The position numbers and the translations under genes were made by a program. From NCBI RefSeq assembly GCF_044324875.1, contig NZ_CP172185.1: DNA of 64,000 nt, one strand, 5' to 3'. Each line of letters starts with the position of its first letter. Within the stretch, counting starts at the first letter, position 1. Positions 1 through 64,000 of the stretch are shown here, one piece after another. This DNA comes from Escherichia coli (lineage in GTDB: Bacteria; Pseudomonadota; Gammaproteobacteria; Enterobacterales; Enterobacteriaceae). The notes under the pieces were generated by a model, which was not told the origin of the DNA, made no database searches, and worked only from the letters and a program-made list of their open reading frames with translations.

Positions 1-50
1 TGGTAGGCAATATAAAGCGGGTCCTGACTCACCCAGCCGCAACGTTCCAT
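1..50 (-). CDS. tag: 3-methyladenine DNA glycosylase I, N-terminal 16 codons only (gene runs off window start)
   Basis: Reverse complement of 1..50 reads ATG GAA CGT TGC GGC TGG GTG AGT CAG GAC CCG CTT TAT ATT GCC TAC = MERCGWVSQDPLYIAY, matching the remembered Tag N-terminus; divergent from yhjY. Confidence 0.6.
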   Translation of the reverse strand, partial: MERCGWVSQDPLYIAY

Positions 51-201
51 ACTTTCCCTCGCTATGTACCCGATCGTAAAAATTTCAGCAGCTTTTCTTG
101 ACGCATCGGTGAAAAAGTCAATATTTAATACAGGGCTACTATGCCCGATATCCTTCATACAATGACAATAATATTGCCGAATTCGGCTCTTCCCTGGAGT
201 C

Positions 202-756
202 GTGTTAATGATCATAAAAAAAAGCGGTGGTCGCTGGCAGCTAAGCCTGCTGGTGAGCGTGGTAATCAGTGCCTTTTTTCTCAACACAGCTTACGCCTGG
301 CAACAAGAATATATCGTTGATACGCAACCCGGACATTCCACAGAGCGTTACACCTGGGATAGCGATCATCAACCTGATTACAACGATATTTTGTCGCAAC
401 GTATTCAAAGTAGCCAAAGGGCGCTGGGACTGGAAGTCAATCTGGCGGAAGAAACCCCTGTGGATGTGACCAGCAGTATGAGTATGGGCTGGAATTTTCC
501 TTTATATGAACAGGTTACAACCGGCCCGGTCGCGGCATTACATTACGATGGCACAACCACCTCGATGTATAACGAGTTTGGCGACAGTACTACCACGCTA
601 GCCGATCCGTTATGGCATGCCAGCGTGAGTACCTTAGGCTGGCGTGTTGACTCCCGGCTTGGCGATCTCCGACCCTGGGCGCAAATCAGCTATAACCAGC
701 AATTTGGCGAGAATATCTGGAAGGCGCAATCAGGCCTGAGCCGGATGACGGCGACA
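202..756 (+). pseudogene. yhjY: yhjY 5' fragment (autotransporter/lipase-like outer membrane protein), interrupted by IS insertion
   Basis: ORF 202..825 matches YhjY up to ...SGLSRMTAT, then diverges into IS end sequence at about 757. Confidence 0.75.
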
Positions 757-1281
757 ATGAACTGCACCCCAAATGTTGGACATAATCTGACATCTGAAGG
801 TGCAGTTTATGAAACATTCATTTGAAGTAAAACTTGCCGCTGTAAATCACTACCTGGCTGGTCATGCAGGCATCATTTCTACGGCAAAACTCTTTCAACT
901 TTCTCACACCAGCCTCTCACACTGGATTAATCTTTTTCTTCTTCACGGTCCTCGGGCACTGGATTGCAGACACAAGCGTAGCTATTCTCCTGAAGATAAA
1001 CTTTGCGTGGTTCTTTATGCTCTCGGGCATTCTGAGTCTCTACCCCGGGTAGCTGCCCGGTTTAACATTCCCAGCCACAACACGGTTAAAAACTGGATAA
1101 AAGGCTACCGCAAATCTGGTAATGAGGCCTTTATCAGGCGCTGGAAGGAGAAAAGCATGACCCGTTCTGATGATACCCATGAAAACGAGGCAAACATGAC
1201 GCCGGAAGAGATGAAGAATGAGCTGCGTTATCTTCGCGCAGAAAATGCATATCTGAAAGCCATGCAGGAGCATCTCCTGGA

Positions 1282-2189
<908 letters not shown>

Positions 2190-2191
2190 CA

Positions 2192-2341
2192 AACCAGAAC
2201 GGCAACTGGCTGGATGTCACCGTAGGCGCTGATATGTTGCTCAATCAAAATATTGCTGCCTATGCTGCGCTATCTCAGGCAGAAAATACCACTAACAATA
2301 GCGACTATCTGTATACGATGGGGGTTAGTGCCAGATTTTAA
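2192..2341 (+). pseudogene. yhjY: yhjY 3' fragment (C-terminal 49 codons)
   Basis: Translation NQNGNWLDVTVGADMLLNQNIAAYAALSQAENTTNNSDYLYTMGVSARF* continues YhjY immediately after the IS right end. Confidence 0.75.
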
Positions 2342-2569
2342 CGTTATAGATACAATTGAAACCATTGAATAACAACAGTTGTGGCGATAGTGGGTGCTAA
2401 CTTACTAAATAATAAATTTGGTGAATAATTGTCGAGTCATTCATTCCTGAACTAATGCATTTCATTCCGTTCTGATGGCATTTCATGCCGTTTTTCCCCA
2501 GGCATAAAGTGCACTTCGTTATGGTTGTCAGCAGAGATTTTTCCTTTTTATTACTGCAGGAATACTGCC

Positions 2570-3778
2570 ATGACACCTTCAAATTATCAGCGTACCCGCT
2601 GGTTGACACTCATCGGTACTATCATTACCCAGTTTGCCCTTGGGTCGGTTTATACCTGGAGCCTGTTTAACGGCGCGCTTTCTGCCAAGCTGGATGCGCC
2701 GGTAAGCCAGGTCGCTTTCTCTTTCGGCTTGTTAAGTCTGGGGCTGGCAATTTCATCTTCTGTTGCGGGGAAATTACAGGAACGTTTTGGCGTTAAACGC
2801 GTCACTATGGCTTCCGGCATTTTGCTGGGATTAGGCTTCTTCCTGACAGCGCATTCTGACAACCTGATGATGCTGTGGTTAAGCGCCGGTGTGCTGGTCG
2901 GTCTGGCGGATGGCGCGGGTTACCTGCTGACGCTCTCTAACTGCGTGAAGTGGTTCCCGGAGCGTAAAGGTCTGATCTCCGCGTTCGCTATCGGTTCTTA
3001 TGGTCTGGGTAGCCTGGGTTTCAAATTTATCGACACGCAGCTGCTGGAAACGGTGGGTCTGGAAAAAACATTTGTGATTTGGGGAGCGATTGCGCTGGTG
3101 ATGATTGTTTTCGGCGCAACGTTAATGAAAGACGCACCAAAACAGGAAGTGAAAACCAGCAATGGTGTCGTGGAGAAAGATTACACGCTGGCAGAGTCGA
3201 TGCGTAAACCGCAGTACTGGATGTTAGCGGTAATGTTCCTGACTGCCTGCATGAGCGGCCTGTACGTGATTGGGGTAGCGAAAGATATCGCACAAAGTCT
3301 GGCACACCTTGATGTGGTTTCCGCAGCCAATGCAGTCACTGTTATTTCCATCGCCAACCTTTCAGGTCGTCTGGTTCTGGGGATACTGTCTGACAAAATC
3401 GCCCGAATCCGTGTTATCACCATTGGTCAGGTGATTTCGCTGGTGGGTATGGCGGCCCTGCTGTTTGCACCATTGAATGCAGTGACGTTCTTTGCAGCGA
3501 TTGCCTGCGTGGCGTTTAACTTTGGCGGCACTATCACGGTGTTCCCGTCACTGGTCAGTGAGTTCTTCGGCCTCAATAACCTGGCGAAAAACTACGGTGT
3601 GATTTATCTCGGTTTCGGTATCGGCAGCATTTGTGGGTCGATTATCGCCTCACTGTTTGGCGGCTTCTATGTGACCTTCTACGTGATTTTCGCCCTGCTG
3701 ATTCTGTCACTGGCGCTCTCTACGACGATTCGTCAGCCAGAGCAGAAAATGTTGCGTGAGGCGCATGGCTCCCTTTAA
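2570..3778 (+). CDS. yhjX: MFS transporter YhjX (oxalate/formate antiporter family)
   Basis: ORF-track protein from MTPSNYQRTRWLTLIG...; multi-TM MFS character; start taken at the second Met of ORF 2525..3778. Confidence 0.85.
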   Translation: MTPSNYQRTRWLTLIGTIITQFALGSVYTWSLFNGALSAKLDAPVSQVAFSFGLLSLGLAISSSVAGKLQERFGVKRVTMASGILLGLGFFLTAHSDNLMMLWLSAGVLVGLADGAGYLLTLSNCVKWFPERKGLISAFAIGSYGLGSLGFKFIDTQLLETVGLEKTFVIWGAIALVMIVFGATLMKDAPKQEVKTSNGVVEKDYTLAESMRKPQYWMLAVMFLTACMSGLYVIGVAKDIAQSLAHLDVVSAANAVTVISIANLSGRLVLGILSDKIARIRVITIGQVISLVGMAALLFAPLNAVTFFAAIACVAFNFGGTITVFPSLVSEFFGLNNLAKNYGVIYLGFGIGSICGSIIASLFGGFYVTFYVIFALLILSLALSTTIRQPEQKMLREAHGSL

Positions 3779-4101
3779 TCATCTGCCGCGAGCTACTGGG
3801 CTTTAGCCTTAGTGTGAATCAAACGCTTCAACGCAATGTATAAACAATGACGCGTAAAATTTGGGCCAGTTAACTGGCCCTTTTTACTGCTTTTTGTAAC
3901 GCTAAAGTCTCTTTTCAAACTTGCATTTTTGTAAATTTGTGCTTCGTGCACACTCTTTCCCCACACTTTTTCCCTTTGCTGTGGTCTACTTATTCGCGCG
4001 TGTAGATTTTACTTATCTGACTACCTCCGCACTTTTCCCCTGCCTGGCCTGAAAAGCCATTAAGCAGGGTGTTATCACCTGTTTGTCCAGGGTTTGTTTG
4101 C

Positions 4102-5793
4102 ATGAGATACATCAAATCGATTACACAGCAGAAGCTGAGCTTTTTGCTTGCAATCTATATTGGCCTTTTTATGAATGGCGCGGTTTTTTACCGCCGCTTC
4201 GGCAGCTATGCGCACGATTTTACCGTCTGGAAAGGCATTTCTGCTGTTGTTGAACTGGCCGCCACCGTACTGGTGACCTTCTTTTTACTACGTCTTCTTT
4301 CGCTGTTTGGCCGCCGTAGCTGGCGTATTCTGGCGTCGCTGGTGGTGCTCTTTTCCGCAGGTGCCAGCTATTACATGACCTTCCTTAATGTGGTCATTGG
4401 TTATGGCATCATCGCTTCCGTCATGACCACCGATATCGACCTGTCAAAAGAAGTTGTTGGTCTGAACTTTATTCTCTGGTTAATCGCCGTAAGCGCATTG
4501 CCTCTTATCCTTATCTGGAATAACCGCTGTCGTTACACCTTGCTCCGACAGCTGCGAACCCCAGGGCAACGTCTTCGCAGCCTGGCGGTCGTCGTGCTGG
4601 CAGGTATTATGGTTTGGGCACCGATTCGTTTGCTGGATATCCAGCAGAAGAAAGTGGAGAGGGCGACCGGTGTTGATTTGCCCAGCTATGGCGGCGTCGT
4701 AGCGAACTCTTATCTGCCATCAAACTGGCTTTCGGCATTGGGGCTGTATGCCTGGGCGCGGGTAGATGAATCTTCCGATAACAATTCATTGCTTAACCCG
4801 GCGAAGAAATTCACTTACCAGGCACCGCAAAATGTTGATGACACTTATGTCGTGTTTATCATTGGTGAAACCACGCGTTGGGATCATATGGGCATTTTCG
4901 GCTATGAACGTAACACCACACCGAAGCTGGCCCAGGAGAAAAATCTGGCAGCGTTCCGTGGTTACTCCTGTGATACCGCAACCAAACTCTCACTGCGTTG
5001 CATGTTTGTACGTCAGGGGGGCGCGGAAGATAATCCGCAGCGCACATTAAAAGAACAGAACATTTTCGCGGTATTGAAGCAGTTAGGATTCAGTTCTGAT
5101 CTCTACGCTATGCAAAGCGAAATGTGGTTCTACAGCAACACGATGGCAGACAACATTGCTTATCGTGAGCAGATTGGTGCGGAGCCACGTAATCGTGGCA
5201 AGCCGGTAGATGATATGTTGCTGGTAGACGAAATGCAGCAATCGCTGGGGCGCAACCCGGATGGTAAGCATCTGATCATTCTGCATACCAAAGGTTCGCA
5301 CTTTAACTACACCCAGCGTTACCCGCGCAGCTTCGCGCAGTGGAAGCCGGAATGTATTGGTGTTGATAGCGGCTGTACCAAAGCGCAGATGATCAACTCC
5401 TACGACAACTCGGTGACCTATGTGGATCACTTTATCTCCAGCGTGATTGATCAGGTTCGCGATAAGAAAGCGATTGTGTTCTACGCAGCTGACCACGGTG
5501 AATCAATTAATGAACGCGAGCACCTGCACGGCACGCCGCGTGAACTGGCACCGCCGGAGCAGTTCCGCGTGCCGATGATGGTCTGGATGTCAGAAAAATA
5601 TCTGGAAAATCCGGTCAATGCGCAGGCATTTGCGCAGCTGAAAAAAGAAGCCGACATGAAAGTGCCACGCCGTCACGTAGAGCTGTACGACACCATCATG
5701 GGTTGTCTTGGCTATACTTCACCGGATGGTGGAATTAACGAAAACAACAACTGGTGTCACATCCCGCAGGCAAAAGAGGCAGCGGCTAACTAA
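4102..5793 (+). CDS. eptB: Kdo2-lipid A phosphoethanolamine transferase EptB
   Basis: ORF-track protein from [14 protein letters not shown]...; N-terminal TM segments plus sulfatase-like domain. Confidence 0.9.
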
Positions 5794-5843
5794 GCGGCCT
5801 GCTGACTTTCTCGCCGATCAAAAGGCATTTTGCTATTAAGGGA

Positions 5844-5872
5844 TTGACGAGGGCGTATCTGCGCAGTAAGAT
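5844..5872 (+). promoter_or_regulatory. putative sigma70 promoter of proK (TTGACG, 17-bp spacer, TAAGAT, GC-rich discriminator)
   Basis: -35 TTGACG at 5844..5849 and -10 TAAGAT at 5867..5872, followed by GCGCCCC and the tRNA 5' end at 5885. Confidence 0.5.
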
Positions 5873-5884
5873 GCGCCCCGCATT

Positions 5885-5961
<77 letters not shown>

Positions 5962-5968
5962 AATTCGA

Positions 5969-5996
5969 AAAGCCTGCTCAGCGAGCAGGCTTTTTT
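5969..5996 (+). terminator. Rho-independent terminator after proK
   Basis: Hairpin AGCCTGCTC-AGCG-AGCAGGCT followed by TTTTTT. Confidence 0.7.
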
Positions 5997-6051
5997 GCAT
6001 TTGTAGCTCATGAGGATGAGAACTTCCGGGGGCAGGGAGGTTCGACTCGAC

Positions 6052-7367
<1,316 letters not shown>

Positions 7368-7934
7368 AAATGTGCCGGCCCATTGTCGGATGCGGAGCGA
7401 CCTACACACCACACATTTCCCTGCCAAATTTGCGCCCCATATCTCACTATCCATTAACGGATTTGTGACAGAAACCATTGTCTTTTTTTATATTTGCTTA
7501 AATCTTTTTTTGCGTTACTTATGACTGGCGCTGGCATTTTCCGCTGTGCGTTTTAGCGTTCATGGTATTAATCGCTCAGATATCCACCTTTTCCTCAGAT
7601 TTTTTTCACTAAATGCATAAAACTTAATCACCAAATGTTGCTAAATATTAAGCTGATTGTTCTGGTCATGTTGGAGTAGCACAAATTTCTCTGCTGCAAA
7701 TAGCGGTTTGAAGTTTTTTTAATCTTTGTTTGTGGATTCTCACCGTTGGTGTAAATCCCGGTTGGCTGTATTGACGTTTTCACATTCTGTTGACAGATTG
7801 TAGGTCACGAGGGGCATTTTATGGAGGATCCGCACTGTTACACTGATGTTAATTAGTACGGCATCCCCACCTCATAACGTTGACCCGACCGGGCAAAAAA
7901 CAAAAAAGGTCAGGCGGCGACAACCCACTGCAAA

Positions 7935-7971
7935 GGGTTAAAACAACAAACATCACAATTGGAGCAGAATA
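7935..7971 (+). promoter_or_regulatory. dppA 5' leader, CA-rich segment (expected GcvB sRNA target region) with Shine-Dalgarno
   Basis: AACAACAAACATCACAATTGGAGCAGAATA immediately upstream of the dppA ATG. Confidence 0.35.
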
Positions 7972-9579
7972 ATGCGTATTTCCTTGAAAAAGTCAGGGAT
8001 GCTGAAGCTTGGTCTCAGCCTGGTGGCTATGACCGTCGCAGCAAGTGTTCAGGCTAAAACTCTGGTTTATTGCTCAGAAGGATCTCCGGAAGGGTTTAAC
8101 CCGCAGCTGTTTACCTCCGGTACCACCTATGACGCCTCTTCCGTGCCGCTTTATAACCGCCTGGTTGAATTTAAAATCGGCACCACCGAAGTAATCCCGG
8201 GCCTCGCTGAAAAGTGGGAAGTCAGCGAAGACGGAAAAACCTATACCTTCCATCTGCGTAAAGGTGTGAAGTGGCACGACAACAAAGAATTCAAACCGAC
8301 GCGCGAACTGAACGCCGATGACGTGGTGTTCTCGTTCGATCGTCAGAAAAACGCGCAAAACCCGTACCATAAAGTCTCTGGCGGCAGCTACGAATACTTC
8401 GAAGGCATGGGCTTGCCGGAGCTGATCAGCGAAGTGAAAAAGGTGGACGATAACACCGTTCAGTTCGTGCTGACTCGCCCGGAAGCGCCGTTCCTCGCTG
8501 ACCTGGCAATGGACTTCGCCTCTATTCTGTCAAAAGAATATGCTGACGCGATGATGAAAGCCGGTACGCCGGAAAAACTGGACCTCAACCCAATCGGCAC
8601 CGGTCCGTTCCAGTTACAGCAGTATCAAAAAGATTCCCGTATCCGCTACAAAGCATTTGATGGCTACTGGGGCACCAAACCGCAGATCGATACGCTGGTC
8701 TTCTCTATTACTCCTGACGCTTCCGTGCGTTACGCTAAATTGCAGAAGAACGAATGCCAGGTGATGCCGTACCCAAACCCGGCAGACATCGCTCGCATGA
8801 AGCAGGATAAATCCATCAACCTGATGGAAATGCCGGGGCTTAACGTCGGCTATCTTTCATATAACGTGCAGAAAAAACCACTTGATGACGTGAAAGTTCG
8901 CCAGGCTCTGACCTACGCGGTGAACAAAGACGCTATCATCAAAGCGGTTTATCAGGGCGCGGGCGTGGCAGCGAAAAACCTGATCCCGCCAACCATGTGG
9001 GGCTATAACGACGACGTTCAGGACTACACCTACGATCCTGAAAAAGCGAAAGCCTTGCTGAAAGAAGCGGGCCTGGAAAAAGGCTTCTCCATCGACCTGT
9101 GGGCGATGCCGGTACAGCGTCCGTATAACCCGAACGCTCGCCGCATGGCGGAGATGATCCAGGCTGACTGGGCGAAAGTGGGCGTACAGGCCAAAATCGT
9201 CACCTACGAATGGGGTGAGTACCTCAAGCGCGCGAAAGATGGCGAGCATCAGACGGTAATGATGGGCTGGACTGGCGACAACGGGGATCCGGATAACTTC
9301 TTCGCCACCCTGTTCAGCTGCGCTGCTTCTGAACAAGGTTCCAACTACTCAAAATGGTGCTACAAGCCGTTTGAAGATCTGATTCAACCGGCACGTGCTA
9401 CTGACGACCACAACAAGCGTATTGAGCTGTATAAGCAAGCACAGGTGGTGATGCACGATCAGGCTCCGGCACTGATCATCGCTCACTCCACCGTGTTTGA
9501 ACCGGTACGCAAAGAAGTTAAAGGCTATGTGGTTGATCCATTAGGCAAACATCACTTCGAAAACGTCTCTATCGAATAA
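7972..9579 (+). CDS. dppA: dipeptide ABC transporter periplasmic binding protein DppA
   Basis: 535-aa ORF with signal peptide and family-5 solute-binding protein sequence. Confidence 0.95.
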   Translation: MRISLKKSGMLKLGLSLVAMTVAASVQAKTLVYCSEGSPEGFNPQLFTSGTTYDASSVPLYNRLVEFKIGTTEVIPGLAEKWEVSEDGKTYTFHLRKGVKWHDNKEFKPTRELNADDVVFSFDRQKNAQNPYHKVSGGSYEYFEGMGLPELISEVKKVDDNTVQFVLTRPEAPFLADLAMDFASILSKEYADAMMKAGTPEKLDLNPIGTGPFQLQQYQKDSRIRYKAFDGYWGTKPQIDTLVFSITPDASVRYAKLQKNECQVMPYPNPADIARMKQDKSINLMEMPGLNVGYLSYNVQKKPLDDVKVRQALTYAVNKDAIIKAVYQGAGVAAKNLIPPTMWGYNDDVQDYTYDPEKAKALLKEAGLEKGFSIDLWAMPVQRPYNPNARRMAEMIQADWAKVGVQAKIVTYEWGEYLKRAKDGEHQTVMMGWTGDNGDPDNFFATLFSCAASEQGSNYSKWCYKPFEDLIQPARATDDHNKRIELYKQAQVVMHDQAPALIIAHSTVFEPVRKEVKGYVVDPLGKHHFENVSIE

Positions 9580-9592
9580 TTAAAAGCCATAC

Positions 9593-9632
9593 CCGGTGGC
9601 GCTGTGCCTCTGCGTGCAGCGCCATCCGGCAG
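9593..9632. repeat. REP/BIME-like palindrome in the dppA-dppB intergenic region
   Basis: CCGGTGGCGCTGTGCCTCTGCGTGCAGCGCCATCCGGCAG palindromic unit. Confidence 0.4.
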
Positions 9633-9729
9633 CAATACTTCATTCCCTGCCCGACCTGGGCGGGAATTGATTTGTGAGCAATACAGACACGCAGTTCCAG
9701 GCTGCGGGTCACTACAGAGAATCCGGGTT

Positions 9730-10749
9730 ATGTTGCAGTTTATTCTCCGACGTTTGGGACTCGTCATCCCCACGTTTATCGGTATTACCCTTCTCACATT
9801 TGCCTTTGTCCACATGATCCCGGGCGATCCGGTGATGATCATGGCGGGCGAGCGTGGGATCTCCCCAGAGCGTCACGCGCAGCTGCTGGCTGAACTCGGC
9901 TTAGATAAACCGATGTGGCAGCAGTATCTCCATTACATTTGGGGCGTTATGCATGGCGATCTAGGCATTTCAATGAAAAGCCGCATCCCGGTTTGGGAAG
10001 AGTTCGTGCCGCGCTTTCAGGCCACGCTGGAGCTTGGTGTCTGCGCGATGATTTTTGCGACGGCGGTCGGCATTCCGGTTGGTGTGCTGGCTGCGGTTAA
10101 ACGCGGTTCCATTTTCGATCACACGGCGGTTGGCCTGGCGCTGACAGGTTATTCAATGCCTATCTTCTGGTGGGGCATGATGCTGATCATGCTGGTTTCG
10201 GTGCACTGGAACCTGACGCCCGTCTCCGGTCGCGTGAGCGACATGGTGTTCCTCGATGATTCCAATCCGTTAACCGGTTTTATGCTGATCGACACCGCCA
10301 TCTGGGGTGAAGACGGTAACTTTATCGATGCCGTCGCCCATATGATCTTGCCCGCCATTGTGCTGGGTACTATCCCGCTGGCGGTCATTGTGCGTATGAC
10401 ACGCTCCTCGATGCTGGAAGTGCTGGGTGAAGATTATATCCGCACCGCGCGCGCCAAAGGGTTGACCCGCATGCGGGTGATTATCGTCCATGCGCTGCGT
10501 AACGCGATGCTGCCGGTAGTGACCGTTATCGGCCTCCAGGTGGGAACATTGCTGGCGGGGGCGATTCTGACCGAAACCATCTTCTCGTGGCCCGGTCTGG
10601 GGCGCTGGTTGATTGACGCACTGCAACGCCGCGACTATCCGGTAGTGCAGGGCGGCGTATTGCTGGTGGCGACGATGATTATCCTCGTCAACTTGCTGGT
10701 CGATCTGCTGTACGGCGTGGTGAACCCGCGTATTCGTCATAAGAAGTAA
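9730..10749 (+). CDS. dppB: dipeptide ABC transporter permease DppB
   Basis: ORF-track protein from MLQFILRRLGLVIPTF...; start taken at an internal ATG of ORF 9604..10749. Confidence 0.9.
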   Translation: MLQFILRRLGLVIPTFIGITLLTFAFVHMIPGDPVMIMAGERGISPERHAQLLAELGLDKPMWQQYLHYIWGVMHGDLGISMKSRIPVWEEFVPRFQATLELGVCAMIFATAVGIPVGVLAAVKRGSIFDHTAVGLALTGYSMPIFWWGMMLIMLVSVHWNLTPVSGRVSDMVFLDDSNPLTGFMLIDTAIWGEDGNFIDAVAHMILPAIVLGTIPLAVIVRMTRSSMLEVLGEDYIRTARAKGLTRMRVIIVHALRNAMLPVVTVIGLQVGTLLAGAILTETIFSWPGLGRWLIDALQRRDYPVVQGGVLLVATMIILVNLLVDLLYGVVNPRIRHKK

Positions 10750-10758
10750 GGGGACATC

Positions 10759-11661
10759 ATGTCACAGGTTACTGAAAATAAAGTGATTAGCGCACCGGTG
10801 CCGATGACCCCGTTACAGGAGTTCTGGCACTATTTTAAACGCAACAAAGGCGCGGTCGTCGGGCTGGTTTACGTCGTCATCGTGCTGTTTATCGCGATCT
10901 TTGCCAACTGGATTGCACCCTATAACCCGGCGGAACAGTTCCGCGATGCACTGCTCGCCCCGCCAGCCTGGCAGGAAGGCGGCAGCATGGCGCACTTGCT
11001 GGGCACCGATGACGTAGGCCGTGATGTGCTGTCGCGTCTGATGTACGGTGCGCGATTGTCACTGCTGGTTGGCTGTCTGGTAGTTGTGTTATCGCTGATT
11101 ATGGGCGTTATTCTCGGCCTGATCGCCGGTTACTTCGGAGGCCTGGTCGATAACATCATCATGCGCGTGGTCGATATCATGCTGGCGCTGCCAAGTCTGC
11201 TGTTGGCACTGGTGCTGGTGGCGATTTTCGGCCCGTCGATTGGTAACGCCGCGCTGGCGCTAACCTTCGTTGCCTTGCCGCACTATGTGCGCTTAACCCG
11301 CGCCGCCGTGCTGGTGGAGGTGAATCGCGATTACGTTACCGCGTCTCGCGTGGCAGGTGCCGGGGCGATGCGTCAGATGTTTATTAACATCTTCCCGAAC
11401 TGCCTTGCGCCTCTGATTGTTCAGGCGTCGCTCGGTTTCTCTAACGCCATTCTCGATATGGCTGCTCTTGGTTTCCTCGGCATGGGGGCGCAGCCGCCAA
11501 CGCCGGAGTGGGGCACCATGCTCTCCGACGTGTTGCAGTTCGCGCAAAGCGCCTGGTGGGTCGTGACCTTCCCGGGTCTGGCGATCCTGCTGACGGTGCT
11601 GGCATTTAACCTGATGGGTGACGGTCTGCGTGACGCGCTCGATCCCAAACTGAAGCAGTAA
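10759..11661 (+). CDS. dppC: dipeptide ABC transporter permease DppC
   Basis: 300-aa permease ORF directly downstream of dppB. Confidence 0.9.
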
Positions 11662-11671
11662 GAGGTTCGAG

Positions 11672-12655
11672 ATGGCGTTATTAAATGTAGATAAATTATC
11701 GGTGCATTTCGGCGACGAAAGCGCACCGTTCCGCGCCGTAGACCGCATCAGCTACAGCGTAAAACAGGGCGAAGTGGTCGGGATTGTGGGTGAGTCCGGC
11801 TCTGGTAAATCGGTCAGTTCGCTGGCGATTATGGGGCTGATTGATTATCCGGGCCGCGTAATGGCGGAAAAGCTGGAGTTTAACGGTCAGGATTTACAGC
11901 GTATCTCAGAAAAAGAGCGCCGCAACCTGGTGGGTGCCGAAGTGGCGATGATCTTCCAGGACCCGATGACCAGCCTTAACCCGTGCTACACCGTGGGTTT
12001 CCAGATTATGGAAGCGATTAAGGTGCATCAGGGCGGCAACAAAAGTACCCGCCGTCAGCGGGCGATTGACCTGCTGAATCAGGTCGGTATTCCCGATCCG
12101 GCATCGCGTCTGGATGTTTACCCGCATCAGCTTTCCGGCGGCATGAGCCAGCGCGTGATGATCGCCATGGCGATTGCCTGTCGGCCAAAGCTGCTGATTG
12201 CCGATGAACCAACCACTGCGCTGGACGTGACCATTCAGGCGCAAATCATCGAACTGTTGCTGGAGCTACAGCAGAAAGAGAACATGGCGCTGGTGTTAAT
12301 TACCCATGACCTGGCGCTGGTGGCGGAAGCGGCACATAAAATCATCGTGATGTATGCAGGCCAGGTGGTGGAAACGGGCGATGCCCACGCCATCTTCCAT
12401 GCGCCGCGTCATCCATATACTCAGGCATTGCTGCGTGCGCTGCCGGAATTTGCTCAGGACAAAGAACGTCTGGCGTCGTTGCCAGGTGTCGTTCCCGGTA
12501 AGTACGACCGCCCGAACGGCTGCCTGCTTAACCCGCGCTGCCCCTATGCCACTGACAGATGTCGCGCTGAAGAACCGGCGCTGAATATGCTCGCTGACGG
12601 GCGTCAGTCCAAATGCCATTACCCACTTGATGATGCCGGGAGGCCGACACTATGA
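11672..12655 (+). CDS. dppD: dipeptide ABC transporter ATP-binding protein DppD
   Basis: Walker [12 protein letters not shown] signature LSGGMSQR. Confidence 0.9.
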
Positions 12656-13656
12656 GTACGCAAGAGGCCACCTCGCAACAACCGCTGTTGCAGGCTATCG
12701 ACCTGAAAAAACATTATCCGGTGAAGAAAGGTATGTTCGCGCCGGAACGTCTGGTGAAGGCGCTGGATGGCGTTTCGTTTAACCTTGAACGTGGCAAAAC
12801 GCTGGCAGTAGTAGGTGAATCTGGCTGCGGTAAATCGACCCTCGGTCGGTTGCTGACGATGATCGAAATGCCCACCGGTGGTGAGCTGTATTACCAGGGG
12901 CAGGATCTGCTCAAGCACGATCCGCAGGCGCAGAAGCTGCGTCGGCAGAAAATCCAGATTGTCTTCCAGAACCCTTACGGTTCGCTGAATCCACGTAAAA
13001 AAGTCGGGCAAATTCTTGAAGAGCCGCTGCTTATTAATACCAGCTTAAGCAAAGAACAGCGTCGGGAAAAAGCCCTGTCGATGATGGCGAAAGTCGGCCT
13101 GAAAACCGAACATTATGACCGCTATCCGCATATGTTCTCCGGCGGTCAGCGTCAGCGTATCGCCATTGCCCGAGGTCTGATGCTCGACCCGGATGTGGTG
13201 ATTGCCGATGAGCCGGTTTCTGCGCTGGACGTCTCGGTGCGTGCGCAGGTGCTCAACCTGATGATGGATTTGCAGCAGGAGTTGGGGCTTTCTTATGTCT
13301 TTATCTCCCACGACCTGTCGGTTGTGGAGCACATTGCCGATGAAGTGATGGTGATGTACCTGGGCCGCTGCGTGGAGAAGGGAACGAAGGACCAAATCTT
13401 CAATAACCCGCGTCATCCGTACACTCAGGCGCTACTCTCCGCGACGCCGCGCCTGAACCCGGACGATCGCCGCGAGCGCATCAAGCTCACCGGTGAACTG
13501 CCAAGCCCGCTCAATCCACCGCCGGGCTGCGCCTTCAACGCCCGCTGTCGTCGGCGCTTCGGCCCCTGTACCCAGTTGCAGCCGCAGCTAAAAGACTACG
13601 GCGGTCAACTGGTAGCTTGTTTTGCTGTTGATCAGGATGAAAATCCGCAGCGGTAA
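12652..13656 (+). CDS. dppF: dipeptide ABC transporter ATP-binding protein DppF
   Basis: Walker [10 protein letters not shown], signature FSGGQRQR; start overlaps dppD stop (ATGA). Confidence 0.9.
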
Positions 13657-13685
13657 CTCACAAAACCGGGGCCATGCGCTCCGGT

Positions 13686-24360: not shown

Positions 24361-26700
24361 ATGAAAAGAAAACTATTCTGGATTTGTGCAGTGGCTATGG
24401 GGATGAGTGCGTTCCCCTCTTTCATGACGCAGGCGACGCCAGCAACGCAACCACTGATCAATGCTGAGCCAGCTGTAGCCGCCCAGACGGAACAAAATCC
24501 GCAGGTGGGACAAGTGATGCCAGGCGTGCAGGGCGCTGATGCGCCAGTCGTGGCGCAGAACGGTCCTTCGCGTGATGTGAAGCTGACCTTTGCGCAAATT
24601 GCGCCGCCGCCGGGCAGCATGGTGCTACGTGGCATTAACCCGAACGGCAGCATTGAGTTTGGTATGCGCAGCGATGAAGTGGTGACGAAGGCGATGCTCA
24701 ATCTCGAATACACGCCATCGCCATCGTTACTGCCTGTCCAGTCGCAGTTAAAGGTTTATCTCAATGATGAACTGATGGGCGTGCTGCCAGTGACCAAAGA
24801 ACAGTTGGGTAAAAAAACGCTGGCACAAATGCCCATTAACCCACTGTTTATTACCGACTTCAACCGTGTGCGGCTGGAGTTTGTCGGTCATTATCAGGAC
24901 GTGTGCGAAAACCCGGCCAGCACCACGCTTTGGCTGGATGTTGGGCGGAGCAGTGGACTGGATCTGGCCTATCAGACCCTGAATGTGAAGAATGACCTGT
25001 CACACTTCCCGGTACCATTCTTTGACCCGCGTGATAACCGTACTAACACCTTGCCGATGGTCTTTGCGGGTGCGCCGGATGTCGGGCTGCAACAAGCATC
25101 TGCCATTGTCGCCTCGTGGTTTGGTTCGCGTTCTGGCTGGCGTGGGCAGAACTTCCCGGTGCTCTATAACCAATTGCCGGATCGCAATGCCATCGTTTTT
25201 GCCACCAATGACAAACGCCCGGATTTCCTGCGCGATCATCCGGCGGTAAAAGCCCCGGTGATTGAGATGATCAACCATCCGCAGAATCCTTACGTCAAAC
25301 TGCTGGTGGTGTTTGGTCGTGACGACAAAGACCTGTTGCAGGCAGCGAAAGGTATCGCTCAGGGTAACATTCTGTTCCGTGGTGAAAGCGTGGTAGTGAA
25401 TGAAGTGAAACCGCTGCTACCGCGTAAGCCGTACGATGCGCCGAACTGGGTGCGTACCGATCGTCCGGTCACCTTTGGTGAACTGAAAACCTATGAAGAA
25501 CAGTTGCAATCCAGCGGTCTTGAGCCAGCAGCGATTAATGTTTCGCTAAACCTGCCGCCAGATCTCTACCTGATGCGCAGTACCGGCATTGATATGGATA
25601 TTAATTACCGCTACACCATGCCGCCGGTGAAAGACAGTTCGCGGATGGATATCAGCCTGAATAACCAGTTCCTGCAATCATTCAATCTGAGCAGCAAACA
25701 GGAGGCGAACCGCCTGCTGCTGCGTATTCCGGTATTACAAGGTTTGCTGGATGGCAAAACGGATGTCTCTATTCCGGCGCTGAAACTGGGCGCGACCAAC
25801 CAGCTGCGCTTTGACTTTGAGTATATGAACCCGATGCCTGGCGGTTCGGTGGATAACTGTATTACCTTCCAGCCGGTGCAGAATCATGTGGTGATTGGTG
25901 ACGATTCCACCATCGACTTCTCGAAGTATTACCACTTCATCCCGATGCCGGATCTACGCGCTTTTGCTAACGCGGGCTTCCCGTTCAGCCGGATGGCGGA
26001 TCTGTCGCAAACCATCACCGTGATGCCGAAAACGCCTAACGAAGCACAGATGGAAACGTTGCTGAATACTGTTGGTTTTATCGGCGCACAGACGGGCTTC
26101 CCGGCGATTAATCTGACGGTGACCGATGATGGCAGCACCATTCAGGGCAAAGATGCCGACATCATGATCATCGGTGGTATCCCGGACAAACTGAAAGACG
26201 ACAAGCAGATCGACCTGTTGGTGCAGGCGACCGAAAGCTGGGTGAAAACGCCGATGCGCCAGACCCCGTTCCCCGGCATTGTTCCGGACGAGAGCGATCG
26301 CGCGGCAGAAACCCAGTCAACGCTGACCTCTTCCGGTGCGATGGCGGCGGTGATTGGCTTCCAGTCGCCGTATAACGACCAGCGCAGCGTGATTGCGCTG
26401 CTGGCAGATAGCCCACGCGGTTATGAAATGCTTAACGATGCGGTGAACGATAGCGGCAAACGCGCCACCATGTTCGGTTCGGTCGCGGTGATCCGCGAGT
26501 CCGGTATCAATAGCCTACGCGTTGGCGACGTCTATTACGTTGGCCATCTGCCGTGGTTCGAACGCTTATGGTATGCGCTGGCAAACCATCCGATTCTGCT
26601 GGCGGTGCTGGCGGCAATCAGCGTCGTGCTGCTGGCATGGGTACTGTGGCGTCTGCTGCGTATTATCAGCCGTCGTCGTCTTAACCCGGATAACGAGTAA
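24361..26700 (+). CDS. bcsB: cellulose synthase periplasmic subunit BcsB
   Basis: MKRKLFWICAVAMGMSAFPSFM... signal peptide; 779 aa. Confidence 0.9.
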   Translation: MKRKLFWICAVAMGMSAFPSFMTQATPATQPLINAEPAVAAQTEQNPQVGQVMPGVQGADAPVVAQNGPSRDVKLTFAQIAPPPGSMVLRGINPNGSIEFGMRSDEVVTKAMLNLEYTPSPSLLPVQSQLKVYLNDELMGVLPVTKEQLGKKTLAQMPINPLFITDFNRVRLEFVGHYQDVCENPASTTLWLDVGRSSGLDLAYQTLNVKNDLSHFPVPFFDPRDNRTNTLPMVFAGAPDVGLQQASAIVASWFGSRSGWRGQNFPVLYNQLPDRNAIVFATNDKRPDFLRDHPAVKAPVIEMINHPQNPYVKLLVVFGRDDKDLLQAAKGIAQGNILFRGESVVVNEVKPLLPRKPYDAPNWVRTDRPVTFGELKTYEEQLQSSGLEPAAINVSLNLPPDLYLMRSTGIDMDINYRYTMPPVKDSSRMDISLNNQFLQSFNLSSKQEANRLLLRIPVLQGLLDGKTDVSIPALKLGATNQLRFDFEYMNPMPGGSVDNCITFQPVQNHVVIGDDSTIDFSKYYHFIPMPDLRAFANAGFPFSRMADLSQTITVMPKTPNEAQMETLLNTVGFIGAQTGFPAINLTVTDDGSTIQGKDADIMIIGGIPDKLKDDKQIDLLVQATESWVKTPMRQTPFPGIVPDESDRAAETQSTLTSSGAMAAVIGFQSPYNDQRSVIALLADSPRGYEMLNDAVNDSGKRATMFGSVAVIRESGINSLRVGDVYYVGHLPWFERLWYALANHPILLAVLAAISVVLLAWVLWRLLRIISRRRLNPDNE

Positions 26701-26706
26701 TTGAAG

Positions 26707-27813
26707 ATGAATGTGTTGCGTAGTGGACTCGTGACGATGCTGCTGCTGGCTGCCTTTAGTGTTCAGGCAGCCTGTACCTGGCCTGCCTGGGAGCAGTTTA
26801 AAAAGGATTACATCAGTCAGGAAGGGCGCGTCATCGACCCCAGCGACGCGCGCAAAATCACCACCTCCGAAGGACAAAGTTACGGCATGTTCTTTGCCCT
26901 GGCGGCTAACGACCGTGCAGCTTTCGATAATATTCTCGACTGGACGCAGAACAATCTCGCTCAGGGTTCTTTAAAAGAACGTTTGCCTGCCTGGCTGTGG
27001 GGCAAGAAAGAGAACAGTAAGTGGGAAGTGCTGGACAGCAATTCGGCCTCCGATGGTGATGTCTGGATGGCCTGGTCGTTGCTGGAGGCGGGGCGTTTGT
27101 GGAAAGAGCAGCGTTATACCGACATCGGCAGCGCGTTGTTAAAACGTATCGCGCGGGAGGAAGTGGTGACGGTGCCTGGGCTGGGTTCCATGTTGTTACC
27201 GGGCAAAGTGGGTTTTGCTGAGGATAACAGCTGGCGTTTTAACCCCAGCTACCTGCCGCCGACGCTGGCGCAGTATTTCACCCGCTTTGGCGCGCCGTGG
27301 ACTACGCTGCGCGAAACCAATCAACGTTTATTGCTGGAAACCGCCCCGAAAGGCTTTTCGCCAGACTGGGTGCGCTATGAGAAAGACAAAGGCTGGCAGC
27401 TAAAAGCCGAAAAAACATTGATCAGCAGCTACGACGCTATCCGCGTTTACATGTGGGTAGGCATGATGCCTGACAGCGATCCGCAAAAAGCGCGGATGCT
27501 CAACCGGTTTAAACCGATGGCGACATTCACCGAGAAAAACGGCTATCCGCCAGAAAAAGTGGATGTGGCTACGGGGAAAGCGCAGGGTAAAGGACCGGTC
27601 GGTTTTTCTGCCGCCATGCTGCCCTTTTTACAAAACCGCGATGCGCAGGCCGTTCAGCGCCAGCGCGTGGCCGATAACTTTCCCGGCAGCGATGCCTATT
27701 ACAACTATGTGCTGACCCTGTTTGGACAAGGCTGGGATCAACACCGTTTCCGCTTCTCGACAAAAGGTGAGTTATTACCTGACTGGGGCCAGGAATGCGC
27801 AAATTCACACTAA
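26707..27813 (+). CDS. bcsZ: endo-1,4-beta-glucanase BcsZ (glycoside hydrolase family 8)
   Basis: [30 protein letters not shown]...; 368 aa. Confidence 0.9.
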
Positions 27814-30800
27814 ACATATTCACGCTTTCTCTCGGTCTGGCCGTCATGCCGATGGTCGAGGCAGCACCAACCGCTCAGCAACAGTTGCTGGAGCAAGTTC
27901 GGTTAGGCGAAGCGACCCATCGTGAAGACCTGGTGCAACAGTCGTTGTATCGTCTGGAACTTATTGATCCGAATAACCCGGAAGTCGTTGCCGCCCGTTT
28001 CCGTTCTCTGTTACGTCAGGGCGATATTGATGGCGCGCAAAAACAGCTCGATCGGCTGTCGCAGTTAGCGCCGAGTTCAAATGCGTATAAATCGTCGCGG
28101 ACCACAATGTTGCTTTCCACGCCGGATGGTCGTCAGGCACTGCAACAGGCAAGATTGCAGGCGACGACCGGTCATGCAGAAGAAGCTGTGGCGAGTTACA
28201 ACAAACTGTTCAACGGTGCGCCGCCGGAAGGTGACATTGCCGTCGAGTACTGGAGTACGGTGGCGAAAATTCCGGCTCGCCGTGGCGAAGCGATTAATCA
28301 GCTAAAACGCATTAATGCGGATACGCCGGGCAATACGGGCCTACAAAACAATCTGGCGCTATTGCTGTTTAGTAGCGATCGCCGTGACGAAGGTTTTGCC
28401 GTCCTGGAACAGATGGCGAAATCAAACGCCGGGCGCGAAGGGGCCTCTAAAATCTGGTACGGGCAGATTAAAGACATGCCCGTCAGCGATGCCAGTGTGT
28501 CGGCGCTGAAAAAATATCTCTCGATCTTTAGTGATGGCGATAGCGTAGCTGCGGCGCAATCGCAACTGGCAGAACAGCAAAAACAGCTGGCCGACCCTGC
28601 TTTCCGCGCTCGTGCGCAAGGTTTAGCGGCGGTGGACTCTGGTATGGCGGGTAAAGCCATTCCCGAACTACAACAGGCAGTGCGGGCGAACCCGAAAGAC
28701 AGTGAGGCTCTGGGGGCGCTGGGCCAGGCGTATTCTCAGAAAGGCGATCGCGCCAATGCGGTGGCGAATCTGGAAAAAGCCCTCGCCCTGGATCCGCACA
28801 GCAGCAACAACGACAAATGGAACAGTCTCCTGAAAGTAAACCGCTACTGGCTGGCGATCCAGCAGGGCGATGCTGCGCTGAAAGCCAATAATCCTGACCG
28901 GGCAGAACGCCTGTTCCAGCAGGCGCGTAATGTCGATAACACCGACAGCTATGCAGTGCTGGGGCTGGGCGATGTGGCGATGGCGCGCAAAGATTATCCC
29001 GCCGCTGAACGCTATTACCAGCAGACCCTGCGTATGGACAGCGGCAACACTAACGCCGTGCGCGGGCTGGCGAATATATACCGCCAGCAATCGCCAGAAA
29101 AAGCTGAAGCGTTTATCGCCTCGCTCTCTGCCAGTCAGCGGCGAAGCATTGATGATATCGAACGCAGCCTGCAAAACGACCGTCTGGCACAGCAGGCAGA
29201 GGCACTGGAAAACCAGGGCAAATGGGCGCAGGCGGCAGCACTTCAGCGGCAACGACTGGCGCTGGACCCCGGCAGCGTATGGATTACTTACCGACTTTCG
29301 CAGGATCTCTGGCAGGCCGGACAACGCAGCCAGGCCGATACGTTAATGCGTAATCTGGCGCAGCAGAAGCCGAACGACCCGGAGCAGGTTTACGCTTACG
29401 GGCTGTATCTCTCTGGTCATGACCAGGACAGAGCGGCGCTGGCGCATATCAACAGCCTGCCGCGCGCGCAGTGGAGCAGCAATATTCAGGAGCTGGTTAA
29501 TCGACTGCAAAGCGATCAGGTACTGGAAACCGCTAATCGCCTGCGAGAAAGCGGCAAAGAAGCTGAAGCGGAAGCGATGCTGCGCCAGCAACCACCTTCC
29601 ACGCGCATAGACCTCACGCTGGCTGACTGGGCGCAACAACGACGTGATTACACCGCCGCTCGCGCTGCATATCAGAATGTCCTGACGCGGGAGCCAACTA
29701 ACGCCGATGCCATTCTTGGTCTGACGGAAGTGGATATTGCTGCCGGTGACAAAGCGGCGGCACGTAGCCAGCTGGCGAAGCTGCCTGCCACCAATAACGC
29801 CTCGCTGAACACTCAGCGGCGCGTGGCGCTGGCACAGGCGCAGCTTGGCGATACCGCAGCGGCGCAGCAGACATTTAATCAGTTGATCCCGCTGGCAAAA
29901 TCTCAGCCGCCGTCGATGGAAAGTGCGATGGTGCTGCGCGACGGTGCGAAGTTTGAAGCGCAGGCGGGCGATCCAAAGCAGGCGCTGGAAACCTACAAAG
30001 ACGCGATGGTCGCATCCGGTGTGACCACGACGCGTCCGCAGGATAACGACACCTTTACCCGGCTGACCCGTAACGACGAGAAAGATGACTGGCTGAAACG
30101 CGGCGTGCGCAGCGATGCAGCGGACCTCTATCGCCAGCAGGATCTTAACGTCACCCTCGAGCACGATTACTGGGGGTCGAGCGGCACCGGTGGTTACTCC
30201 GATCTGAAAGCGCACACTACCATGTTGCAGGTGGATGCGCCGTATTCTGACGGGCGGATGTTCTTTCGTAGTGATTTCGTCAATATGAACGTCGGCAGTT
30301 TCTCCACTAATGCCGATGGCAAATGGGATGACAACTGGGGCACCTGTACATTACAGGACTGTAGCGGCAACCGCAGCCAGTCGGATTCCGGTGCCAGCGT
30401 GGCGGTCGGTTGGCGAAATGACGTCTGGAGCTGGGATATCGGCACCACGCCGATGGGCTTCAACGTGGTGGATGTGGTCGGCGGCATCAGTTACAGCGAT
30501 GATATCGGGCCGCTGGGTTACACCGTTAACGCCCATCGTCGGCCCATCTCCAGTTCTTTGCTGGCCTTTGGTGGGCAAAAAGACTCTCCGAGCAATACCG
30601 GGAAAAAATGGGGCGGCGTGCGTGCCGACGGCGTGGGGCTAAGCCTGAGCTACGATAAAGGTGAAGCAAACGGCGTCTGGGCATCGCTTAGCGGTGACCA
30701 GTTAACCGGTAAAAATGTCGAAGATAACTGGCGCGTGCGCTGGATGACGGGCTATTACTATAAGATCATCAACCAGAATAATCGCCGTGTGACCATTGGT

Positions 30801-31268
30801 CTTAACAATATGATCTGGCATTACGACAAAGACCTGAGTGGCTACTCACTCGGTCAGGGCGGTTACTACAGCCCGCAGGAATACCTGTCGTTTGCCATAC
30901 CGGTGATGTGGCGGGAGCGCACGGAAAACTGGTCGTGGGAGCTGGGGGCGTCTGGCTCGTGGTCGCATTCACGCACCAAAACCATGCCGCGTTATCCGCT
31001 GATGAATCTGATCCCGACCGACTGGCAGGAAGAAGCTGCGCGGCAATCCAACGATGGCGGCAGCAGTCAGGGCTTCGGCTATACGGCGCGGGCATTACTT
31101 GAACGACGTGTTACTTCCAACTGGTTTGTCGGCACGGCAATTGATATCCAGCAGGCGAAAGATTACGCACCCAGCCATTTCCTGCTCTACGTACGTTATT
31201 CCGCCGCCGGATGGCAGGGTGACATGGATTTACCGCCGCAGCCGCTGATACCTTACGCCGACTGGTAA
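27795..31268 (+). CDS. bcsC: cellulose synthase outer membrane/TPR subunit BcsC
   Basis: 1157-aa ORF, TPR-rich N-terminal region and C-terminal beta-barrel region. Confidence 0.9.
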
Positions 31269-31349
31269 GTTTTCAGATAGCGCCTCTCTTAATGCCGCTG
31301 CGATCGGGTATACTCGGGCGGCAATCTGGGATTTCCGGGGGGAGACAAT

Positions 31350-33338
31350 TTGCGCGTAAGTCGCTCGTTAACAATCAAGCAGATGGCAATGGTGGCAGCC
31401 GTTGTCCTGGTGTTCGTTTTTATTTTTTGCACCGTTTTGCTGTTCCATCTGGTCCAGCAGAATCGCTTTAACACGGCTACGCAACTGGAAAGCATTGCTC
31501 GCTCTGTCCGCGAACCCTTATCTTCAGCTATTTTGAAAGGCGATATTCCCGAAGCGGAAGCTATTCTTGCCAGCATTAAACCGGCAGGCGTGGTCAGCCG
31601 TGCCGATGTAGTGCTGCCTAACCAGTTCCAGGCGCTGCGTAAAAGTTTTATTCCAGAGCGTCCGGTGCCGGTAATGGTTACTCGCCTGTTTGAGCTACCG
31701 GTTCAAATCTCGCTGGGTGTCTACTCGCTCGAACGTCCGGCAAATCCGCAGCCAATTGCCTATCTGGTGCTACAGGCGGATTCCTTCCGCATGTATAAGT
31801 TCGTGATGAGCACCCTCTCAGCGTTAGTGACCATTTACTTACTTTTGTCGTTAATATTGACGGTGGCGATTAGCTGGTGCATTAACCGCCTGATTTTGCA
31901 TCCGTTACGCAATATTGCTCGCGAACTTAACGCCATCCCTGCCCAGGAGCTTGTTGGTCACCAACTGGCATTACCACGTCTGCATCAGGACGATGAAATC
32001 GGTATGCTGGTGCGCAGTTACAACCTCAACCAGCAATTGCTGCAGCGCCATTATGAAGAACAGAACGAAAACGCGATGCGCTTCCCGGTGTCGGATTTGC
32101 CGAACAAAGCCTTGCTGATGGAGATGCTGGAGCAGGTTGTCGCGCGTAAACAAACCACCGCGCTGATGATCATCACCTGTGAAACCCTGCGTGATACTGC
32201 GGGCGTGCTGAAAGAGGCGCAACGAGAAATTCTGCTGCTGACGCTGGTGGAAAAACTCAAATCGGTACTGTCGCCACGTATGATCCTCGCGCAGATTAGT
32301 GGTTATGACTTTGCTGTCATTGCCAATGGTGTACAGGAACCGTGGCACGCAATCACTTTAGGTCAGCAAGTGCTCACTATCATGAGCGAGCGCCTGCCGA
32401 TTGAACGTATTCAACTCCGTCCGCACTGTAGCATTGGCGTGGCGATGTTCTACGGCGATCTCACCGCCGAACAGCTTTACAGTCGTGCTATTTCTGCGGC
32501 ATTTACCGCTCGCCATAAAGGCAAGAATCAGATTCAGTTCTTTGATCCGCAGCAGATGGAAGCCGCCCAACAGCGGTTGACGGAAGAGAGCGATATCCTT
32601 AATGCACTGGAAAATCATCAGTTTGCGATTTGGTTACAGCCACAGGTCGAGATGACCAGCGGTAAACTGGTCAGTGCGGAAGTGTTACTGCGTATCCAGC
32701 AACCGGATGGCAGTTGGGATCTGCCGGATGGCTTAATCGATCGCATTGAATGCTGTGGGCTGATGGTTACCGTTGGTCACTGGGTGCTGGAAGAGTCCTG
32801 TCGACTGCTTGCTGCCTGGCAAGAGCGCGGCATTATGCTGCCCTTGTCGGTAAACCTCTCAGCGCTGCAACTGATGCACCCGAATATGGTGGCGGATATG
32901 CTGGAACTGTTAACCCGCTATCGCATTCAGCCGGGAACACTGATTCTGGAAGTGACAGAAAGCCGACGTATTGACGACCCTCATGCTGCGGTGGCAATCC
33001 TCCGTCCGCTGCGCAATGCCGGAGTTCGGGTGGCGCTGGATGATTTCGGCATGGGCTATGCGGGGCTGCGTCAGCTGCAGCATATGAAATCGTTGCCAAT
33101 CGACGTACTGAAAATCGACAAAATGTTTGTTGAAGGCTTGCCGGAAGATAGCAGCATGATTGCTGCAATTATCATGTTGGCGCAAAGCCTGAACTTACAA
33201 ATGATTGCCGAAGGCGTGGAGACTGAAGCACAACGCGACTGGCTGGCAAAAGCGGGCGTTGGTATTGCCCAGGGCTTCCTTTTTGCTCGCCCACTCCCTA
33301 TTGAAATCTTCGAAGAGAGTTACCTGGAAGAAAAGTAG
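31350..33338 (+). CDS. pdeK: c-di-GMP phosphodiesterase PdeK (YhjK; HAMP-GGDEF-EAL); TTG start as in track, alternative ATG at 31383
   Basis: 662-aa ORF with C-terminal EAL region; Shine-Dalgarno GGGGGAGA upstream of the TTG. Confidence 0.8.
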
Positions 33339-33484
33339 CTACCCCAAACTGATTACAAAACTTTAAAAAGTGCTGGTTTGTGCGAGCCAGCTCAAACTTT
33401 TTAACCTTTTTGTTTCAATTATGATCCAGGTACATTTCTGTGATGTTGTCTGGGTGTTATTTTAAGGCCGCAGGTACCCCATAA

Positions 33485-34807
<1,323 letters not shown>

Positions 34808-35026
34808 TCTCACCACTTATGCCCGCACTCCCTTCCCCGAGTGCGGGTGTTTGCGCATAATTGACCCTTGTGCCTGAACTTACCACCTGGGTGAGTTCAG
34901 GTTTATTTCACTTCTTCCGTGACATTTTCATGTTCTTGCGGTCTAACACGAAGTGTTTTTAACGTCATTTAGACTGACCGACAACGGGCAGTTTTTTATT
35001 ACCAGGATAGTTGATCAGGGGTTCAC

Positions 35027-36523
35027 ATGCAGGGCACAAAAATTCGACTTTTAGCGGGCGGTTTGCTGATGATGGCCACTGCTGGCTATGTGCAGGCAGA
35101 TGCGCTCCAGCCTGATCCAGCATGGCAACAGGGGACGCTTTCCAACGGTTTACAGTGGCAAGTGCTGACCACGCCCCAGCGTCCCAGCGATCGTGTTGAA
35201 ATTCGCCTGCTGGTTAATACCGGTTCGCTCGCCGAAAGTACACAACAGAGCGGTTACAGTCACGCCATCCCTCGTATTGCGTTAACGCAAAGTGGTGGCC
35301 TTGAAGCAGCACAGGCGCGTTCATTGTGGCAGCAGGGGATCGACCCTAAACGCCCGATGCCGCCGGTAATTGTCTCTTATGACACCACGCTGTTTAATCT
35401 GAGTTTGCCCAATAACCGTAACGACTTGCTGAAAGAAGCGCTCTCTTATCTGGCAAATGCCACTGGCAAACTGACTATCACGCCAGAAACCATCAACCAC
35501 GCGCTGCAAAGTCAGGACATGGTGGCAACCTGGCCTGCCGATACTAAAGAGGGCTGGTGGCGCTATCGTCTGAAAGGATCAACCTTGTTAGGTCACGATC
35601 CTGCCGATCCGCTGAAACAACCCGTTGAAGCGGAAAAGATTAAAGATTTCTATCAGAAATGGTACACCCCGGATGCAATGACGCTGCTGGTGGTGGGAAA
35701 CGTGGATGCGCGCTCGGTCGTCGACCAAATCAATAAAACGTTTGGCGAACTGAAAGGCAAACGTGAAACACCGGCTCCGGTGCCGACGCTTTCTCCGCTG
35801 CGTGCGGAAGCGGTGAGTATTATGACTGACGCGGTGCGTCAGGACCGGTTATCCATCATGTGGGATACGCCGTGGCAGCCGATTCGTGAATCAGCCGCAC
35901 TGCTGCGCTACTGGCGTGCGGACCTGGCCCGTGAGGCGCTGTTCTGGCATGTTCAGCAAGCGTTAAGCGCCAGTAACAGCAAAGATATCGGTCTTGGATT
36001 TGACTGTCGTGTGCTGTATCTGCGTGCGCAGTGTGCCATTAACATCGAATCACCAAACGACAAGCTGAGCAGCAACCTTAATCTGGTGGCGCGTGAACTG
36101 GCGAAGGTTCGCGATAAAGGTCTGCCGGAAGAGGAGTTCAATGCGTTAGTGGCGCAAAAGAAACTGGAGCTGCAGAAACTGTTTGCCGCCTATGCGCGAG
36201 CTGATACCGATATTCTGATGGGTCAGCGGATGCGTTCGTTGCAAAATCAGGTCGTTGATATCGCGCCGGAGCAATATCAGAAACTGCGCCAGGACTTCCT
36301 TAACAGCCTGACGGTGGAGATGTTAAATCAGGATCTGCGTCAGCAGTTGTCGAATGATATGGCGTTAATACTCCTGCAGCCGAAAGGCGAGCCGGAATTT
36401 AACATGAAAGCGTTGCAGGCGGCCTGGGATCAAATCATGACCCCATCTACTGCCGCTGCGACCACCTCTGTCGCCACGGATGACGTACATCCTGAAGTGA
36501 CGGATATTCCACCTGTACAGTAA
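35027..36523 (+). CDS. yhjJ: putative periplasmic M16-family zinc peptidase YhjJ
   Basis: 498-aa ORF with signal peptide. Confidence 0.85.
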   Translation: MQGTKIRLLAGGLLMMATAGYVQADALQPDPAWQQGTLSNGLQWQVLTTPQRPSDRVEIRLLVNTGSLAESTQQSGYSHAIPRIALTQSGGLEAAQARSLWQQGIDPKRPMPPVIVSYDTTLFNLSLPNNRNDLLKEALSYLANATGKLTITPETINHALQSQDMVATWPADTKEGWWRYRLKGSTLLGHDPADPLKQPVEAEKIKDFYQKWYTPDAMTLLVVGNVDARSVVDQINKTFGELKGKRETPAPVPTLSPLRAEAVSIMTDAVRQDRLSIMWDTPWQPIRESAALLRYWRADLAREALFWHVQQALSASNSKDIGLGFDCRVLYLRAQCAINIESPNDKLSSNLNLVARELAKVRDKGLPEEEFNALVAQKKLELQKLFAAYARADTDILMGQRMRSLQNQVVDIAPEQYQKLRQDFLNSLTVEMLNQDLRQQLSNDMALILLQPKGEPEFNMKALQAAWDQIMTPSTAAATTSVATDDVHPEVTDIPPVQ

Positions 36524-36618
36524 TGCCTGATGGTGATGAGTTAGCACAACCATCAGGTATTTATGGATGAGCTGGATAGAGGGGTAACACTCTATCCAGC
36601 CTTTTGCATATGCTGCTT

Positions 36619-37548
36619 TTACGCTGGCATCGCTTCACGCGGGATAATCGCGCCGCGATACTGAATAACGGTACTTGCGGTCAGGTGCCCGCGTTTCGCC
36701 GCGTTTTCCGCACTGCCGCCCGTCAAACGTACCGCCAGATAACCGGCACTGAAAGAGTCGCCAGCTGCGGTGGTATCGATCACTTTTTCTTTCGGCAGTT
36801 TCACCGCTGGAACATCCACTAACCCTTCGCCAGCAATGGACACCAGGCAAGAATCCGCCCCGCGTTTCACCACCACTTCTTTCACGCCCGCGTTATGGGT
36901 GCGCGCAATGACATCTTCCACCGGCTGTTGACCCCACAGCGCGTCTTCGTCGTCCAGCGTCAGGAAGGCGATATCCGTGCATTCCAGCATTTGCTGGTAC
37001 ACCTGCTGTGTCTCTTCTTTGCTGGCCCACAGGCGCGGACGATAGTTATTGTCGAAAATCACTTTTCCGCCGTTGGCGCGGCATTCGCGCAGCAGAGAAA
37101 GCAGCTTTTCGCGGCTGGTCGGGCTTAAGATCGCCAGGCTAATCCCGCTCAGGTAGAGATAATCGAAATTCGCCAGCTCTTCGCAAATCGCCGCAGACTG
37201 CTCGCTCTCCAGCCAGAATTTGGCGGCGGCTTCGTTACGCCAGTAGTAGAACGTACGTTCGCCGGTGCTGTCGGTTTCAATGTAGTAAAGGCCCGGCAGA
37301 CGGTTTTCCATCCGTTGGGTCAGGGAAGTATCAACGTTCTCGCCGTGCCAGGCGTCCAGCATCTGCTGGCTAAAACTGTCCGTTCCCAGCGCCGTTACGT
37401 AATGAACGGTTAATTCCGCAGGATCGACCTGACGGGCGATATAGACGGAAGTGTTCAGGGTATCGCCGCCGAAACCGCGCTTAACGTCCGCGCCTTTCTC
37501 GGAAAGCTCAATCATGCATTCGCCAATCACGGCAATCTTTTTGGACAT
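36619..37548 (-). CDS. kdgK: 2-dehydro-3-deoxygluconokinase KdgK
   Basis: MSKKIAVIGECMIELSEKGADV... PfkB-family sugar kinase; the track ORF (425 aa) carries a spurious N-terminal extension. Confidence 0.9.
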   Translation of the reverse strand: MSKKIAVIGECMIELSEKGADVKRGFGGDTLNTSVYIARQVDPAELTVHYVTALGTDSFSQQMLDAWHGENVDTSLTQRMENRLPGLYYIETDSTGERTFYYWRNEAAAKFWLESEQSAAICEELANFDYLYLSGISLAILSPTSREKLLSLLRECRANGGKVIFDNNYRPRLWASKEETQQVYQQMLECTDIAFLTLDDEDALWGQQPVEDVIARTHNAGVKEVVVKRGADSCLVSIAGEGLVDVPAVKLPKEKVIDTTAAGDSFSAGYLAVRLTGGSAENAAKRGHLTASTVIQYRGAIIPREAMPA

Positions 37549-37779
37549 AGTCGTGAACCTGATCTGTAAAAAATTAGCGTTAGTTTGCGCTGTGGTGGTT
37601 TGCTGGTCAACCATATTAAAACAGTGTTCCATTATTTTTTTGAGCCAGAACGTATTCCTGAAAGATTCCGTTGTGGAGTGGGGAAATTTACCCCGGCCAG
37701 GCGGTAAAGTTCTGCCCTTGCGCGCCGATAATCTTTGTCGAGTCCGGGCAGCATCACTTTTAAACACAGGACATCTTTG

Positions 37780-38547
37780 ATGATAAGGCAGGTTATCCAG
37801 CGAATAAGCAACCCTGAAGCAAGCATCGAGAGCTTGCAGGAACGGCGTTTTTGGTTGCAGTGTGAGCGTGCTTACACCTGGCAGCCGATCTATCAAACAT
37901 GCGGGCGGTTAATGGCCGTGGAGCTATTAACGGTGGTCACGCATCCCTTGAACCCTTCGCAACGCCTGCCGCCAGATCGCTATTTTACTGAAATCACCGT
38001 CAGCCATCGGATGGAGGTTGTGAAAGAGCAGATTGATTTGCTGGCGAAAAAAGCCGACTTCTTTGTAGAGCACGACCTGCTGGCATCGGTCAATATTGAT
38101 GGCCCTACGCTCATCGCCCTGCGTCAGCAACCAAAAATCCTGCGCCAGATTGAGCGTCTTCCCTGGCTGCGTTTCGAACTGGTGGAGCATATCCGTCTGC
38201 CGAAAGATTCAACCTTTGCCTCGATGTGTGAATTTGGCCCGCTGTGGCTGGATGATTTTGGCACCGGGATGGCAAATTTCTCTGCGCTAAGTGAAGTGCG
38301 TTATGACTACATCAAAATCGCGCGAGAACTGTTTGTGATGCTGCGTCAGTCGCCGGAAGGCCGCACACTCTTTTCTCAGCTTTTACATCTCATGAATCGC
38401 TATTGTCGCGGGGTGATTGTCGAGGGCGTAGAAACACCGGAAGAGTGGCGCGATGTACAGAACTCGCCCGCATTCGCCGCACAAGGCTGGTTTCTTTCAC
38501 GCCCGGCACCGATAGAAACGCTGAATACGGCGGTTCTGGCGCTATAA
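37780..38547 (+). CDS. pdeH: c-di-GMP phosphodiesterase PdeH (YhjH; EAL domain)
   Basis: MIRQVIQRISNPEASIESLQERRFWLQCE... Confidence 0.9.
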   Translation: MIRQVIQRISNPEASIESLQERRFWLQCERAYTWQPIYQTCGRLMAVELLTVVTHPLNPSQRLPPDRYFTEITVSHRMEVVKEQIDLLAKKADFFVEHDLLASVNIDGPTLIALRQQPKILRQIERLPWLRFELVEHIRLPKDSTFASMCEFGPLWLDDFGTGMANFSALSEVRYDYIKIARELFVMLRQSPEGRTLFSQLLHLMNRYCRGVIVEGVETPEEWRDVQNSPAFAAQGWFLSRPAPIETLNTAVLAL

Positions 38548-38616
38548 GCTGCCTCATTTTCCGACTGGCTGGACTATCTTTAGGACTGGCACAGGAAGAA
38601 TATGAGGAAGCGAACG

Positions 38617-40677
38617 ATGAGCAAGGCAGGCAAAATAACCGCTGCGATTTCAGGGGCTTTCTTGTTGTTGATTGTCGTGGCGATCATTTTGATTGCAACT
38701 TTTGACTGGAATCGACTCAAACCGACCATCAACCAGAAAGTCTCTGCGGAGTTGAATCGTCCGTTCGCTATCCGTGGCGATCTGGGCGTGGTGTGGGAGC
38801 GGCAAAAGCAAGAAACTGGCTGGCGCAGCTGGGTGCCGTGGCCTCATGTGCATGCAGAAGACATCATTCTCGGCAATCCACCGGATATTCCCGAAGTCAC
38901 AATGGTGCATTTGCCACGCGTAGAGGCAACGCTGGCACCGTTGGCGCTGCTGACCAAAACGGTCTGGCTACCGTGGATCAAACTGGAAAAGCCCGACGCA
39001 CGCCTGATTCGCCTCTCAGAAAAGAACAACAACTGGACATTTAATCTCGCCAGCGATGACAACAAAGACGCGAATGCAAAGCCGTCGGCATGGTCGTTTC
39101 GGCTGGATAATATTCTTTTCGATCAAGGGCGGATCGCCATTGATGACAAAGTAAGCAAAGCGGATCTGGAAATTTTTGTCGATCCGTTAGGCAAGCCGCT
39201 GCCGTTCAGCGAAGTTACTGGATCGAAAGGTAAAGCGGATAAAGAAAAGGTGGGTGATTACGTTTTTGGCCTGAAGGCGCATGGACGTTATAACGGTGAA
39301 CCGCTCACTGGTACGGGAAAAATAGGCGGTATGCTGGCGCTGCGTGGCGAAGGTACACCATTTCCGGTACAGGCTGATTTTCGCTCTGGTAACACCCGTG
39401 TTGCTTTTGATGGCGTTGTGAATGACCCAATGAAGATGGGTGGTGTCGATTTACGGCTTAAATTTTCTGGCGATTCACTGGGTGATCTCTATGAACTGAC
39501 GGGCGTTCTGCTGCCCGATACCCCGCCGTTTGAAACGGATGGTCGGCTGGTAGCGAAAATCGACACTGAAAAATCGTCGGTCTTTGATTATCGCGGTTTT
39601 AATGGGCGCATTGGCGATAGCGATATCCACGGTTCTCTGGTCTATACCACCGGCAAGCCACGGCCAAAACTGGAAGGTGATGTCGAGTCGCGGCAATTGC
39701 GGCTGGGGGACTTGGGACCGTTGATTGGCGTTGATTCCGGGAAAGGAGCTGAAAAGTCGAAACGGTCTGAACAGAAGAAGGGTGAAAAAAGCGTTCAGCC
39801 TGCGGGCAAAGTGCTGCCTTATGACCGCTTCGAAACCGATAAATGGGACGTCATGGATGCCGATGTTCGCTTCAAAGGGCGGCGCATTGAGCATGGCAGT
39901 AGCCTGCCGATTAGCGATCTTTCTACTCATATCATCCTCAAAAATGCTGACCTGCGCCTGCAACCGCTGAAATTTGGCATGGCGGGCGGCAGCATTGCGG
40001 CGAATATTCATCTGGAAGGTGATAAAAAACCGATGCAAGGGCGGGCAGATATTCAGGCTCGTCGGCTGAAACTGAAAGAACTGATGCCCGATGTAGAACT
40101 GATGCAGAAGACGCTGGGGGAAATGAACGGTGACGCGGAACTACGCGGTAGCGGTAACTCGGTGGCGGCGCTTTTAGGCAACAGTAACGGCAACCTGAAA
40201 CTGTTGATGAATGACGGGCTGGTGAGCCGCAACCTGATGGAGATTGTCGGGCTGAATGTCGGTAACTACATTGTCGGTGCGATATTTGGTGACGATGAGG
40301 TGCGGGTGAACTGCGCGGCGGCGAATCTTGATATTGCCAACGGCGTGGCGCGCCCGCAGATCTTTGCTTTCGATACTGAGAATGCGTTGATCAATGTTAC
40401 CGGCACGGCAAGTTTTGCTTCGGAGCAACTGGATTTGACTATTGATCCGGAGAGTAAAGGGATTCGGATTATCACGCTGCGTTCGCCGCTGTATGTGCGT
40501 GGGACATTTAAAAATCCGCAGGCTGGGGTGAAAGCCGGGCCGTTGATTGCCCGAGGAGCCGTTGCGGCGGCACTGGCAACGCTGGTTACGCCAGCGGCGG
40601 CGTTACTGGCGCTGATCTCACCTTCCGAAGGGGAGGCTAATCAGTGCCGGACGATTTTGTCGCAGATGAAGAAGTGA
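38617..40677 (+). CDS. yhjG: AsmA-family protein YhjG
   Basis: N-terminal TM anchor then large periplasmic AsmA-like domain; start taken at MSKAGKI... Confidence 0.85.
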   Translation: MSKAGKITAAISGAFLLLIVVAIILIATFDWNRLKPTINQKVSAELNRPFAIRGDLGVVWERQKQETGWRSWVPWPHVHAEDIILGNPPDIPEVTMVHLPRVEATLAPLALLTKTVWLPWIKLEKPDARLIRLSEKNNNWTFNLASDDNKDANAKPSAWSFRLDNILFDQGRIAIDDKVSKADLEIFVDPLGKPLPFSEVTGSKGKADKEKVGDYVFGLKAHGRYNGEPLTGTGKIGGMLALRGEGTPFPVQADFRSGNTRVAFDGVVNDPMKMGGVDLRLKFSGDSLGDLYELTGVLLPDTPPFETDGRLVAKIDTEKSSVFDYRGFNGRIGDSDIHGSLVYTTGKPRPKLEGDVESRQLRLGDLGPLIGVDSGKGAEKSKRSEQKKGEKSVQPAGKVLPYDRFETDKWDVMDADVRFKGRRIEHGSSLPISDLSTHIILKNADLRLQPLKFGMAGGSIAANIHLEGDKKPMQGRADIQARRLKLKELMPDVELMQKTLGEMNGDAELRGSGNSVAALLGNSNGNLKLLMNDGLVSRNLMEIVGLNVGNYIVGAIFGDDEVRVNCAAANLDIANGVARPQIFAFDTENALINVTGTASFASEQLDLTIDPESKGIRIITLRSPLYVRGTFKNPQAGVKAGPLIARGAVAAALATLVTPAAALLALISPSEGEANQCRTILSQMKK

Positions 40678-40749
40678 TGATAATTGCCGGATGTCTGACA
40701 TCCGGCAATTAAACAGATTTAGAGTGTTGGCAAAGTGTGCTTTGTTCAT

Positions 40750-40785
40750 GCCGGATGCGGCGTGAACGCCTTATCCGTCCTACAA
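40750..40785. repeat. REP element
   Basis: GCCGGATGCGGCGTGAACGCCTTATCCGTCCTAC, canonical REP-type palindromic unit, downstream of the yhjG terminator hairpin ATTGCCGGATGTCTGACATCCGGCAAT. Confidence 0.6.
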
Positions 40786-40858
40786 ATCTTTGCGAATTCA
40801 ATATATTGTATGGAAATTCAGGCCTGATAAGCGTAGCGCATCAGGCTTTTCACTCTTA

Positions 40859-42181
40859 TTACAACGATTGATGTCGCGTCTCATGGGTCAGCAGCAGGGC
40901 GATTAACGTCAAGCCAGCCATCGCCGCCAGATATAACCCCACCGCACCTAACCCGTAGTTAGTCTGCAACCAGGCTGCGATATACGGCGCAACGGAAGCC
41001 CCGAGAATCGACGCTACGTTGTAAGAGAACGATGCTCCGGTGTAACGCACTTCTGTCGGGAACAGCTCTGGTAACAGCGCGCCCATCGGCCCGAAGGTCA
41101 GTCCCATCAGACTTAATCCCAGCAGCAGGAAGGCAAAAACCAGAATCGGGTTGCCAGAACCGAGTAGCGGGTTAAAGGCGAACAGCGCGAACAGGATGAT
41201 CAGCGTGGTGATGATTACCATGCTTTTACGGCGACCAAAGGCATCAGCCAGTAATCCGGCGACTGGTACCATCACGCCAAAACCAATCACTGCCATCATC
41301 AGCATCCACAACACTTCGTTACGCGGCAGGCCAAGCCCAACTGGCGCGGCGGCGGTACTAAAGGTCATAGAGTAGACCGTCATGATGTAAAACAGCGTAT
41401 AGGTTGCCAGCATGATGAAGGTACCGAGCACCGTGACGCGTACGTGTTTGGTCAGCAGCGTACCCAGCGGGATCTTCACCTGCTTTTTCGCTTTAGCGAC
41501 TTTCTCAAACACCGGCGACTCATGCAGCGACACGCGAACATACAGGCCGATAATGACCAGCACCGCCGAGAAGATAAACGGCACACGCCAGCCCCAGCTC
41601 ATAAACTGCTCGTCGGTCAGTAGCCAGGAAAGCAGCAAGAAAGTGCCGTTGGCAAAGAAGAAGCCAATCGGTGCGCCCAGCTGCGGGAAGGAGCCATACA
41701 GTGCACGTTTGCGCGGTGGGGCGTTTTCAGTCGCCAGCAGCGCCGCGCCGCCCCATTCACCGCCTAAGCCCAGACCCTGACCAAATCGAGCCAGCGCCAG
41801 CAGCAGCGGGGCGAAAATACCAATCGTGGCATAGCCCGGCAGCAGACCAATCACCACGGTCGAAATCCCCATCGTTAGCAACGAGGCGACCAGCGTCGCT
41901 TTACGCCCAACGCGATCGCCAAAATGACCAAAAACGGCAGAGCCAATGGGGCGCGCGACGAAGGCGATGGCGAAGGTGGCGAGCGACTGGAGCGTTGCTG
42001 CCGTAGGATCGCCCTGCGGGAAGAAGATATGCGGAAACACAATAACGGCCGCAGTGGCGTAAATGTAAAAGTCGAAGAACTCAATGGCCGTGCCAATGAG
42101 AGAGGCGACAAGGACTTTATTACGCGAGTTGATCGGCGTGTATTCTTGCTCGTGGTCGAGTGTTGTGGCTGTTGCTTGCAT
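40859..42181 (-). CDS. yhjE: MFS metabolite:H+ symporter YhjE
   Basis: 440-aa multi-TM ORF. Confidence 0.9.
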   Translation of the reverse strand: MQATATTLDHEQEYTPINSRNKVLVASLIGTAIEFFDFYIYATAAVIVFPHIFFPQGDPTAATLQSLATFAIAFVARPIGSAVFGHFGDRVGRKATLVASLLTMGISTVVIGLLPGYATIGIFAPLLLALARFGQGLGLGGEWGGAALLATENAPPRKRALYGSFPQLGAPIGFFFANGTFLLLSWLLTDEQFMSWGWRVPFIFSAVLVIIGLYVRVSLHESPVFEKVAKAKKQVKIPLGTLLTKHVRVTVLGTFIMLATYTLFYIMTVYSMTFSTAAAPVGLGLPRNEVLWMLMMAVIGFGVMVPVAGLLADAFGRRKSMVIITTLIILFALFAFNPLLGSGNPILVFAFLLLGLSLMGLTFGPMGALLPELFPTEVRYTGASFSYNVASILGASVAPYIAAWLQTNYGLGAVGLYLAAMAGLTLIALLLTHETRHQSL

Positions 42182-42572
42182 AATCTTTTCTTATTTTTTG
42201 GCTAACGAATAGCCATATTACGCACAGCAAAAGTGATATTTCAATGTGTAACAAATCGCGGAAATGGTCAAAAACCAGGCAAAAAGGGGATAATGTTTAG
42301 GCCAGTGATTTTTCTTCTATGAAATGCTTCACATAATTTTATAAATAGTGGATAAAACTGGTTTCAGGTTAAATAAAAGTTACCAACTGGATTTATATGC
42401 TGGGGTTATGAGTTGGTATGAAATTGTTTGCTCCTGAAGAGATGTAGTTTCAGGTGGTTATGTGCATGTCGTTGCCTGGTCTCTGGCTGGCTTGTACCCC
42501 CTCACCCTAATCCTCTCCCCGAAGGGGCGAGGGGATCGACCGTGCGTTTATCAGGCATTATAAACCAATGAA

Positions 42573-43586
42573 TTACCGCTGCGTTTTCCCCGGCATTCGC
42601 GGGTCGTCTTTATATTCGGCGGTGGCAATCCACGCCGCGCAAAACAGCGTCAAACGGGCGAAGAAGTAGAAAAACGCCATCAGCCCCAGCACGGAACCAA
42701 ATGCTGCGCCAGAGGGGGATTTCATCAGCGATGGCAGGGTGTAGGTCATCACGATTTTAATCACTTCAAAACCAATCGCAGCCAGAAATGTTCCGCGAAT
42801 CAGGGCTTTTTTGCGCGGACGGTGGCGCGGCAAGCGCCAGAAGATCCAGAAGAAAAGCAGATAGTTGGCGAAGATGGAAATCGCCAGGCCAATCAACCGC
42901 CACGTCGGTTTCAGCCACTCAATGCTGTTCAGGTGCAGGGCGCTAATAATCATTTGCTGCGCCGAACCGGCAACCGAGGTGATCGAAAGCGTCACAATCA
43001 GTGCAATCAACAAACCAATCAGTGAAATAAAATCACGCAGATATTTTACCCAGAACTTCTCCTGATCTTGCGGCGAGCGTTCCCAGACATCGCGTGACTG
43101 GGCGCGAATCGCTTCACGCAGGTTACCCATCCAGTTGATGCCGGAATAAAGCGCCACCGCCAGGCCGACAAGCCCTACGGTAGTACGCTGCTGAACGGCG
43201 GTGTTGATGGTGTTTTTCAACGTGGCGGCTAGCGTCGGATCGCTGATGTTTTGCAGAATTTTGTCGAAGATATCCTGTAGCAACATCGGATGGGAGGCCA
43301 GCACAAAGCCCCCTGCGGCAAACGACACCATCAAAATCGGGATCATCGACAAAAATGAGAAATAGGTGATAGCCGCGCCAAACTGGTTACCCAGCCGATC
43401 GTTAAAGCGCTCTGTTGCGCGAATCAGGTGCGCAATAACCGGTTGGCGTTGGACTTTCTCGGCAGTAGTGGTGACGGTTTCCAGCGCCTGGCTAACTTTG
43501 CCGCCTTTCTCGCTATTATCCAACTGCTTAATCGGCTCGTGCTCCAGATCCTGGGTGGGACGTTTGATCTCGTTTTCCTGCGTCAT
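42573..43586 (-). CDS. yhjD: inner membrane protein YhjD (YihY/virulence factor BrkB family)
   Basis: 337-aa multi-TM ORF. Confidence 0.85.
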   Translation of the reverse strand: MTQENEIKRPTQDLEHEPIKQLDNSEKGGKVSQALETVTTTAEKVQRQPVIAHLIRATERFNDRLGNQFGAAITYFSFLSMIPILMVSFAAGGFVLASHPMLLQDIFDKILQNISDPTLAATLKNTINTAVQQRTTVGLVGLAVALYSGINWMGNLREAIRAQSRDVWERSPQDQEKFWVKYLRDFISLIGLLIALIVTLSITSVAGSAQQMIISALHLNSIEWLKPTWRLIGLAISIFANYLLFFWIFWRLPRHRPRKKALIRGTFLAAIGFEVIKIVMTYTLPSLMKSPSGAAFGSVLGLMAFFYFFARLTLFCAAWIATAEYKDDPRMPGKTQR

Positions 43587-43634
43587 CCGCTCTTTTGTCC
43601 TTCTGTCGTGGTCATTCTTAAAAAGTATAGTCGG

Positions 43635-44534
43635 TCAGTCCAGGTACTCTTTCATTACGCCAGCCAGCCACTGCATAAACAGGTTTACACGCCGGGAAAG
43701 CTCCCGACGCTGCGGATAAATCAGCGAAAGGGAGAGCGGCTCGGCACGGTAGCCAGGTAATACTTCAATAAGCCTCCCGGCACGCAGGGCTTCGCGCACG
43801 GCAATGCGCGGGATCTGAATAATCCCCAGACCGGCAAGACCGGCGGCGAGATAGTTTTCGCGACTGTTTACCGTCAACATGCCGCCAGACTTAAACCACT
43901 GGACGCCATTAACGCTGGCAACCTCAAAACCTAACGGATGTACACCCAGGTGCGGTGTGTAGCGCACTATTGCGTGCGAAGTCAGATCGTCGGGGCTTTG
44001 CGGATAACCAAAGCGCGTCAGATAGTGTGGACTGGCACAATTGACCACGGTCAGTTTGCCGAGGGGACGGGCGATAACGCCATCTTCCGGTGACGCGCCA
44101 GTGCGTATCACGCAATCAAAACCATCGTGAAGAATATCTACCGGACGGTCATGGCTACTCAGCTCCAGCTCAATTCCCGGATGCAGATAGAGAAATTCCG
44201 ACAGACGCGGCAGTAACAGGCTTTTCGCGATTCCTGGCGGGATGTCGATGCGTAATTTACCGCTGATACTGGTGGCATCCTGTTGAAACAGACCGTCCAG
44301 TTCGTTGAGATTACTCAACACATCTTTTGCCCGTTGATAATAGGTCATGCCTTCTGGCGTGAGTTTGACCCGCCGCGTGGTGCGCTGGAGAAGCTGGGTG
44401 CCAAGTTGATGTTCCAGTGCCTGTATCTGGCGCGAAACACTTCCCTTTGGCAAAGCAAAGAAATCCGCCGCGCGGGAAAAACTTTCCAGCTCCGCGACTT
44501 TGATGAACAACTGCATTGCGTGAATTTTATCCAT
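43635..44534 (-). CDS. yhjC: LysR-family transcriptional regulator YhjC
   Basis: MDKIHAMQLFIKVAELESFSRAADFF... helix-turn-helix; start taken at an internal Met of the track ORF. Confidence 0.85.
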   Translation of the reverse strand: MDKIHAMQLFIKVAELESFSRAADFFALPKGSVSRQIQALEHQLGTQLLQRTTRRVKLTPEGMTYYQRAKDVLSNLNELDGLFQQDATSISGKLRIDIPPGIAKSLLLPRLSEFLYLHPGIELELSSHDRPVDILHDGFDCVIRTGASPEDGVIARPLGKLTVVNCASPHYLTRFGYPQSPDDLTSHAIVRYTPHLGVHPLGFEVASVNGVQWFKSGGMLTVNSRENYLAAGLAGLGIIQIPRIAVREALRAGRLIEVLPGYRAEPLSLSLIYPQRRELSRRVNLFMQWLAGVMKEYLD

Positions 44535-45054
44535 TTCTTTGACCGATTGTTGTTCACAGCGAAACAGTAACGCGCATATCGCATTGTTTATTGTTTTTTC
44601 TAACATCTAATGCCGGGTTTCACAATGTTGTCATGACGAATGTGGCGATTTCTCAGCAGGAAAAGGGCGGAATAGCTTTATGAGAAAGGTGAATTTCCCT
44701 AAACAGAGCGTTTTTTTTCAGCGATTCCCTTTAAAGTGAACAGAGGACGTGTTGGCTATTTGTGCTTATTTTTGTCTCATTGCCATTTGTTATTTTTGCT
44801 TGTGGTCGCGGAATTTCATTTTTAATTGCATGCGTACTAACCATCAATATAAGGAAATCCTCAAAATTGTTTTAAATAGTGCCCTCGACATGTAATTTCA
44901 GGCGTTTAGCTGTAACGATTTATATCGGCAACTATTTTCTACGCGTCATCTCTGTAGAATGGCCACCGCCAAATGGCGAATTCTTATTTTTTCTCGCGGG
45001 TAATACCCTTCCACTACTTAAGTCTTTTTAACGTATTCAGGTGGAGATTCAGTT

Positions 45055-45657
45055 ATGCAAATAGTCATGTTTGACAGGCAGTCAATATTTATTCATGGAA
45101 TGAAAATCAGTTTACAGCAACGTATTCCAGGAGTGAGTATTCAGGGGGCCAGTCAGGCAGATGAGTTATGGCAAAAGCTGGAAAGTTACCCTGAAGCCTT
45201 AGTGATGCTCGATGGCGATCAGGATGGTGAGTTTTGTTACTGGTTGCTGCAAAAAACCGTGGTGCAATTTCCTGAGGTTAAGGTGTTAATTACGGCGACG
45301 GATTGCAATAAACGGTGGTTACAGGAAGTTATCCATTTTAATGTGCTGGCCATTGTGCCTCGTGATTCAACCGTCGAGACATTTGCGTTGGCGGTAAATA
45401 GTGCGGCGATGGGGATGATGTTTCTGCCTGGAGACTGGCGGACGACGCCGGAAAAGGACATTAAAGATCTCAAATCGTTAAGCGCCCGCCAGCGGGAGAT
45501 TTTAACCATGTTAGCGGCGGGCGAATCAAATAAGGAGATCGGCAGGGCGCTGAATATCAGTACCGGAACGGTAAAAGCGCATCTGGAATCCCTGTATCGC
45601 CGTCTGGAAGTGAAAAATCGCACCCAGGCGGCAATGATGTTAAATATCTCCTCCTGA
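45055..45657 (+). CDS. yhjB: LuxR/FixJ-family response-regulator-like protein YhjB
   Basis: 200-aa ORF with C-terminal LuxR helix-turn-helix (REILTMLAAGESNKEIGRALNISTGTVKAH). Confidence 0.85.
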   Translation: MQIVMFDRQSIFIHGMKISLQQRIPGVSIQGASQADELWQKLESYPEALVMLDGDQDGEFCYWLLQKTVVQFPEVKVLITATDCNKRWLQEVIHFNVLAIVPRDSTVETFALAVNSAAMGMMFLPGDWRTTPEKDIKDLKSLSARQREILTMLAAGESNKEIGRALNISTGTVKAHLESLYRRLEVKNRTQAAMMLNISS

Positions 45658-45707
45658 AGAGGATAATTTTACAGCCAGCAGGAAGTTAGCGGCTGGCTGT
45701 AAAAATA

Positions 45708-47387
<1,680 letters not shown>

Positions 47388-47761
47388 TTATCGGGCTTTT
47401 CTTTAAGGGTAGTCATTCGCTCCGCCTGGTGGGCGACAAAGCGTGCGGTGGATCACGTTTATTAACCTGTCAAAAAATATAACGCACTAATATCCATGGA
47501 ATTTATAAAAATACAGATTTCGTGTTGTTTTTCATTTTCAGAACATTCAATCCTGCTCTCGCCGCAATCATGATATGCCATTCCTGATCTGGATAATAGG
47601 CATAGGCTATCTTATTGATAGTTTATATTCATGTAATTGATTGATTCCTATCAAAAAGCGTATCTCCCTGTTTTTTATGATGGCTTTGTCTCGCAGAGAC
47701 GTTTGCAGCATTCTGGAAAATTTTCTGGGTCACAATAACTCACCACCGTGAGGGAAGAATA

Positions 47762-49159
47762 ATGAAAATGGTCTCACGTATTACCGCGATCGGCCTGGCT
47801 GGCGTCGCGATTTGCTATTTAGGGTTATCTGGTTATGTGTGGTACCACGATAATAAACGCAGTAAACAGGCCGATGTTCAGGCATCTGCTGTCAGTGAAA
47901 ATAATCAGGTTTTAGGCTTTCTCCGCGAAAAAGGATGCGACTATTGCCACACGCCTTCGGCAGAATTACCCGCCTATTATTATATTCCTGGCGCGAAACA
48001 GTTGATGGATTACGACATTAAGCTTGGATATAAATCTTTTAACCTCGAGGCCGTGCGTGCGGCTCTGCTGGCTGATAAACCCGTTTCGCAAAGCGATCTG
48101 AATAAGATTGAATGGGTGATGCAGTATGAAACCATGCCACCAACGCGTTATACCGCGCTACACTGGGCGGGTAAGGTGAGTGATGAAGAGCGGGCGGAAA
48201 TACTCGCCTGGATTGCAAAACAGCGCGCGGAATATTACGCCAGCAATGACATTGCTCCGGAGCATCGCAATGAACCGGTGCAGCCCATCCCGCAAAAACT
48301 GCCTACCGATGCGCAAAAAGTGGCGTTGGGCTTTGCGCTGTATCACGATCCCCGTTTATCGGCGGATAGCACCATTTCATGCGCTCATTGCCATGCGTTG
48401 AATGCGGGGGGCGTCGATGGCAGAAAAACATCGATTGGTGTTGGTGGCGCAGTGGGGCCGATTAACGCGCCGACGGTATTTAACTCAGTATTTAACGTTG
48501 AGCAGTTCTGGGATGGTCGTGCGGCAACATTGCAGGATCAGGCTGGTGGACCGCCGTTGAATCCGATTGAAATGGCGTCGAAATCCTGGGACGAAATTAT
48601 TGCTAAGCTGGAAAAAGATCCGCAGCTTAAAGCGCAGTTCCTTGAAGTCTATCCGCAAGGTTTCAGTGGCGAAAATATTACTGATGCCATTGCTGAATTT
48701 GAGAAAACATTAATTACGCCGGATTCCCCATTTGATAAATGGTTGCGTGGAGATGAGAATGCGCTGACGGCACAACAGAAAAAAGGCTATCAATTATTCA
48801 AAGATAATAAATGTGCAACTTGTCATGGTGGTATTATTCTCGGCGGACGTTCCTTCGAACCGTTGGGGCTGAAAAAAGACTTTAACTTTGGTGAAATTAC
48901 GGCGGCGGATATTGGTCGTATGAATGTTACTAAAGAAGAGCGCGATAAATTGCGTCAGAAAGTACCCGGTTTACGTAACGTTGCACTAACGGCACCGTAC
49001 TTCCATCGCGGTGATGTGCCGACGCTGGACGGGGCGGTGAAACTGATGTTGCGCTATCAGGTAGGCAAAGAGCTGCCGCAGGAGGATGTGGATGATATCG
49101 TAGCTTTCCTGCACAGTCTGAACGGGGTTTACACGCCGTATATGCAGGATAAACAATAA
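47762..49159 (+). CDS. ccp: cytochrome c peroxidase Ccp (YhjA)
   Basis: 465-aa ORF with CxxCH haem-binding motifs (CDYCH, CAHCH, CATCH). Confidence 0.9.
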   Translation: MKMVSRITAIGLAGVAICYLGLSGYVWYHDNKRSKQADVQASAVSENNQVLGFLREKGCDYCHTPSAELPAYYYIPGAKQLMDYDIKLGYKSFNLEAVRAALLADKPVSQSDLNKIEWVMQYETMPPTRYTALHWAGKVSDEERAEILAWIAKQRAEYYASNDIAPEHRNEPVQPIPQKLPTDAQKVALGFALYHDPRLSADSTISCAHCHALNAGGVDGRKTSIGVGGAVGPINAPTVFNSVFNVEQFWDGRAATLQDQAGGPPLNPIEMASKSWDEIIAKLEKDPQLKAQFLEVYPQGFSGENITDAIAEFEKTLITPDSPFDKWLRGDENALTAQQKKGYQLFKDNKCATCHGGIILGGRSFEPLGLKKDFNFGEITAADIGRMNVTKEERDKLRQKVPGLRNVALTAPYFHRGDVPTLDGAVKLMLRYQVGKELPQEDVDDIVAFLHSLNGVYTPYMQDKQ

Positions 49160-49270
49160 TTAATTTAATCGCCCGAACAGGAATGTTCGGGTGATTTTTA
49201 TTGCGATAATAAAGTCTGTTTTTAATATTATCATGTTAAATGTTTATATTATAAAAAGTCGTTTTTCTGC

Positions 49271-49290
49271 TTAGGATTTTGTTATTTAAA
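49271..49290 (+). promoter_or_regulatory. GAD box (GadX/GadW/GadE binding site) upstream of gadA
   Basis: TTAGGATTTTGTTATTTAAA about 80 bp upstream of the gadA ATG. Confidence 0.6.
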
Positions 49291-49369
49291 TTAAGCCCGT
49301 AATGCCTTGCTTCCATTGCGGATAAATCCTACTTTTTTATTGCCTTCAAATAAATTTAAGGAGTTCGAA

Positions 49370-50770
49370 ATGGACCAGAAGCTGTTAACGGATTTCCGCT
49401 CAGAACTACTCGATTCACGTTTTGGCGCAAAGGCCATTTCTACTATCGCGGAGTCAAAACGATTTCCGCTGCATGAAATGCGCGATGATGTCGCATTCCA
49501 GATTATCAATGATGAATTATATCTTGATGGCAACGCTCGTCAGAACCTGGCCACTTTTTGCCAGACCTGGGACGACGAAAACGTCCATAAATTGATGGAT
49601 TTGTCGATCAATAAAAACTGGATCGACAAAGAAGAATATCCGCAATCTGCAGCCATCGACCTGCGTTGCGTAAACATGGTTGCCGATCTGTGGCATGCGC
49701 CTGCGCCGAAAAATGGTCAGGCCGTTGGCACCAACACCATTGGTTCTTCCGAGGCCTGTATGCTCGGCGGGATGGCGATGAAATGGCGTTGGCGCAAGCG
49801 TATGGAAGCCGCAGGTAAGCCGACCAACAAACCAAACCTGGTGTGCGGTCCGGTACAAATCTGCTGGCATAAATTTGCCCGCTACTGGGATGTGGAGCTG
49901 CGTGAGATCCCTATGCGCCCCGGTCAGTTGTTTATGGACCCGAAACGCATGATTGAAGCCTGCGACGAAAACACCATCGGCGTGGTGCCGACTTTTGGCG
50001 TGACCTACACCGGTAACTATGAGTTCCCGCAGCCGCTGCACGATGCGCTGGATAAATTCCAGGCCGACACCGGTATCGACATCGACATGCACATCGACGC
50101 TGCCAGCGGTGGCTTCCTGGCACCGTTCGTTGCCCCGGATATCGTCTGGGACTTCCGCCTGCCGCGTGTGAAATCGATCAGTGCTTCAGGCCATAAATTC
50201 GGTCTGGCTCCGCTGGGCTGCGGCTGGGTTATCTGGCGTGATGAAGAAGCGCTGCCGCAGGAACTGGTGTTCAACGTTGACTACCTCGGTGGTCAGATTG
50301 GGACTTTCGCCATCAACTTCTCCCGCCCGGCGGGTCAGGTAATTGCACAGTACTATGAATTCCTGCGCCTCGGTCGTGAAGGCTATACCAAAGTACAGAA
50401 CGCCTCTTACCAGGTTGCCGCTTATCTGGCGGATGAAATCGCCAAACTGGGGCCGTATGAGTTCATCTGTACCGGTCGCCCGGACGAAGGCATCCCGGCG
50501 GTTTGCTTCAAACTGAAAGAGGGTGAAGATCCGGGATACACCCTGTACGACCTCTCTGAACGTCTGCGTCTGCGCGGCTGGCAGGTTCCGGCCTTCACTC
50601 TCGGCGGTGAAGCCACCGACATCGTGGTGATGCGCATTATGTGTCGTCGCGGCTTCGAAATGGACTTTGCTGAACTGTTGCTGGAAGACTACAAAGCCTC
50701 CCTGAAATATCTCAGCGATCACCCGAAACTGCAGGGTATTGCCCAGCAGAACAGCTTTAAACACACCTGA
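49370..50770 (+). CDS. gadA: glutamate decarboxylase alpha GadA
   Basis: [28 protein letters not shown]...; 466 aa; adjacent to gadX. Confidence 0.95.
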
Positions 50771-50789
50771 TAACATAACGTTGTAAAAA

Positions 50790-50833
50790 CCGAATGCCCA
50801 ACCTTTAAAAAACAGTTGGGCATTCGGTTGCTT
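50790..50833 (+). terminator. Rho-independent terminator after gadA
   Basis: CCGAATGCCCAAC...GTTGGGCATTCGG hairpin followed by TTGCTT. Confidence 0.6.
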
Positions 50834-51129
50834 ATTAATCGCAATAATATATTGGCTGTCTATTCATCGTGTTGATAAGATATATGTTATATGAATGTTT
50901 ATTCAGTGTAACGGATATTTTTAATGTCACTACAAGGTATTATTTGCTTGCTATTAATTTCACTGCGTTCTTAAGCACGCCTTTTGTATTATAAATCCAG
51001 TCATCCTGCCCGTAGATTATCATCCTGTTTTCCCGCTTCGTTAAAATTTATTTATCAATCAATTTGACTTAAGAGGGCGGCGTGCTACATTAATAAACAG
51101 TAATATGTTTATGTAATATTAAGTCAACT

Positions 51130-51954
51130 ATGCAACCACTACATGGTAATTGTCTAATTGCGTACGCAAGACATAAATATATTCTCACCATGGTTAATGG
51201 TGAATATCGCTATTTTAATGGCGGTGATCTGGTTTTTGCGGATGCAAGCCAAATTCAAGTGGATAAGTGTGTTGAGAATTTCGTATTAGTTTCAAGAGAC
51301 ACGCTTTCATTATTTCTCCCGATGCTCAAGGAGGAGGCATTAAAACTTCATGCACATAAAAAAGTTCCTGCATTACTCGTTCATCACTGTACCAGAGATA
51401 TTCCTGTTTTTCAGGAAGTTGCGCAACTATCGCAGAATAAGAATCTTCGCTATGCAGAAATGCTACGTAAAAGGGCATTAATCTTTGCGTTGTTATCTGT
51501 TTTTCTTGAGGATACGCAGTTTATACCGTTACTTCTGAACGTGTTGCAACCGAATATGCGAACACGAGTTTGTACGGTCATCAATAATAATATCGCCCAT
51601 GAGTGGACATTAGCCCGAATCGCTAGCGAATTGTTGATGAGTCCAAGCCTGTTAAAGAAAAAATTGCGCGAAGAAGGTACGTCATATTCACAGTTGCTTA
51701 CTGAGTGTAGAATGCAGCGTGCTTTACAACTTATTGTTATATATGGTGTTTCAATTAAGCGAGTTGCAGTATCCTGTGGATATCACAGCGTGTCGTATTT
51801 CATTTACGTTTTTCGAAATTATTATGGGATGACGCCCACAGAGTATCAGGAGCGATCGGCGCAGGAATTACCGAACTGTGGCTCGGCGGCAAGTATGGCT
51901 GCGCAAGGGAATTTTTACGGCACTGACCGTTCTACGGAAGGAATAAGATTATAG
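51130..51954 (+). CDS. gadX: AraC-family acid resistance regulator GadX
   Basis: 274-aa ORF, MQPLHGNCLIAYARHKYILTMVNGEYRYF... Confidence 0.95.
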   Translation: MQPLHGNCLIAYARHKYILTMVNGEYRYFNGGDLVFADASQIQVDKCVENFVLVSRDTLSLFLPMLKEEALKLHAHKKVPALLVHHCTRDIPVFQEVAQLSQNKNLRYAEMLRKRALIFALLSVFLEDTQFIPLLLNVLQPNMRTRVCTVINNNIAHEWTLARIASELLMSPSLLKKKLREEGTSYSQLLTECRMQRALQLIVIYGVSIKRVAVSCGYHSVSYFIYVFRNYYGMTPTEYQERSAQELPNCGSAASMAAQGNFYGTDRSTEGIRL

Positions 51955-51970
51955 AGTTTTACTCAGACAT

Positions 51971-52076
51971 AAAAAAAACCCGGCATAGGGGACCGGGAAG
52001 AGGATAGTCTGCCGTCTCCAGACTAATAAACCGTTATAACACTCCCTGTTGGCACGGGAAACTTTGTGCTCTCAGT
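51971..52076 (-). ncRNA. gadY: GadY small RNA (antisense to the gadX 3' UTR)
   Basis: Minus-strand ACTGAGAGCACAAAGTTTCCCGTGCCAACAGGGAGTG...GGTCCCCTATGCCGGGTTTTTTTT matches remembered GadY, with terminator hairpin and U-run. Confidence 0.75.
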
Positions 52077-52322
52077 AAGTTAAATATAACTTTTACTGGA
52101 AATAAGATCAGCCATTTTTTTATAAACATAAGCTATACGCTGTGCGAAAATATATTCGTGCTGCATTTACTTATTATCAATTAACTGTTATGCAAAACTA
52201 CTTTGTGGATAAATTTTGGTCCTACCAAATCTGGCAGTTTTTGCGCTAAGAAACAGTCTGGCATCATTTCATTAGTATACTGAAATTGAAATAATCGCAG
52301 TAATGAAATATAAGGGATAGTC

Positions 52323-53051
52323 ATGACTCATGTCTGCTCGGTGATCCTCGTTCGTCGTTCATTCGATATTTATCATGAACAGCAAAAAATATCGTTGCAC
52401 AACGAGAGTATCCTGTTACTGGATAAAAATTTGGCAGACGATTTTACGTTTTGTTCACCGGATACGCGACGACTGGATATCGATGAGCTGACAGTTTGCC
52501 ATTACTTACAAAATATTCGTCAGATACCACGCAATTTAGGGTTACATAGCAAAGACCGTCTGTTAATTAACCAGTCACCCCCCATGCCGCTGGTGACGGC
52601 GATTTTTGATAGTTTCAATGACTCCGGGGTAAATTCGCCGATACTGAGCAAAATGCTCTATCTTTCCTGTTTATCGATGTTTTCTCATAAGAAAGAACTG
52701 ATCCCCTTACTTTTCAATAGTATCAGTACTGTTTCAGGAAAAGTTGAACGCCTTATTAGCTTTGATATCGCCAAACGTTGGTATCTGCGCGATATTGCGG
52801 AAAGAATGTATACCAGCGAGAGTCTAATCAAAAAAAAGTTGCAGGATGAAAATACCTGTTTCAGTAAAATATTACTCGCCTCCAGGATGTCGATGGCCAG
52901 ACGATTACTCGAGTTACGTCAAATTCCTCTGCATACTATTGCGGAAAAATGTGGCTATAGCAGTACATCGTACTTTATAAACACATTTCGACAATATTAT
53001 GGTGTAACGCCACATCAGTTTGCGCAACATTCGCCAGGTACCTTTTCCTGA
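52323..53051 (+). CDS. gadW: AraC-family acid resistance regulator GadW
   Basis: 242-aa ORF with C-terminal AraC helix-turn-helix. Confidence 0.9.
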   Translation: MTHVCSVILVRRSFDIYHEQQKISLHNESILLLDKNLADDFTFCSPDTRRLDIDELTVCHYLQNIRQIPRNLGLHSKDRLLINQSPPMPLVTAIFDSFNDSGVNSPILSKMLYLSCLSMFSHKKELIPLLFNSISTVSGKVERLISFDIAKRWYLRDIAERMYTSESLIKKKLQDENTCFSKILLASRMSMARRLLELRQIPLHTIAEKCGYSSTSYFINTFRQYYGVTPHQFAQHSPGTFS

Positions 53052-53413
53052 CATATTTTGCATTTGAATATTGGTCAGGATCTCACACCTGCTTCATGTG
53101 AAACTCTTCCCTGATGATTTCTGCCGGGCTACCGGCTAGTTCTCTTTCGCAGTTTGCCAGGCGGTATAGGTATTTTCAGGAGGAAAAGACTCGGCATGTT
53201 TGGGATTATTAAGCTGACAATTCATACGATTACGGGAATGTGGGTCAGTATTGTGTTGTTTAAATTGATGACGAATGGCTGGAGTGGTTTCTACTTTCAG
53301 TGCTGTGTACTAAGCCTGGTATTCCTGACGGTTAGCTGGTTGTTGAGTGGTGAATGGTTAGCAGGAAAGAGTAAGGCTGAACCCTCACGTTCAACCTTAC
53401 TCTCATTTACACG

Positions 53414-56400
53414 TTACGCTTTTTTAAAGCGGGCAAAGAGATGTTCCACTACAACGAAAAAGACCGGAACGAAGTAAATTGCCAGCACTGTTGCGGCAAA
53501 CATCCCGCCCATCACGCCGGTACCTACCGCGTTTTGCGCGCCAGAACCGGCACCATGACTGATAACCAGCGGCAGCACGCCGAGAATAAAGGCCAGAGAG
53601 GTCATCAGGATTGGGCGTAAACGCATTCGCGCCGCTTCGATGATCGCCTCTATCGGCGTTTTCCCTTCTTTCTGCATCATCTCAACGGCAAATTCGACAA
53701 TCAGGATGGCGTTTTTGGCGGAAAGCCCGATGGTGGTCAGCAAACCAACCTGGAAGTAGACGTCATTACTTAAGCCGCGTAGATCGGTGGCCAGTAATGC
53801 GCCAACGACGCCTAACGGTACAACCAACATCACCGAGAACGGAATTGACCAGCTCTCATAAAGTGCGGCGAGGGCGAGGAACACCACGACCAGTGAAATG
53901 GCATACAGCGCGGGAGCCTGGTTTGAGGATAACGCTTCCTGATACGACAGTCCGGTCCATGAGTAGCCGACGCCTGCCGGAAGTTTAGCGACCAGGTCTG
54001 CCATAAATTTCATGGCGTCACCGGTACTTTTCCCGGCCGCCGCTTCACCTAAAATCTCCATTGACGGGATGCCGTTGTAGCGTTCCAGTCGCGGTGAACC
54101 ATAGGTCCATTCGGTAGACGAATAGGCAGAAAGCGGTGCCATCGTGCCAGAGGCGTTGCGTACATACCACTGGTTGATGTTATCCGGCAACATACGGAAC
54201 GGCGTGCCTGCCTGGACATACACTTTTTTCACCCGCCCCTGGTTGAGGAAGTCGTTCACGTAGCTGCTGCCGAAGGCGGTGGAAATTGTCTGGTTGATAT
54301 CAGACAGCGCCACACCCATTGCCTCGGCTTTCGCGGCGTTGACGTTCACTTTGAACATCGGTGTATCTTCCAGGCCGTTCGGGCGTACCCCGGTGACTTG
54401 ATTCGGTGATTGCGCTGCCAGTGATAATAGCTCGTTTCGCGCCTGGGTCAGTTTTTCGTGTCCCAGGTTGCCGTTGTCCAGCAGTTCCATATCAAAACCT
54501 GACGCGGTACCCAGTTCAGCCACCGCGGGTAAGTTGAACGGGAAGACGACGGCTTTATTGATACTGCTTAACGCAATCATTGCCCGCTGAATGATCGCGG
54601 TAACCGAGTTTTCCTCACCGACACGTTCAGACCACGGTTTGAGGCTGATAAACGCCAGACCGTTGTTTTGCCCCTGGCCGCTGAAGCCAAAGCCGCCAAC
54701 GGTAAACACCGACTGAACATTATCTTTCTCTTTAGTCAGATAATAATCCGTCACCTGTTGCAGCACTTTCGTGGTGTTAACCATGGTGGCACCGGAAGGT
54801 AACTGCGCGGTGGTCATAAATACCCCCTGATCCTCTTCTGGTAAGAAAGAGGTCGGCGTGCGCAGGAACAGCACCGCCATCCCGGCGCAAATCAGCAGGT
54901 AGACCACCATGTAGCGACCGGTACAACGCAACAGCGAGCGGGTGCTGTCGGTATAGTGCTGAGTTGATTTTTCAAACAGTGTGTTGAAGCGTGCGAACAG
55001 GGCGTTAGGTTTGTGACCACCTTCCGGCGCGGCTTTCAGAATGGTGGCGCACAGGGCAGGGGTCAGGCTCATTGCCACAAATACTGAAAGCAGCATGGAG
55101 GAGATCAGCGTGATGGAGAACTGGCGGTAGATCTCCCCGGTTGCACCGCTCATAAAGGCCATCGGCATAAACACTGCGGAAAGAACAACGGCAATCCCGA
55201 CCAGCGCACGTTGGATCTGCCCCATCGATTTATGCGTCGCTTCCTTCGGCGGTAGCTTATCTTCTGCAATGACACGCTCGACGTTCTCCACCACCACGAT
55301 GGCGTCATCCACCAGTAACCCTATCGCCAGCACCATCCCGAACATAGTTAACGTGTTGATGGTGAAACCGACCGCCGACAAGATCGCAAACGTCCCGAGA
55401 ATAACCACCGGTACGGCAATCGTCGGGATGATTGTGGCACGGAAATTCTGCAAAAACAGATACATGACCAGGAAGACGAGGATGATAGCCTCAACCAGTG
55501 TTTTAAAAACTTCCTGAATAGAAATTTCGATAAACGGCGTGGTGTCGTAAGGATAAACCGTCTTCAGACTTGCGGGGAAATAGGCTGATAAGCGGTTCAG
55601 CTCCTCTTTGACTGCCCGTGAGGTATCCAGGGCGTTTGCTCCGGTAGCCAGTTTGATGGCGATCCCGGCAGCAGGTTTGCCGTTATAGCGCGCCACGGTG
55701 GAATAATCTTCCGCTCCAAGTTCGACGCGGGCGACATCACGCAGCAGCACTTGCGAACCATCTTGCTGAACTTTCAACAGGATTTTGCCAAATTCTTCCG
55801 GCGTTTGCAGACGCGTCTGCACAATGATCGAGGCGTTTAGTTGCTGGTCTGCCGCCTGTGGCATGCCACCCAGTTGACCACCGGAAATCTGGTTGTTTTG
55901 CACCTTAATCTGGGAAATAACATCGGAAGGTACCAGATTGTATTTATTGAGTTTTTGCGGGTCCAGCCAGATACGCATGGCGTACTCGGAACCAAAGAGC
56001 TGTACGCTACCAACGCCCGCGGTACGGCTTAGCGGGTCTTTGATATTAGACGCTACATAGTCCGCGATATCGTACTGGTTGAGGCTGCCGTTATCAGAAA
56101 TAAACGCCGCTACCATCAGGATATTACTGCTCGACTTATCGACGCTAATCCCCTGCTGCTGCACCGCTTCAGGTAATGAAGGCATAGCGAGTTGCAGTTT
56201 ATTTTGCACCTGAACCTGTGCGATATCAGGCGATGTCCCAGTCTCGAAGGTCAGAGTAATAGAGGCATTACCCGCCGCATCACTGGTTGAAGACATGTAC
56301 ATCAGGCCATCAAGCCCATTCATATTTTGCTCAATCACCTGAGTGACCGAGTCTTCTACCGTTTGCGCATCGGCACCTGGATAGGTAGCGCTGATGGTAA

Positions 56401-56527
56401 TGGTCGGTGGCGCAATCTGCGGATACTGCGCAACCGGTAAGTTCATGATTGCCAGACCGCCTGCAAGCATCATAATAATGGCAAGTACCCAGGCAAAAAC
56501 CGGGCGATCAATAAAATAGTTAGCCAT
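53414..56527 (-). CDS. mdtF: RND multidrug efflux pump MdtF
   Basis: 1037-aa AcrB-like ORF. Confidence 0.95.
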
Positions 56528-56551
56528 GAAAGTCCCCTTAAGCCTGCAACG

Positions 56552-57709
56552 TTATTGTTTCGATTCGGTGCTGGCGTTTTCCTGGCTGGAGGAAATTGCT
56601 CGTGCTTTGATACCCGGACGAATGCGTTGCAAACCGGAAACGATCACCCGATCGCCAGCCTGTAAGCCAGAGGTGACGACCCACTGGTCGCCGATGGCTT
56701 TGCTGGCTTCAATTTCACGTAGCTGCACGACATCGTCTTTATCCAGAATGAGCGCCGTTGCTTTACCCTGGGCGTTGTGGGTGACGCCTTCCTGCGGCAC
56801 CAGTAATACATTCTGGCGGCTACCTTCATCCACTAATGCCGTGACATACATGCCAGGCAGCAAGTCACCATTTGGGTTGGGGAAAATCGCCCGTAACGTC
56901 ACGGAGCCCGTGGTTTCATCCACCGTCGGGTCGGAGAATTTCAGCGTGCCGGTCTGGCTGTAACGTTTACCATTTTCCAGATTGAGCTGTACTGGCGTAC
57001 TGCCCTGAACCTGTTTGATTTGCCCACTGGCGACCTCTTCTTTCATACGCAAGAAATCCTGCACCGACTGCGTGAGATCGACATAAATCGGGTCCAGACG
57101 TTGTACGGTAACCAGCGAATCTGCCTGATTAGCGGTAACGAGTGCGCCGACGGTCACCGACGATTTCCCGCTGACGCCCGTAATCGGCGAGGTGACATTT
57201 GCGTATTGCAGGTTGATAGTCGCCTGTTCAACAGCCGCTTTGGCGACGGTGACATTGGCTTCTGCTTCATTCAACTGGGTGCGCGCGGTGTCGTAATCCT
57301 GACGGCTAACGTAGTTGGTCTTCAGCAACGATGCCTGGCGGTTAAAGGTGATGCGGGCATTGCTGGCGGTAGAGAGCGCTTTCGCCAGCGTGCCTTTGGC
57401 GGAGTTCAGCTCGGCCTGTAAAGGTGCAGGGTCAATCTGGTAAAGCGAATCGCCCTGGTTCACTTTATCGCCTTCGATAAAGTTGCGTTTAATGATAATA
57501 CCGCCCACCTGGGGACGTATCTCGGCAACTTCATAAGGAACGGTTCTACCGGGCAATTCGCTCAACACATTGACCGAACCGGGGGAGAGTGTGACGACAC
57601 CGACCTCAGGCGTCATGGCTGCGGCGTTTTCCGCCGATTTGTCATCGCAGGCGGTGAGCATCGCGCCGCAGAATAACAACGGTATTAACAGCTTTCTTCT
57701 TCTGTTCAT
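56552..57709 (-). CDS. mdtE: RND efflux membrane fusion protein MdtE
   Basis: 385-aa lipoprotein-type membrane fusion protein ORF upstream of mdtF. Confidence 0.95.
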   Translation of the reverse strand: MNRRRKLLIPLLFCGAMLTACDDKSAENAAAMTPEVGVVTLSPGSVNVLSELPGRTVPYEVAEIRPQVGGIIIKRNFIEGDKVNQGDSLYQIDPAPLQAELNSAKGTLAKALSTASNARITFNRQASLLKTNYVSRQDYDTARTQLNEAEANVTVAKAAVEQATINLQYANVTSPITGVSGKSSVTVGALVTANQADSLVTVQRLDPIYVDLTQSVQDFLRMKEEVASGQIKQVQGSTPVQLNLENGKRYSQTGTLKFSDPTVDETTGSVTLRAIFPNPNGDLLPGMYVTALVDEGSRQNVLLVPQEGVTHNAQGKATALILDKDDVVQLREIEASKAIGDQWVVTSGLQAGDRVIVSGLQRIRPGIKARAISSSQENASTESKQ

Positions 57710-58047
57710 TTTAGTCCCTGAAAATTCTTGAGAAATAACGGTTCTTTAAATTGCGCGCGAGGAGAGATATGAGGGATTTACAGACCAGCGGCATAGTGGG
57801 GTTGTCAGCCAGTAAGGTGGGATACAGGCATAGTGATCGACATGGTGAGGTCAACGACAAAAAAAATGTTGCCGTTCTGCCAACAGTTCCTGCCAGCATT
57901 CGGGCAACGAAGGGTTCTACTGGTGGATACATATACCAGGGGAATAAAGTCGTTTTCGCCTCTCCTTTAGTAATCACCGGGGGTAATGAAATCAGCATCT
58001 GCATCCCTCGTCATGCCAGCCATCAATTTCAGTTGCTTATGTCCTGA

Positions 58048-58575
58048 CTAAAAATAAGATGTGATACCCAGGGTGACGATGTCGCTCATACGTCTTAGTT
58101 TCAGCTTGTACATAATGTTGAATTTCTGAATCTTTAATGTTTGTTGCGAAATATTGAGCGTCGACGTGATATTGCTTTCATTTTTATTTTTCAGAATCAG
58201 TTGCATAATTTTGAACTGATTATGTGAAAAACATAATTGTGAATTCTTATGGGGCAAGTGTTTACCATAAGTAATCTCAAGAAGATTTTTGATACTTTCT
58301 TTGCGGCTAACAAAATAAATAGGCGCTTTAGCTTTTAGTTTACTGATGTGATAAGGTGCCAAAACAATAATTCTCTCGGCATCTAATTTCTCCAGAAATT
58401 TAATCGCTTCTTCATCAAGGATATGATTGTGATAGGTATCAATGATAACCTTGAAGGGTTTATTGCCTACTTTTTTGATCTCTGACAGGGAATTGATTTT
58501 TATCATTTCGTGATTATCTTTCAACTGCCAAAAGCCCTGTAAAAGAAAAGAATCTTTCGTCATGAGAAAAATCAT
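58048..58575 (-). CDS. gadE: LuxR-family acid resistance activator GadE
   Basis: MIFLMTKDSFLLQGFWQLKDNHEM...; 175 aa from an internal Met of the track ORF. Confidence 0.9.
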   Translation of the reverse strand: MIFLMTKDSFLLQGFWQLKDNHEMIKINSLSEIKKVGNKPFKVIIDTYHNHILDEEAIKFLEKLDAERIIVLAPYHISKLKAKAPIYFVSRKESIKNLLEITYGKHLPHKNSQLCFSHNQFKIMQLILKNKNESNITSTLNISQQTLKIQKFNIMYKLKLRRMSDIVTLGITSYF

Positions 58576-59373
58576 AACTTGCTCCTTAGCCGTTATCGTT
58601 TCGAACATGTCATCCTTTTCATTATTTACATCCTTGTCCGAATCGTTGTTCAATATAGTAAACGCCTATAAGAACTTTGCCCTTCGTGAACTAATACGTC
58701 TATTAACACTAATCAATACTTCAGATTTATCCATCACGCACTCCATATATTGATCCTAAGTAAGATTCCTGGTTGTTATCAATTTGTAAATGGTAAACAA
58801 AAAGTTAACGTTTGCGGATTACTGCCCAAGAATAAGTTATCAATAACCAGTTTGTGATCTCTGAAGAATATTACTAAAGTTAAAATGTAATCCGATTTAA
58901 ATATCGAGTCTCCTTGTTTCGACTTAAGCTGGCAATTGGATTGCCAGCTTTCTTTTAACGCATTGAAATTACCTGAGTAAATAACGCATTCATGTCTTCA
59001 GGTTTTTATATAGCGTCTGGAGACACGGATATTTATGCAATGTAATCAACGCCTGTTGCAAAAAAATGAACCCGGATTACTTATTTAACCGCCCATAGCA
59101 TCAACGCTTACGGAACTCTTTGTTCACTTTCCCACAGCACTTTTAAAACATTAAACCTGACTACGGAAAATATCAGCCATGATAATGTTTGAAATGGCTA
59201 ATTTGCCATGGAATGAAAAAAATTAGATGAAATTCAGTAGGTTGAAATAATCATCAGCAGGTAATTATTTCAATGATAGTGCGCAATTGATCTACAACGC
59301 TGTGTAGCGGAGAGAGTATTAATCGGATCATAGTCACATCAAGTGACTATGATCCGGGTGACAACAGGAATAA

Positions 59374-59946
59374 TTATTGCTGCTTAACGAACAAACTGGC
59401 GAAGCTGAACAGGCTGGCGGCGCTAAATATCAGTTCAATACCCACCAGTGTGGAAACCAAAGTTACAGACACCATCGGCGTTGCACCAAGGAATATCCAT
59501 GCAATGACGATATCCAGCACACCAATAACGAGCTGTAGCCAGCTGCCTTTCATTGAACGCTGACGATACCAACTCATCAGGCGAATAACCCCTGCAACAC
59601 AGAACAAACCGGCAATAAATGCCGCAATGGCAAAAATGCCCAGCTCCGGTGCGCGGATGAAGAAATAGCCGATCAATAAATAGGCGACTGCGACGAGGAA
59701 ACCGGATAATACCGGCCAGAAATTATGACTGCGGTTGCTGAATAATCCAACAATAAGCGCAACGCCCGAGCAGATTAATAATGCACCCACTACCGTGCTT
59801 AAAATATCGCCAGAGACGAACGGGAAACTGATACACAGCAACCCGACGATAAACAGTAGCACGGCAATAAACTGGATTGCTCTGCGATGCTTTTTCAGCA
59901 TCTCCAGATCAAACTTCAAAATTGTTGCCTTATCTATATATAACAT
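59374..59946 (-). CDS. hdeD: acid-resistance membrane protein HdeD
   Basis: 190-aa multi-TM ORF divergent from hdeA. Confidence 0.9.
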   Translation of the reverse strand: MLYIDKATILKFDLEMLKKHRRAIQFIAVLLFIVGLLCISFPFVSGDILSTVVGALLICSGVALIVGLFSNRSHNFWPVLSGFLVAVAYLLIGYFFIRAPELGIFAIAAFIAGLFCVAGVIRLMSWYRQRSMKGSWLQLVIGVLDIVIAWIFLGATPMVSVTLVSTLVGIELIFSAASLFSFASLFVKQQ

Positions 59947-60200
59947 AGAACCACCCTATAAAATTAAGAAGAAAATCCCCTGCTATCAATCTATGCCAAA
60001 AACGCGTCTAAGAATGCAGTCGATTTAATAAAAATTTCCTAATTACAGTATCTGATGCATCTGTAACTCATTGTATTGAAATAAAAATATCTGATTTTGA
60101 TATTTTCCATCAACATGACATATACAGAAAACCAGGTTATAACCTCAGTGTCGAAATTGATTCGTGACGGCTCTTTCACTTTATAGTTGAGGATATTACG

Positions 60201-60533
60201 ATGAAAAAAGTATTAGGCGTTATTCTTGGTGGTCTGCTTCTTCTGCCAGTTGTGAGCAATGCAGCGGATGCGCAAAAAGCAGCTGATAACAAAAAACCGG
60301 TCAACTCCTGGACCTGTGAAGATTTCCTGGCTGTGGACGAATCCTTCCAGCCAACTGCAGTTGGTTTTGCTGAAGCGCTGAACAACAAAGATAAACCAGA
60401 AGATGCGGTTTTAGATGTTCAGGGTATTGCAACCGTAACCCCAGCTATCGTTCAGGCTTGTACTCAGGATAAACAAGCCAACTTTAAAGATAAAGTTAAA
60501 GGCGAATGGGACAAAATTAAGAAAGATATGTAA
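60201..60533 (+). CDS. hdeA: periplasmic acid-stress chaperone HdeA
   Basis: 110-aa ORF with signal peptide, MKKVLGVILGGLLLLPVVSNAADAQKAADNKKPVNSWTCEDF... Confidence 0.95.
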   Translation: MKKVLGVILGGLLLLPVVSNAADAQKAADNKKPVNSWTCEDFLAVDESFQPTAVGFAEALNNKDKPEDAVLDVQGIATVTPAIVQACTQDKQANFKDKVKGEWDKIKKDM

Positions 60534-60648
60534 TTCCGGGAATGCGTTACATCGTACTTCCTTGCATATTGAACAGGCCGGAATATCTTCTTTAAAAGCA
60601 GCTATTCCTCCTGTTTGTATATAATCTCTATATTGAATGGGTTACAAA

Positions 60649-60975
60649 ATGAACATTTCATCTCTCCGTAAAGCGTTTATTTTTATGGGCGCTGTAGCGG
60701 CTTTGTCACTGGTGAACGCACAATCTGCGCTGGCAGCCAATGAATCCGCTAAAGATATGACCTGCCAGGAATTTATTGATCTGAATCCAAAAGCAATGAC
60801 ACCGGTTGCATGGTGGATGCTGCATGAAGAGACAGTATATAAAGGTGGCGATACCGTTACTTTAAATGAAACCGATCTCACTCAAATTCCTAAAGTGATC
60901 GAATACTGCAAGAAAAACCCGCAGAAAAATTTGTATACCTTCAAAAATCAAGCATCTAATGACTTGCCGAATTAA
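60649..60975 (+). CDS. hdeB: periplasmic acid-stress chaperone HdeB
   Basis: MNISSLRKAFIFMGAVAALSLVNAQSALA... signal peptide. Confidence 0.9.
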   Translation: MNISSLRKAFIFMGAVAALSLVNAQSALAANESAKDMTCQEFIDLNPKAMTPVAWWMLHEETVYKGGDTVTLNETDLTQIPKVIEYCKKNPQKNLYTFKNQASNDLPN

Positions 60976-61038
60976 TGAGGTACAAGTAAAAAGGAGTAGC
61001 AAGTTGAGCCATCTTGCTGCTCCTTTTTGCTTTTTTAT

Positions 61039-61686
61039 ATGACAGCAGAATTTATTATACGTCTTATACTCGCAGCAATTGCCTGTGGCGCTATTGGCAT
61101 GGAAAGGCAAATGCGCGGCAAAGGAGCAGGGTTACGCACACATGTATTAATTGGCATGGGAAGCGCCCTGTTTATGATTGTTTCGAAATATGGTTTTGCT
61201 GACGTGCTGTCTTTAAATCACGTCGGACTGGACCCCAGCCGTATTGCAGCTCAGGTGGTGACGGGCGTCGGGTTTATCGGCGCAGGTAACATTCTCGTTC
61301 GTAACCAAAATATTGTAGGTCTGACGACAGCAGCGGATATCTGGGTGACCGCCGCCATTGGTATGGTTATTGGTAGCGGTATGTACGAACTGGGCATTTA
61401 TGGTTCAGTGATGACCTTGCTGGTGCTGGAAGTCTTCCATCAATTAACCTTCCGCCTGATGAACAAAAATTACCATTTACAGCTGACATTAGTGAACGGT
61501 AATACGGTATCAATGCTCGACTGGTTTAAGCAGCAAAAAATAAAAACGGATTTAGTTTCGTTGCAGGAAAGTGAAGATCATGAAGTGGTCGCCATTGATA
61601 TCCAGCTTCATGCCACAACGTCGATAGAAGATCTGTTGCGATTATTAAAAGGTATGGCAGGGGTGAAAGGCGTTTCAATTAGCTAA
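61039..61686 (+). CDS. yhiD: MgtC-family inner membrane protein YhiD
   Basis: MTAEFIIRLILAAIACGAIGMERQ... MgtC/SapB signature. Confidence 0.9.
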   Translation: MTAEFIIRLILAAIACGAIGMERQMRGKGAGLRTHVLIGMGSALFMIVSKYGFADVLSLNHVGLDPSRIAAQVVTGVGFIGAGNILVRNQNIVGLTTAADIWVTAAIGMVIGSGMYELGIYGSVMTLLVLEVFHQLTFRLMNKNYHLQLTLVNGNTVSMLDWFKQQKIKTDLVSLQESEDHEVVAIDIQLHATTSIEDLLRLLKGMAGVKGVSIS

Positions 61687-61706
61687 TCTTTATAGTTATT
61701 TATTCA

Positions 61707-61732
61707 CAGGAGTACCAGAGCGGTACTCCTGT
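61707..61732. terminator. bidirectional hairpin between convergent yhiD and chuV
   Basis: CAGGAGTACC-AGAGC-GGTACTCCTG palindrome. Confidence 0.6.
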
Positions 61733-61737
61733 TGGTT

Positions 61738-62508
61738 TTAATGATCGAGGACGATCAGTGGTGAATGGTTGGCAGGATCTTTAAGTACGGTAATATCCGC
61801 GCCGTAGAGCATTGTCAGCGCCTGCTGTGTCAATACGTCCTGCGGTTTACCATTTGCGATAACCTTTCCTTTTTGCATTAATACAATACGGTCTGCATAA
61901 CGCGCGGCAAGATTTAGATCGTGCAATACGCAGCAAACATTGAACTGCCGTTCGTGAACTAACTGGCGTAATAAACGGAACAAGTGCTGCTGATGGTGAA
62001 TATCCAGCGCCGAAGTTGGTTCATCAAGAAATAACCATTTCGGTGAGGGAGTAGGTTCCCAGAGTTGCACCAGCAGGCGCGCTAATTGTACGCGCTGTTG
62101 TTCACCACCGGATAATTGCCGATAGTCGCGGTTTGCTAACGCCTGACAGTCACATAACGCCATTATTTGTGCTGTTTCATTATCCTGATTACCAGTACGA
62201 TGCGGATGCCGACCCATCTGGATAACTTCTTGTACGCTGAATGGAAACGCCATGTGGCTATTTTGACGCATCACGGCCCGGTGTTTCGCCAGTTCAGTAA
62301 TCGACCATTCATTTAATGGCTTATTAAACAACCGACATTCGCCGCTATCAGGTTGAAGATAGCCGGTTAACTGGCGAAGCAGCGTAGATTTTCCCGCACC
62401 ATTAGGGCCGAGAATGGCAACAATTTCCCCACCGGGAAAAGTCAGCGAGACATTGTCAGTCAGACGCCGCCCCTGAAGGCTATAAACCAGATTCTGGGCG
62501 CTGATCAT
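61738..62508 (-). CDS. chuV: haemin ABC transporter ATP-binding protein ChuV/HmuV
   Basis: Walker [10 protein letters not shown], signature [13 protein letters not shown]; start taken at MISAQNL..., overlapping the chuU stop. Confidence 0.85.
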
Positions 62509-63497
62509 GTGATCCTCCGGTTGCGCAGAATCAACCACATAAAATAAGGACCGCCAAGCAGGCTGGTTAATAATCCCACGGGCATTTCTGCTGGCTGTAC
62601 CAGCGTGCGGGCAAGCGTGTCTGCCATCAGCAATAAACAGGCTCCGGCGAGGGCGGAGCAAGGGATTAGCCAGCGGTGATTTGCCCCGGTAGTCATACGA
62701 ATCAGATGCGGGATCACCAGGCCAATAAAGCCGATAATGCCGCTTACCGATACGGCGGCACCAACGAGCAGTGAGCTCACTAACAGTAATTGCTGGCGTT
62801 TACGCTTAACGTTCACGCCGAGGTAGTGGGCTTCTTCATCACCGAGCTGCAGTAAATTCAGCGTTCCGGCGAGACAAGTTGTTGCGATAATGGCCGGTAG
62901 GATGAATGAACTGGCAACCAATAACGTCGGCCATTGCGCCTGTCCAAGATTGCCCATCATCCACAATGTGAGTTGTCGTAGCTGCTGCTCATCGCCGATA
63001 TAGCTCAGGATGCCGATCGCTGCGCCGCACAGGGCATTGATGGCGATACCGGCGAGTAATAATTGCATCATGCTGCCATCGCGATGGCGCTGCGTGATGA
63101 GAAAAATGATGGTGCAGACCACTAAACTTCCGGCAATGGCAAACACCATTTGCTCATAGAGCACCAGCACCACTGGGAAGGAGAAGGGCAGCACAATAGC
63201 AACGCCAACCATTAATGCAGAACCGCTACTGACGCCGAGTAATCCAGGGTCAGCCATTGGGTTGCGAAAAAGCCCCTGCATAATTACCCCTGCGGTTGCC
63301 AACGCTGCACCTACCAGCACCGCCAGCAAAACCCGTGGTAGACGAATATTGAGCCAGATATCGCGGTATTCCTCATCAAAAAGGGCATCAAAACTGATCT
63401 TTAACGCTCCCTGACTGGCACCGAACAGCACCAGAGCGAGCAATAATAGTGATAGCCCCATAAAGACCCTGGCGGAAGAGAGTGAATCCTTGAGCAC
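62505..63497 (-). CDS. chuU: haemin ABC transporter permease ChuU/HmuU (FecCD family)
   Basis: 330-aa multi-TM FecCD-type permease ORF. Confidence 0.85.
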
Positions 63498-63545
63498 GCA
63501 AAACTCCGTTACGACATTACGGCGCGGAGATTCCGCGTCGGGGGA

Positions 63546-64000
63546 TCACGCCGGTTTCAGGTCCGGTTCAATCAGACTGTAGACCTGCTGGTTAAGTGCT
63601 GGCGCATTTGCCAGTTCATGGATATGTGCGGCGACATCGGCACGGTTAACAAAACCATGACACTCCTGATTTTGTATCCGTTGTGCTTTGCCCGTTGCCG
63701 CCCCATCAAGCAGACCGCCAGGGCGGAGAATGGCGTAATCAAGCTGGCTGGTTTGCAACCAGCTTTCCGCCAGCGTTTTTTCCCGTACCGCCTGACCAAA
63801 CGCAGCCTTTGCCCGCTCCGATAAAAACGGCCAGCTATCGCCGCATCCCAAAGAGGTCACCAGAATCATGCGACTAATGCCGGCCTTTTCGGCCTCATCA
63901 ATCACTGTTCTGTGCGCCAGATAATCCTGAGCTCCGCCCATTGTTGAGATGATAAGCGCATCCGGGCCAGCTGCGCGGCAAGCATCCGCGACTACGCTGG
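63546..64000 (-). CDS. chuY: ChuY-like NAD(P)H-dependent reductase, C-terminal part (gene runs off window end)
   Basis: Open frame to the window edge; Rossmann-like ...ILVTSLGCGDSWPF...; position upstream of chuU-chuV. Confidence 0.55.
   Translation of the reverse strand, partial: SVVADACRAAGPDALIISTMGGAQDYLAHRTVIDEAEKAGISRMILVTSLGCGDSWPFLSERAKAAFGQAVREKTLAESWLQTSQLDYAILRPGGLLDGAATGKAQRIQNQECHGFVNRADVAAHIHELANAPALNQQVYSLIEPDLKPA

Follow-up and report, generated by a model that had tools for sequence, protein, structure and literature searches.

The stretch of DNA analysed here (the window; 64,000 nucleotides of Escherichia coli contig NZ_CP172185.1) carries yhjD and, downstream of it, yhjE (Table 1), and the ORF coordinates place the spacer between them at exactly 42182–42572, the intergenic region to which a sequence-only reading had assigned a GC-rich palindrome. 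The palindrome could be confirmed by reading the sequence (window 42497–42534), and it lies downstream of yhjD as had been claimed, although at a measured distance of 38 nt from the stop codon (42573–42575) and not at 40 bp. The string quoted in that reading, CCTCTCCCCGAAGGGGCGAGGGG, is located at 42512–42534, and on the minus strand, which is the coding (sense) strand of yhjD and also the strand that carries the motif, the full order is CCCCTCGCCCC-TTC-GGGGAGAGGA-TTA-GGGTGAGGGGG. Arms CCTCTCCCC and GGGGCGAGG, from the first and second blocks, are complementary at 8 of 9 positions; however, the first block has a second pairing option with the third, in which CCCCTCACCC (42498–42507) and GGGCGAGGGG (42525–42534) are 90% complementary (9 of 10 positions), so that the element is a three-block structure and not a simple palindrome. 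The 27-mer that the sequence-only reading proposed as a search string occurred once in the window and in none of 100 shuffles, as did the published 36-nt consensus when up to 3 mismatches were allowed (one occurrence; 0 of 100 shuffles).

Table 1. Features of the yhjD–yhjE region, in window coordinates.
Feature	Position	Strand	Basis or remark
BoxC block 1 (pyrimidine), CCCCTCGCCCC	42524–42534	-	Sequence read; fits CCCTCNCCC of the TMECO pattern (PMC4666352)
Loop 1, TTC on the minus strand	42521–42523	-	Same GAA/TTC loop in the closest paralogue (trmJ/iscR)
BoxC block 2 (purine), GGGGAGAGGA	42511–42520	-	Last base is the lineage-specific G to A (plus-strand T, 42511)
Loop 2, TTA	42508–42510	-	Makes the copy 'type A' (type A/B definition, PMC4666352)
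BoxC block 3 (second purine block), GGGTGAGGGGG	42497–42507	-	The minimum-energy RNA prediction pairs it with block 1
Extended BoxC unit, about 75 bp, core and conserved flanks	42488–42562	-	Alignment with 12 K-12 copies, BLAST, trmJ-iscR alignment
Allele-variable segment	42466–42577		BoxC here; two REPs (BIME) in K-12 and most E. coli
yhjD CDS, 337 aa	42573–43586	-	ORF; RefSeq annotation of identical DNA; BoxC in its 3' flank
yhjE CDS, 440 aa, downstream neighbour	40859–42181	-	ORF; RefSeq annotation of identical DNA

Judged from its sequence, the palindrome is almost certainly one slightly mutated copy of BoxC and not specific to this gene. As a repeat of the Enterobacteriaceae, BoxC is short and GC-rich, non-coding and non-autonomous; it was first noted adjoining envM/fabI and has been surveyed among the enterobacterial short palindromic repeats. 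The core blocks found here are those of BoxC, later named the PIT element or TMECO intrastrand-triplex motif (Holder et al. 2015, PMC4666352), and an independent description of the same family, under the name HPG1/HPG2, presents it as a G-quadruplex-hairpin switch (Kaplan et al. 2016, PMC5100583). Compared with the commonest K-12 form, CCCTCGCCCCTTTGGGGAGAGGGTTAGGGTGAGGGG ('type A mm'; Table 1 of PMC4666352), the window copy agrees at 34 of 36 positions, that is, with 2 differences. A K-12 comparison set was assembled from 11 loci holding 12 copies, using the coordinates in Table 1 of PMC4666352, which fit NC_000913.3, and in the resulting alignment of 13 sequences (the window and the 12 K-12 copies) conservation extended past the core into both flanks (5', GCACGG..GATC; 3', GGTACAAGCCAGC), with its limits at about GCGCACGGACGGTC (5') and GAACAGCC.AGCAC (3').

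Paralogous BLAST matches to a 115-bp segment (window 42462–42576) were limited to query positions 25–95, and the closest other copy, which is present in many strains, lies between trmJ and iscR, 8 nt past the trmJ stop codon (91.5% identity over 59 bp, E=1e-13 against 28 Gb), with a looser likeness spanning window 42488–42562. The BLAST extent and the trmJ-iscR alignment therefore indicate a unit of about 60–75 bp, in line with the 50–56 bp (and 22–32 copies) tabulated for BoxC (PMC2267715). RefSeq annotates no feature over the window copy, which it leaves as intergenic between yhjD and yhjE, and none of the other copies examined, including those at the K-12 loci, is marked as a repeat. An Rfam scan of 41800–43000 at permissive E returned no family at threshold; the best match, Antizyme_FSE, reached 18.6 bits, where the gathering score is 40, and was dismissed as being at chance level.

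The family is numerous elsewhere. A 56-bp query around the palindrome matched a median of 18 places per E. coli genome (range 1–33), of which 89,906 of 89,958 were chromosomal, and the 115-bp query (E≤1e-3) matched a median of 15; the preference of the sequence-only reading for a dispersed-repeat family over a gene-specific hairpin was thus correct. In NZ_CP042899.1, a genome identical to the window across the spacer, the two queries matched 16 and 12 places, respectively; mismatch-tolerant searches thus found related copies elsewhere in a genome with this very spacer, so that the palindrome is not a single genomic occurrence and its identity as a repeat stands. Within the 64-kb window, searches with the 27-mer, the consensus and the motif pattern found no BoxC copy beyond this one, and the family can therefore be demonstrated from other genomes only. 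Copy number was uneven among E. coli, some strains, such as an ST1193 isolate and strain A22, having 2–4 significant copies versus 16 in K-12. Beyond E. coli, the 0.88 Mb of sequence around yhjD from 108 other Enterobacteriaceae genomes held 33 motif matches with no more than 2 substitutions, in genera that include Enterobacter, Lelliottia, Kluyvera, Pluralibacter and Cedecea.

The copy in the window departs from the published motif at one position. The window and strain 550 have T at 42511, where the orthologues in an O102:H6 strain and in EC190329 have C, as do the other copies aligned; on the motif strand the change is G to A in the last base of block 2, and both C-bearing orthologues match the published TMECO motif exactly. 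By comparison with these orthologues, the window copy has begun to decay through one lineage-specific substitution in block 2. The strict TMECO pattern (CCCTCNCCC N3-6 GGGNGAGGG N3 GGGNGAGGG) had no match in the window, a failure which is due to the single substitution at 42511 and not to absence of the family, and with one mismatch allowed the pattern matched GGGAGAGGA; this corresponds to the 'mutated TMECO' class acknowledged by the authors of PMC4666352. The change would be expected to cost the motif one base triad next to loop 2. The minus-strand G-tracts read GGGG-AGA-GG-ATTA-GGG-TGA-GGGGG, of which three have at least 3 G, and the four-tract G3 quadruplex motif (PMC5100583) is absent from the window copy, its second G-tract being cut to GG. 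The strict-pattern failure and the missing fourth G3 tract therefore make structure-based roles weaker for this copy. The substitution also bears on how the family can be found: the exact 27-mer CTCACCCTAATCCTCTCCCCGAAGGGG is probably private to this locus, and, because it includes the lineage-specific T at 42511, an exact-match search would likely mislead by appearing to refute the family. A private substitution in the query copy can in this way give false negatives in exact-match repeat searches, and a mismatch-tolerant search is therefore needed.

The site past yhjD is occupied by different repeats in different strains. The whole spacer as in the window was found in 600 of 5422 E. coli genomes (about 11%), the remaining 89% being without BoxC here. 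K-12 and most E. coli match the window up to 42444 and again from the yhjD end, with two inverted REPs (a BIME) between, and ZH063 is among those with the same BIME carrying an 18-bp deletion. The K-12 allele is a REP allele on the grounds of its sequence, of its copy number (at least 40 places per genome for the K-12 segment versus about 15 for the window segment) and of an IS1397 insertion. A gene for the transposase of this IS3-family element was observed in the yhjD-yhjE spacer of strain SK1402 (NZ_AP046545.1, L015 1076–2424), in a REP allele; IS1397 inserts specifically into BIMEs, and its presence there fits the REP identity of that allele.

The exchanged stretch is about 105–110 bp in both alleles and extends into the final yhjD sense codon, the protein ending in QR in the window and in QP in K-12. 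For the last YhjD residue (window 42576–42578), R is shared by the window, E. albertii and Salmonella, and P by K-12, E69 and E1V33, whereas SCPM-O-B-8794 has N and E. whittamii has H; the residue varies with the downstream repeat, and repeat turnover therefore reaches the coding sequence. In a sample of 60 E. coli rows no empty-site allele (neither BoxC nor BIME) was seen, although one rarer than a few percent could escape a sample of this size; flank-to-flank spans in these rows were 450–452 and 470–471 bp, plus one IS-disrupted case.

The polarity of the exchange is clear. No BoxC-like motif occurred within 450 nt after yhjD at any of 108 other Enterobacteriaceae loci (one genome per species, scanned by means of a degenerate pattern for the YhjD C-terminus), and REPs followed yhjD in all six Escherichia-lineage representatives sampled (E. 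albertii, E. whittamii, Escherichia sp. MOD1-EC7003, Escherichia sp. E1V33, E. coli SCPM-O-B-8794 and E. coli E69); the REP state is therefore ancestral and BoxC derived within E. coli. A 20-bp indel was also seen at window 42444/42445, where K-12 has an additional GCTGAAGAGGCTCTGGGGAC, and the short form is common to the window and the divergent E. coli SCPM-O-B-8794 (L025), which hints at an old haplotype or at one imported by recombination.

Since REPs occupy this site in other strains, and BoxC copies adjoin REPs at several loci of K-12, the palindrome might be regarded as a diverged REP/BIME element and not as a member of a separate family, but the alignments refute this reading and leave it next to no probability. 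Flanks aside, the window segment and the K-12 BIME align at scattered positions only, whereas identity to BoxC copies is 83–92%, and the copy numbers of the two segments differ as given above. By inspection, window 42466–42572 contains no REP-like word of the REP consensus palindrome type (GCCGGATG...CATCCGGC), and REP words are present in the alleles of K-12, ZH063 and the sister species.

The opposite arrangement was observed on the other side of yhjE. In the window, REPs follow yhjE in the yhjE-yhjG spacer (40678–40858), whereas E. coli E69 and Escherichia sp. E1V33 have an inverted BoxC pair after yhjE (L049 4340–4590; L117 ~11207–11380), with a duplicated stretch (about 60 bp) lying between the two members in E69. 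REP and BoxC occupancy on the two sides of yhjE is thus reversed between the window and E69. This reciprocal swap, the adjacency of BoxC and REPs at several K-12 loci and the near-equal lengths of the exchanged segments point to BoxC and REP/BIME elements being interchangeable in 3' intergenic niches, perhaps with BoxC arriving through a process that targets or replaces REP sites; we regard this as a long shot. If true, it would imply a mobilisation or gene-conversion mechanism shared by two supposedly unrelated repeat families.

With regard to function, the sequence-only reading had allowed that the palindrome may simply be the yhjD terminator. A gene-specific intrinsic (Rho-independent) terminator would accord with a GC-rich stem-loop on the sense strand at this short distance past the yhjD stop codon, but the stem is followed by GTACAAGCCAGCC, which has no T/U run, and a stem-loop without a U-tract is not able to act as an intrinsic terminator. 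A scan for promoter and terminator consensus sequences reported nothing at the palindrome, related sequence occurs at 12–16 places in the spacer-identical genome NZ_CP042899.1, and 89% of E. coli genomes do without BoxC at yhjD. Published tests agree: Hoyne and Maher found no terminator activity for these elements, and earlier tests found no promoter activity either (summarised in PMC4666352). The suggestion is therefore unsupported, and we consider such a terminator very improbable. A separate inverted repeat with perfect 8-bp arms, TACCAACT/AGTTGGTA, set 22 nt apart, was noted at window 42381–42418, followed on the minus strand by ACTTTTATTT, and its surroundings (CAGCATATAAATCCAGT..AACTTTTATTTAACC) are recognisable even in Salmonella; this repeat probably either belongs to the promoter or regulatory region of yhjE or is a weak terminator for yhjD.

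A role at the RNA level has more to recommend it. As RNA of the yhjD sense strand, the 45-nt core folded at -26.5 kcal/mol (z = -3.3; 4 of 200 shuffles equally good), and the antisense RNA of the core gave a weaker fold (-19.3 kcal/mol). REP stem-loops are known mRNA stabilisers, and the hairpin could act as a 3'-UTR stabiliser equivalent to the REP pair that it replaced, blocking 3'-to-5' exonucleases and so protecting the yhjD mRNA. In addition to the predicted stability of the sense-strand hairpin, its position is the same as that of the BIME of other strains, most K-12 copies lie directly past stop codons (tauD, adk, zntA, pstA, yihS), and the closest paralogue is similarly placed past trmJ. 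However, K-12 copies have no orientation bias (tally; PMC4666352), which argues against a strand-specific RNA role, and the antisense strand folds less well. Among solitary K-12 copies between tandem genes (tally of Table 1, PMC5100583), 2 have the same sense as the upstream gene and 3 are antisense to it; an apparent sense-strand excess among the 12 fetched K-12 copies vanished on the full tally from that table. A location bias of the motif towards gene 3' ends has been reported (PMC5100583), and only 1 of 16 copies lies between divergent genes (Table 1, PMC5100583), spacers which REPs also avoid; this bias is equally explained by selection against insertion into promoters. We therefore regard mRNA stabilisation as possible but doubtful.

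The element might instead be functional as non-B DNA, either as a replication-stalling intrastrand triplex of the purine motif that drives local instability of the genome or as a G-quadruplex/hairpin/duplex switch that regulates its neighbours. Triplex formation in vitro has been shown for oligonucleotides of the consensus, and loci with the motif vary more from strain to strain (PMC4666352), circular dichroism provides evidence for a hairpin/G4 switch (PMC5100583), and the yhjD-yhjE locus is itself polymorphic, with an IS1397 insertion in one strain, though this lies within the REP allele and not in BoxC. Against this, in vivo DMS footprinting showed duplex DNA and did not detect the triplex (PMC4666352), local variability is equally expected if the repeat is merely gained and lost, and the G to A change at 42511 drops both one predicted base triad and the canonical four-tract G3 motif of this particular copy. 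Any association with gene function was moreover absent in both studies (PMC4666352, PMC5100583), and we consider a functional non-B element unlikely, somewhat more so than mRNA stabilisation.

The account we prefer, with high confidence as the best explanation overall, is that of one BoxC copy which replaced a REP pair and whose role we infer to be passive. Whether BoxC at yhjD has any selected role at all seems to us an even question. Mechanistically, we infer that the element is most likely passive: a structure-prone repeat that is tolerated in 3' intergenic space and not a purpose-built signal. If transcription of yhjD passes the stop codon, its RNA would include a stable stem-loop that lacks a U-tract, and this stem-loop might at most form a barrier to 3'-to-5' exonucleases, a role known for the replaced REPs; should the element have a role here at all, this one would be the most plausible. 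As single-stranded DNA the element can adopt a hairpin, triplex or quadruplex in vitro, and the stalling of replication or repair at such structures may favour local rearrangement, which would fit the turnover of alleles at this site.

Nothing here is new in kind: the BoxC family has been described since the 1990s and was studied again in 2000–2016, and the copy is an ordinary one. As RefSeq carries no BoxC annotation, such copies will go on attracting notice as odd palindromes. What the yhjD-yhjE spacer does offer is a clean natural case of one repeat family replacing another, with clear polarity and with both intact and mutated BoxC versions, and its alleles are ready-made, isogenic-like material for asking whether BoxC does anything. 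The replacement of REP by BoxC belongs to the class of 'intergenic change' already reported for these motifs (PMC4666352), and further loci share the intact core together with its TTC loop (PMC4666352). Enterobacterial yhjD was also encountered in records of Roseomonas sp. 18066 (L090, a 422-bp contig) and Chryseobacterium sp. 18061 (L119, a 429-kb contig), the former with a sequence like that of E. coli K-12, REP allele included; these are probably contamination or mislabelled assemblies.

Set beside known repeat systems, the window copy is closest to BoxC as classically defined: the core and flanks are the same, the element is intergenic, multi-copy and chromosomal, and the K-12 copy between fabI and ycjD aligns with it directly. 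It differs in that K-12 has no copy at yhjD, in its one block 2 substitution and in the extent of its likeness to the trmJ-iscR copy, which at about 75 bp is somewhat longer than the classical 56 bp. We know of no transposase or binding protein associated with BoxC. Viewed as a PIT/TMECO element (PMC4666352), the copy belongs to type A with one mismatched triplet ('A mm'), sharing the order of C-block, G-block and G-block and the TTA second loop; a block 1 G stands opposite a block 2 A, as in 13 of 23 K-12 copies, and the copy is one base off the search pattern CCCTCNCCCN3-6GGGNGAGGGN3GGGNGAGGG. HPG1 (PMC5100583) is the same family viewed from its G-rich half, GGGAGAGGGTTAGGGTGAGGG, although here the second G-tract is GGA, which leaves three runs of at least 3 G and no canonical quadruplex pattern. 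REP/BIME elements, in contrast, are unrelated in sequence and occupy at least 40 places per genome (the REP segment) as against about 15 for BoxC, yet they share with it the 3' intergenic niche and the capacity to form hairpins, and at the yhjD site the two are alternative alleles.

Follow-up and report, generated by a model that had tools for sequence, protein, structure and literature searches.

The chromosomal acid fitness island (AFI) of Escherichia coli occupies positions 49160-60975 of the 64,000-nucleotide stretch analyzed here (the window; NZ_CP172185.1). This island is already known, ordinary, and well studied. The present copy lies in reverse complement relative to that of K-12 MG1655, to which it is about 98% identical, and reads gadA-gadX-gadW-mdtF-mdtE-gadE-hdeD-hdeA-hdeB-yhiD with the ccp/treF flank present. 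Alignment with K-12 establishes collinearity from ccp to yhiD, thereby confirming the identity assigned in the original prediction. K-12 genes each map at 94-100% nucleotide identity and in K-12 order. The nine genes predicted to be full length (gadA, gadX, gadW, mdtE, mdtF, gadE, hdeD, hdeA, and hdeB) indeed have K-12 lengths, ATG starts, and terminal stops; none contains an internal stop, and each encodes the expected Pfam domains. Insertions and deletions relative to K-12 are restricted to the gadA-gadX spacer and a single base in the gadX-gadW spacer. The GadE, HdeA, and HdeB proteins equal those of K-12, and GadX differs at 19 residues vs. zero to six for the other island proteins. In nearly every complete E. 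coli genome (5406 of 5426), 80% or more of the locus query is covered at one place. Across nine aligned strains, variation within the island is lowest in the sRNAs and in the promoter region between hdeD and hdeA. Only gadX and its distal upstream region stand out as unusual, both being divergent and mosaic among strains.

The gadA gene (49370-50770, plus strand; 98.2% nucleotide identity to K-12 gadA) encodes the 466-residue glutamate decarboxylase A, with a Pyridoxal_deC domain (Pfam, E = 5.8e-111) and two changes from the K-12 protein, D153N and D384E. Sites that distinguish gadA from gadB in K-12 are gadA-type in 30 of 31 cases, leading us to reject gadB-to-gadA gene conversion. The GAD box expected upstream of gadA is found as an exact match (20 of 20) to TTAGGATTTTGTTATTTAAA at 49271-49290 (plus strand), its single occurrence in the 64 kb; no match was seen in 100 shuffles, even with three mismatches allowed. 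The same box stands at equal distance upstream of K-12 gadB. It is separated by 16 bp from the likely gadA −35 element, TTGCTT (49307-49312), which is the published geometry for the GadE/RcsB heterodimer site that activates gadA (PMC2887963). Reading the sequence with this geometry yields a putative gadA core promoter at 49307-49335 (plus strand): the −35 element; a 17-bp spacer with the RcsB box region; and the −10 element TACTTT. Transcription would then start near 49343, placing the GAD box center at about −63. Two adjacent candidate GadX/GadW half-sites, AAGTCTGTTTTTAATATTAT and ATGTTAAATGTTTATATTAT (49212-49252, plus strand), emerged from a consensus scan, with three and four mismatches, respectively, to the GadX/W consensus AtGtcTGATtTttatattat taken from PMC4918353. 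Beyond the exact gadA box, weak GAD-like sites (up to six mismatches allowed) occur in the island at 52272, 53245, 60023, and 60076.

The gadX gene (51130-51954, plus strand; 94.2% nucleotide identity to K-12) encodes a full-length AraC-family regulator of 274 residues, with HTH_AraC and HTH_18 domains, and represents a non-K-12 allele class. Its dN relative to K-12 (0.035) exceeds that of every other island gene; dS is 0.16, and the resulting dN/dS of 0.21 indicates purifying selection. Most GadX substitutions fall outside the HTH region (residues 164-242), with three inside (183, 205, and 207). GadX of strains SCU-176 and 702/18 is four residues from that of the window, whereas O157:H7 carries a K-12-type allele, 18 residues distant. 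In strain 2273-PO3, the gadX match is partial (16%). The gadA-gadX intergenic region (50771-51129, plus strand) is 91.4% identical to K-12, and its nucleotide diversity among nine strains, 0.075, is the island maximum. The distal part (about 50777-51043) is hypervariable, with a 10-bp gap vs. K-12 at 51015; hypervariability upstream of gadX was published previously (PMC11106028). The proximal part, roughly 110 bp, is nearly invariant in the nine strains (one or two single-base differences) and includes a candidate promoter-like site at 51064-51091. Spacer and gene together (50771-51954) are matched at 99% or more in 5 of 5417 genomes, and at 95% or more in 1805.

Between gadX, which ends at 51954, and gadW, which starts at 52323, lies the gene for the GadY sRNA (51971-52076, minus strand), identical to K-12 gadY at 106 of 106 positions. 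Rfam family RF00122 matches at 51966-52079 (minus strand) over the complete model (1-114 of 114), scoring 150 bits against a gathering threshold of 45. GadY ends in a terminator hairpin and U-run, and has one segregating site among nine strains. It had been predicted to be antisense to the gadX 3' end. This holds for the 3' untranslated region, GadY being antisense to it and to the gadX-gadW spacer, but not for the coding sequence, because the GadY 3' end is 17 nucleotides past the gadX stop codon.

The next three genes closely resemble those of K-12. gadW (52323-53051, plus strand; 97.4% nucleotide identity, six residue changes) encodes an AraC-family regulator of 242 residues with HTH_18 and HTH_AraC domains. 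mdtF (53414-56527, minus strand; 98.2%, two changes) encodes the 1037-residue RND efflux permease (Pfam ACR_tran, 1412 bits), and mdtE (56552-57709, minus strand; 98.5%, one change) encodes the 385-residue membrane fusion protein, with HlyD-type domains. Co-transcription of mdtEF with gadE has been reported (PMC3708157). A third island sRNA, missing from the original prediction, is GadF (57859-57949, minus strand; 90 of 91 positions identical to K-12 gadF, b4718), described as an sRNA processed from the gadE 3' untranslated region (PMC5145812). It lies on the gadE strand, 99 nucleotides downstream of the gadE stop codon, and has a terminator stem followed by U8. Its Rfam family, RF02754 (named ES205), matches at 57859-57930 with 105 bits (gathering threshold 86). 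A search of 49000-61800 at permissive Rfam thresholds returned only GadY and ES205 as credible RNA families; the remaining matches, at E values of at least 0.02, were dismissed as microRNA-model noise.

The gene for the LuxR-family master activator, gadE (58048-58575, minus strand; 175 residues, GerE domain), is identical to that of K-12 at 528 of 528 nucleotides, and the protein is the same in all nine strains compared. The idea that the gene is invariant species-wide at the nucleotide level (0 of 528 vs. K-12) was rejected, however, given 12 variable sites among those strains. The control region upstream, predicted at roughly 800 bp, is exactly 798 bp (the gadE-hdeD spacer; 58576-59373, minus strand). 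It is free of indels and differs from K-12 by 16 substitutions (98.0% identity). In strain 3059, a Tn3-family transposase is present at the gadE upstream region. Published gadE 5' ends at −21, −124 (T1), −317/−324 (T2), and −566 (T3) (PMC3708157) project to 58596, 58699, 58892/58899, and 59141, respectively, and the 45 nucleotides upstream of T1, T2, and T3 contain no substitutions vs. K-12. A generic promoter scan performed no better than on shuffled sequence (6 hits vs. 5.8 expected in 57700-59400; 30 vs. 22.4 for the island), so promoters P1-P3 are not placeable by this means. A GAD box has been reported in the gadE P1 region (PMC3708157), but none with six or fewer mismatches was found there. 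The sole candidate, around a TTAGGA core at 58759-58754 (minus strand), mismatches at 9 of 20 positions and is not claimed.

The same control region had been suspected of holding the ArrS antisense RNA. ArrS can now be placed at 58887-58956 (plus strand), identical to K-12 arrS (b4704) at 70 of 70 positions. It is complementary to positions −312 to −381 from the gadE ATG, in the long (T3) gadE 5' untranslated region: downstream of T3 (59141), and almost wholly upstream of the T2 ends (58892/58899). PMC6755755 defines ArrS by its position relative to the gadE transcripts. An intrinsic terminator (58926-58950) is followed by TCTTTT, and the fold z-score is −3.84. ArrS has one segregating site among nine strains and no Rfam match at 58887-58956. 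A weak candidate promoter (TTGTGA, a 17-bp spacer, and TAAAGT) ends seven nucleotides before 58887.

Beyond the control region, hdeD (59374-59946, minus strand; 97.9% nucleotide identity, one residue change) encodes an acid-resistance membrane protein of 190 residues with DUF308 repeats. The divergent hdeD/hdeA promoter region (59947-60200) matches K-12 at 253 of 254 positions and has a diversity of 0.005 among nine strains. It contains a candidate GAD-box-like site (60023-60042, minus strand; five mismatches) and a candidate GadX/W-like site (60087-60106, plus strand; three mismatches). Two periplasmic acid chaperones with Pfam HdeA domains follow: hdeA (60201-60533, plus strand; 110 residues), identical to K-12 at 333 of 333 nucleotides, and hdeB (60649-60975, plus strand; 108 residues; 98.5% nucleotide identity). 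An upstream in-frame ATG at 60637 was discarded as the hdeB start in favor of the annotated one, 60649. The hdeAB-yhiD operon ends with yhiD (61039-61686, plus strand; 98.0% nucleotide identity, two residue changes), a gene absent from the original prediction and beyond its end at 60975. It encodes an MgtC-family membrane protein of 215 residues with an MgtC domain, and a terminator-like hairpin stands at 61706-61732.

In K-12, dctR and slp come after yhiD, whereas in the window the chu heme-uptake cluster occupies this place, putting slp and dctR outside; neither has a match within the 64 kb, which end inside the chu cluster. Chu-positive strains, for example O157:H7 (FRIK2455) and MEW, likewise have heme ABC transporter genes directly after yhiD, and in such strains the chu cluster is interposed between yhiD and the island's far end. 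The full K-12 MG1655 island reads slp-dctR-yhiD-hdeBA-hdeD-arrS-gadE-gadF-mdtEF-gadW-gadY-gadX-gadA (NC_000913.3, 3653961-3667580). From yhiD to gadA, the window shares its gene order, orientation, and lengths; the identical gadE, hdeA, arrS, and gadY; the exact GAD box; and the 798-bp gadE upstream region. It departs from K-12 in its gadX allele class (19 residues) and in a gadA-gadX spacer that is 10 bp shorter. Strain MEW is 99.7% identical to the window across the island and 100% across gadX. The pairs GadY-gadXW and ArrS-gadE involve the same genes as the K-12 examples of cis-antisense sRNA/RNase III control and, as in K-12, each sRNA is opposite an untranslated region of its target, fully complementary, and has an intrinsic terminator. 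Judged by sequence, this is almost certainly the intact AFI of a chu-carrying E. coli strain, organized as in K-12 and with the K-12 mechanism carried over.

Since the relevant sequences are identical or nearly so, regulation presumably follows the K-12 scheme, in which low pH or stationary phase induces the island, making the cell acid resistant. GadE would be expressed from the 798-bp multi-promoter control region. With RcsB, it would occupy the GAD box, some 63 bp ahead of the gadA start, turning on glutamate decarboxylase, and would further activate hdeD, the hdeAB-yhiD operon, and the P1 promoter of gadE itself; mdtEF would be co-transcribed with gadE. The AraC-family regulators GadX and GadW probably feed into both gadE and gadA. 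Three sRNAs, GadY, ArrS, and GadF, would add a post-transcriptional layer. GadY is expected to pair with the gadX 3' untranslated region and gadX-gadW spacer, stabilizing gadX mRNA, and RNase III would contribute to cleavage (for GadY, see PMC10057817). [quoted passage not shown] GadF, cut from the gadE 3' untranslated region, would act in trans via Hfq. ArrS and GadF would also activate cfa.

Might the locus instead be a decayed or rearranged copy that merely resembles the island, with pseudogenes, an inserted IS element, or gadB where gadA should be? The likelihood is negligible. Such decay is seen in a few other genomes, among them strains 3059 and 2273-PO3 described above, and finds no support in the window, where all reading frames are full length with no stops, indels vs. 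K-12 are limited to the two spacers described above, and the 30 of 31 diagnostic sites mark the decarboxylase gene as gadA. A more serious alternative concerns the 798-bp region, which may not be purely multi-promoter: the −21 end and at least part of T2 could be processing products rather than transcription starts, with T2 arising through ArrS-guided RNase III cleavage of T3. The T2 ends do fall inside the ArrS-complementary stretch, and the −21 end has been suggested to be a possible digestion product (PMC3708157). On the other hand, P2 promoter-lacZ fusions are reported as active in studies that PMC3708157 summarizes, and primary and processed 5' ends look alike in sequence. We consider processing possible, although the less probable account of these ends.

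The intact island could also have a rewired GadX branch in this lineage, the gadX allele and upstream haplotype altering the timing or level of gadX expression, and hence that of gadE and gadA. The 19 GadX changes, the highest dN, the 91.4% identical spacer with its 10-bp gap, and the rarity of close matches (5 of 5417 genomes at 99% or more) all permit such a difference in behavior. Yet the class itself is widespread (matches at 95% or more in 1805 of 5417 genomes), GadX is only four residues from those of SCU-176 and 702/18, and dN/dS reflects purifying selection. Moreover, the proximal 110 bp are nearly invariant, GadY has one variable site among nine strains, and the GadX changes largely spare the HTH region, with three exceptions. 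Rewiring is unlikely. A related and decidedly speculative proposal is that gadX exists as two old E. coli allele classes, moved by recombination and perhaps maintained by selection, with the window in the minority class. The classes would be about 18-20 residues apart (dS about 0.16), with breakpoints near the gadX start and stop; this too is a long shot. Equally conjectural, the two-class reading would set beside gadX an independently hypervariable distal block and an almost invariant GadY.

For the K-12-like, intact island that we favor, there is little significance beyond correct annotation: exact strain coordinates for the genes, the GAD box, the projected gadE ends, and GadY, ArrS, and GadF. 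The analysis also documents a chu-positive lineage that has its machinery for acid resistance intact. Mosaicism of the gadX allele is a minor population-genetic point, and its upstream part is already in the literature. Nevertheless, if both gadX classes were under selection, for example through host-specific acid-response set-points, then the GadX regulon of this strain could behave distinctly.

[quoted passage not shown] It comprises ccp (47762-49159, +), gadA (49370-50770, +), gadX (51130-51954, +), gadW (52323-53051, +), mdtF (53414-56527, -), mdtE (56552-57709, -), gadE (58048-58575, -), hdeD (59374-59946, -), hdeA (60201-60533, +), hdeB (60649-60975, +), and yhiD (61039-61686, +). The alignment with K-12 suggested in the original prediction bears out the nine full-length genes named there: each protein gene of the island is as long as its K-12 counterpart, begins with ATG, closes with a stop codon, and is free of internal stops. 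Just beyond the predicted range, yhiD continues the hdeAB operon. The GadE, HdeA, and HdeB proteins are identical to those of K-12; GadX carries 19 substitutions, and each remaining non-identical island protein carries 1-6. Pfam searches returned the expected domains: PLP decarboxylase; two AraC-type HTH; AcrB-type RND; HlyD-type fusion protein; GerE/LuxR; DUF308; two HdeA-family proteins; and MgtC. The decarboxylase gene is gadA-type at 30 of the 31 positions separating K-12 gadA from gadB, and assignment to the paralogue gadB was rejected. At least 80% of the island query is covered by one locus in nearly all complete E. coli genomes (5406 of 5426); strain MEW comes closest (99.7%). Function is transferred here from K-12 experiments through sequence identity, and on that basis the locus is almost certainly a normal, functional island that would work as described in K-12.

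Base composition varies along the island. The surroundings of gadE, hdeD, and hdeAB (58000-61000; GC 0.34-0.42) and of gadX and gadW (51000-53000; GC 0.39-0.40) are AT-rich; mdtEF has a GC content of 0.50-0.54, and the flanks mostly 0.45-0.58. The AT-richness of the regulatory parts agrees with the H-NS silencing that has been reported for their promoters.

The GAD box predicted upstream of gadA, TTAGGATTTTGTTATTTAAA, has a single exact match in the window, at 49271-49290 (+); 100 shuffles gave none, even with up to 3 mismatches allowed. In the published case, a GadE/RcsB heterodimer rather than GadE alone binds the box, 16 bp separate it from the gadA -35 element downstream, and its centre lies 63 bp upstream of the transcription start (Castanié-Cornet et al., PMC2887963). 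Here TTGCTT (49307-49312) follows the GAD box after exactly 16 bp, and a 17-bp spacer leads to TACTTT (49330-49335). From this arrangement we infer a promoter in which a gadA start near 49343 would set the GAD box centre at about -63. The same GAD box lies at equal distance upstream of K-12 gadB. Two candidate GadX/GadW sites, with 3 and 4 mismatches to the published consensus used in the scan (PMC4918353), lie just upstream, at 49212-49252.

The control region of roughly 800 bp expected upstream of gadE (58576-59373) is exactly 798 bp long, as in K-12 (PMC3708157); 16 substitutions, but no indels, separate the two sequences. The gadE 5' ends reported at -21, -124 (T1), -324/-317 (T2), and -566 (T3) relative to the gadE ATG (PMC3708157) project onto the minus strand at 58596, 58699, 58899/58892, and 59141, respectively. 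The 45 nt preceding each of T1, T2, and T3 are free of these substitutions. The small RNA ArrS, suspected in this region, can now be placed: K-12 arrS (b4704) maps at 70 of 70 positions to 58887-58956 (+), or -312 to -381 from the gadE ATG. An Rfam search at this position returned no match; what places ArrS here is therefore its identity to the gene annotated in K-12. ArrS ends in a hairpin with an 11-bp stem (58926-58950) followed by TCTTTT, and the gadE upstream region holds no other site resembling a terminator. The ArrS fold beats all 200 shuffles (z = -3.84). Because the T2 ends lie 6-13 nt within the stretch complementary to ArrS, and transcriptome-wide mapping located an RNase III cleavage site in ArrS (PMC6212723), T2 may be partly a product of RNA processing, an explanation that we regard as possible but rather unlikely.

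K-12 gadY maps at 106 of 106 positions to 51971-52076 (-), and Rfam RF00122 matches 51966-52079 (-) with 150 bits (gathering score 45). GadY had been described as antisense to the gadX 3' end. This holds for the 3' UTR, and also for the gadX-gadW spacer, but not for the coding sequence, since gadX stops at 51954. The GadY 3' end is a GC-rich hairpin followed by a U8 run. A third small RNA, GadF, absent from the original prediction, lies in the gadE 3' UTR at 57859-57949 (-); it matches K-12 gadF at 90 of 91 positions, scores 105 bits with Rfam ES205 (threshold 86), and carries a terminator stem and U8 run. RIL-seq described GadF as an Hfq-bound sRNA processed from the gadE transcript (PMC5145812). 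An ORF at 57769-58047 (+), antisense to GadF and the gadE 3' UTR, is called a "hypothetical protein" in other genomes by the NCBI pipeline. In O157:H7 its annotation carries a frameshift flag, and in SCU-176 and 702/18 it spans 330 rather than 279 bp, so it probably is not a real gene.

Sequence variation centres on gadX and its upstream spacer. In an alignment of the window, K-12, and seven other strains, nucleotide diversity is 0.002 for GadY, 0.005 for the hdeD-hdeA promoter region, 0.006 for ArrS, 0.007 for both gadE and hdeA, 0.041 for gadX, and 0.075 for the gadA-gadX spacer. GadX falls into two classes, independent of flanking sequence: the window, MEW, SCU-176, and 702/18 differ by at most 4 residues; K-12, O104:H4, O157:H7, M6, and WP8-S18-ESBL-07 are 18-20 residues from the window. 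Beyond about 55.6 kb, strain WP8-S18-ESBL-07 is almost the same as the window, whereas in gadX it has 45 differing sites within 51124-51934, ending at the gadX stop codon; this pattern indicates that gadX has been exchanged by recombination. The gene is dimorphic and mosaic in E. coli, with allele breakpoints near its start and stop. Across 5417 genomes, identity to the window over 50771-51954 is bimodal (1805 at 95% or more; 3612 at 90-95%). Decay was considered as the source of the divergence and rejected: against K-12, dN/dS is 0.21 and dS is high (0.16), which argues that the classes are old, functional alleles. The distal gadA-gadX spacer (50777-51043) forms a hypervariable block of its own, in which no fewer than three haplotypes and an indel of 10 bp occur. 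The literature already documents the hypervariability ahead of gadX: Lamoureux et al. (PMC11106028) place the single non-coding site that varies most in the E. coli "alleleome" 222 bp before this gene, a position corresponding to about 50908 here.

Beyond yhiD lies the chu/shu haem-uptake cluster (61738-64000, -), with the haem ABC ATPase gene, chuU, and the start of chuY; these genes are 99.9% identical to those of MEW. The strain is thus chu-positive, and the layout is shared with O157:H7 and other chu-positive strains. Because the cluster directly follows yhiD, slp and dctR fall outside the window, and BLAST with the K-12 genes did not find them within it. Elsewhere, the ldr/rdl type I toxin-antitoxin unit is repeated four times in tandem at 15233-17073 (3.8 copies of a 483-bp period, 95% matches), and Rfam finds rdlD on the minus strand at 15319, 15802, 16285, and 16768; at the corresponding place between bcsG and yhjV, K-12 carries only one ldrD/rdlD pair. 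A tRNA gene at 5885-5958 (+; Rfam, 60.7 bits) is presumably proK, from synteny with K-12 near the dpp operon.

The main residual uncertainty lies in the quantitative behaviour of the GadX branch. For the specialist, the acid fitness island of this strain holds no surprise.

Follow-up and report, generated by a model that had tools for sequence, protein, structure and literature searches.

Results

Location and Extent of the Reading Frame

The analysed window, a stretch of 64,000 nucleotides from Escherichia coli, represents the acid fitness island of this species, in which gadX, GadY and gadW are followed by the convergent gene mdtF. As judged from both the open reading frames and the annotation, gadW occupies positions 52323–53051 on the + strand, and mdtF, the gene of an RND efflux permease, extends over positions 53414–56527 on the − strand. 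Downstream of gadW, whose stop codon is 145 nt away, the gadW transcript carries a small reading frame that ends with a stop codon at 53475–53477 and may be opened either by a TTG at 53154 (107 aa) or by an ATG at 53196 (93 aa), the latter defining a coding sequence of 93 codons plus TAA (53196–53477, + strand). This frame is identical in position and sequence with sORF15, which has already been published by Schumacher et al. (2023) (mSystems 8:e01037-23; PMC10746267) and is listed in their Table S7 as NC_000913.3:3663464-3663745(-) with an ATG start and a length of 93 aa. Mapping of the window onto the coordinates of strain K-12 leads to the same place, NC_000913.3 complement(3663464..3663745), where an intact frame is present, one substitution apart from the window allele; the protein of Table S7 corresponds to the K-12 allele, and the window allele deviates from it by one residue (C65R). 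The original prediction of a small frame downstream of gadW, with its last 64 nt opposite the 3′ end of mdtF, agrees with these coordinates, and the peptide quoted with it (MFGIIKLTIHTITGMWVSIVLF...) is correct. The lack of a known gene remarked on there applies to the RefSeq annotation, whereas the literature does contain one, and the proposed extent of up to 107 aa is unsupported, the ATG at 53196 and a product of 93 aa being favoured.

The choice of the start codon follows from the sequence block ATTTTCAGGAGGAAAA (53172–53187, + strand), which contains the Shine-Dalgarno motif AGGAGG (53178–53183) and represents the longest unvarying run of the gadW-sORF15 spacer among 13 sequences, the remainder of the spacer showing 71–81 % identity and carrying indels. 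Both the ATG and the AGGAGG motif, located 12 nt 5′ of it, are unvarying in the loci of the E. coli clade, whereas the TTG is replaced by TCG in several lineages and was rejected as start, since the conserved Shine-Dalgarno motif serves the ATG; the real product is therefore the protein of 93 rather than 107 aa. The spacing of 12 nt between the motif and the ATG exceeds the optimum. A promoter scan revealed no sigma-70-like promoter between gadW and sORF15, no + strand terminator was found within about 1.1 kb downstream of sORF15, and the RNA fold of the spacer is no better than that of shuffled sequence (z = +0.6). The Rfam search returned GadY only, upstream of gadW, and no RNA family within sORF15 or the spacer.

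sORF15 is absent from the RefSeq annotation of K-12 and from PGAP annotation, and scans against Pfam (E ≤ 10) and NCBIfam (E ≤ 1) gave no match. HMMER, run in full against 1.84 billion representatives, and two indexed searches recovered the Escherichia family and its fragments only, and no protein attributed by any source to a genus beyond Escherichia/Shigella turned up in searches of 5.8 billion and 1.84 billion proteins. This restriction to Escherichia/Shigella differs from the BLAST homologs of more than 80 % identity reported for Vibrio, Klebsiella, Salmonella, and Enterococcus (Schumacher et al., 2023). Two UniRef cluster labels name wider taxa, Enterobacteriaceae and Gammaproteobacteria.

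Published Evidence for Acid-Induced Expression

At pH 4.4 compared with pH 7.6, the ribosome occupancy of sORF15 has been reported to increase by a log2 fold change of +4.21 (padj 1e-38) and its RNA by +4.0, which amounts to an induction of about 16-fold, and the coverage agrees with the boundaries of the frame (PMC10746267). The same study assigned sORF15 to the gadX-gadW transcription unit, within the 3′ region of gadW, predicted two transmembrane helices with DeepTMHMM, and detected the FLAG-tagged protein on a Western blot after arabinose-driven expression from the plasmid pBAD24 (PMC10746267). The start of sORF15 is not among the entries of a Ribo-RET list obtained at neutral pH, which fits an expression under acid conditions only but does not constitute positive evidence for it. 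The text of the PIRT-seq study does not mention the locus, and no follow-up of sORF15 was found in the literature.

Selection on the Reading Frame

The length of the frame by itself is not beyond chance for AT-rich DNA, and it is the comparative evidence which shows that sORF15 is more than a chance frame. The comparison set consisted of 12 diverged Escherichia loci; searching the genome collection with a degenerate GadW peptide pattern supplied only four loci, and the more distant lineages were retrieved via protein look-ups. In all 12 loci, the part outside the mdtF overlap (53196–53413) is free of gaps and stop codons. The nucleotide identity of sORF15 (85–88 %) compares with 74–87 % for gadW and 71–81 % for the upstream spacer, and the Nei-Gojobori dN/dS values of the sORF15 frame (0.08–0.23) are similar to those of gadW, while the five remaining frames yield values of 0.4–10 and contain 3–8 stops. 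Variable columns are distributed over codon positions 1, 2, and 3 as 23/12/41 (chi-square p = 2e-4), and dS (0.17–0.78) is comparable to that of the adjacent mdtF (0.14–0.64). The strong selection is confined to the two-helix core of about 55 residues (codons 1–55: dN/dS 0.04–0.14, binomial p down to 2e-9), and the basic tail is weakly constrained (codons 56–72, outside the overlap: dN/dS 0.3–0.8). Conservation with codon-substitution analysis and ribosome profiling had been named as the checks for the original prediction. The former gave low dN/dS values for this frame only, no indels or stops in 12 loci and an ortholog in E. fergusonii, and the latter is available as the published acid-induced ribosome occupancy of exactly sORF15 (PMC10746267). 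Both checks are positive, and the suspicion that the frame may well be spurious is refuted.

The ortholog of E. fergusonii is located at the same position and comprises 54 aa without the tail, ending before the putative terminator and without any overlap with mdtF. Its identity to the E. coli frame by codon position is 57/79/23 %, with pN of 0.33 and pS of 0.96, and its hydropathy peaks reach 2.5. It starts with GTG and shows no obvious Shine-Dalgarno motif. The order gadW-sORF15-mdtF is kept in this species, including the synteny with gadW and gadE-mdtEF, and gadX and gadA are not adjacent to gadW.

The intact allele of a 42-nt stretch of the tail occurs in 4951 of the 5426 complete E. coli genomes, none of which contains the allele with a 1-nt deletion; the latter is encountered in Logan assemblies with intact gadW, one of them with full-length mdtF. 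Frameshifted or truncated database alleles (76, 54, and 46 aa) could have indicated that the cell can do without the tail or even without sORF15, but were rejected as population variants because most of those traced to their NCBI contigs belong to assemblies with a likewise fragmented mdtF or gadW, and because the 1-nt deletion is absent from the 5426 genomes. In one O121 strain, an IS66 insertion interrupts sORF15, so that this strain, at least, can do without the gene.

The Predicted Protein and Its Overlap With mdtF

The conserved core (codons 1–55; 53196–53360, + strand) consists of two predicted transmembrane helices with a short loop between them and contains the motif GWSGF-F-CC, which is unvarying, E. 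fergusonii included. Kyte-Doolittle hydropathy (19-residue window) exceeds 1.6 in two segments at about residues 4–22 and 31–56, in agreement with the two probable transmembrane helices noted initially, and AlphaFold2 places helices at residues 2–27 and 30–87 with low confidence (pLDDT 62.7). The core is followed by a basic C-terminal tail (codons 56–93; 53361–53477, + strand) with 11 K/R vs. 2 D/E residues. Two hydrophobic segments of at least about 19 residues and a positive-inside distribution of charge, given by the basic tail, agree with a two-helix inner-membrane protein, a localisation which is predicted. His10 was considered as a pH sensor and discarded, being replaced by Leu in E. fergusonii. 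The reading frame of the tail is shifted in Escherichia sp. E2593, and as judged from the lineages compared, the tail is weakly constrained and specific to those of the E. coli clade.

Codons 58–70 of sORF15 include a stem-loop of the opposite strand (53367–53404, − strand) at the 3′ end of mdtF, which is probably the terminator or a 3′-end hairpin of the mdtEF transcript. It has a 16-bp stem with a folding energy of −27.3 kcal/mol (z = −4.3), and every lineage retains it, with energies between −22 and −28 kcal/mol in spite of substitutions. The U-tract after the hairpin is weak (CUCUUUCC), and a simple terminator scan flags a shorter version only. The sORF15 tail then overlaps in antisense with the last 20 codons and the stop codon of mdtF over 64 nt (53414–53477), the third codon positions of both genes coinciding, and five of the six variable sites fall on the shared wobble position. 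The tail-to-tail overlap resembles those of other convergent 3′-3′ gene pairs, its coinciding wobble positions representing the most permissive antisense phase. It involves only the weakly constrained tail, is missing from E. fergusonii and has changed in Escherichia sp. E2593, and therefore looks like a by-product of the position of the stop codon rather than a conserved design.

Discussion

The earlier study of sORF15 provides expression data without an analysis of selection (Schumacher et al., 2023). Added here are purifying selection confined to the helical hairpin, a 54-aa ortholog in E. fergusonii, a lineage-specific tail running across the mdtF hairpin, and an antisense overlap with shared wobble positions. 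As a joint explanation, we consider it highly probable that sORF15 is a genuine gene expressed under acid conditions, whose product is an inner-membrane protein of two helices that is likely to bind a larger membrane partner. In this explanation, sORF15 belongs to the extended 3′ part of the gadW mRNA, is translated from its own conserved AGGAGG/ATG, and is therefore made once severe acid stress turns on the gadX-gadW unit. The product would be an inner-membrane protein of 93 residues forming a helical hairpin of two predicted transmembrane helices, with the short, unvarying loop (N/H)GWSGF(Y/F)F and the Cys-Cys pair presumably on the periplasmic side; because of the strongly basic C-terminal tail, both termini are probably cytoplasmic. 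The tail is a lineage-specific extension, formed because the frame runs on through the mdtF 3′ hairpin into mdtF antisense.

By analogy with known small membrane proteins, the sORF15 product would most likely act as a small accessory subunit, associating with a larger inner-membrane protein encoded in the acid-resistance island and modulating it. MdtF is the best candidate because even E. fergusonii retains the gene order gadW-sORF15-mdtF; synteny and the analogy to AcrZ form the entire basis of this idea. AcrZ (YbhT), the 49-aa accessory protein of the RND pump AcrB, is like the predicted sORF15 product a small, enterobacterial, stress-regulated inner-membrane protein, and sORF15 adjoins the gene of the AcrB paralog MdtF. 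However, AcrZ has one helix in its 49 aa compared with two in the 93 aa of sORF15, has its gene at a distance from acrAB and occurs widely in Enterobacteriaceae, whereas sORF15 is restricted to Escherichia; no sequence similarity between the two was found (no Pfam match). MgrB, MgtS, SgrT, CydX, and KdpF are likewise short, hydrophobic and stress-induced, bind larger membrane proteins, and have often been missed by annotation. These proteins remain below 50 aa with one helix, while sORF15 is longer, has a predicted helical hairpin followed by a basic tail, and falls outside the described families.

The authors of the original study suggested either GadC or MdtF as partner (PMC10746267), and a role of GadC, the glutamate/GABA antiporter, or of another membrane protein of the acid island, such as HdeD or YhiD, in place of MdtF is a possible alternative, even if a rather doubtful one. 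In its favour, sORF15 is co-transcribed with gadX and gadW and is induced at pH 4.4 alongside the Gad system. Speaking against GadC, with little weight either way, gadC is unlinked, while sORF15 is syntenic with gadW and gadE-mdtEF, also in E. fergusonii. We would advance only tentatively the more specific proposal that sORF15 may be an Escherichia-restricted, acid-induced subunit docking on the transmembrane domain of MdtF, as a two-helix functional counterpart of AcrZ without relation to it, or on GadC, and adjusting transport at low pH, with a basic cytoplasmic tail gained in the E. coli clade by read-through of the mdtF hairpin into antisense sequence.

It is very unlikely that the act of translation matters rather than the peptide, either by stabilising the gadXW mRNA or by melting the hairpin or the duplex with the mdtEF transcript, which would couple both operons. 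Such a role would be in line with a frame that crosses the mdtF 3′ stem-loop and then covers 64 nt of mdtF antisense, with the membership of both operons in the acid-resistance regulon, and with the weak constraint on the tail. It would not lead to a conservation of residues, however, and the core residues are under purifying selection, with the GWSGF-F-CC motif and the hydrophobicity kept even in E. fergusonii, where the frame ends before reaching the putative terminator or mdtF.

A toxin-like hydrophobic protein of type I, restrained by the antisense mdtF transcript, is a highly improbable reading of the locus. sORF15 does combine a small size, a predicted hydrophobic membrane protein, induction under stress and a convergent overlapping transcript, but its 93 aa and two helices exceed the single helix and fewer than 60 aa of typical type I toxins, and the only RNA family returned by Rfam is GadY upstream of gadW rather than a dedicated antisense sRNA. 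Moreover, sORF15 occurs as a single syntenic copy, with a median of one place per genome, instead of being repeated, the antisense overlap is absent in E. fergusonii, and overexpression for one hour yielded protein with no toxicity reported (PMC10746267).

Scarcely any credence can be given to a spurious frame that owes its conservation to RNA elements (the gadW 3′ UTR, the mdtF hairpin, and the mdtF antisense strand), because, for all that a strong conserved hairpin lies inside sORF15, that mdtF constrains the last 64 nt, and that RefSeq/PGAP, Pfam, and NCBIfam lack the gene, hairpin and overlap concern only its last third, whereas the strongest constraint is codon-periodic and falls on codons 1–55, the identity between E. 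coli and E. fergusonii amounts to 79 % at position 2 vs. 23 % at position 3, indels that break the frame are missing from all 12 loci but abound in the neighbouring spacer, and ribosome footprints and a Western blot have been published (PMC10746267).

Although no bacterial genome is annotated better than that of E. coli K-12, in which the acid fitness island ranks among the most studied loci, a gene of 93 codons with clear purifying selection is still missing from RefSeq, PGAP, and every curated family library. The existence of sORF15 itself is not new; the comparative evidence moves it from a Ribo-seq candidate to a well-supported gene and defines a functional core, the predicted two-helix hairpin with the GWSGF-F-CC motif, that offers targets for mutagenesis. 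If the proposals of a docking subunit and of a tail gained by read-through were true, the gadXW and gadE-mdtEF units would be linked physically as well as transcriptionally. If sORF15 modulates MdtEF or GadC, it would represent an extra component of acid resistance and of acid-linked drug efflux in enteric pathogens.

Identity and genomic context of sORF15

The window is the acid fitness island of E. coli, in which, as judged from open reading frames and annotation, gadX (51130-51954, plus strand) and gadW (52323-53051, plus strand) are followed by the convergent RND permease gene mdtF (53414-56527, minus strand); the GadY sRNA (51966-52079, minus strand; Rfam RF00122, 150 bits) is intact and lies between gadX and gadW, as expected here. 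The small hydrophobic ORF is present between gadW and mdtF as described in the original prediction, sharing its last 64 nt with the 3' end of mdtF. It extends from an ATG at 53196 to 53477 on the plus strand (93 aa) and is preceded by an AGGAGG motif on the same strand (53178-53183), 12 nt 5' of the ATG, while a TTG at 53154 would yield a longer version of 107 aa. In K-12 MG1655, the ORF is intact and its product differs from that of the window by one amino acid.

No gene is annotated at this position in NC_000913.3 or in the RefSeq E. coli genomes sampled. The earlier statement that no gene is known here thus holds for the annotation, but not for the literature: the ORF is a real, already published gene, sORF15, which was discovered by inspection of the gadW 3' UTR and is listed in Table S7 of Schumacher et al. 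(2023; mSystems 8:e01037-23, PMC10746267) with exactly these K-12 coordinates and sequence. The ribosome coverage reported there is even and fits the ORF boundaries, and sORF15 is acid-induced along with gadXW, with log2 fold changes at pH 4.4 versus pH 7.6 of +4.2 for RIBO (padj 1e-38) and +4.0 for RNA. The FLAG-tagged protein was detected upon expression from pBAD24 with 15 nt of the native leader, and an association with GadC or MdtF was proposed (PMC10746267). The start of sORF15 is absent from a neutral-pH Ribo-RET list, and no functional follow-up was found in the literature. As a translated candidate, sORF15 is thus not new; the present analysis adds evidence of selection, a definition of the core, an ortholog in E. 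fergusonii and the origin of the tail.

The same study reported a 13-aa ORF, sORF14, in the gadW 3' UTR (window 53098-53139, plus strand), which is without comparative support as a gene: its GTG start reads GTA in four lineage groups, indels disrupt its frame, and an in-frame stop is present in one lineage, while most others have lost the stop codon.

Selection on the reading frame

Because the length of an ORF is by itself unconvincing in DNA of 42 % GC, diverged copies of the locus were gathered, four by a degenerate-pattern scan of species-representative genomes and eight via contigs that code for divergent forms of the predicted protein; E. marmotae and unnamed Escherichia clades are among the latter. 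When aligned with the window, these 12 loci show identities of 74-97 % in gadW, 71-99 % with several indels in the gadW-ORF spacer, and 85-99 % in the part of the ORF outside the overlap (53196-53413), which is free of gaps in all of them. The Nei-Gojobori dN/dS values of the ORF frame (0.08-0.23) are in the same range as those of gadW (0.07-0.15), and the other five frames show values of 0.4-10 and contain 3-8 stops each. The variable columns are distributed over codon positions 1, 2 and 3 as 23, 12 and 41 (p = 2e-4), and non-synonymous changes are too few, with binomial p values as low as 7e-9 for single pairs. Since the dS of the ORF (0.17-0.78) matches that of the adjoining mdtF (0.14-0.64), the low dN is no artefact of a generally frozen region. 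sORF15 is thus a coding gene under purifying selection; that the ORF is spurious, as had been considered quite possible, is unlikely, and so is a role which consists of translation only.

The ATG at 53196 is invariant, and the longest invariant run of the spacer is the 16-nt stretch ATTTTCAGGAGGAAAA. As the loci do not share the TTG at 53154, the product is a protein of 93 aa instead of the up to 107 aa assumed before.

For the genome pairs that gave these dS values of mdtF and the ORF, gadW shows dS values of 0.3-2.3, which marks it as a divergence hot spot, and gadW alleles of just 87 % nucleotide identity occur in strains labelled E. coli. The pattern hints at ancient allelic lineages or at recombination, and would place a boundary between gadW and the ORF.

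Protein anatomy and the overlap with mdtF

Constraint is strongest in the core (codons 1-55; dN/dS 0.04-0.14), and codons 56-72 show values of 0.3-0.8, a figure based on few substitutions. The two transmembrane helices proposed originally correspond to hydrophobic segments that span approximately residues 4-22 and 31-56 and agree with the published DeepTMHMM prediction (PMC10746267). Together with the basic tail (11 K/R versus 2 D/E), these segments predict a helical hairpin of N-in/C-in topology; an AlphaFold2 model contains helices at 2-27 and 30-87 with a pLDDT of just 62.7. That this small hydrophobic protein acts as a type I toxin is unlikely.

Codons 58-70 contain a 16-bp stem-loop of the minus strand (53367-53404; -27.3 kcal/mol, z = -4.3), which lies about 10 nt past the mdtF stop, is kept in all lineages and is probably the mdtEF 3' hairpin. 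Where the two genes overlap (64 nt), their wobble positions coincide and harbor five of the six variable sites. In Escherichia sp. E2593, the T-run at the stop codon of mdtF is longer by a 1-nt insertion (about 3200-3291 of its locus, corresponding to about window 53420), which results in an MdtF of 1043 aa and an ORF of 96 aa with its tail in another frame.

Truncated and disrupted alleles

The databases hold versions of the protein truncated to 76, 54 and 46 aa, and on those NCBI contigs that were traced, mdtF or gadW is fragmented too, which points to error-prone assemblies. Many of the truncated or frameshifted versions in public collections (entries P0026, P0033, P0035, P0037, P0136 and P0139) stem from long-read assemblies with shattered mdtF and gadW; database "alleles" of short genes can thus be sequencing artefacts. 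A 1-nt deletion allele was also found in Logan assemblies with intact gadW, but in none of 5426 complete genomes, 4951 of which carry the intact sequence over a 42-nt stretch of the tail. In E. coli O121 strain 201805972 (NZ_CP119441.1), an IS66-family element (tnpA, tnpB, tnpC) is inserted into the N-terminal part of the ORF (junction at about window 53236) with an IS1 alongside, and gadW and mdtF are no longer neighbours.

Phylogenetic reach and possible function

The sORF15 family was all that was recovered by two indexed searches (5.8 billion proteins) and an exhaustive HMMER search (1.84 billion representatives), and none of the matches is assigned by its source to any genus besides Escherichia or Shigella; the broader labels Enterobacteriaceae and Gammaproteobacteria are attached to two UniRef clusters. 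The homologs of >80 % identity claimed for Vibrio, Klebsiella, Salmonella and Enterococcus (Fig. S9C of PMC10746267) are not reflected in these assignments and may represent mislabelled or contaminated records. GenBank and UniRef list the exact protein, on >1000 contigs, under the name "hypothetical protein", and no Pfam or NCBIfam model was found for it.

The furthest relative comes from E. fergusonii ATCC 35469 (CU928158.2; 6001-6215 of the retrieved locus L021), a protein of 54 aa encoded from a GTG 20 nt 3' of the stop codon of a gene for a GadW of 62 % identity. This protein shows about 40 % identity to the E. coli core, including the common motifs GIIKL and GWSGF-F-CC, and the identities at the three codon positions (57/79/23 %; pN 0.33, pS 0.96) are a textbook coding signature at saturation. 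While the synonymous sites of the ORF are fully saturated against E. coli, MdtF is still 92.6 % identical. The 54-aa protein stops right past helix 2; what is conserved is thus the hairpin of two helices. After the ORF come a GGCCGG-TTTC-CCGGCC terminator and, without overlap, the mdtF 3' end. The tail found in the E. coli clade is an extension that reads through the mdtF hairpin and on into sequence antisense to mdtF.

E. fergusonii retains hdeD-gadE-mdtE-mdtF, the 54-aa ORF and the gadW-like gene (L021, and also the retrieved loci L019 and L020), and in place of gadX and gadA, another AraC-family gene and a gene for a histidine phosphatase lie 5' of gadW. sORF15 probably inserts into the inner membrane and modulates a larger membrane protein, for which MdtF would be the favoured partner, because E. 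fergusonii, in which gadX and gadA are not next to gadW, still has the gadW-ORF-mdtF order. Although AcrZ is unrelated to sORF15 by sequence family (no Pfam match was obtained), AcrZ and AcrB may serve by analogy, not homology, as a model in which sORF15 would be the accessory protein of the RND pump MdtF.

Follow-up and report, generated by a model that had tools for sequence, protein, structure and literature searches.

The window ends in the distal part of the chu haem-uptake cluster at its standard site inside the acid fitness island

The last 2.3 kb of the window, the 64,000-nucleotide stretch of DNA analysed here, very probably (probability about 0.93) represents the distal end of a chu (shu/hmu-type) cluster at its standard chromosomal site, between yhiD and dctR inside the acid fitness island. 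Three minus-strand reading frames, chuV, chuU and chuY, occupy this part and are all convergent with the plus-strand gene yhiD, and the left junction of the cluster falls within the window, at a distance of 51 bp from the yhiD stop codon. The arrangement is an ordinary one and is already known, descriptions of chu at this position in the island going back to 1998; the site of the shu locus was first described by Wyckoff et al. 1998, according to the citation of that work in PMC5799925. The location between yhiF (dctR) and yhiD has been reported as O-island 140 in O157:H7, EAEC 042 and ESC818 (PMC10540162), the acid fitness island measures ~22 kb where chu is present and ~13 kb where it is absent (PMC9144400), and the haem locus occupies a mid-island position, also in E. 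albertii (PMC5799925).

The identity of the genes was established by searches against NCBIfam, Pfam and PDB, in which the names and coordinates of chuV, chuU and the part of chuY, as originally predicted, were all upheld, as was their convergence with yhiD. chuV (hmuV/shuV; 61738..62508, minus strand) is intact and encodes a 256-aa ATPase of a haem ABC importer, which matched Pfam ABC_tran and gave 395.5 bits to the NCBIfam equivalog NF010068, 'heme ABC transporter ATP-binding protein' (cutoff 261); the same protein is found in strains MEW and MDR_56 (WP_000622315.1). chuU (shuU/hmuU; 62505..63497, minus strand) encodes the FecCD-type permease of the importer (330 aa), with a full-length match to Pfam FecCD (320 bits) and Yersinia HmuU (4G1U, E 1e-128) as its nearest solved structure, and the product is identical to WP_000910402.1 of MEW and MDR_56. 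BtuC/Fec models in NCBIfam scored ChuU under their cutoffs, and NCBIfam holds no ChuU-specific model. As read from the sequence, chuU starts with GTG behind a GGAG Shine-Dalgarno motif, a GGAG-type ribosome-binding site precedes each start, and the chuU stop and chuV start overlap as ATGA. The third frame is the C-terminal part of chuY, encoding anaerobilin reductase (63546..64000, minus strand; 150 of 207 codons plus stop), of which 63549..63998 on the minus strand aligns to residues 58-207 of ChuY in the structures 5GUY/5FFQ (E 2e-95). The alignment starts at residue 58, so chuY runs off the window end and ~57 N-terminal codons fall outside the window. The fragment matched Pfam NAD_binding_10 and no NCBIfam model, and its identity was settled through the Pfam and PDB searches. 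Folding of the chuY-chuU spacer (63498..63545) revealed no structure (z -0.45).

On the other side of the junction, yhiD (61039..61686, plus strand) encodes an MgtC/SapB-family inner-membrane protein and is the last gene of the hdeA-hdeB-yhiD unit; its product gave 396 bits to NCBIfam NF007431 (cutoff 214), in agreement with the RefSeq annotation of the colinear MEW sequence. Colinearity with MEW and its RefSeq annotation likewise place gadA, gadX, the GadY sRNA, gadW, mdtF, mdtE, gadE, hdeD, hdeA and hdeB at 49370..60975, and Rfam located GadY at 51966..52079 (150 bits), between gadX and gadW. An ES205 sRNA was also observed at 57859..57930 (105 bits), just downstream of gadE and thus at the position of K-12 gadF; GadY and ES205 are ordinary acid fitness island content. 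The Rfam scan of 48000..64000 returned only these two, with none within the coordinates of chuV-chuY and the hairpin described below.

The closest complete genome is that of strain MEW, with 99.9% identity over 60900..64000, and an O158:H23 strain is likewise 99.9% identical to the segment; the allele in the window is therefore nearest an uncommon set of genomes. ESC818 is among the 99.4% matches, and the nearest genomes were isolated from gull, wastewater, milk and healthy human carriers. Nucleotide identity of the segment is 97.7% to O157:H7 and 98.6% to UTI89, ChuV and ChuU differ from O157:H7 at 3 and 2 residues, respectively, and the differences from UTI89/O157:H7 range from 0 to 3 residues. 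MEW is colinear with the window over 48900..64000 at 99.77% identity without gaps (window position = MEW locus position + 48899, for MEW locus positions 1..15101), and its order of genes is yhiD, chuV, chuU, chuY, chuX, chuW and chuT, followed by divergent chuA-chuS, dctR and slp, with a chu block of 9,060 bp between yhiD and dctR. A check for the remaining chu genes downstream had been proposed earlier; chuX, chuW, chuT, chuA and chuS all follow in MEW. The same five genes would be expected past position 64000 in the source genome, judging by its closest relatives. It had further been claimed that chu directly abuts the island, which proved incorrect: the island genes dctR and slp lie past chu in MEW, so the cluster is embedded within the island and does not form its border. 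The right (dctR) junction was observed in MEW and in three outgroup loci (L004-L006) only.

A survey of 5426 complete E. coli genomes revealed chuVUY in 2237 (41%), with one chromosomal copy each and contiguous with yhiD in every chu-positive genome (2237/2237), while a K-12-type yhiD-dctR junction occurs in 3179 of the 5426. At this fixed position, the locus thus exists in essentially two forms. The idea that the window spans a core/accessory junction holds in that chu is variably present, but the junction is not specific to a strain, as it occupies a fixed site in all carriers. Comparison with K-12, in which dctR is found 41 bp after yhiD as originally stated for this site (dctR/slp), shows that homology ends 3-5 nt past the stop codon of yhiD and begins again precisely at that of dctR. 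The K-12 spacer contains a 38-bp K-12-type filler sequence, and folding of this yhiD-dctR spacer gave no terminator-like hairpin (z 0.06). A blastn-short search for the origin of the filler, with the window, the chu block and the outgroup loci as targets, yielded only chance-level matches of 8-14 nt. A local alignment to the inverted chuS-dctR spacer was discarded as evidence of its origin, since the score of 20 was reached by 183/300 shuffles against the whole island; the same score was reached by 41/5000 shuffles against the two island ends. A clean deletion of chu would leave no 38-bp filler, suggesting that the loss may have been a replacement or that the history is more complex.

To place the two states in order, an outgroup scan with ChuV as seed and one genome per species was used, which recovered E. 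albertii (L006) and two genomes labelled E. coli (L004 and L005). The latter are only 88.6% and 93.1% identical to the window, respectively, over the shared 12 kb and therefore represent divergent Escherichia lineages. All three loci have the order slp-dctR-chuS-chuA-chuT-W-X-Y-U-V, (yhiD)-hdeB-hdeA-hdeD-gadE, with chuX, chuW, chuT, chuA and chuS present in each, and the E. albertii locus lacks both yhiD and the yhiD/chuV hairpin. Because E. albertii and the two divergent lineages share the arrangement, it is most simply read by parsimony that chu was inside the island before E. coli arose and that the K-12-type state reflects a later loss toward phylogroups A, B1 and C. The xenoGI analysis, which puts the island and chu on one branch, accords with an ancestral chu (PMC5799925).

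That chu is instead a pathogenicity island gained recently by horizontal transfer appears highly improbable, even though it occurs in only 41% of complete genomes, was named an 'O-island' in O157:H7 (PMC10540162) and has a GC content of 50% against 43-46% for the island around it. As the chu block (50.3%) matches the window average (51%), it is the flanking island DNA (46.3% and 42.6%) that stands out in composition. Neither an integrase, a tRNA nor flanking direct repeats were found in the annotation and junction sequences of the 9,060-bp block and its junctions, which counts against a recent arrival. The single identical insertion point in all 2237 genomes, the same layout in E. albertii and two further lineages with only 89-93% identity to the window, and the continuation of the island through dctR and slp on the far side argue in the same direction, as do the sources of the nearest genomes (gull, wastewater, milk and healthy carriers), chu tracking phylogroup and not pathotype. 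Another reading, in which the empty site is ancestral, the 38-bp spacer was replaced by a single chu insertion and the empty allele either survived in A, B1 and C or re-entered them by recombination, would account for the 38-bp sequence, which is not part of the chu block and is unpredicted by a clean deletion, as well as for the GC difference between chu and the surrounding island. We nevertheless regard it as unlikely, since chu is in place in all three outgroup lineages recovered and xenoGI assigns the island and chu to a single branch (PMC5799925). No outgroup with the island and an empty site was recovered, a result to be read in the knowledge that a ChuV-seeded scan could not find such a genome. 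An ancestral chu with later loss is hence the history that we prefer.

Between the convergent stop codons of yhiD and chuV lies a hairpin (61706..61732, plus strand; ACAGGAGTACC-AGAGC-GGTACTCCTGT), which was identified by folding and a terminator scan and is read as the intrinsic terminator of yhiD. It consists of a perfect 11-bp stem with 6 GC pairs and a 5-nt loop, begins 19 nt past the yhiD stop, is separated from the chuV stop by 5 nt and sits within DNA that is chu-specific in comparison with K-12. The calculated dG values are -21.4 (plus strand) and -19.6 kcal/mol (minus strand), with z-scores of -4.2 and -5.0 and shuffles folding as well in 1/200 and 0/200 cases, respectively; the hairpin is stronger than expected by chance. 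On the plus strand the tail after the stem, TGGTTTTAAT, runs into the chuV stop codon. The yhiD-sense RNA past the stem, UGGUUUUAAU, has 6 U in 10, and this tail reaches the complement of the chuV stop, whereas the chuV-sense RNA past the stem, GAAUAAAUAA, has 2 U in 10. With GAATAAATAA as the tail on the minus strand, a U-tract was not found on both strands, and the consensus terminator scan called the hairpin on the plus strand only and not on the minus strand.

Judging from these features, the hairpin is most likely a polar element, the intrinsic terminator of the hdeAB-yhiD transcript, which would stop read-through; for chuV transcripts it could do no more than stabilise the 3' end as a stem or cause weak pausing. 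The original prediction was of a hairpin shared bidirectionally by the two genes. A single strong hairpin does lie between the two stops, with its start at 61706 and not at 61707, while its bidirectional character did not stand, as a U-tract follows on one side only. One terminator is often common to convergent gene pairs, and that this one truly terminates both the yhiD and chuV transcripts gains something from the single perfect palindromic 11-bp stem between convergent stops, from the strong fold on both strands and from a core that is invariant across lineages ~11% divergent overall. Given the U-tract on the yhiD-sense side only (6 U in 10 versus 2 U in 10 on the chuV-sense side) and a scan call confined to the plus strand, however, a bidirectional terminator is unsupported. 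chuV in several other genera ends with a canonical hairpin and T-run, the usual look of a chuV terminator, which again speaks against it, and we consider the bidirectional reading rather doubtful, though less so than either of the alternative histories above.

Conservation of the polar hairpin was assessed in eight Escherichia sequences (the window, MEW, UTI89, O157:H7, strain 48, MDR_56, L004 and L005), in which the 10-bp stem core CAGGAGTACC/GGTACTCCTG is unchanged (8/8) and one polymorphism each occurs in the loop, the outermost pair and the tail. The core being invariant among these eight sequences, no covariation support for the stem was obtained, and invariance set against the 7-11% divergence of L004 and L005 is only mildly notable. 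The hairpin is absent from K-12, in which yhiD is kept and chu lost, and from E. albertii, in which chuV is kept and yhiD absent. Two points have perhaps not been stated explicitly before, namely the polarity of the convergent hairpin, which as yhiD terminator has a U-tract that overlaps the chuV stop, and its disappearance in both K-12-type and E. albertii-type arrangements; both are details of local gene-end architecture and do not amount to a new system.

Another strong terminator-like hairpin with a long T-run was observed between hdeB and yhiD at 60987..61036 (AAAAGGAGTAGCAAG...CTTGCTGCTCCTTTTTGCTTTTTT), so that expression of yhiD from the hdeAB promoter would need read-through. In E. coli the hdeB and yhiD terminators (window 60985..61035 and 61706..61732) flank yhiD and have a common AGGAGTA...CTCCT core. 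In E. albertii (L006, 10766..10830) the chuV stop is located 4 nt from the hdeB terminator hairpin, whose AGGAGTA...CTCCT core is common with that of the yhiD/chuV hairpin. From the shared sequence, it is possible that the hdeB and yhiD terminators served as breakpoints for the gain or loss of yhiD. A more far-reaching proposal, to which we attach very little credence, is that the yhiD/chuV hairpin is a seam element present only where yhiD and chuV meet, that terminator hairpins were the breakpoints of both independent deletions and that in chu-positive strains the hairpin also couples or insulates convergent transcription under acid stress and iron starvation.

As regards function, ChuU (permease) and ChuV (ATPase) form an inner-membrane type II ABC importer, which receives its haem by way of ChuA, the receptor in the outer membrane, and ChuT, the binding protein of the periplasm. 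The ATGA overlap suggests that chuU and chuV are translationally coupled, and they are probably the final genes of a leftward chuT/W-X-Y-U-V transcription unit. [quoted passage not shown]

Phylogroups B2, D, E and F carry chuA, which A, B1 and C lack, in the Clermont scheme (PMC10145502), and the position of chu inside the island underlies this phylotyping marker. The earlier expectation that the strain is not K-12-like is borne out by its being chu-positive: the source genome comes from a lineage with chu and hence not from A, B1 or C (PMC10145502), and its acid fitness island is of the long form, ~22 kb. chu had also been called characteristic of pathogenic lineages, a description better reworded as characteristic of certain phylogroups, in view of the gull, wastewater, milk and human-carriage origins of the nearest genomes. 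Other than chu, no phylogroup markers were found in the window, and the paper on ESC818, a near neighbour, gives no phylogroup. The finding matters little beyond annotation.

Several further observations were made along the window. The bcs, dctA and pdeH region (17100..42000) has a best match of only 99.1% over 25 kb of core genes among the 5426 complete genomes, and identity to MEW lies between 97.7% and 99.8% depending on the segment; the source lineage has poor representation in the set of complete genomes and is a mosaic when set against its nearest neighbours. At 757..2189, yhjY is interrupted relative to MEW by an IS3-family insertion sequence of 1.43 kb, with orfA containing HTH domains (800..1330) and orfB an rve integrase core (1435..2157), and duplication of MEW positions 4551-4554 at both ends of the element suggests a target duplication of 3-4 bp. 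A copy of IS621, an IS110-family element with a 'bridge RNA' recombinase, is located at ~6050..7334 (transposase 6161..7141, minus strand), as evidenced by the match of its 326-aa protein to PDB 8WT6 'IS621 transposase' (726 bits, E 3e-218); it lies downstream of eptB in the proK / RtT repeat region, where it takes the place of ~340 bp of MEW sequence. At 15233..17073, a 483-bp unit is repeated 3.8 times in tandem (95% matches); it corresponds to the ldrD/rdlD long-direct-repeat toxin-antitoxin unit, of which MEW has a single copy at this locus. An 8.6-kb contig (NZ_JAUFQN010000010.1) of the 'Flavobacterium paronense' CECT 8460 assembly is 98% identical to chuU-chuV-yhiD-hdeB...mdtF of the window and almost certainly represents E. 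coli contamination of that assembly.

Among known systems, O-island 140 of O157:H7 EDL933/Sakai (chuS, chuA, chuT, chuW, chuX, chuY, chuU and chuV/hmuV) has the same genes, order, orientation and insertion point, and nothing structural differs, the window simply stopping inside chuY. The shu locus of Shigella dysenteriae is the equivalent of the chu locus (Wyckoff et al. 1998). The K-12 acid fitness island (slp to gadA) is colinear with window 49370..61686, and the portion compared, mdtE to yhiD (window 56941..61689), is 98.6% identical, but K-12 has a 41-bp yhiD-dctR spacer where the window has the hairpin and the 9-kb chu block. In operons of Citrobacter, Kluyvera, Raoultella and Enterobacter the order chuT-W-X-Y-U-V is kept at 74-90% protein identity, whereas these operons are not beside acid-resistance genes and most of their chuV genes have their own unrelated GC-rich hairpin, followed by a T-run in several (Citrobacter, Kluyvera). 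More distantly, HmuUV of Yersinia pestis (4G1U) is a type II ABC importer related to BtuCD, to which ChuU aligns over its whole length and whose haem ATPase equivalog in NCBIfam also covers ChuV; it is an orthologous system of another genus, in a genomic context unrelated to the acid fitness island.
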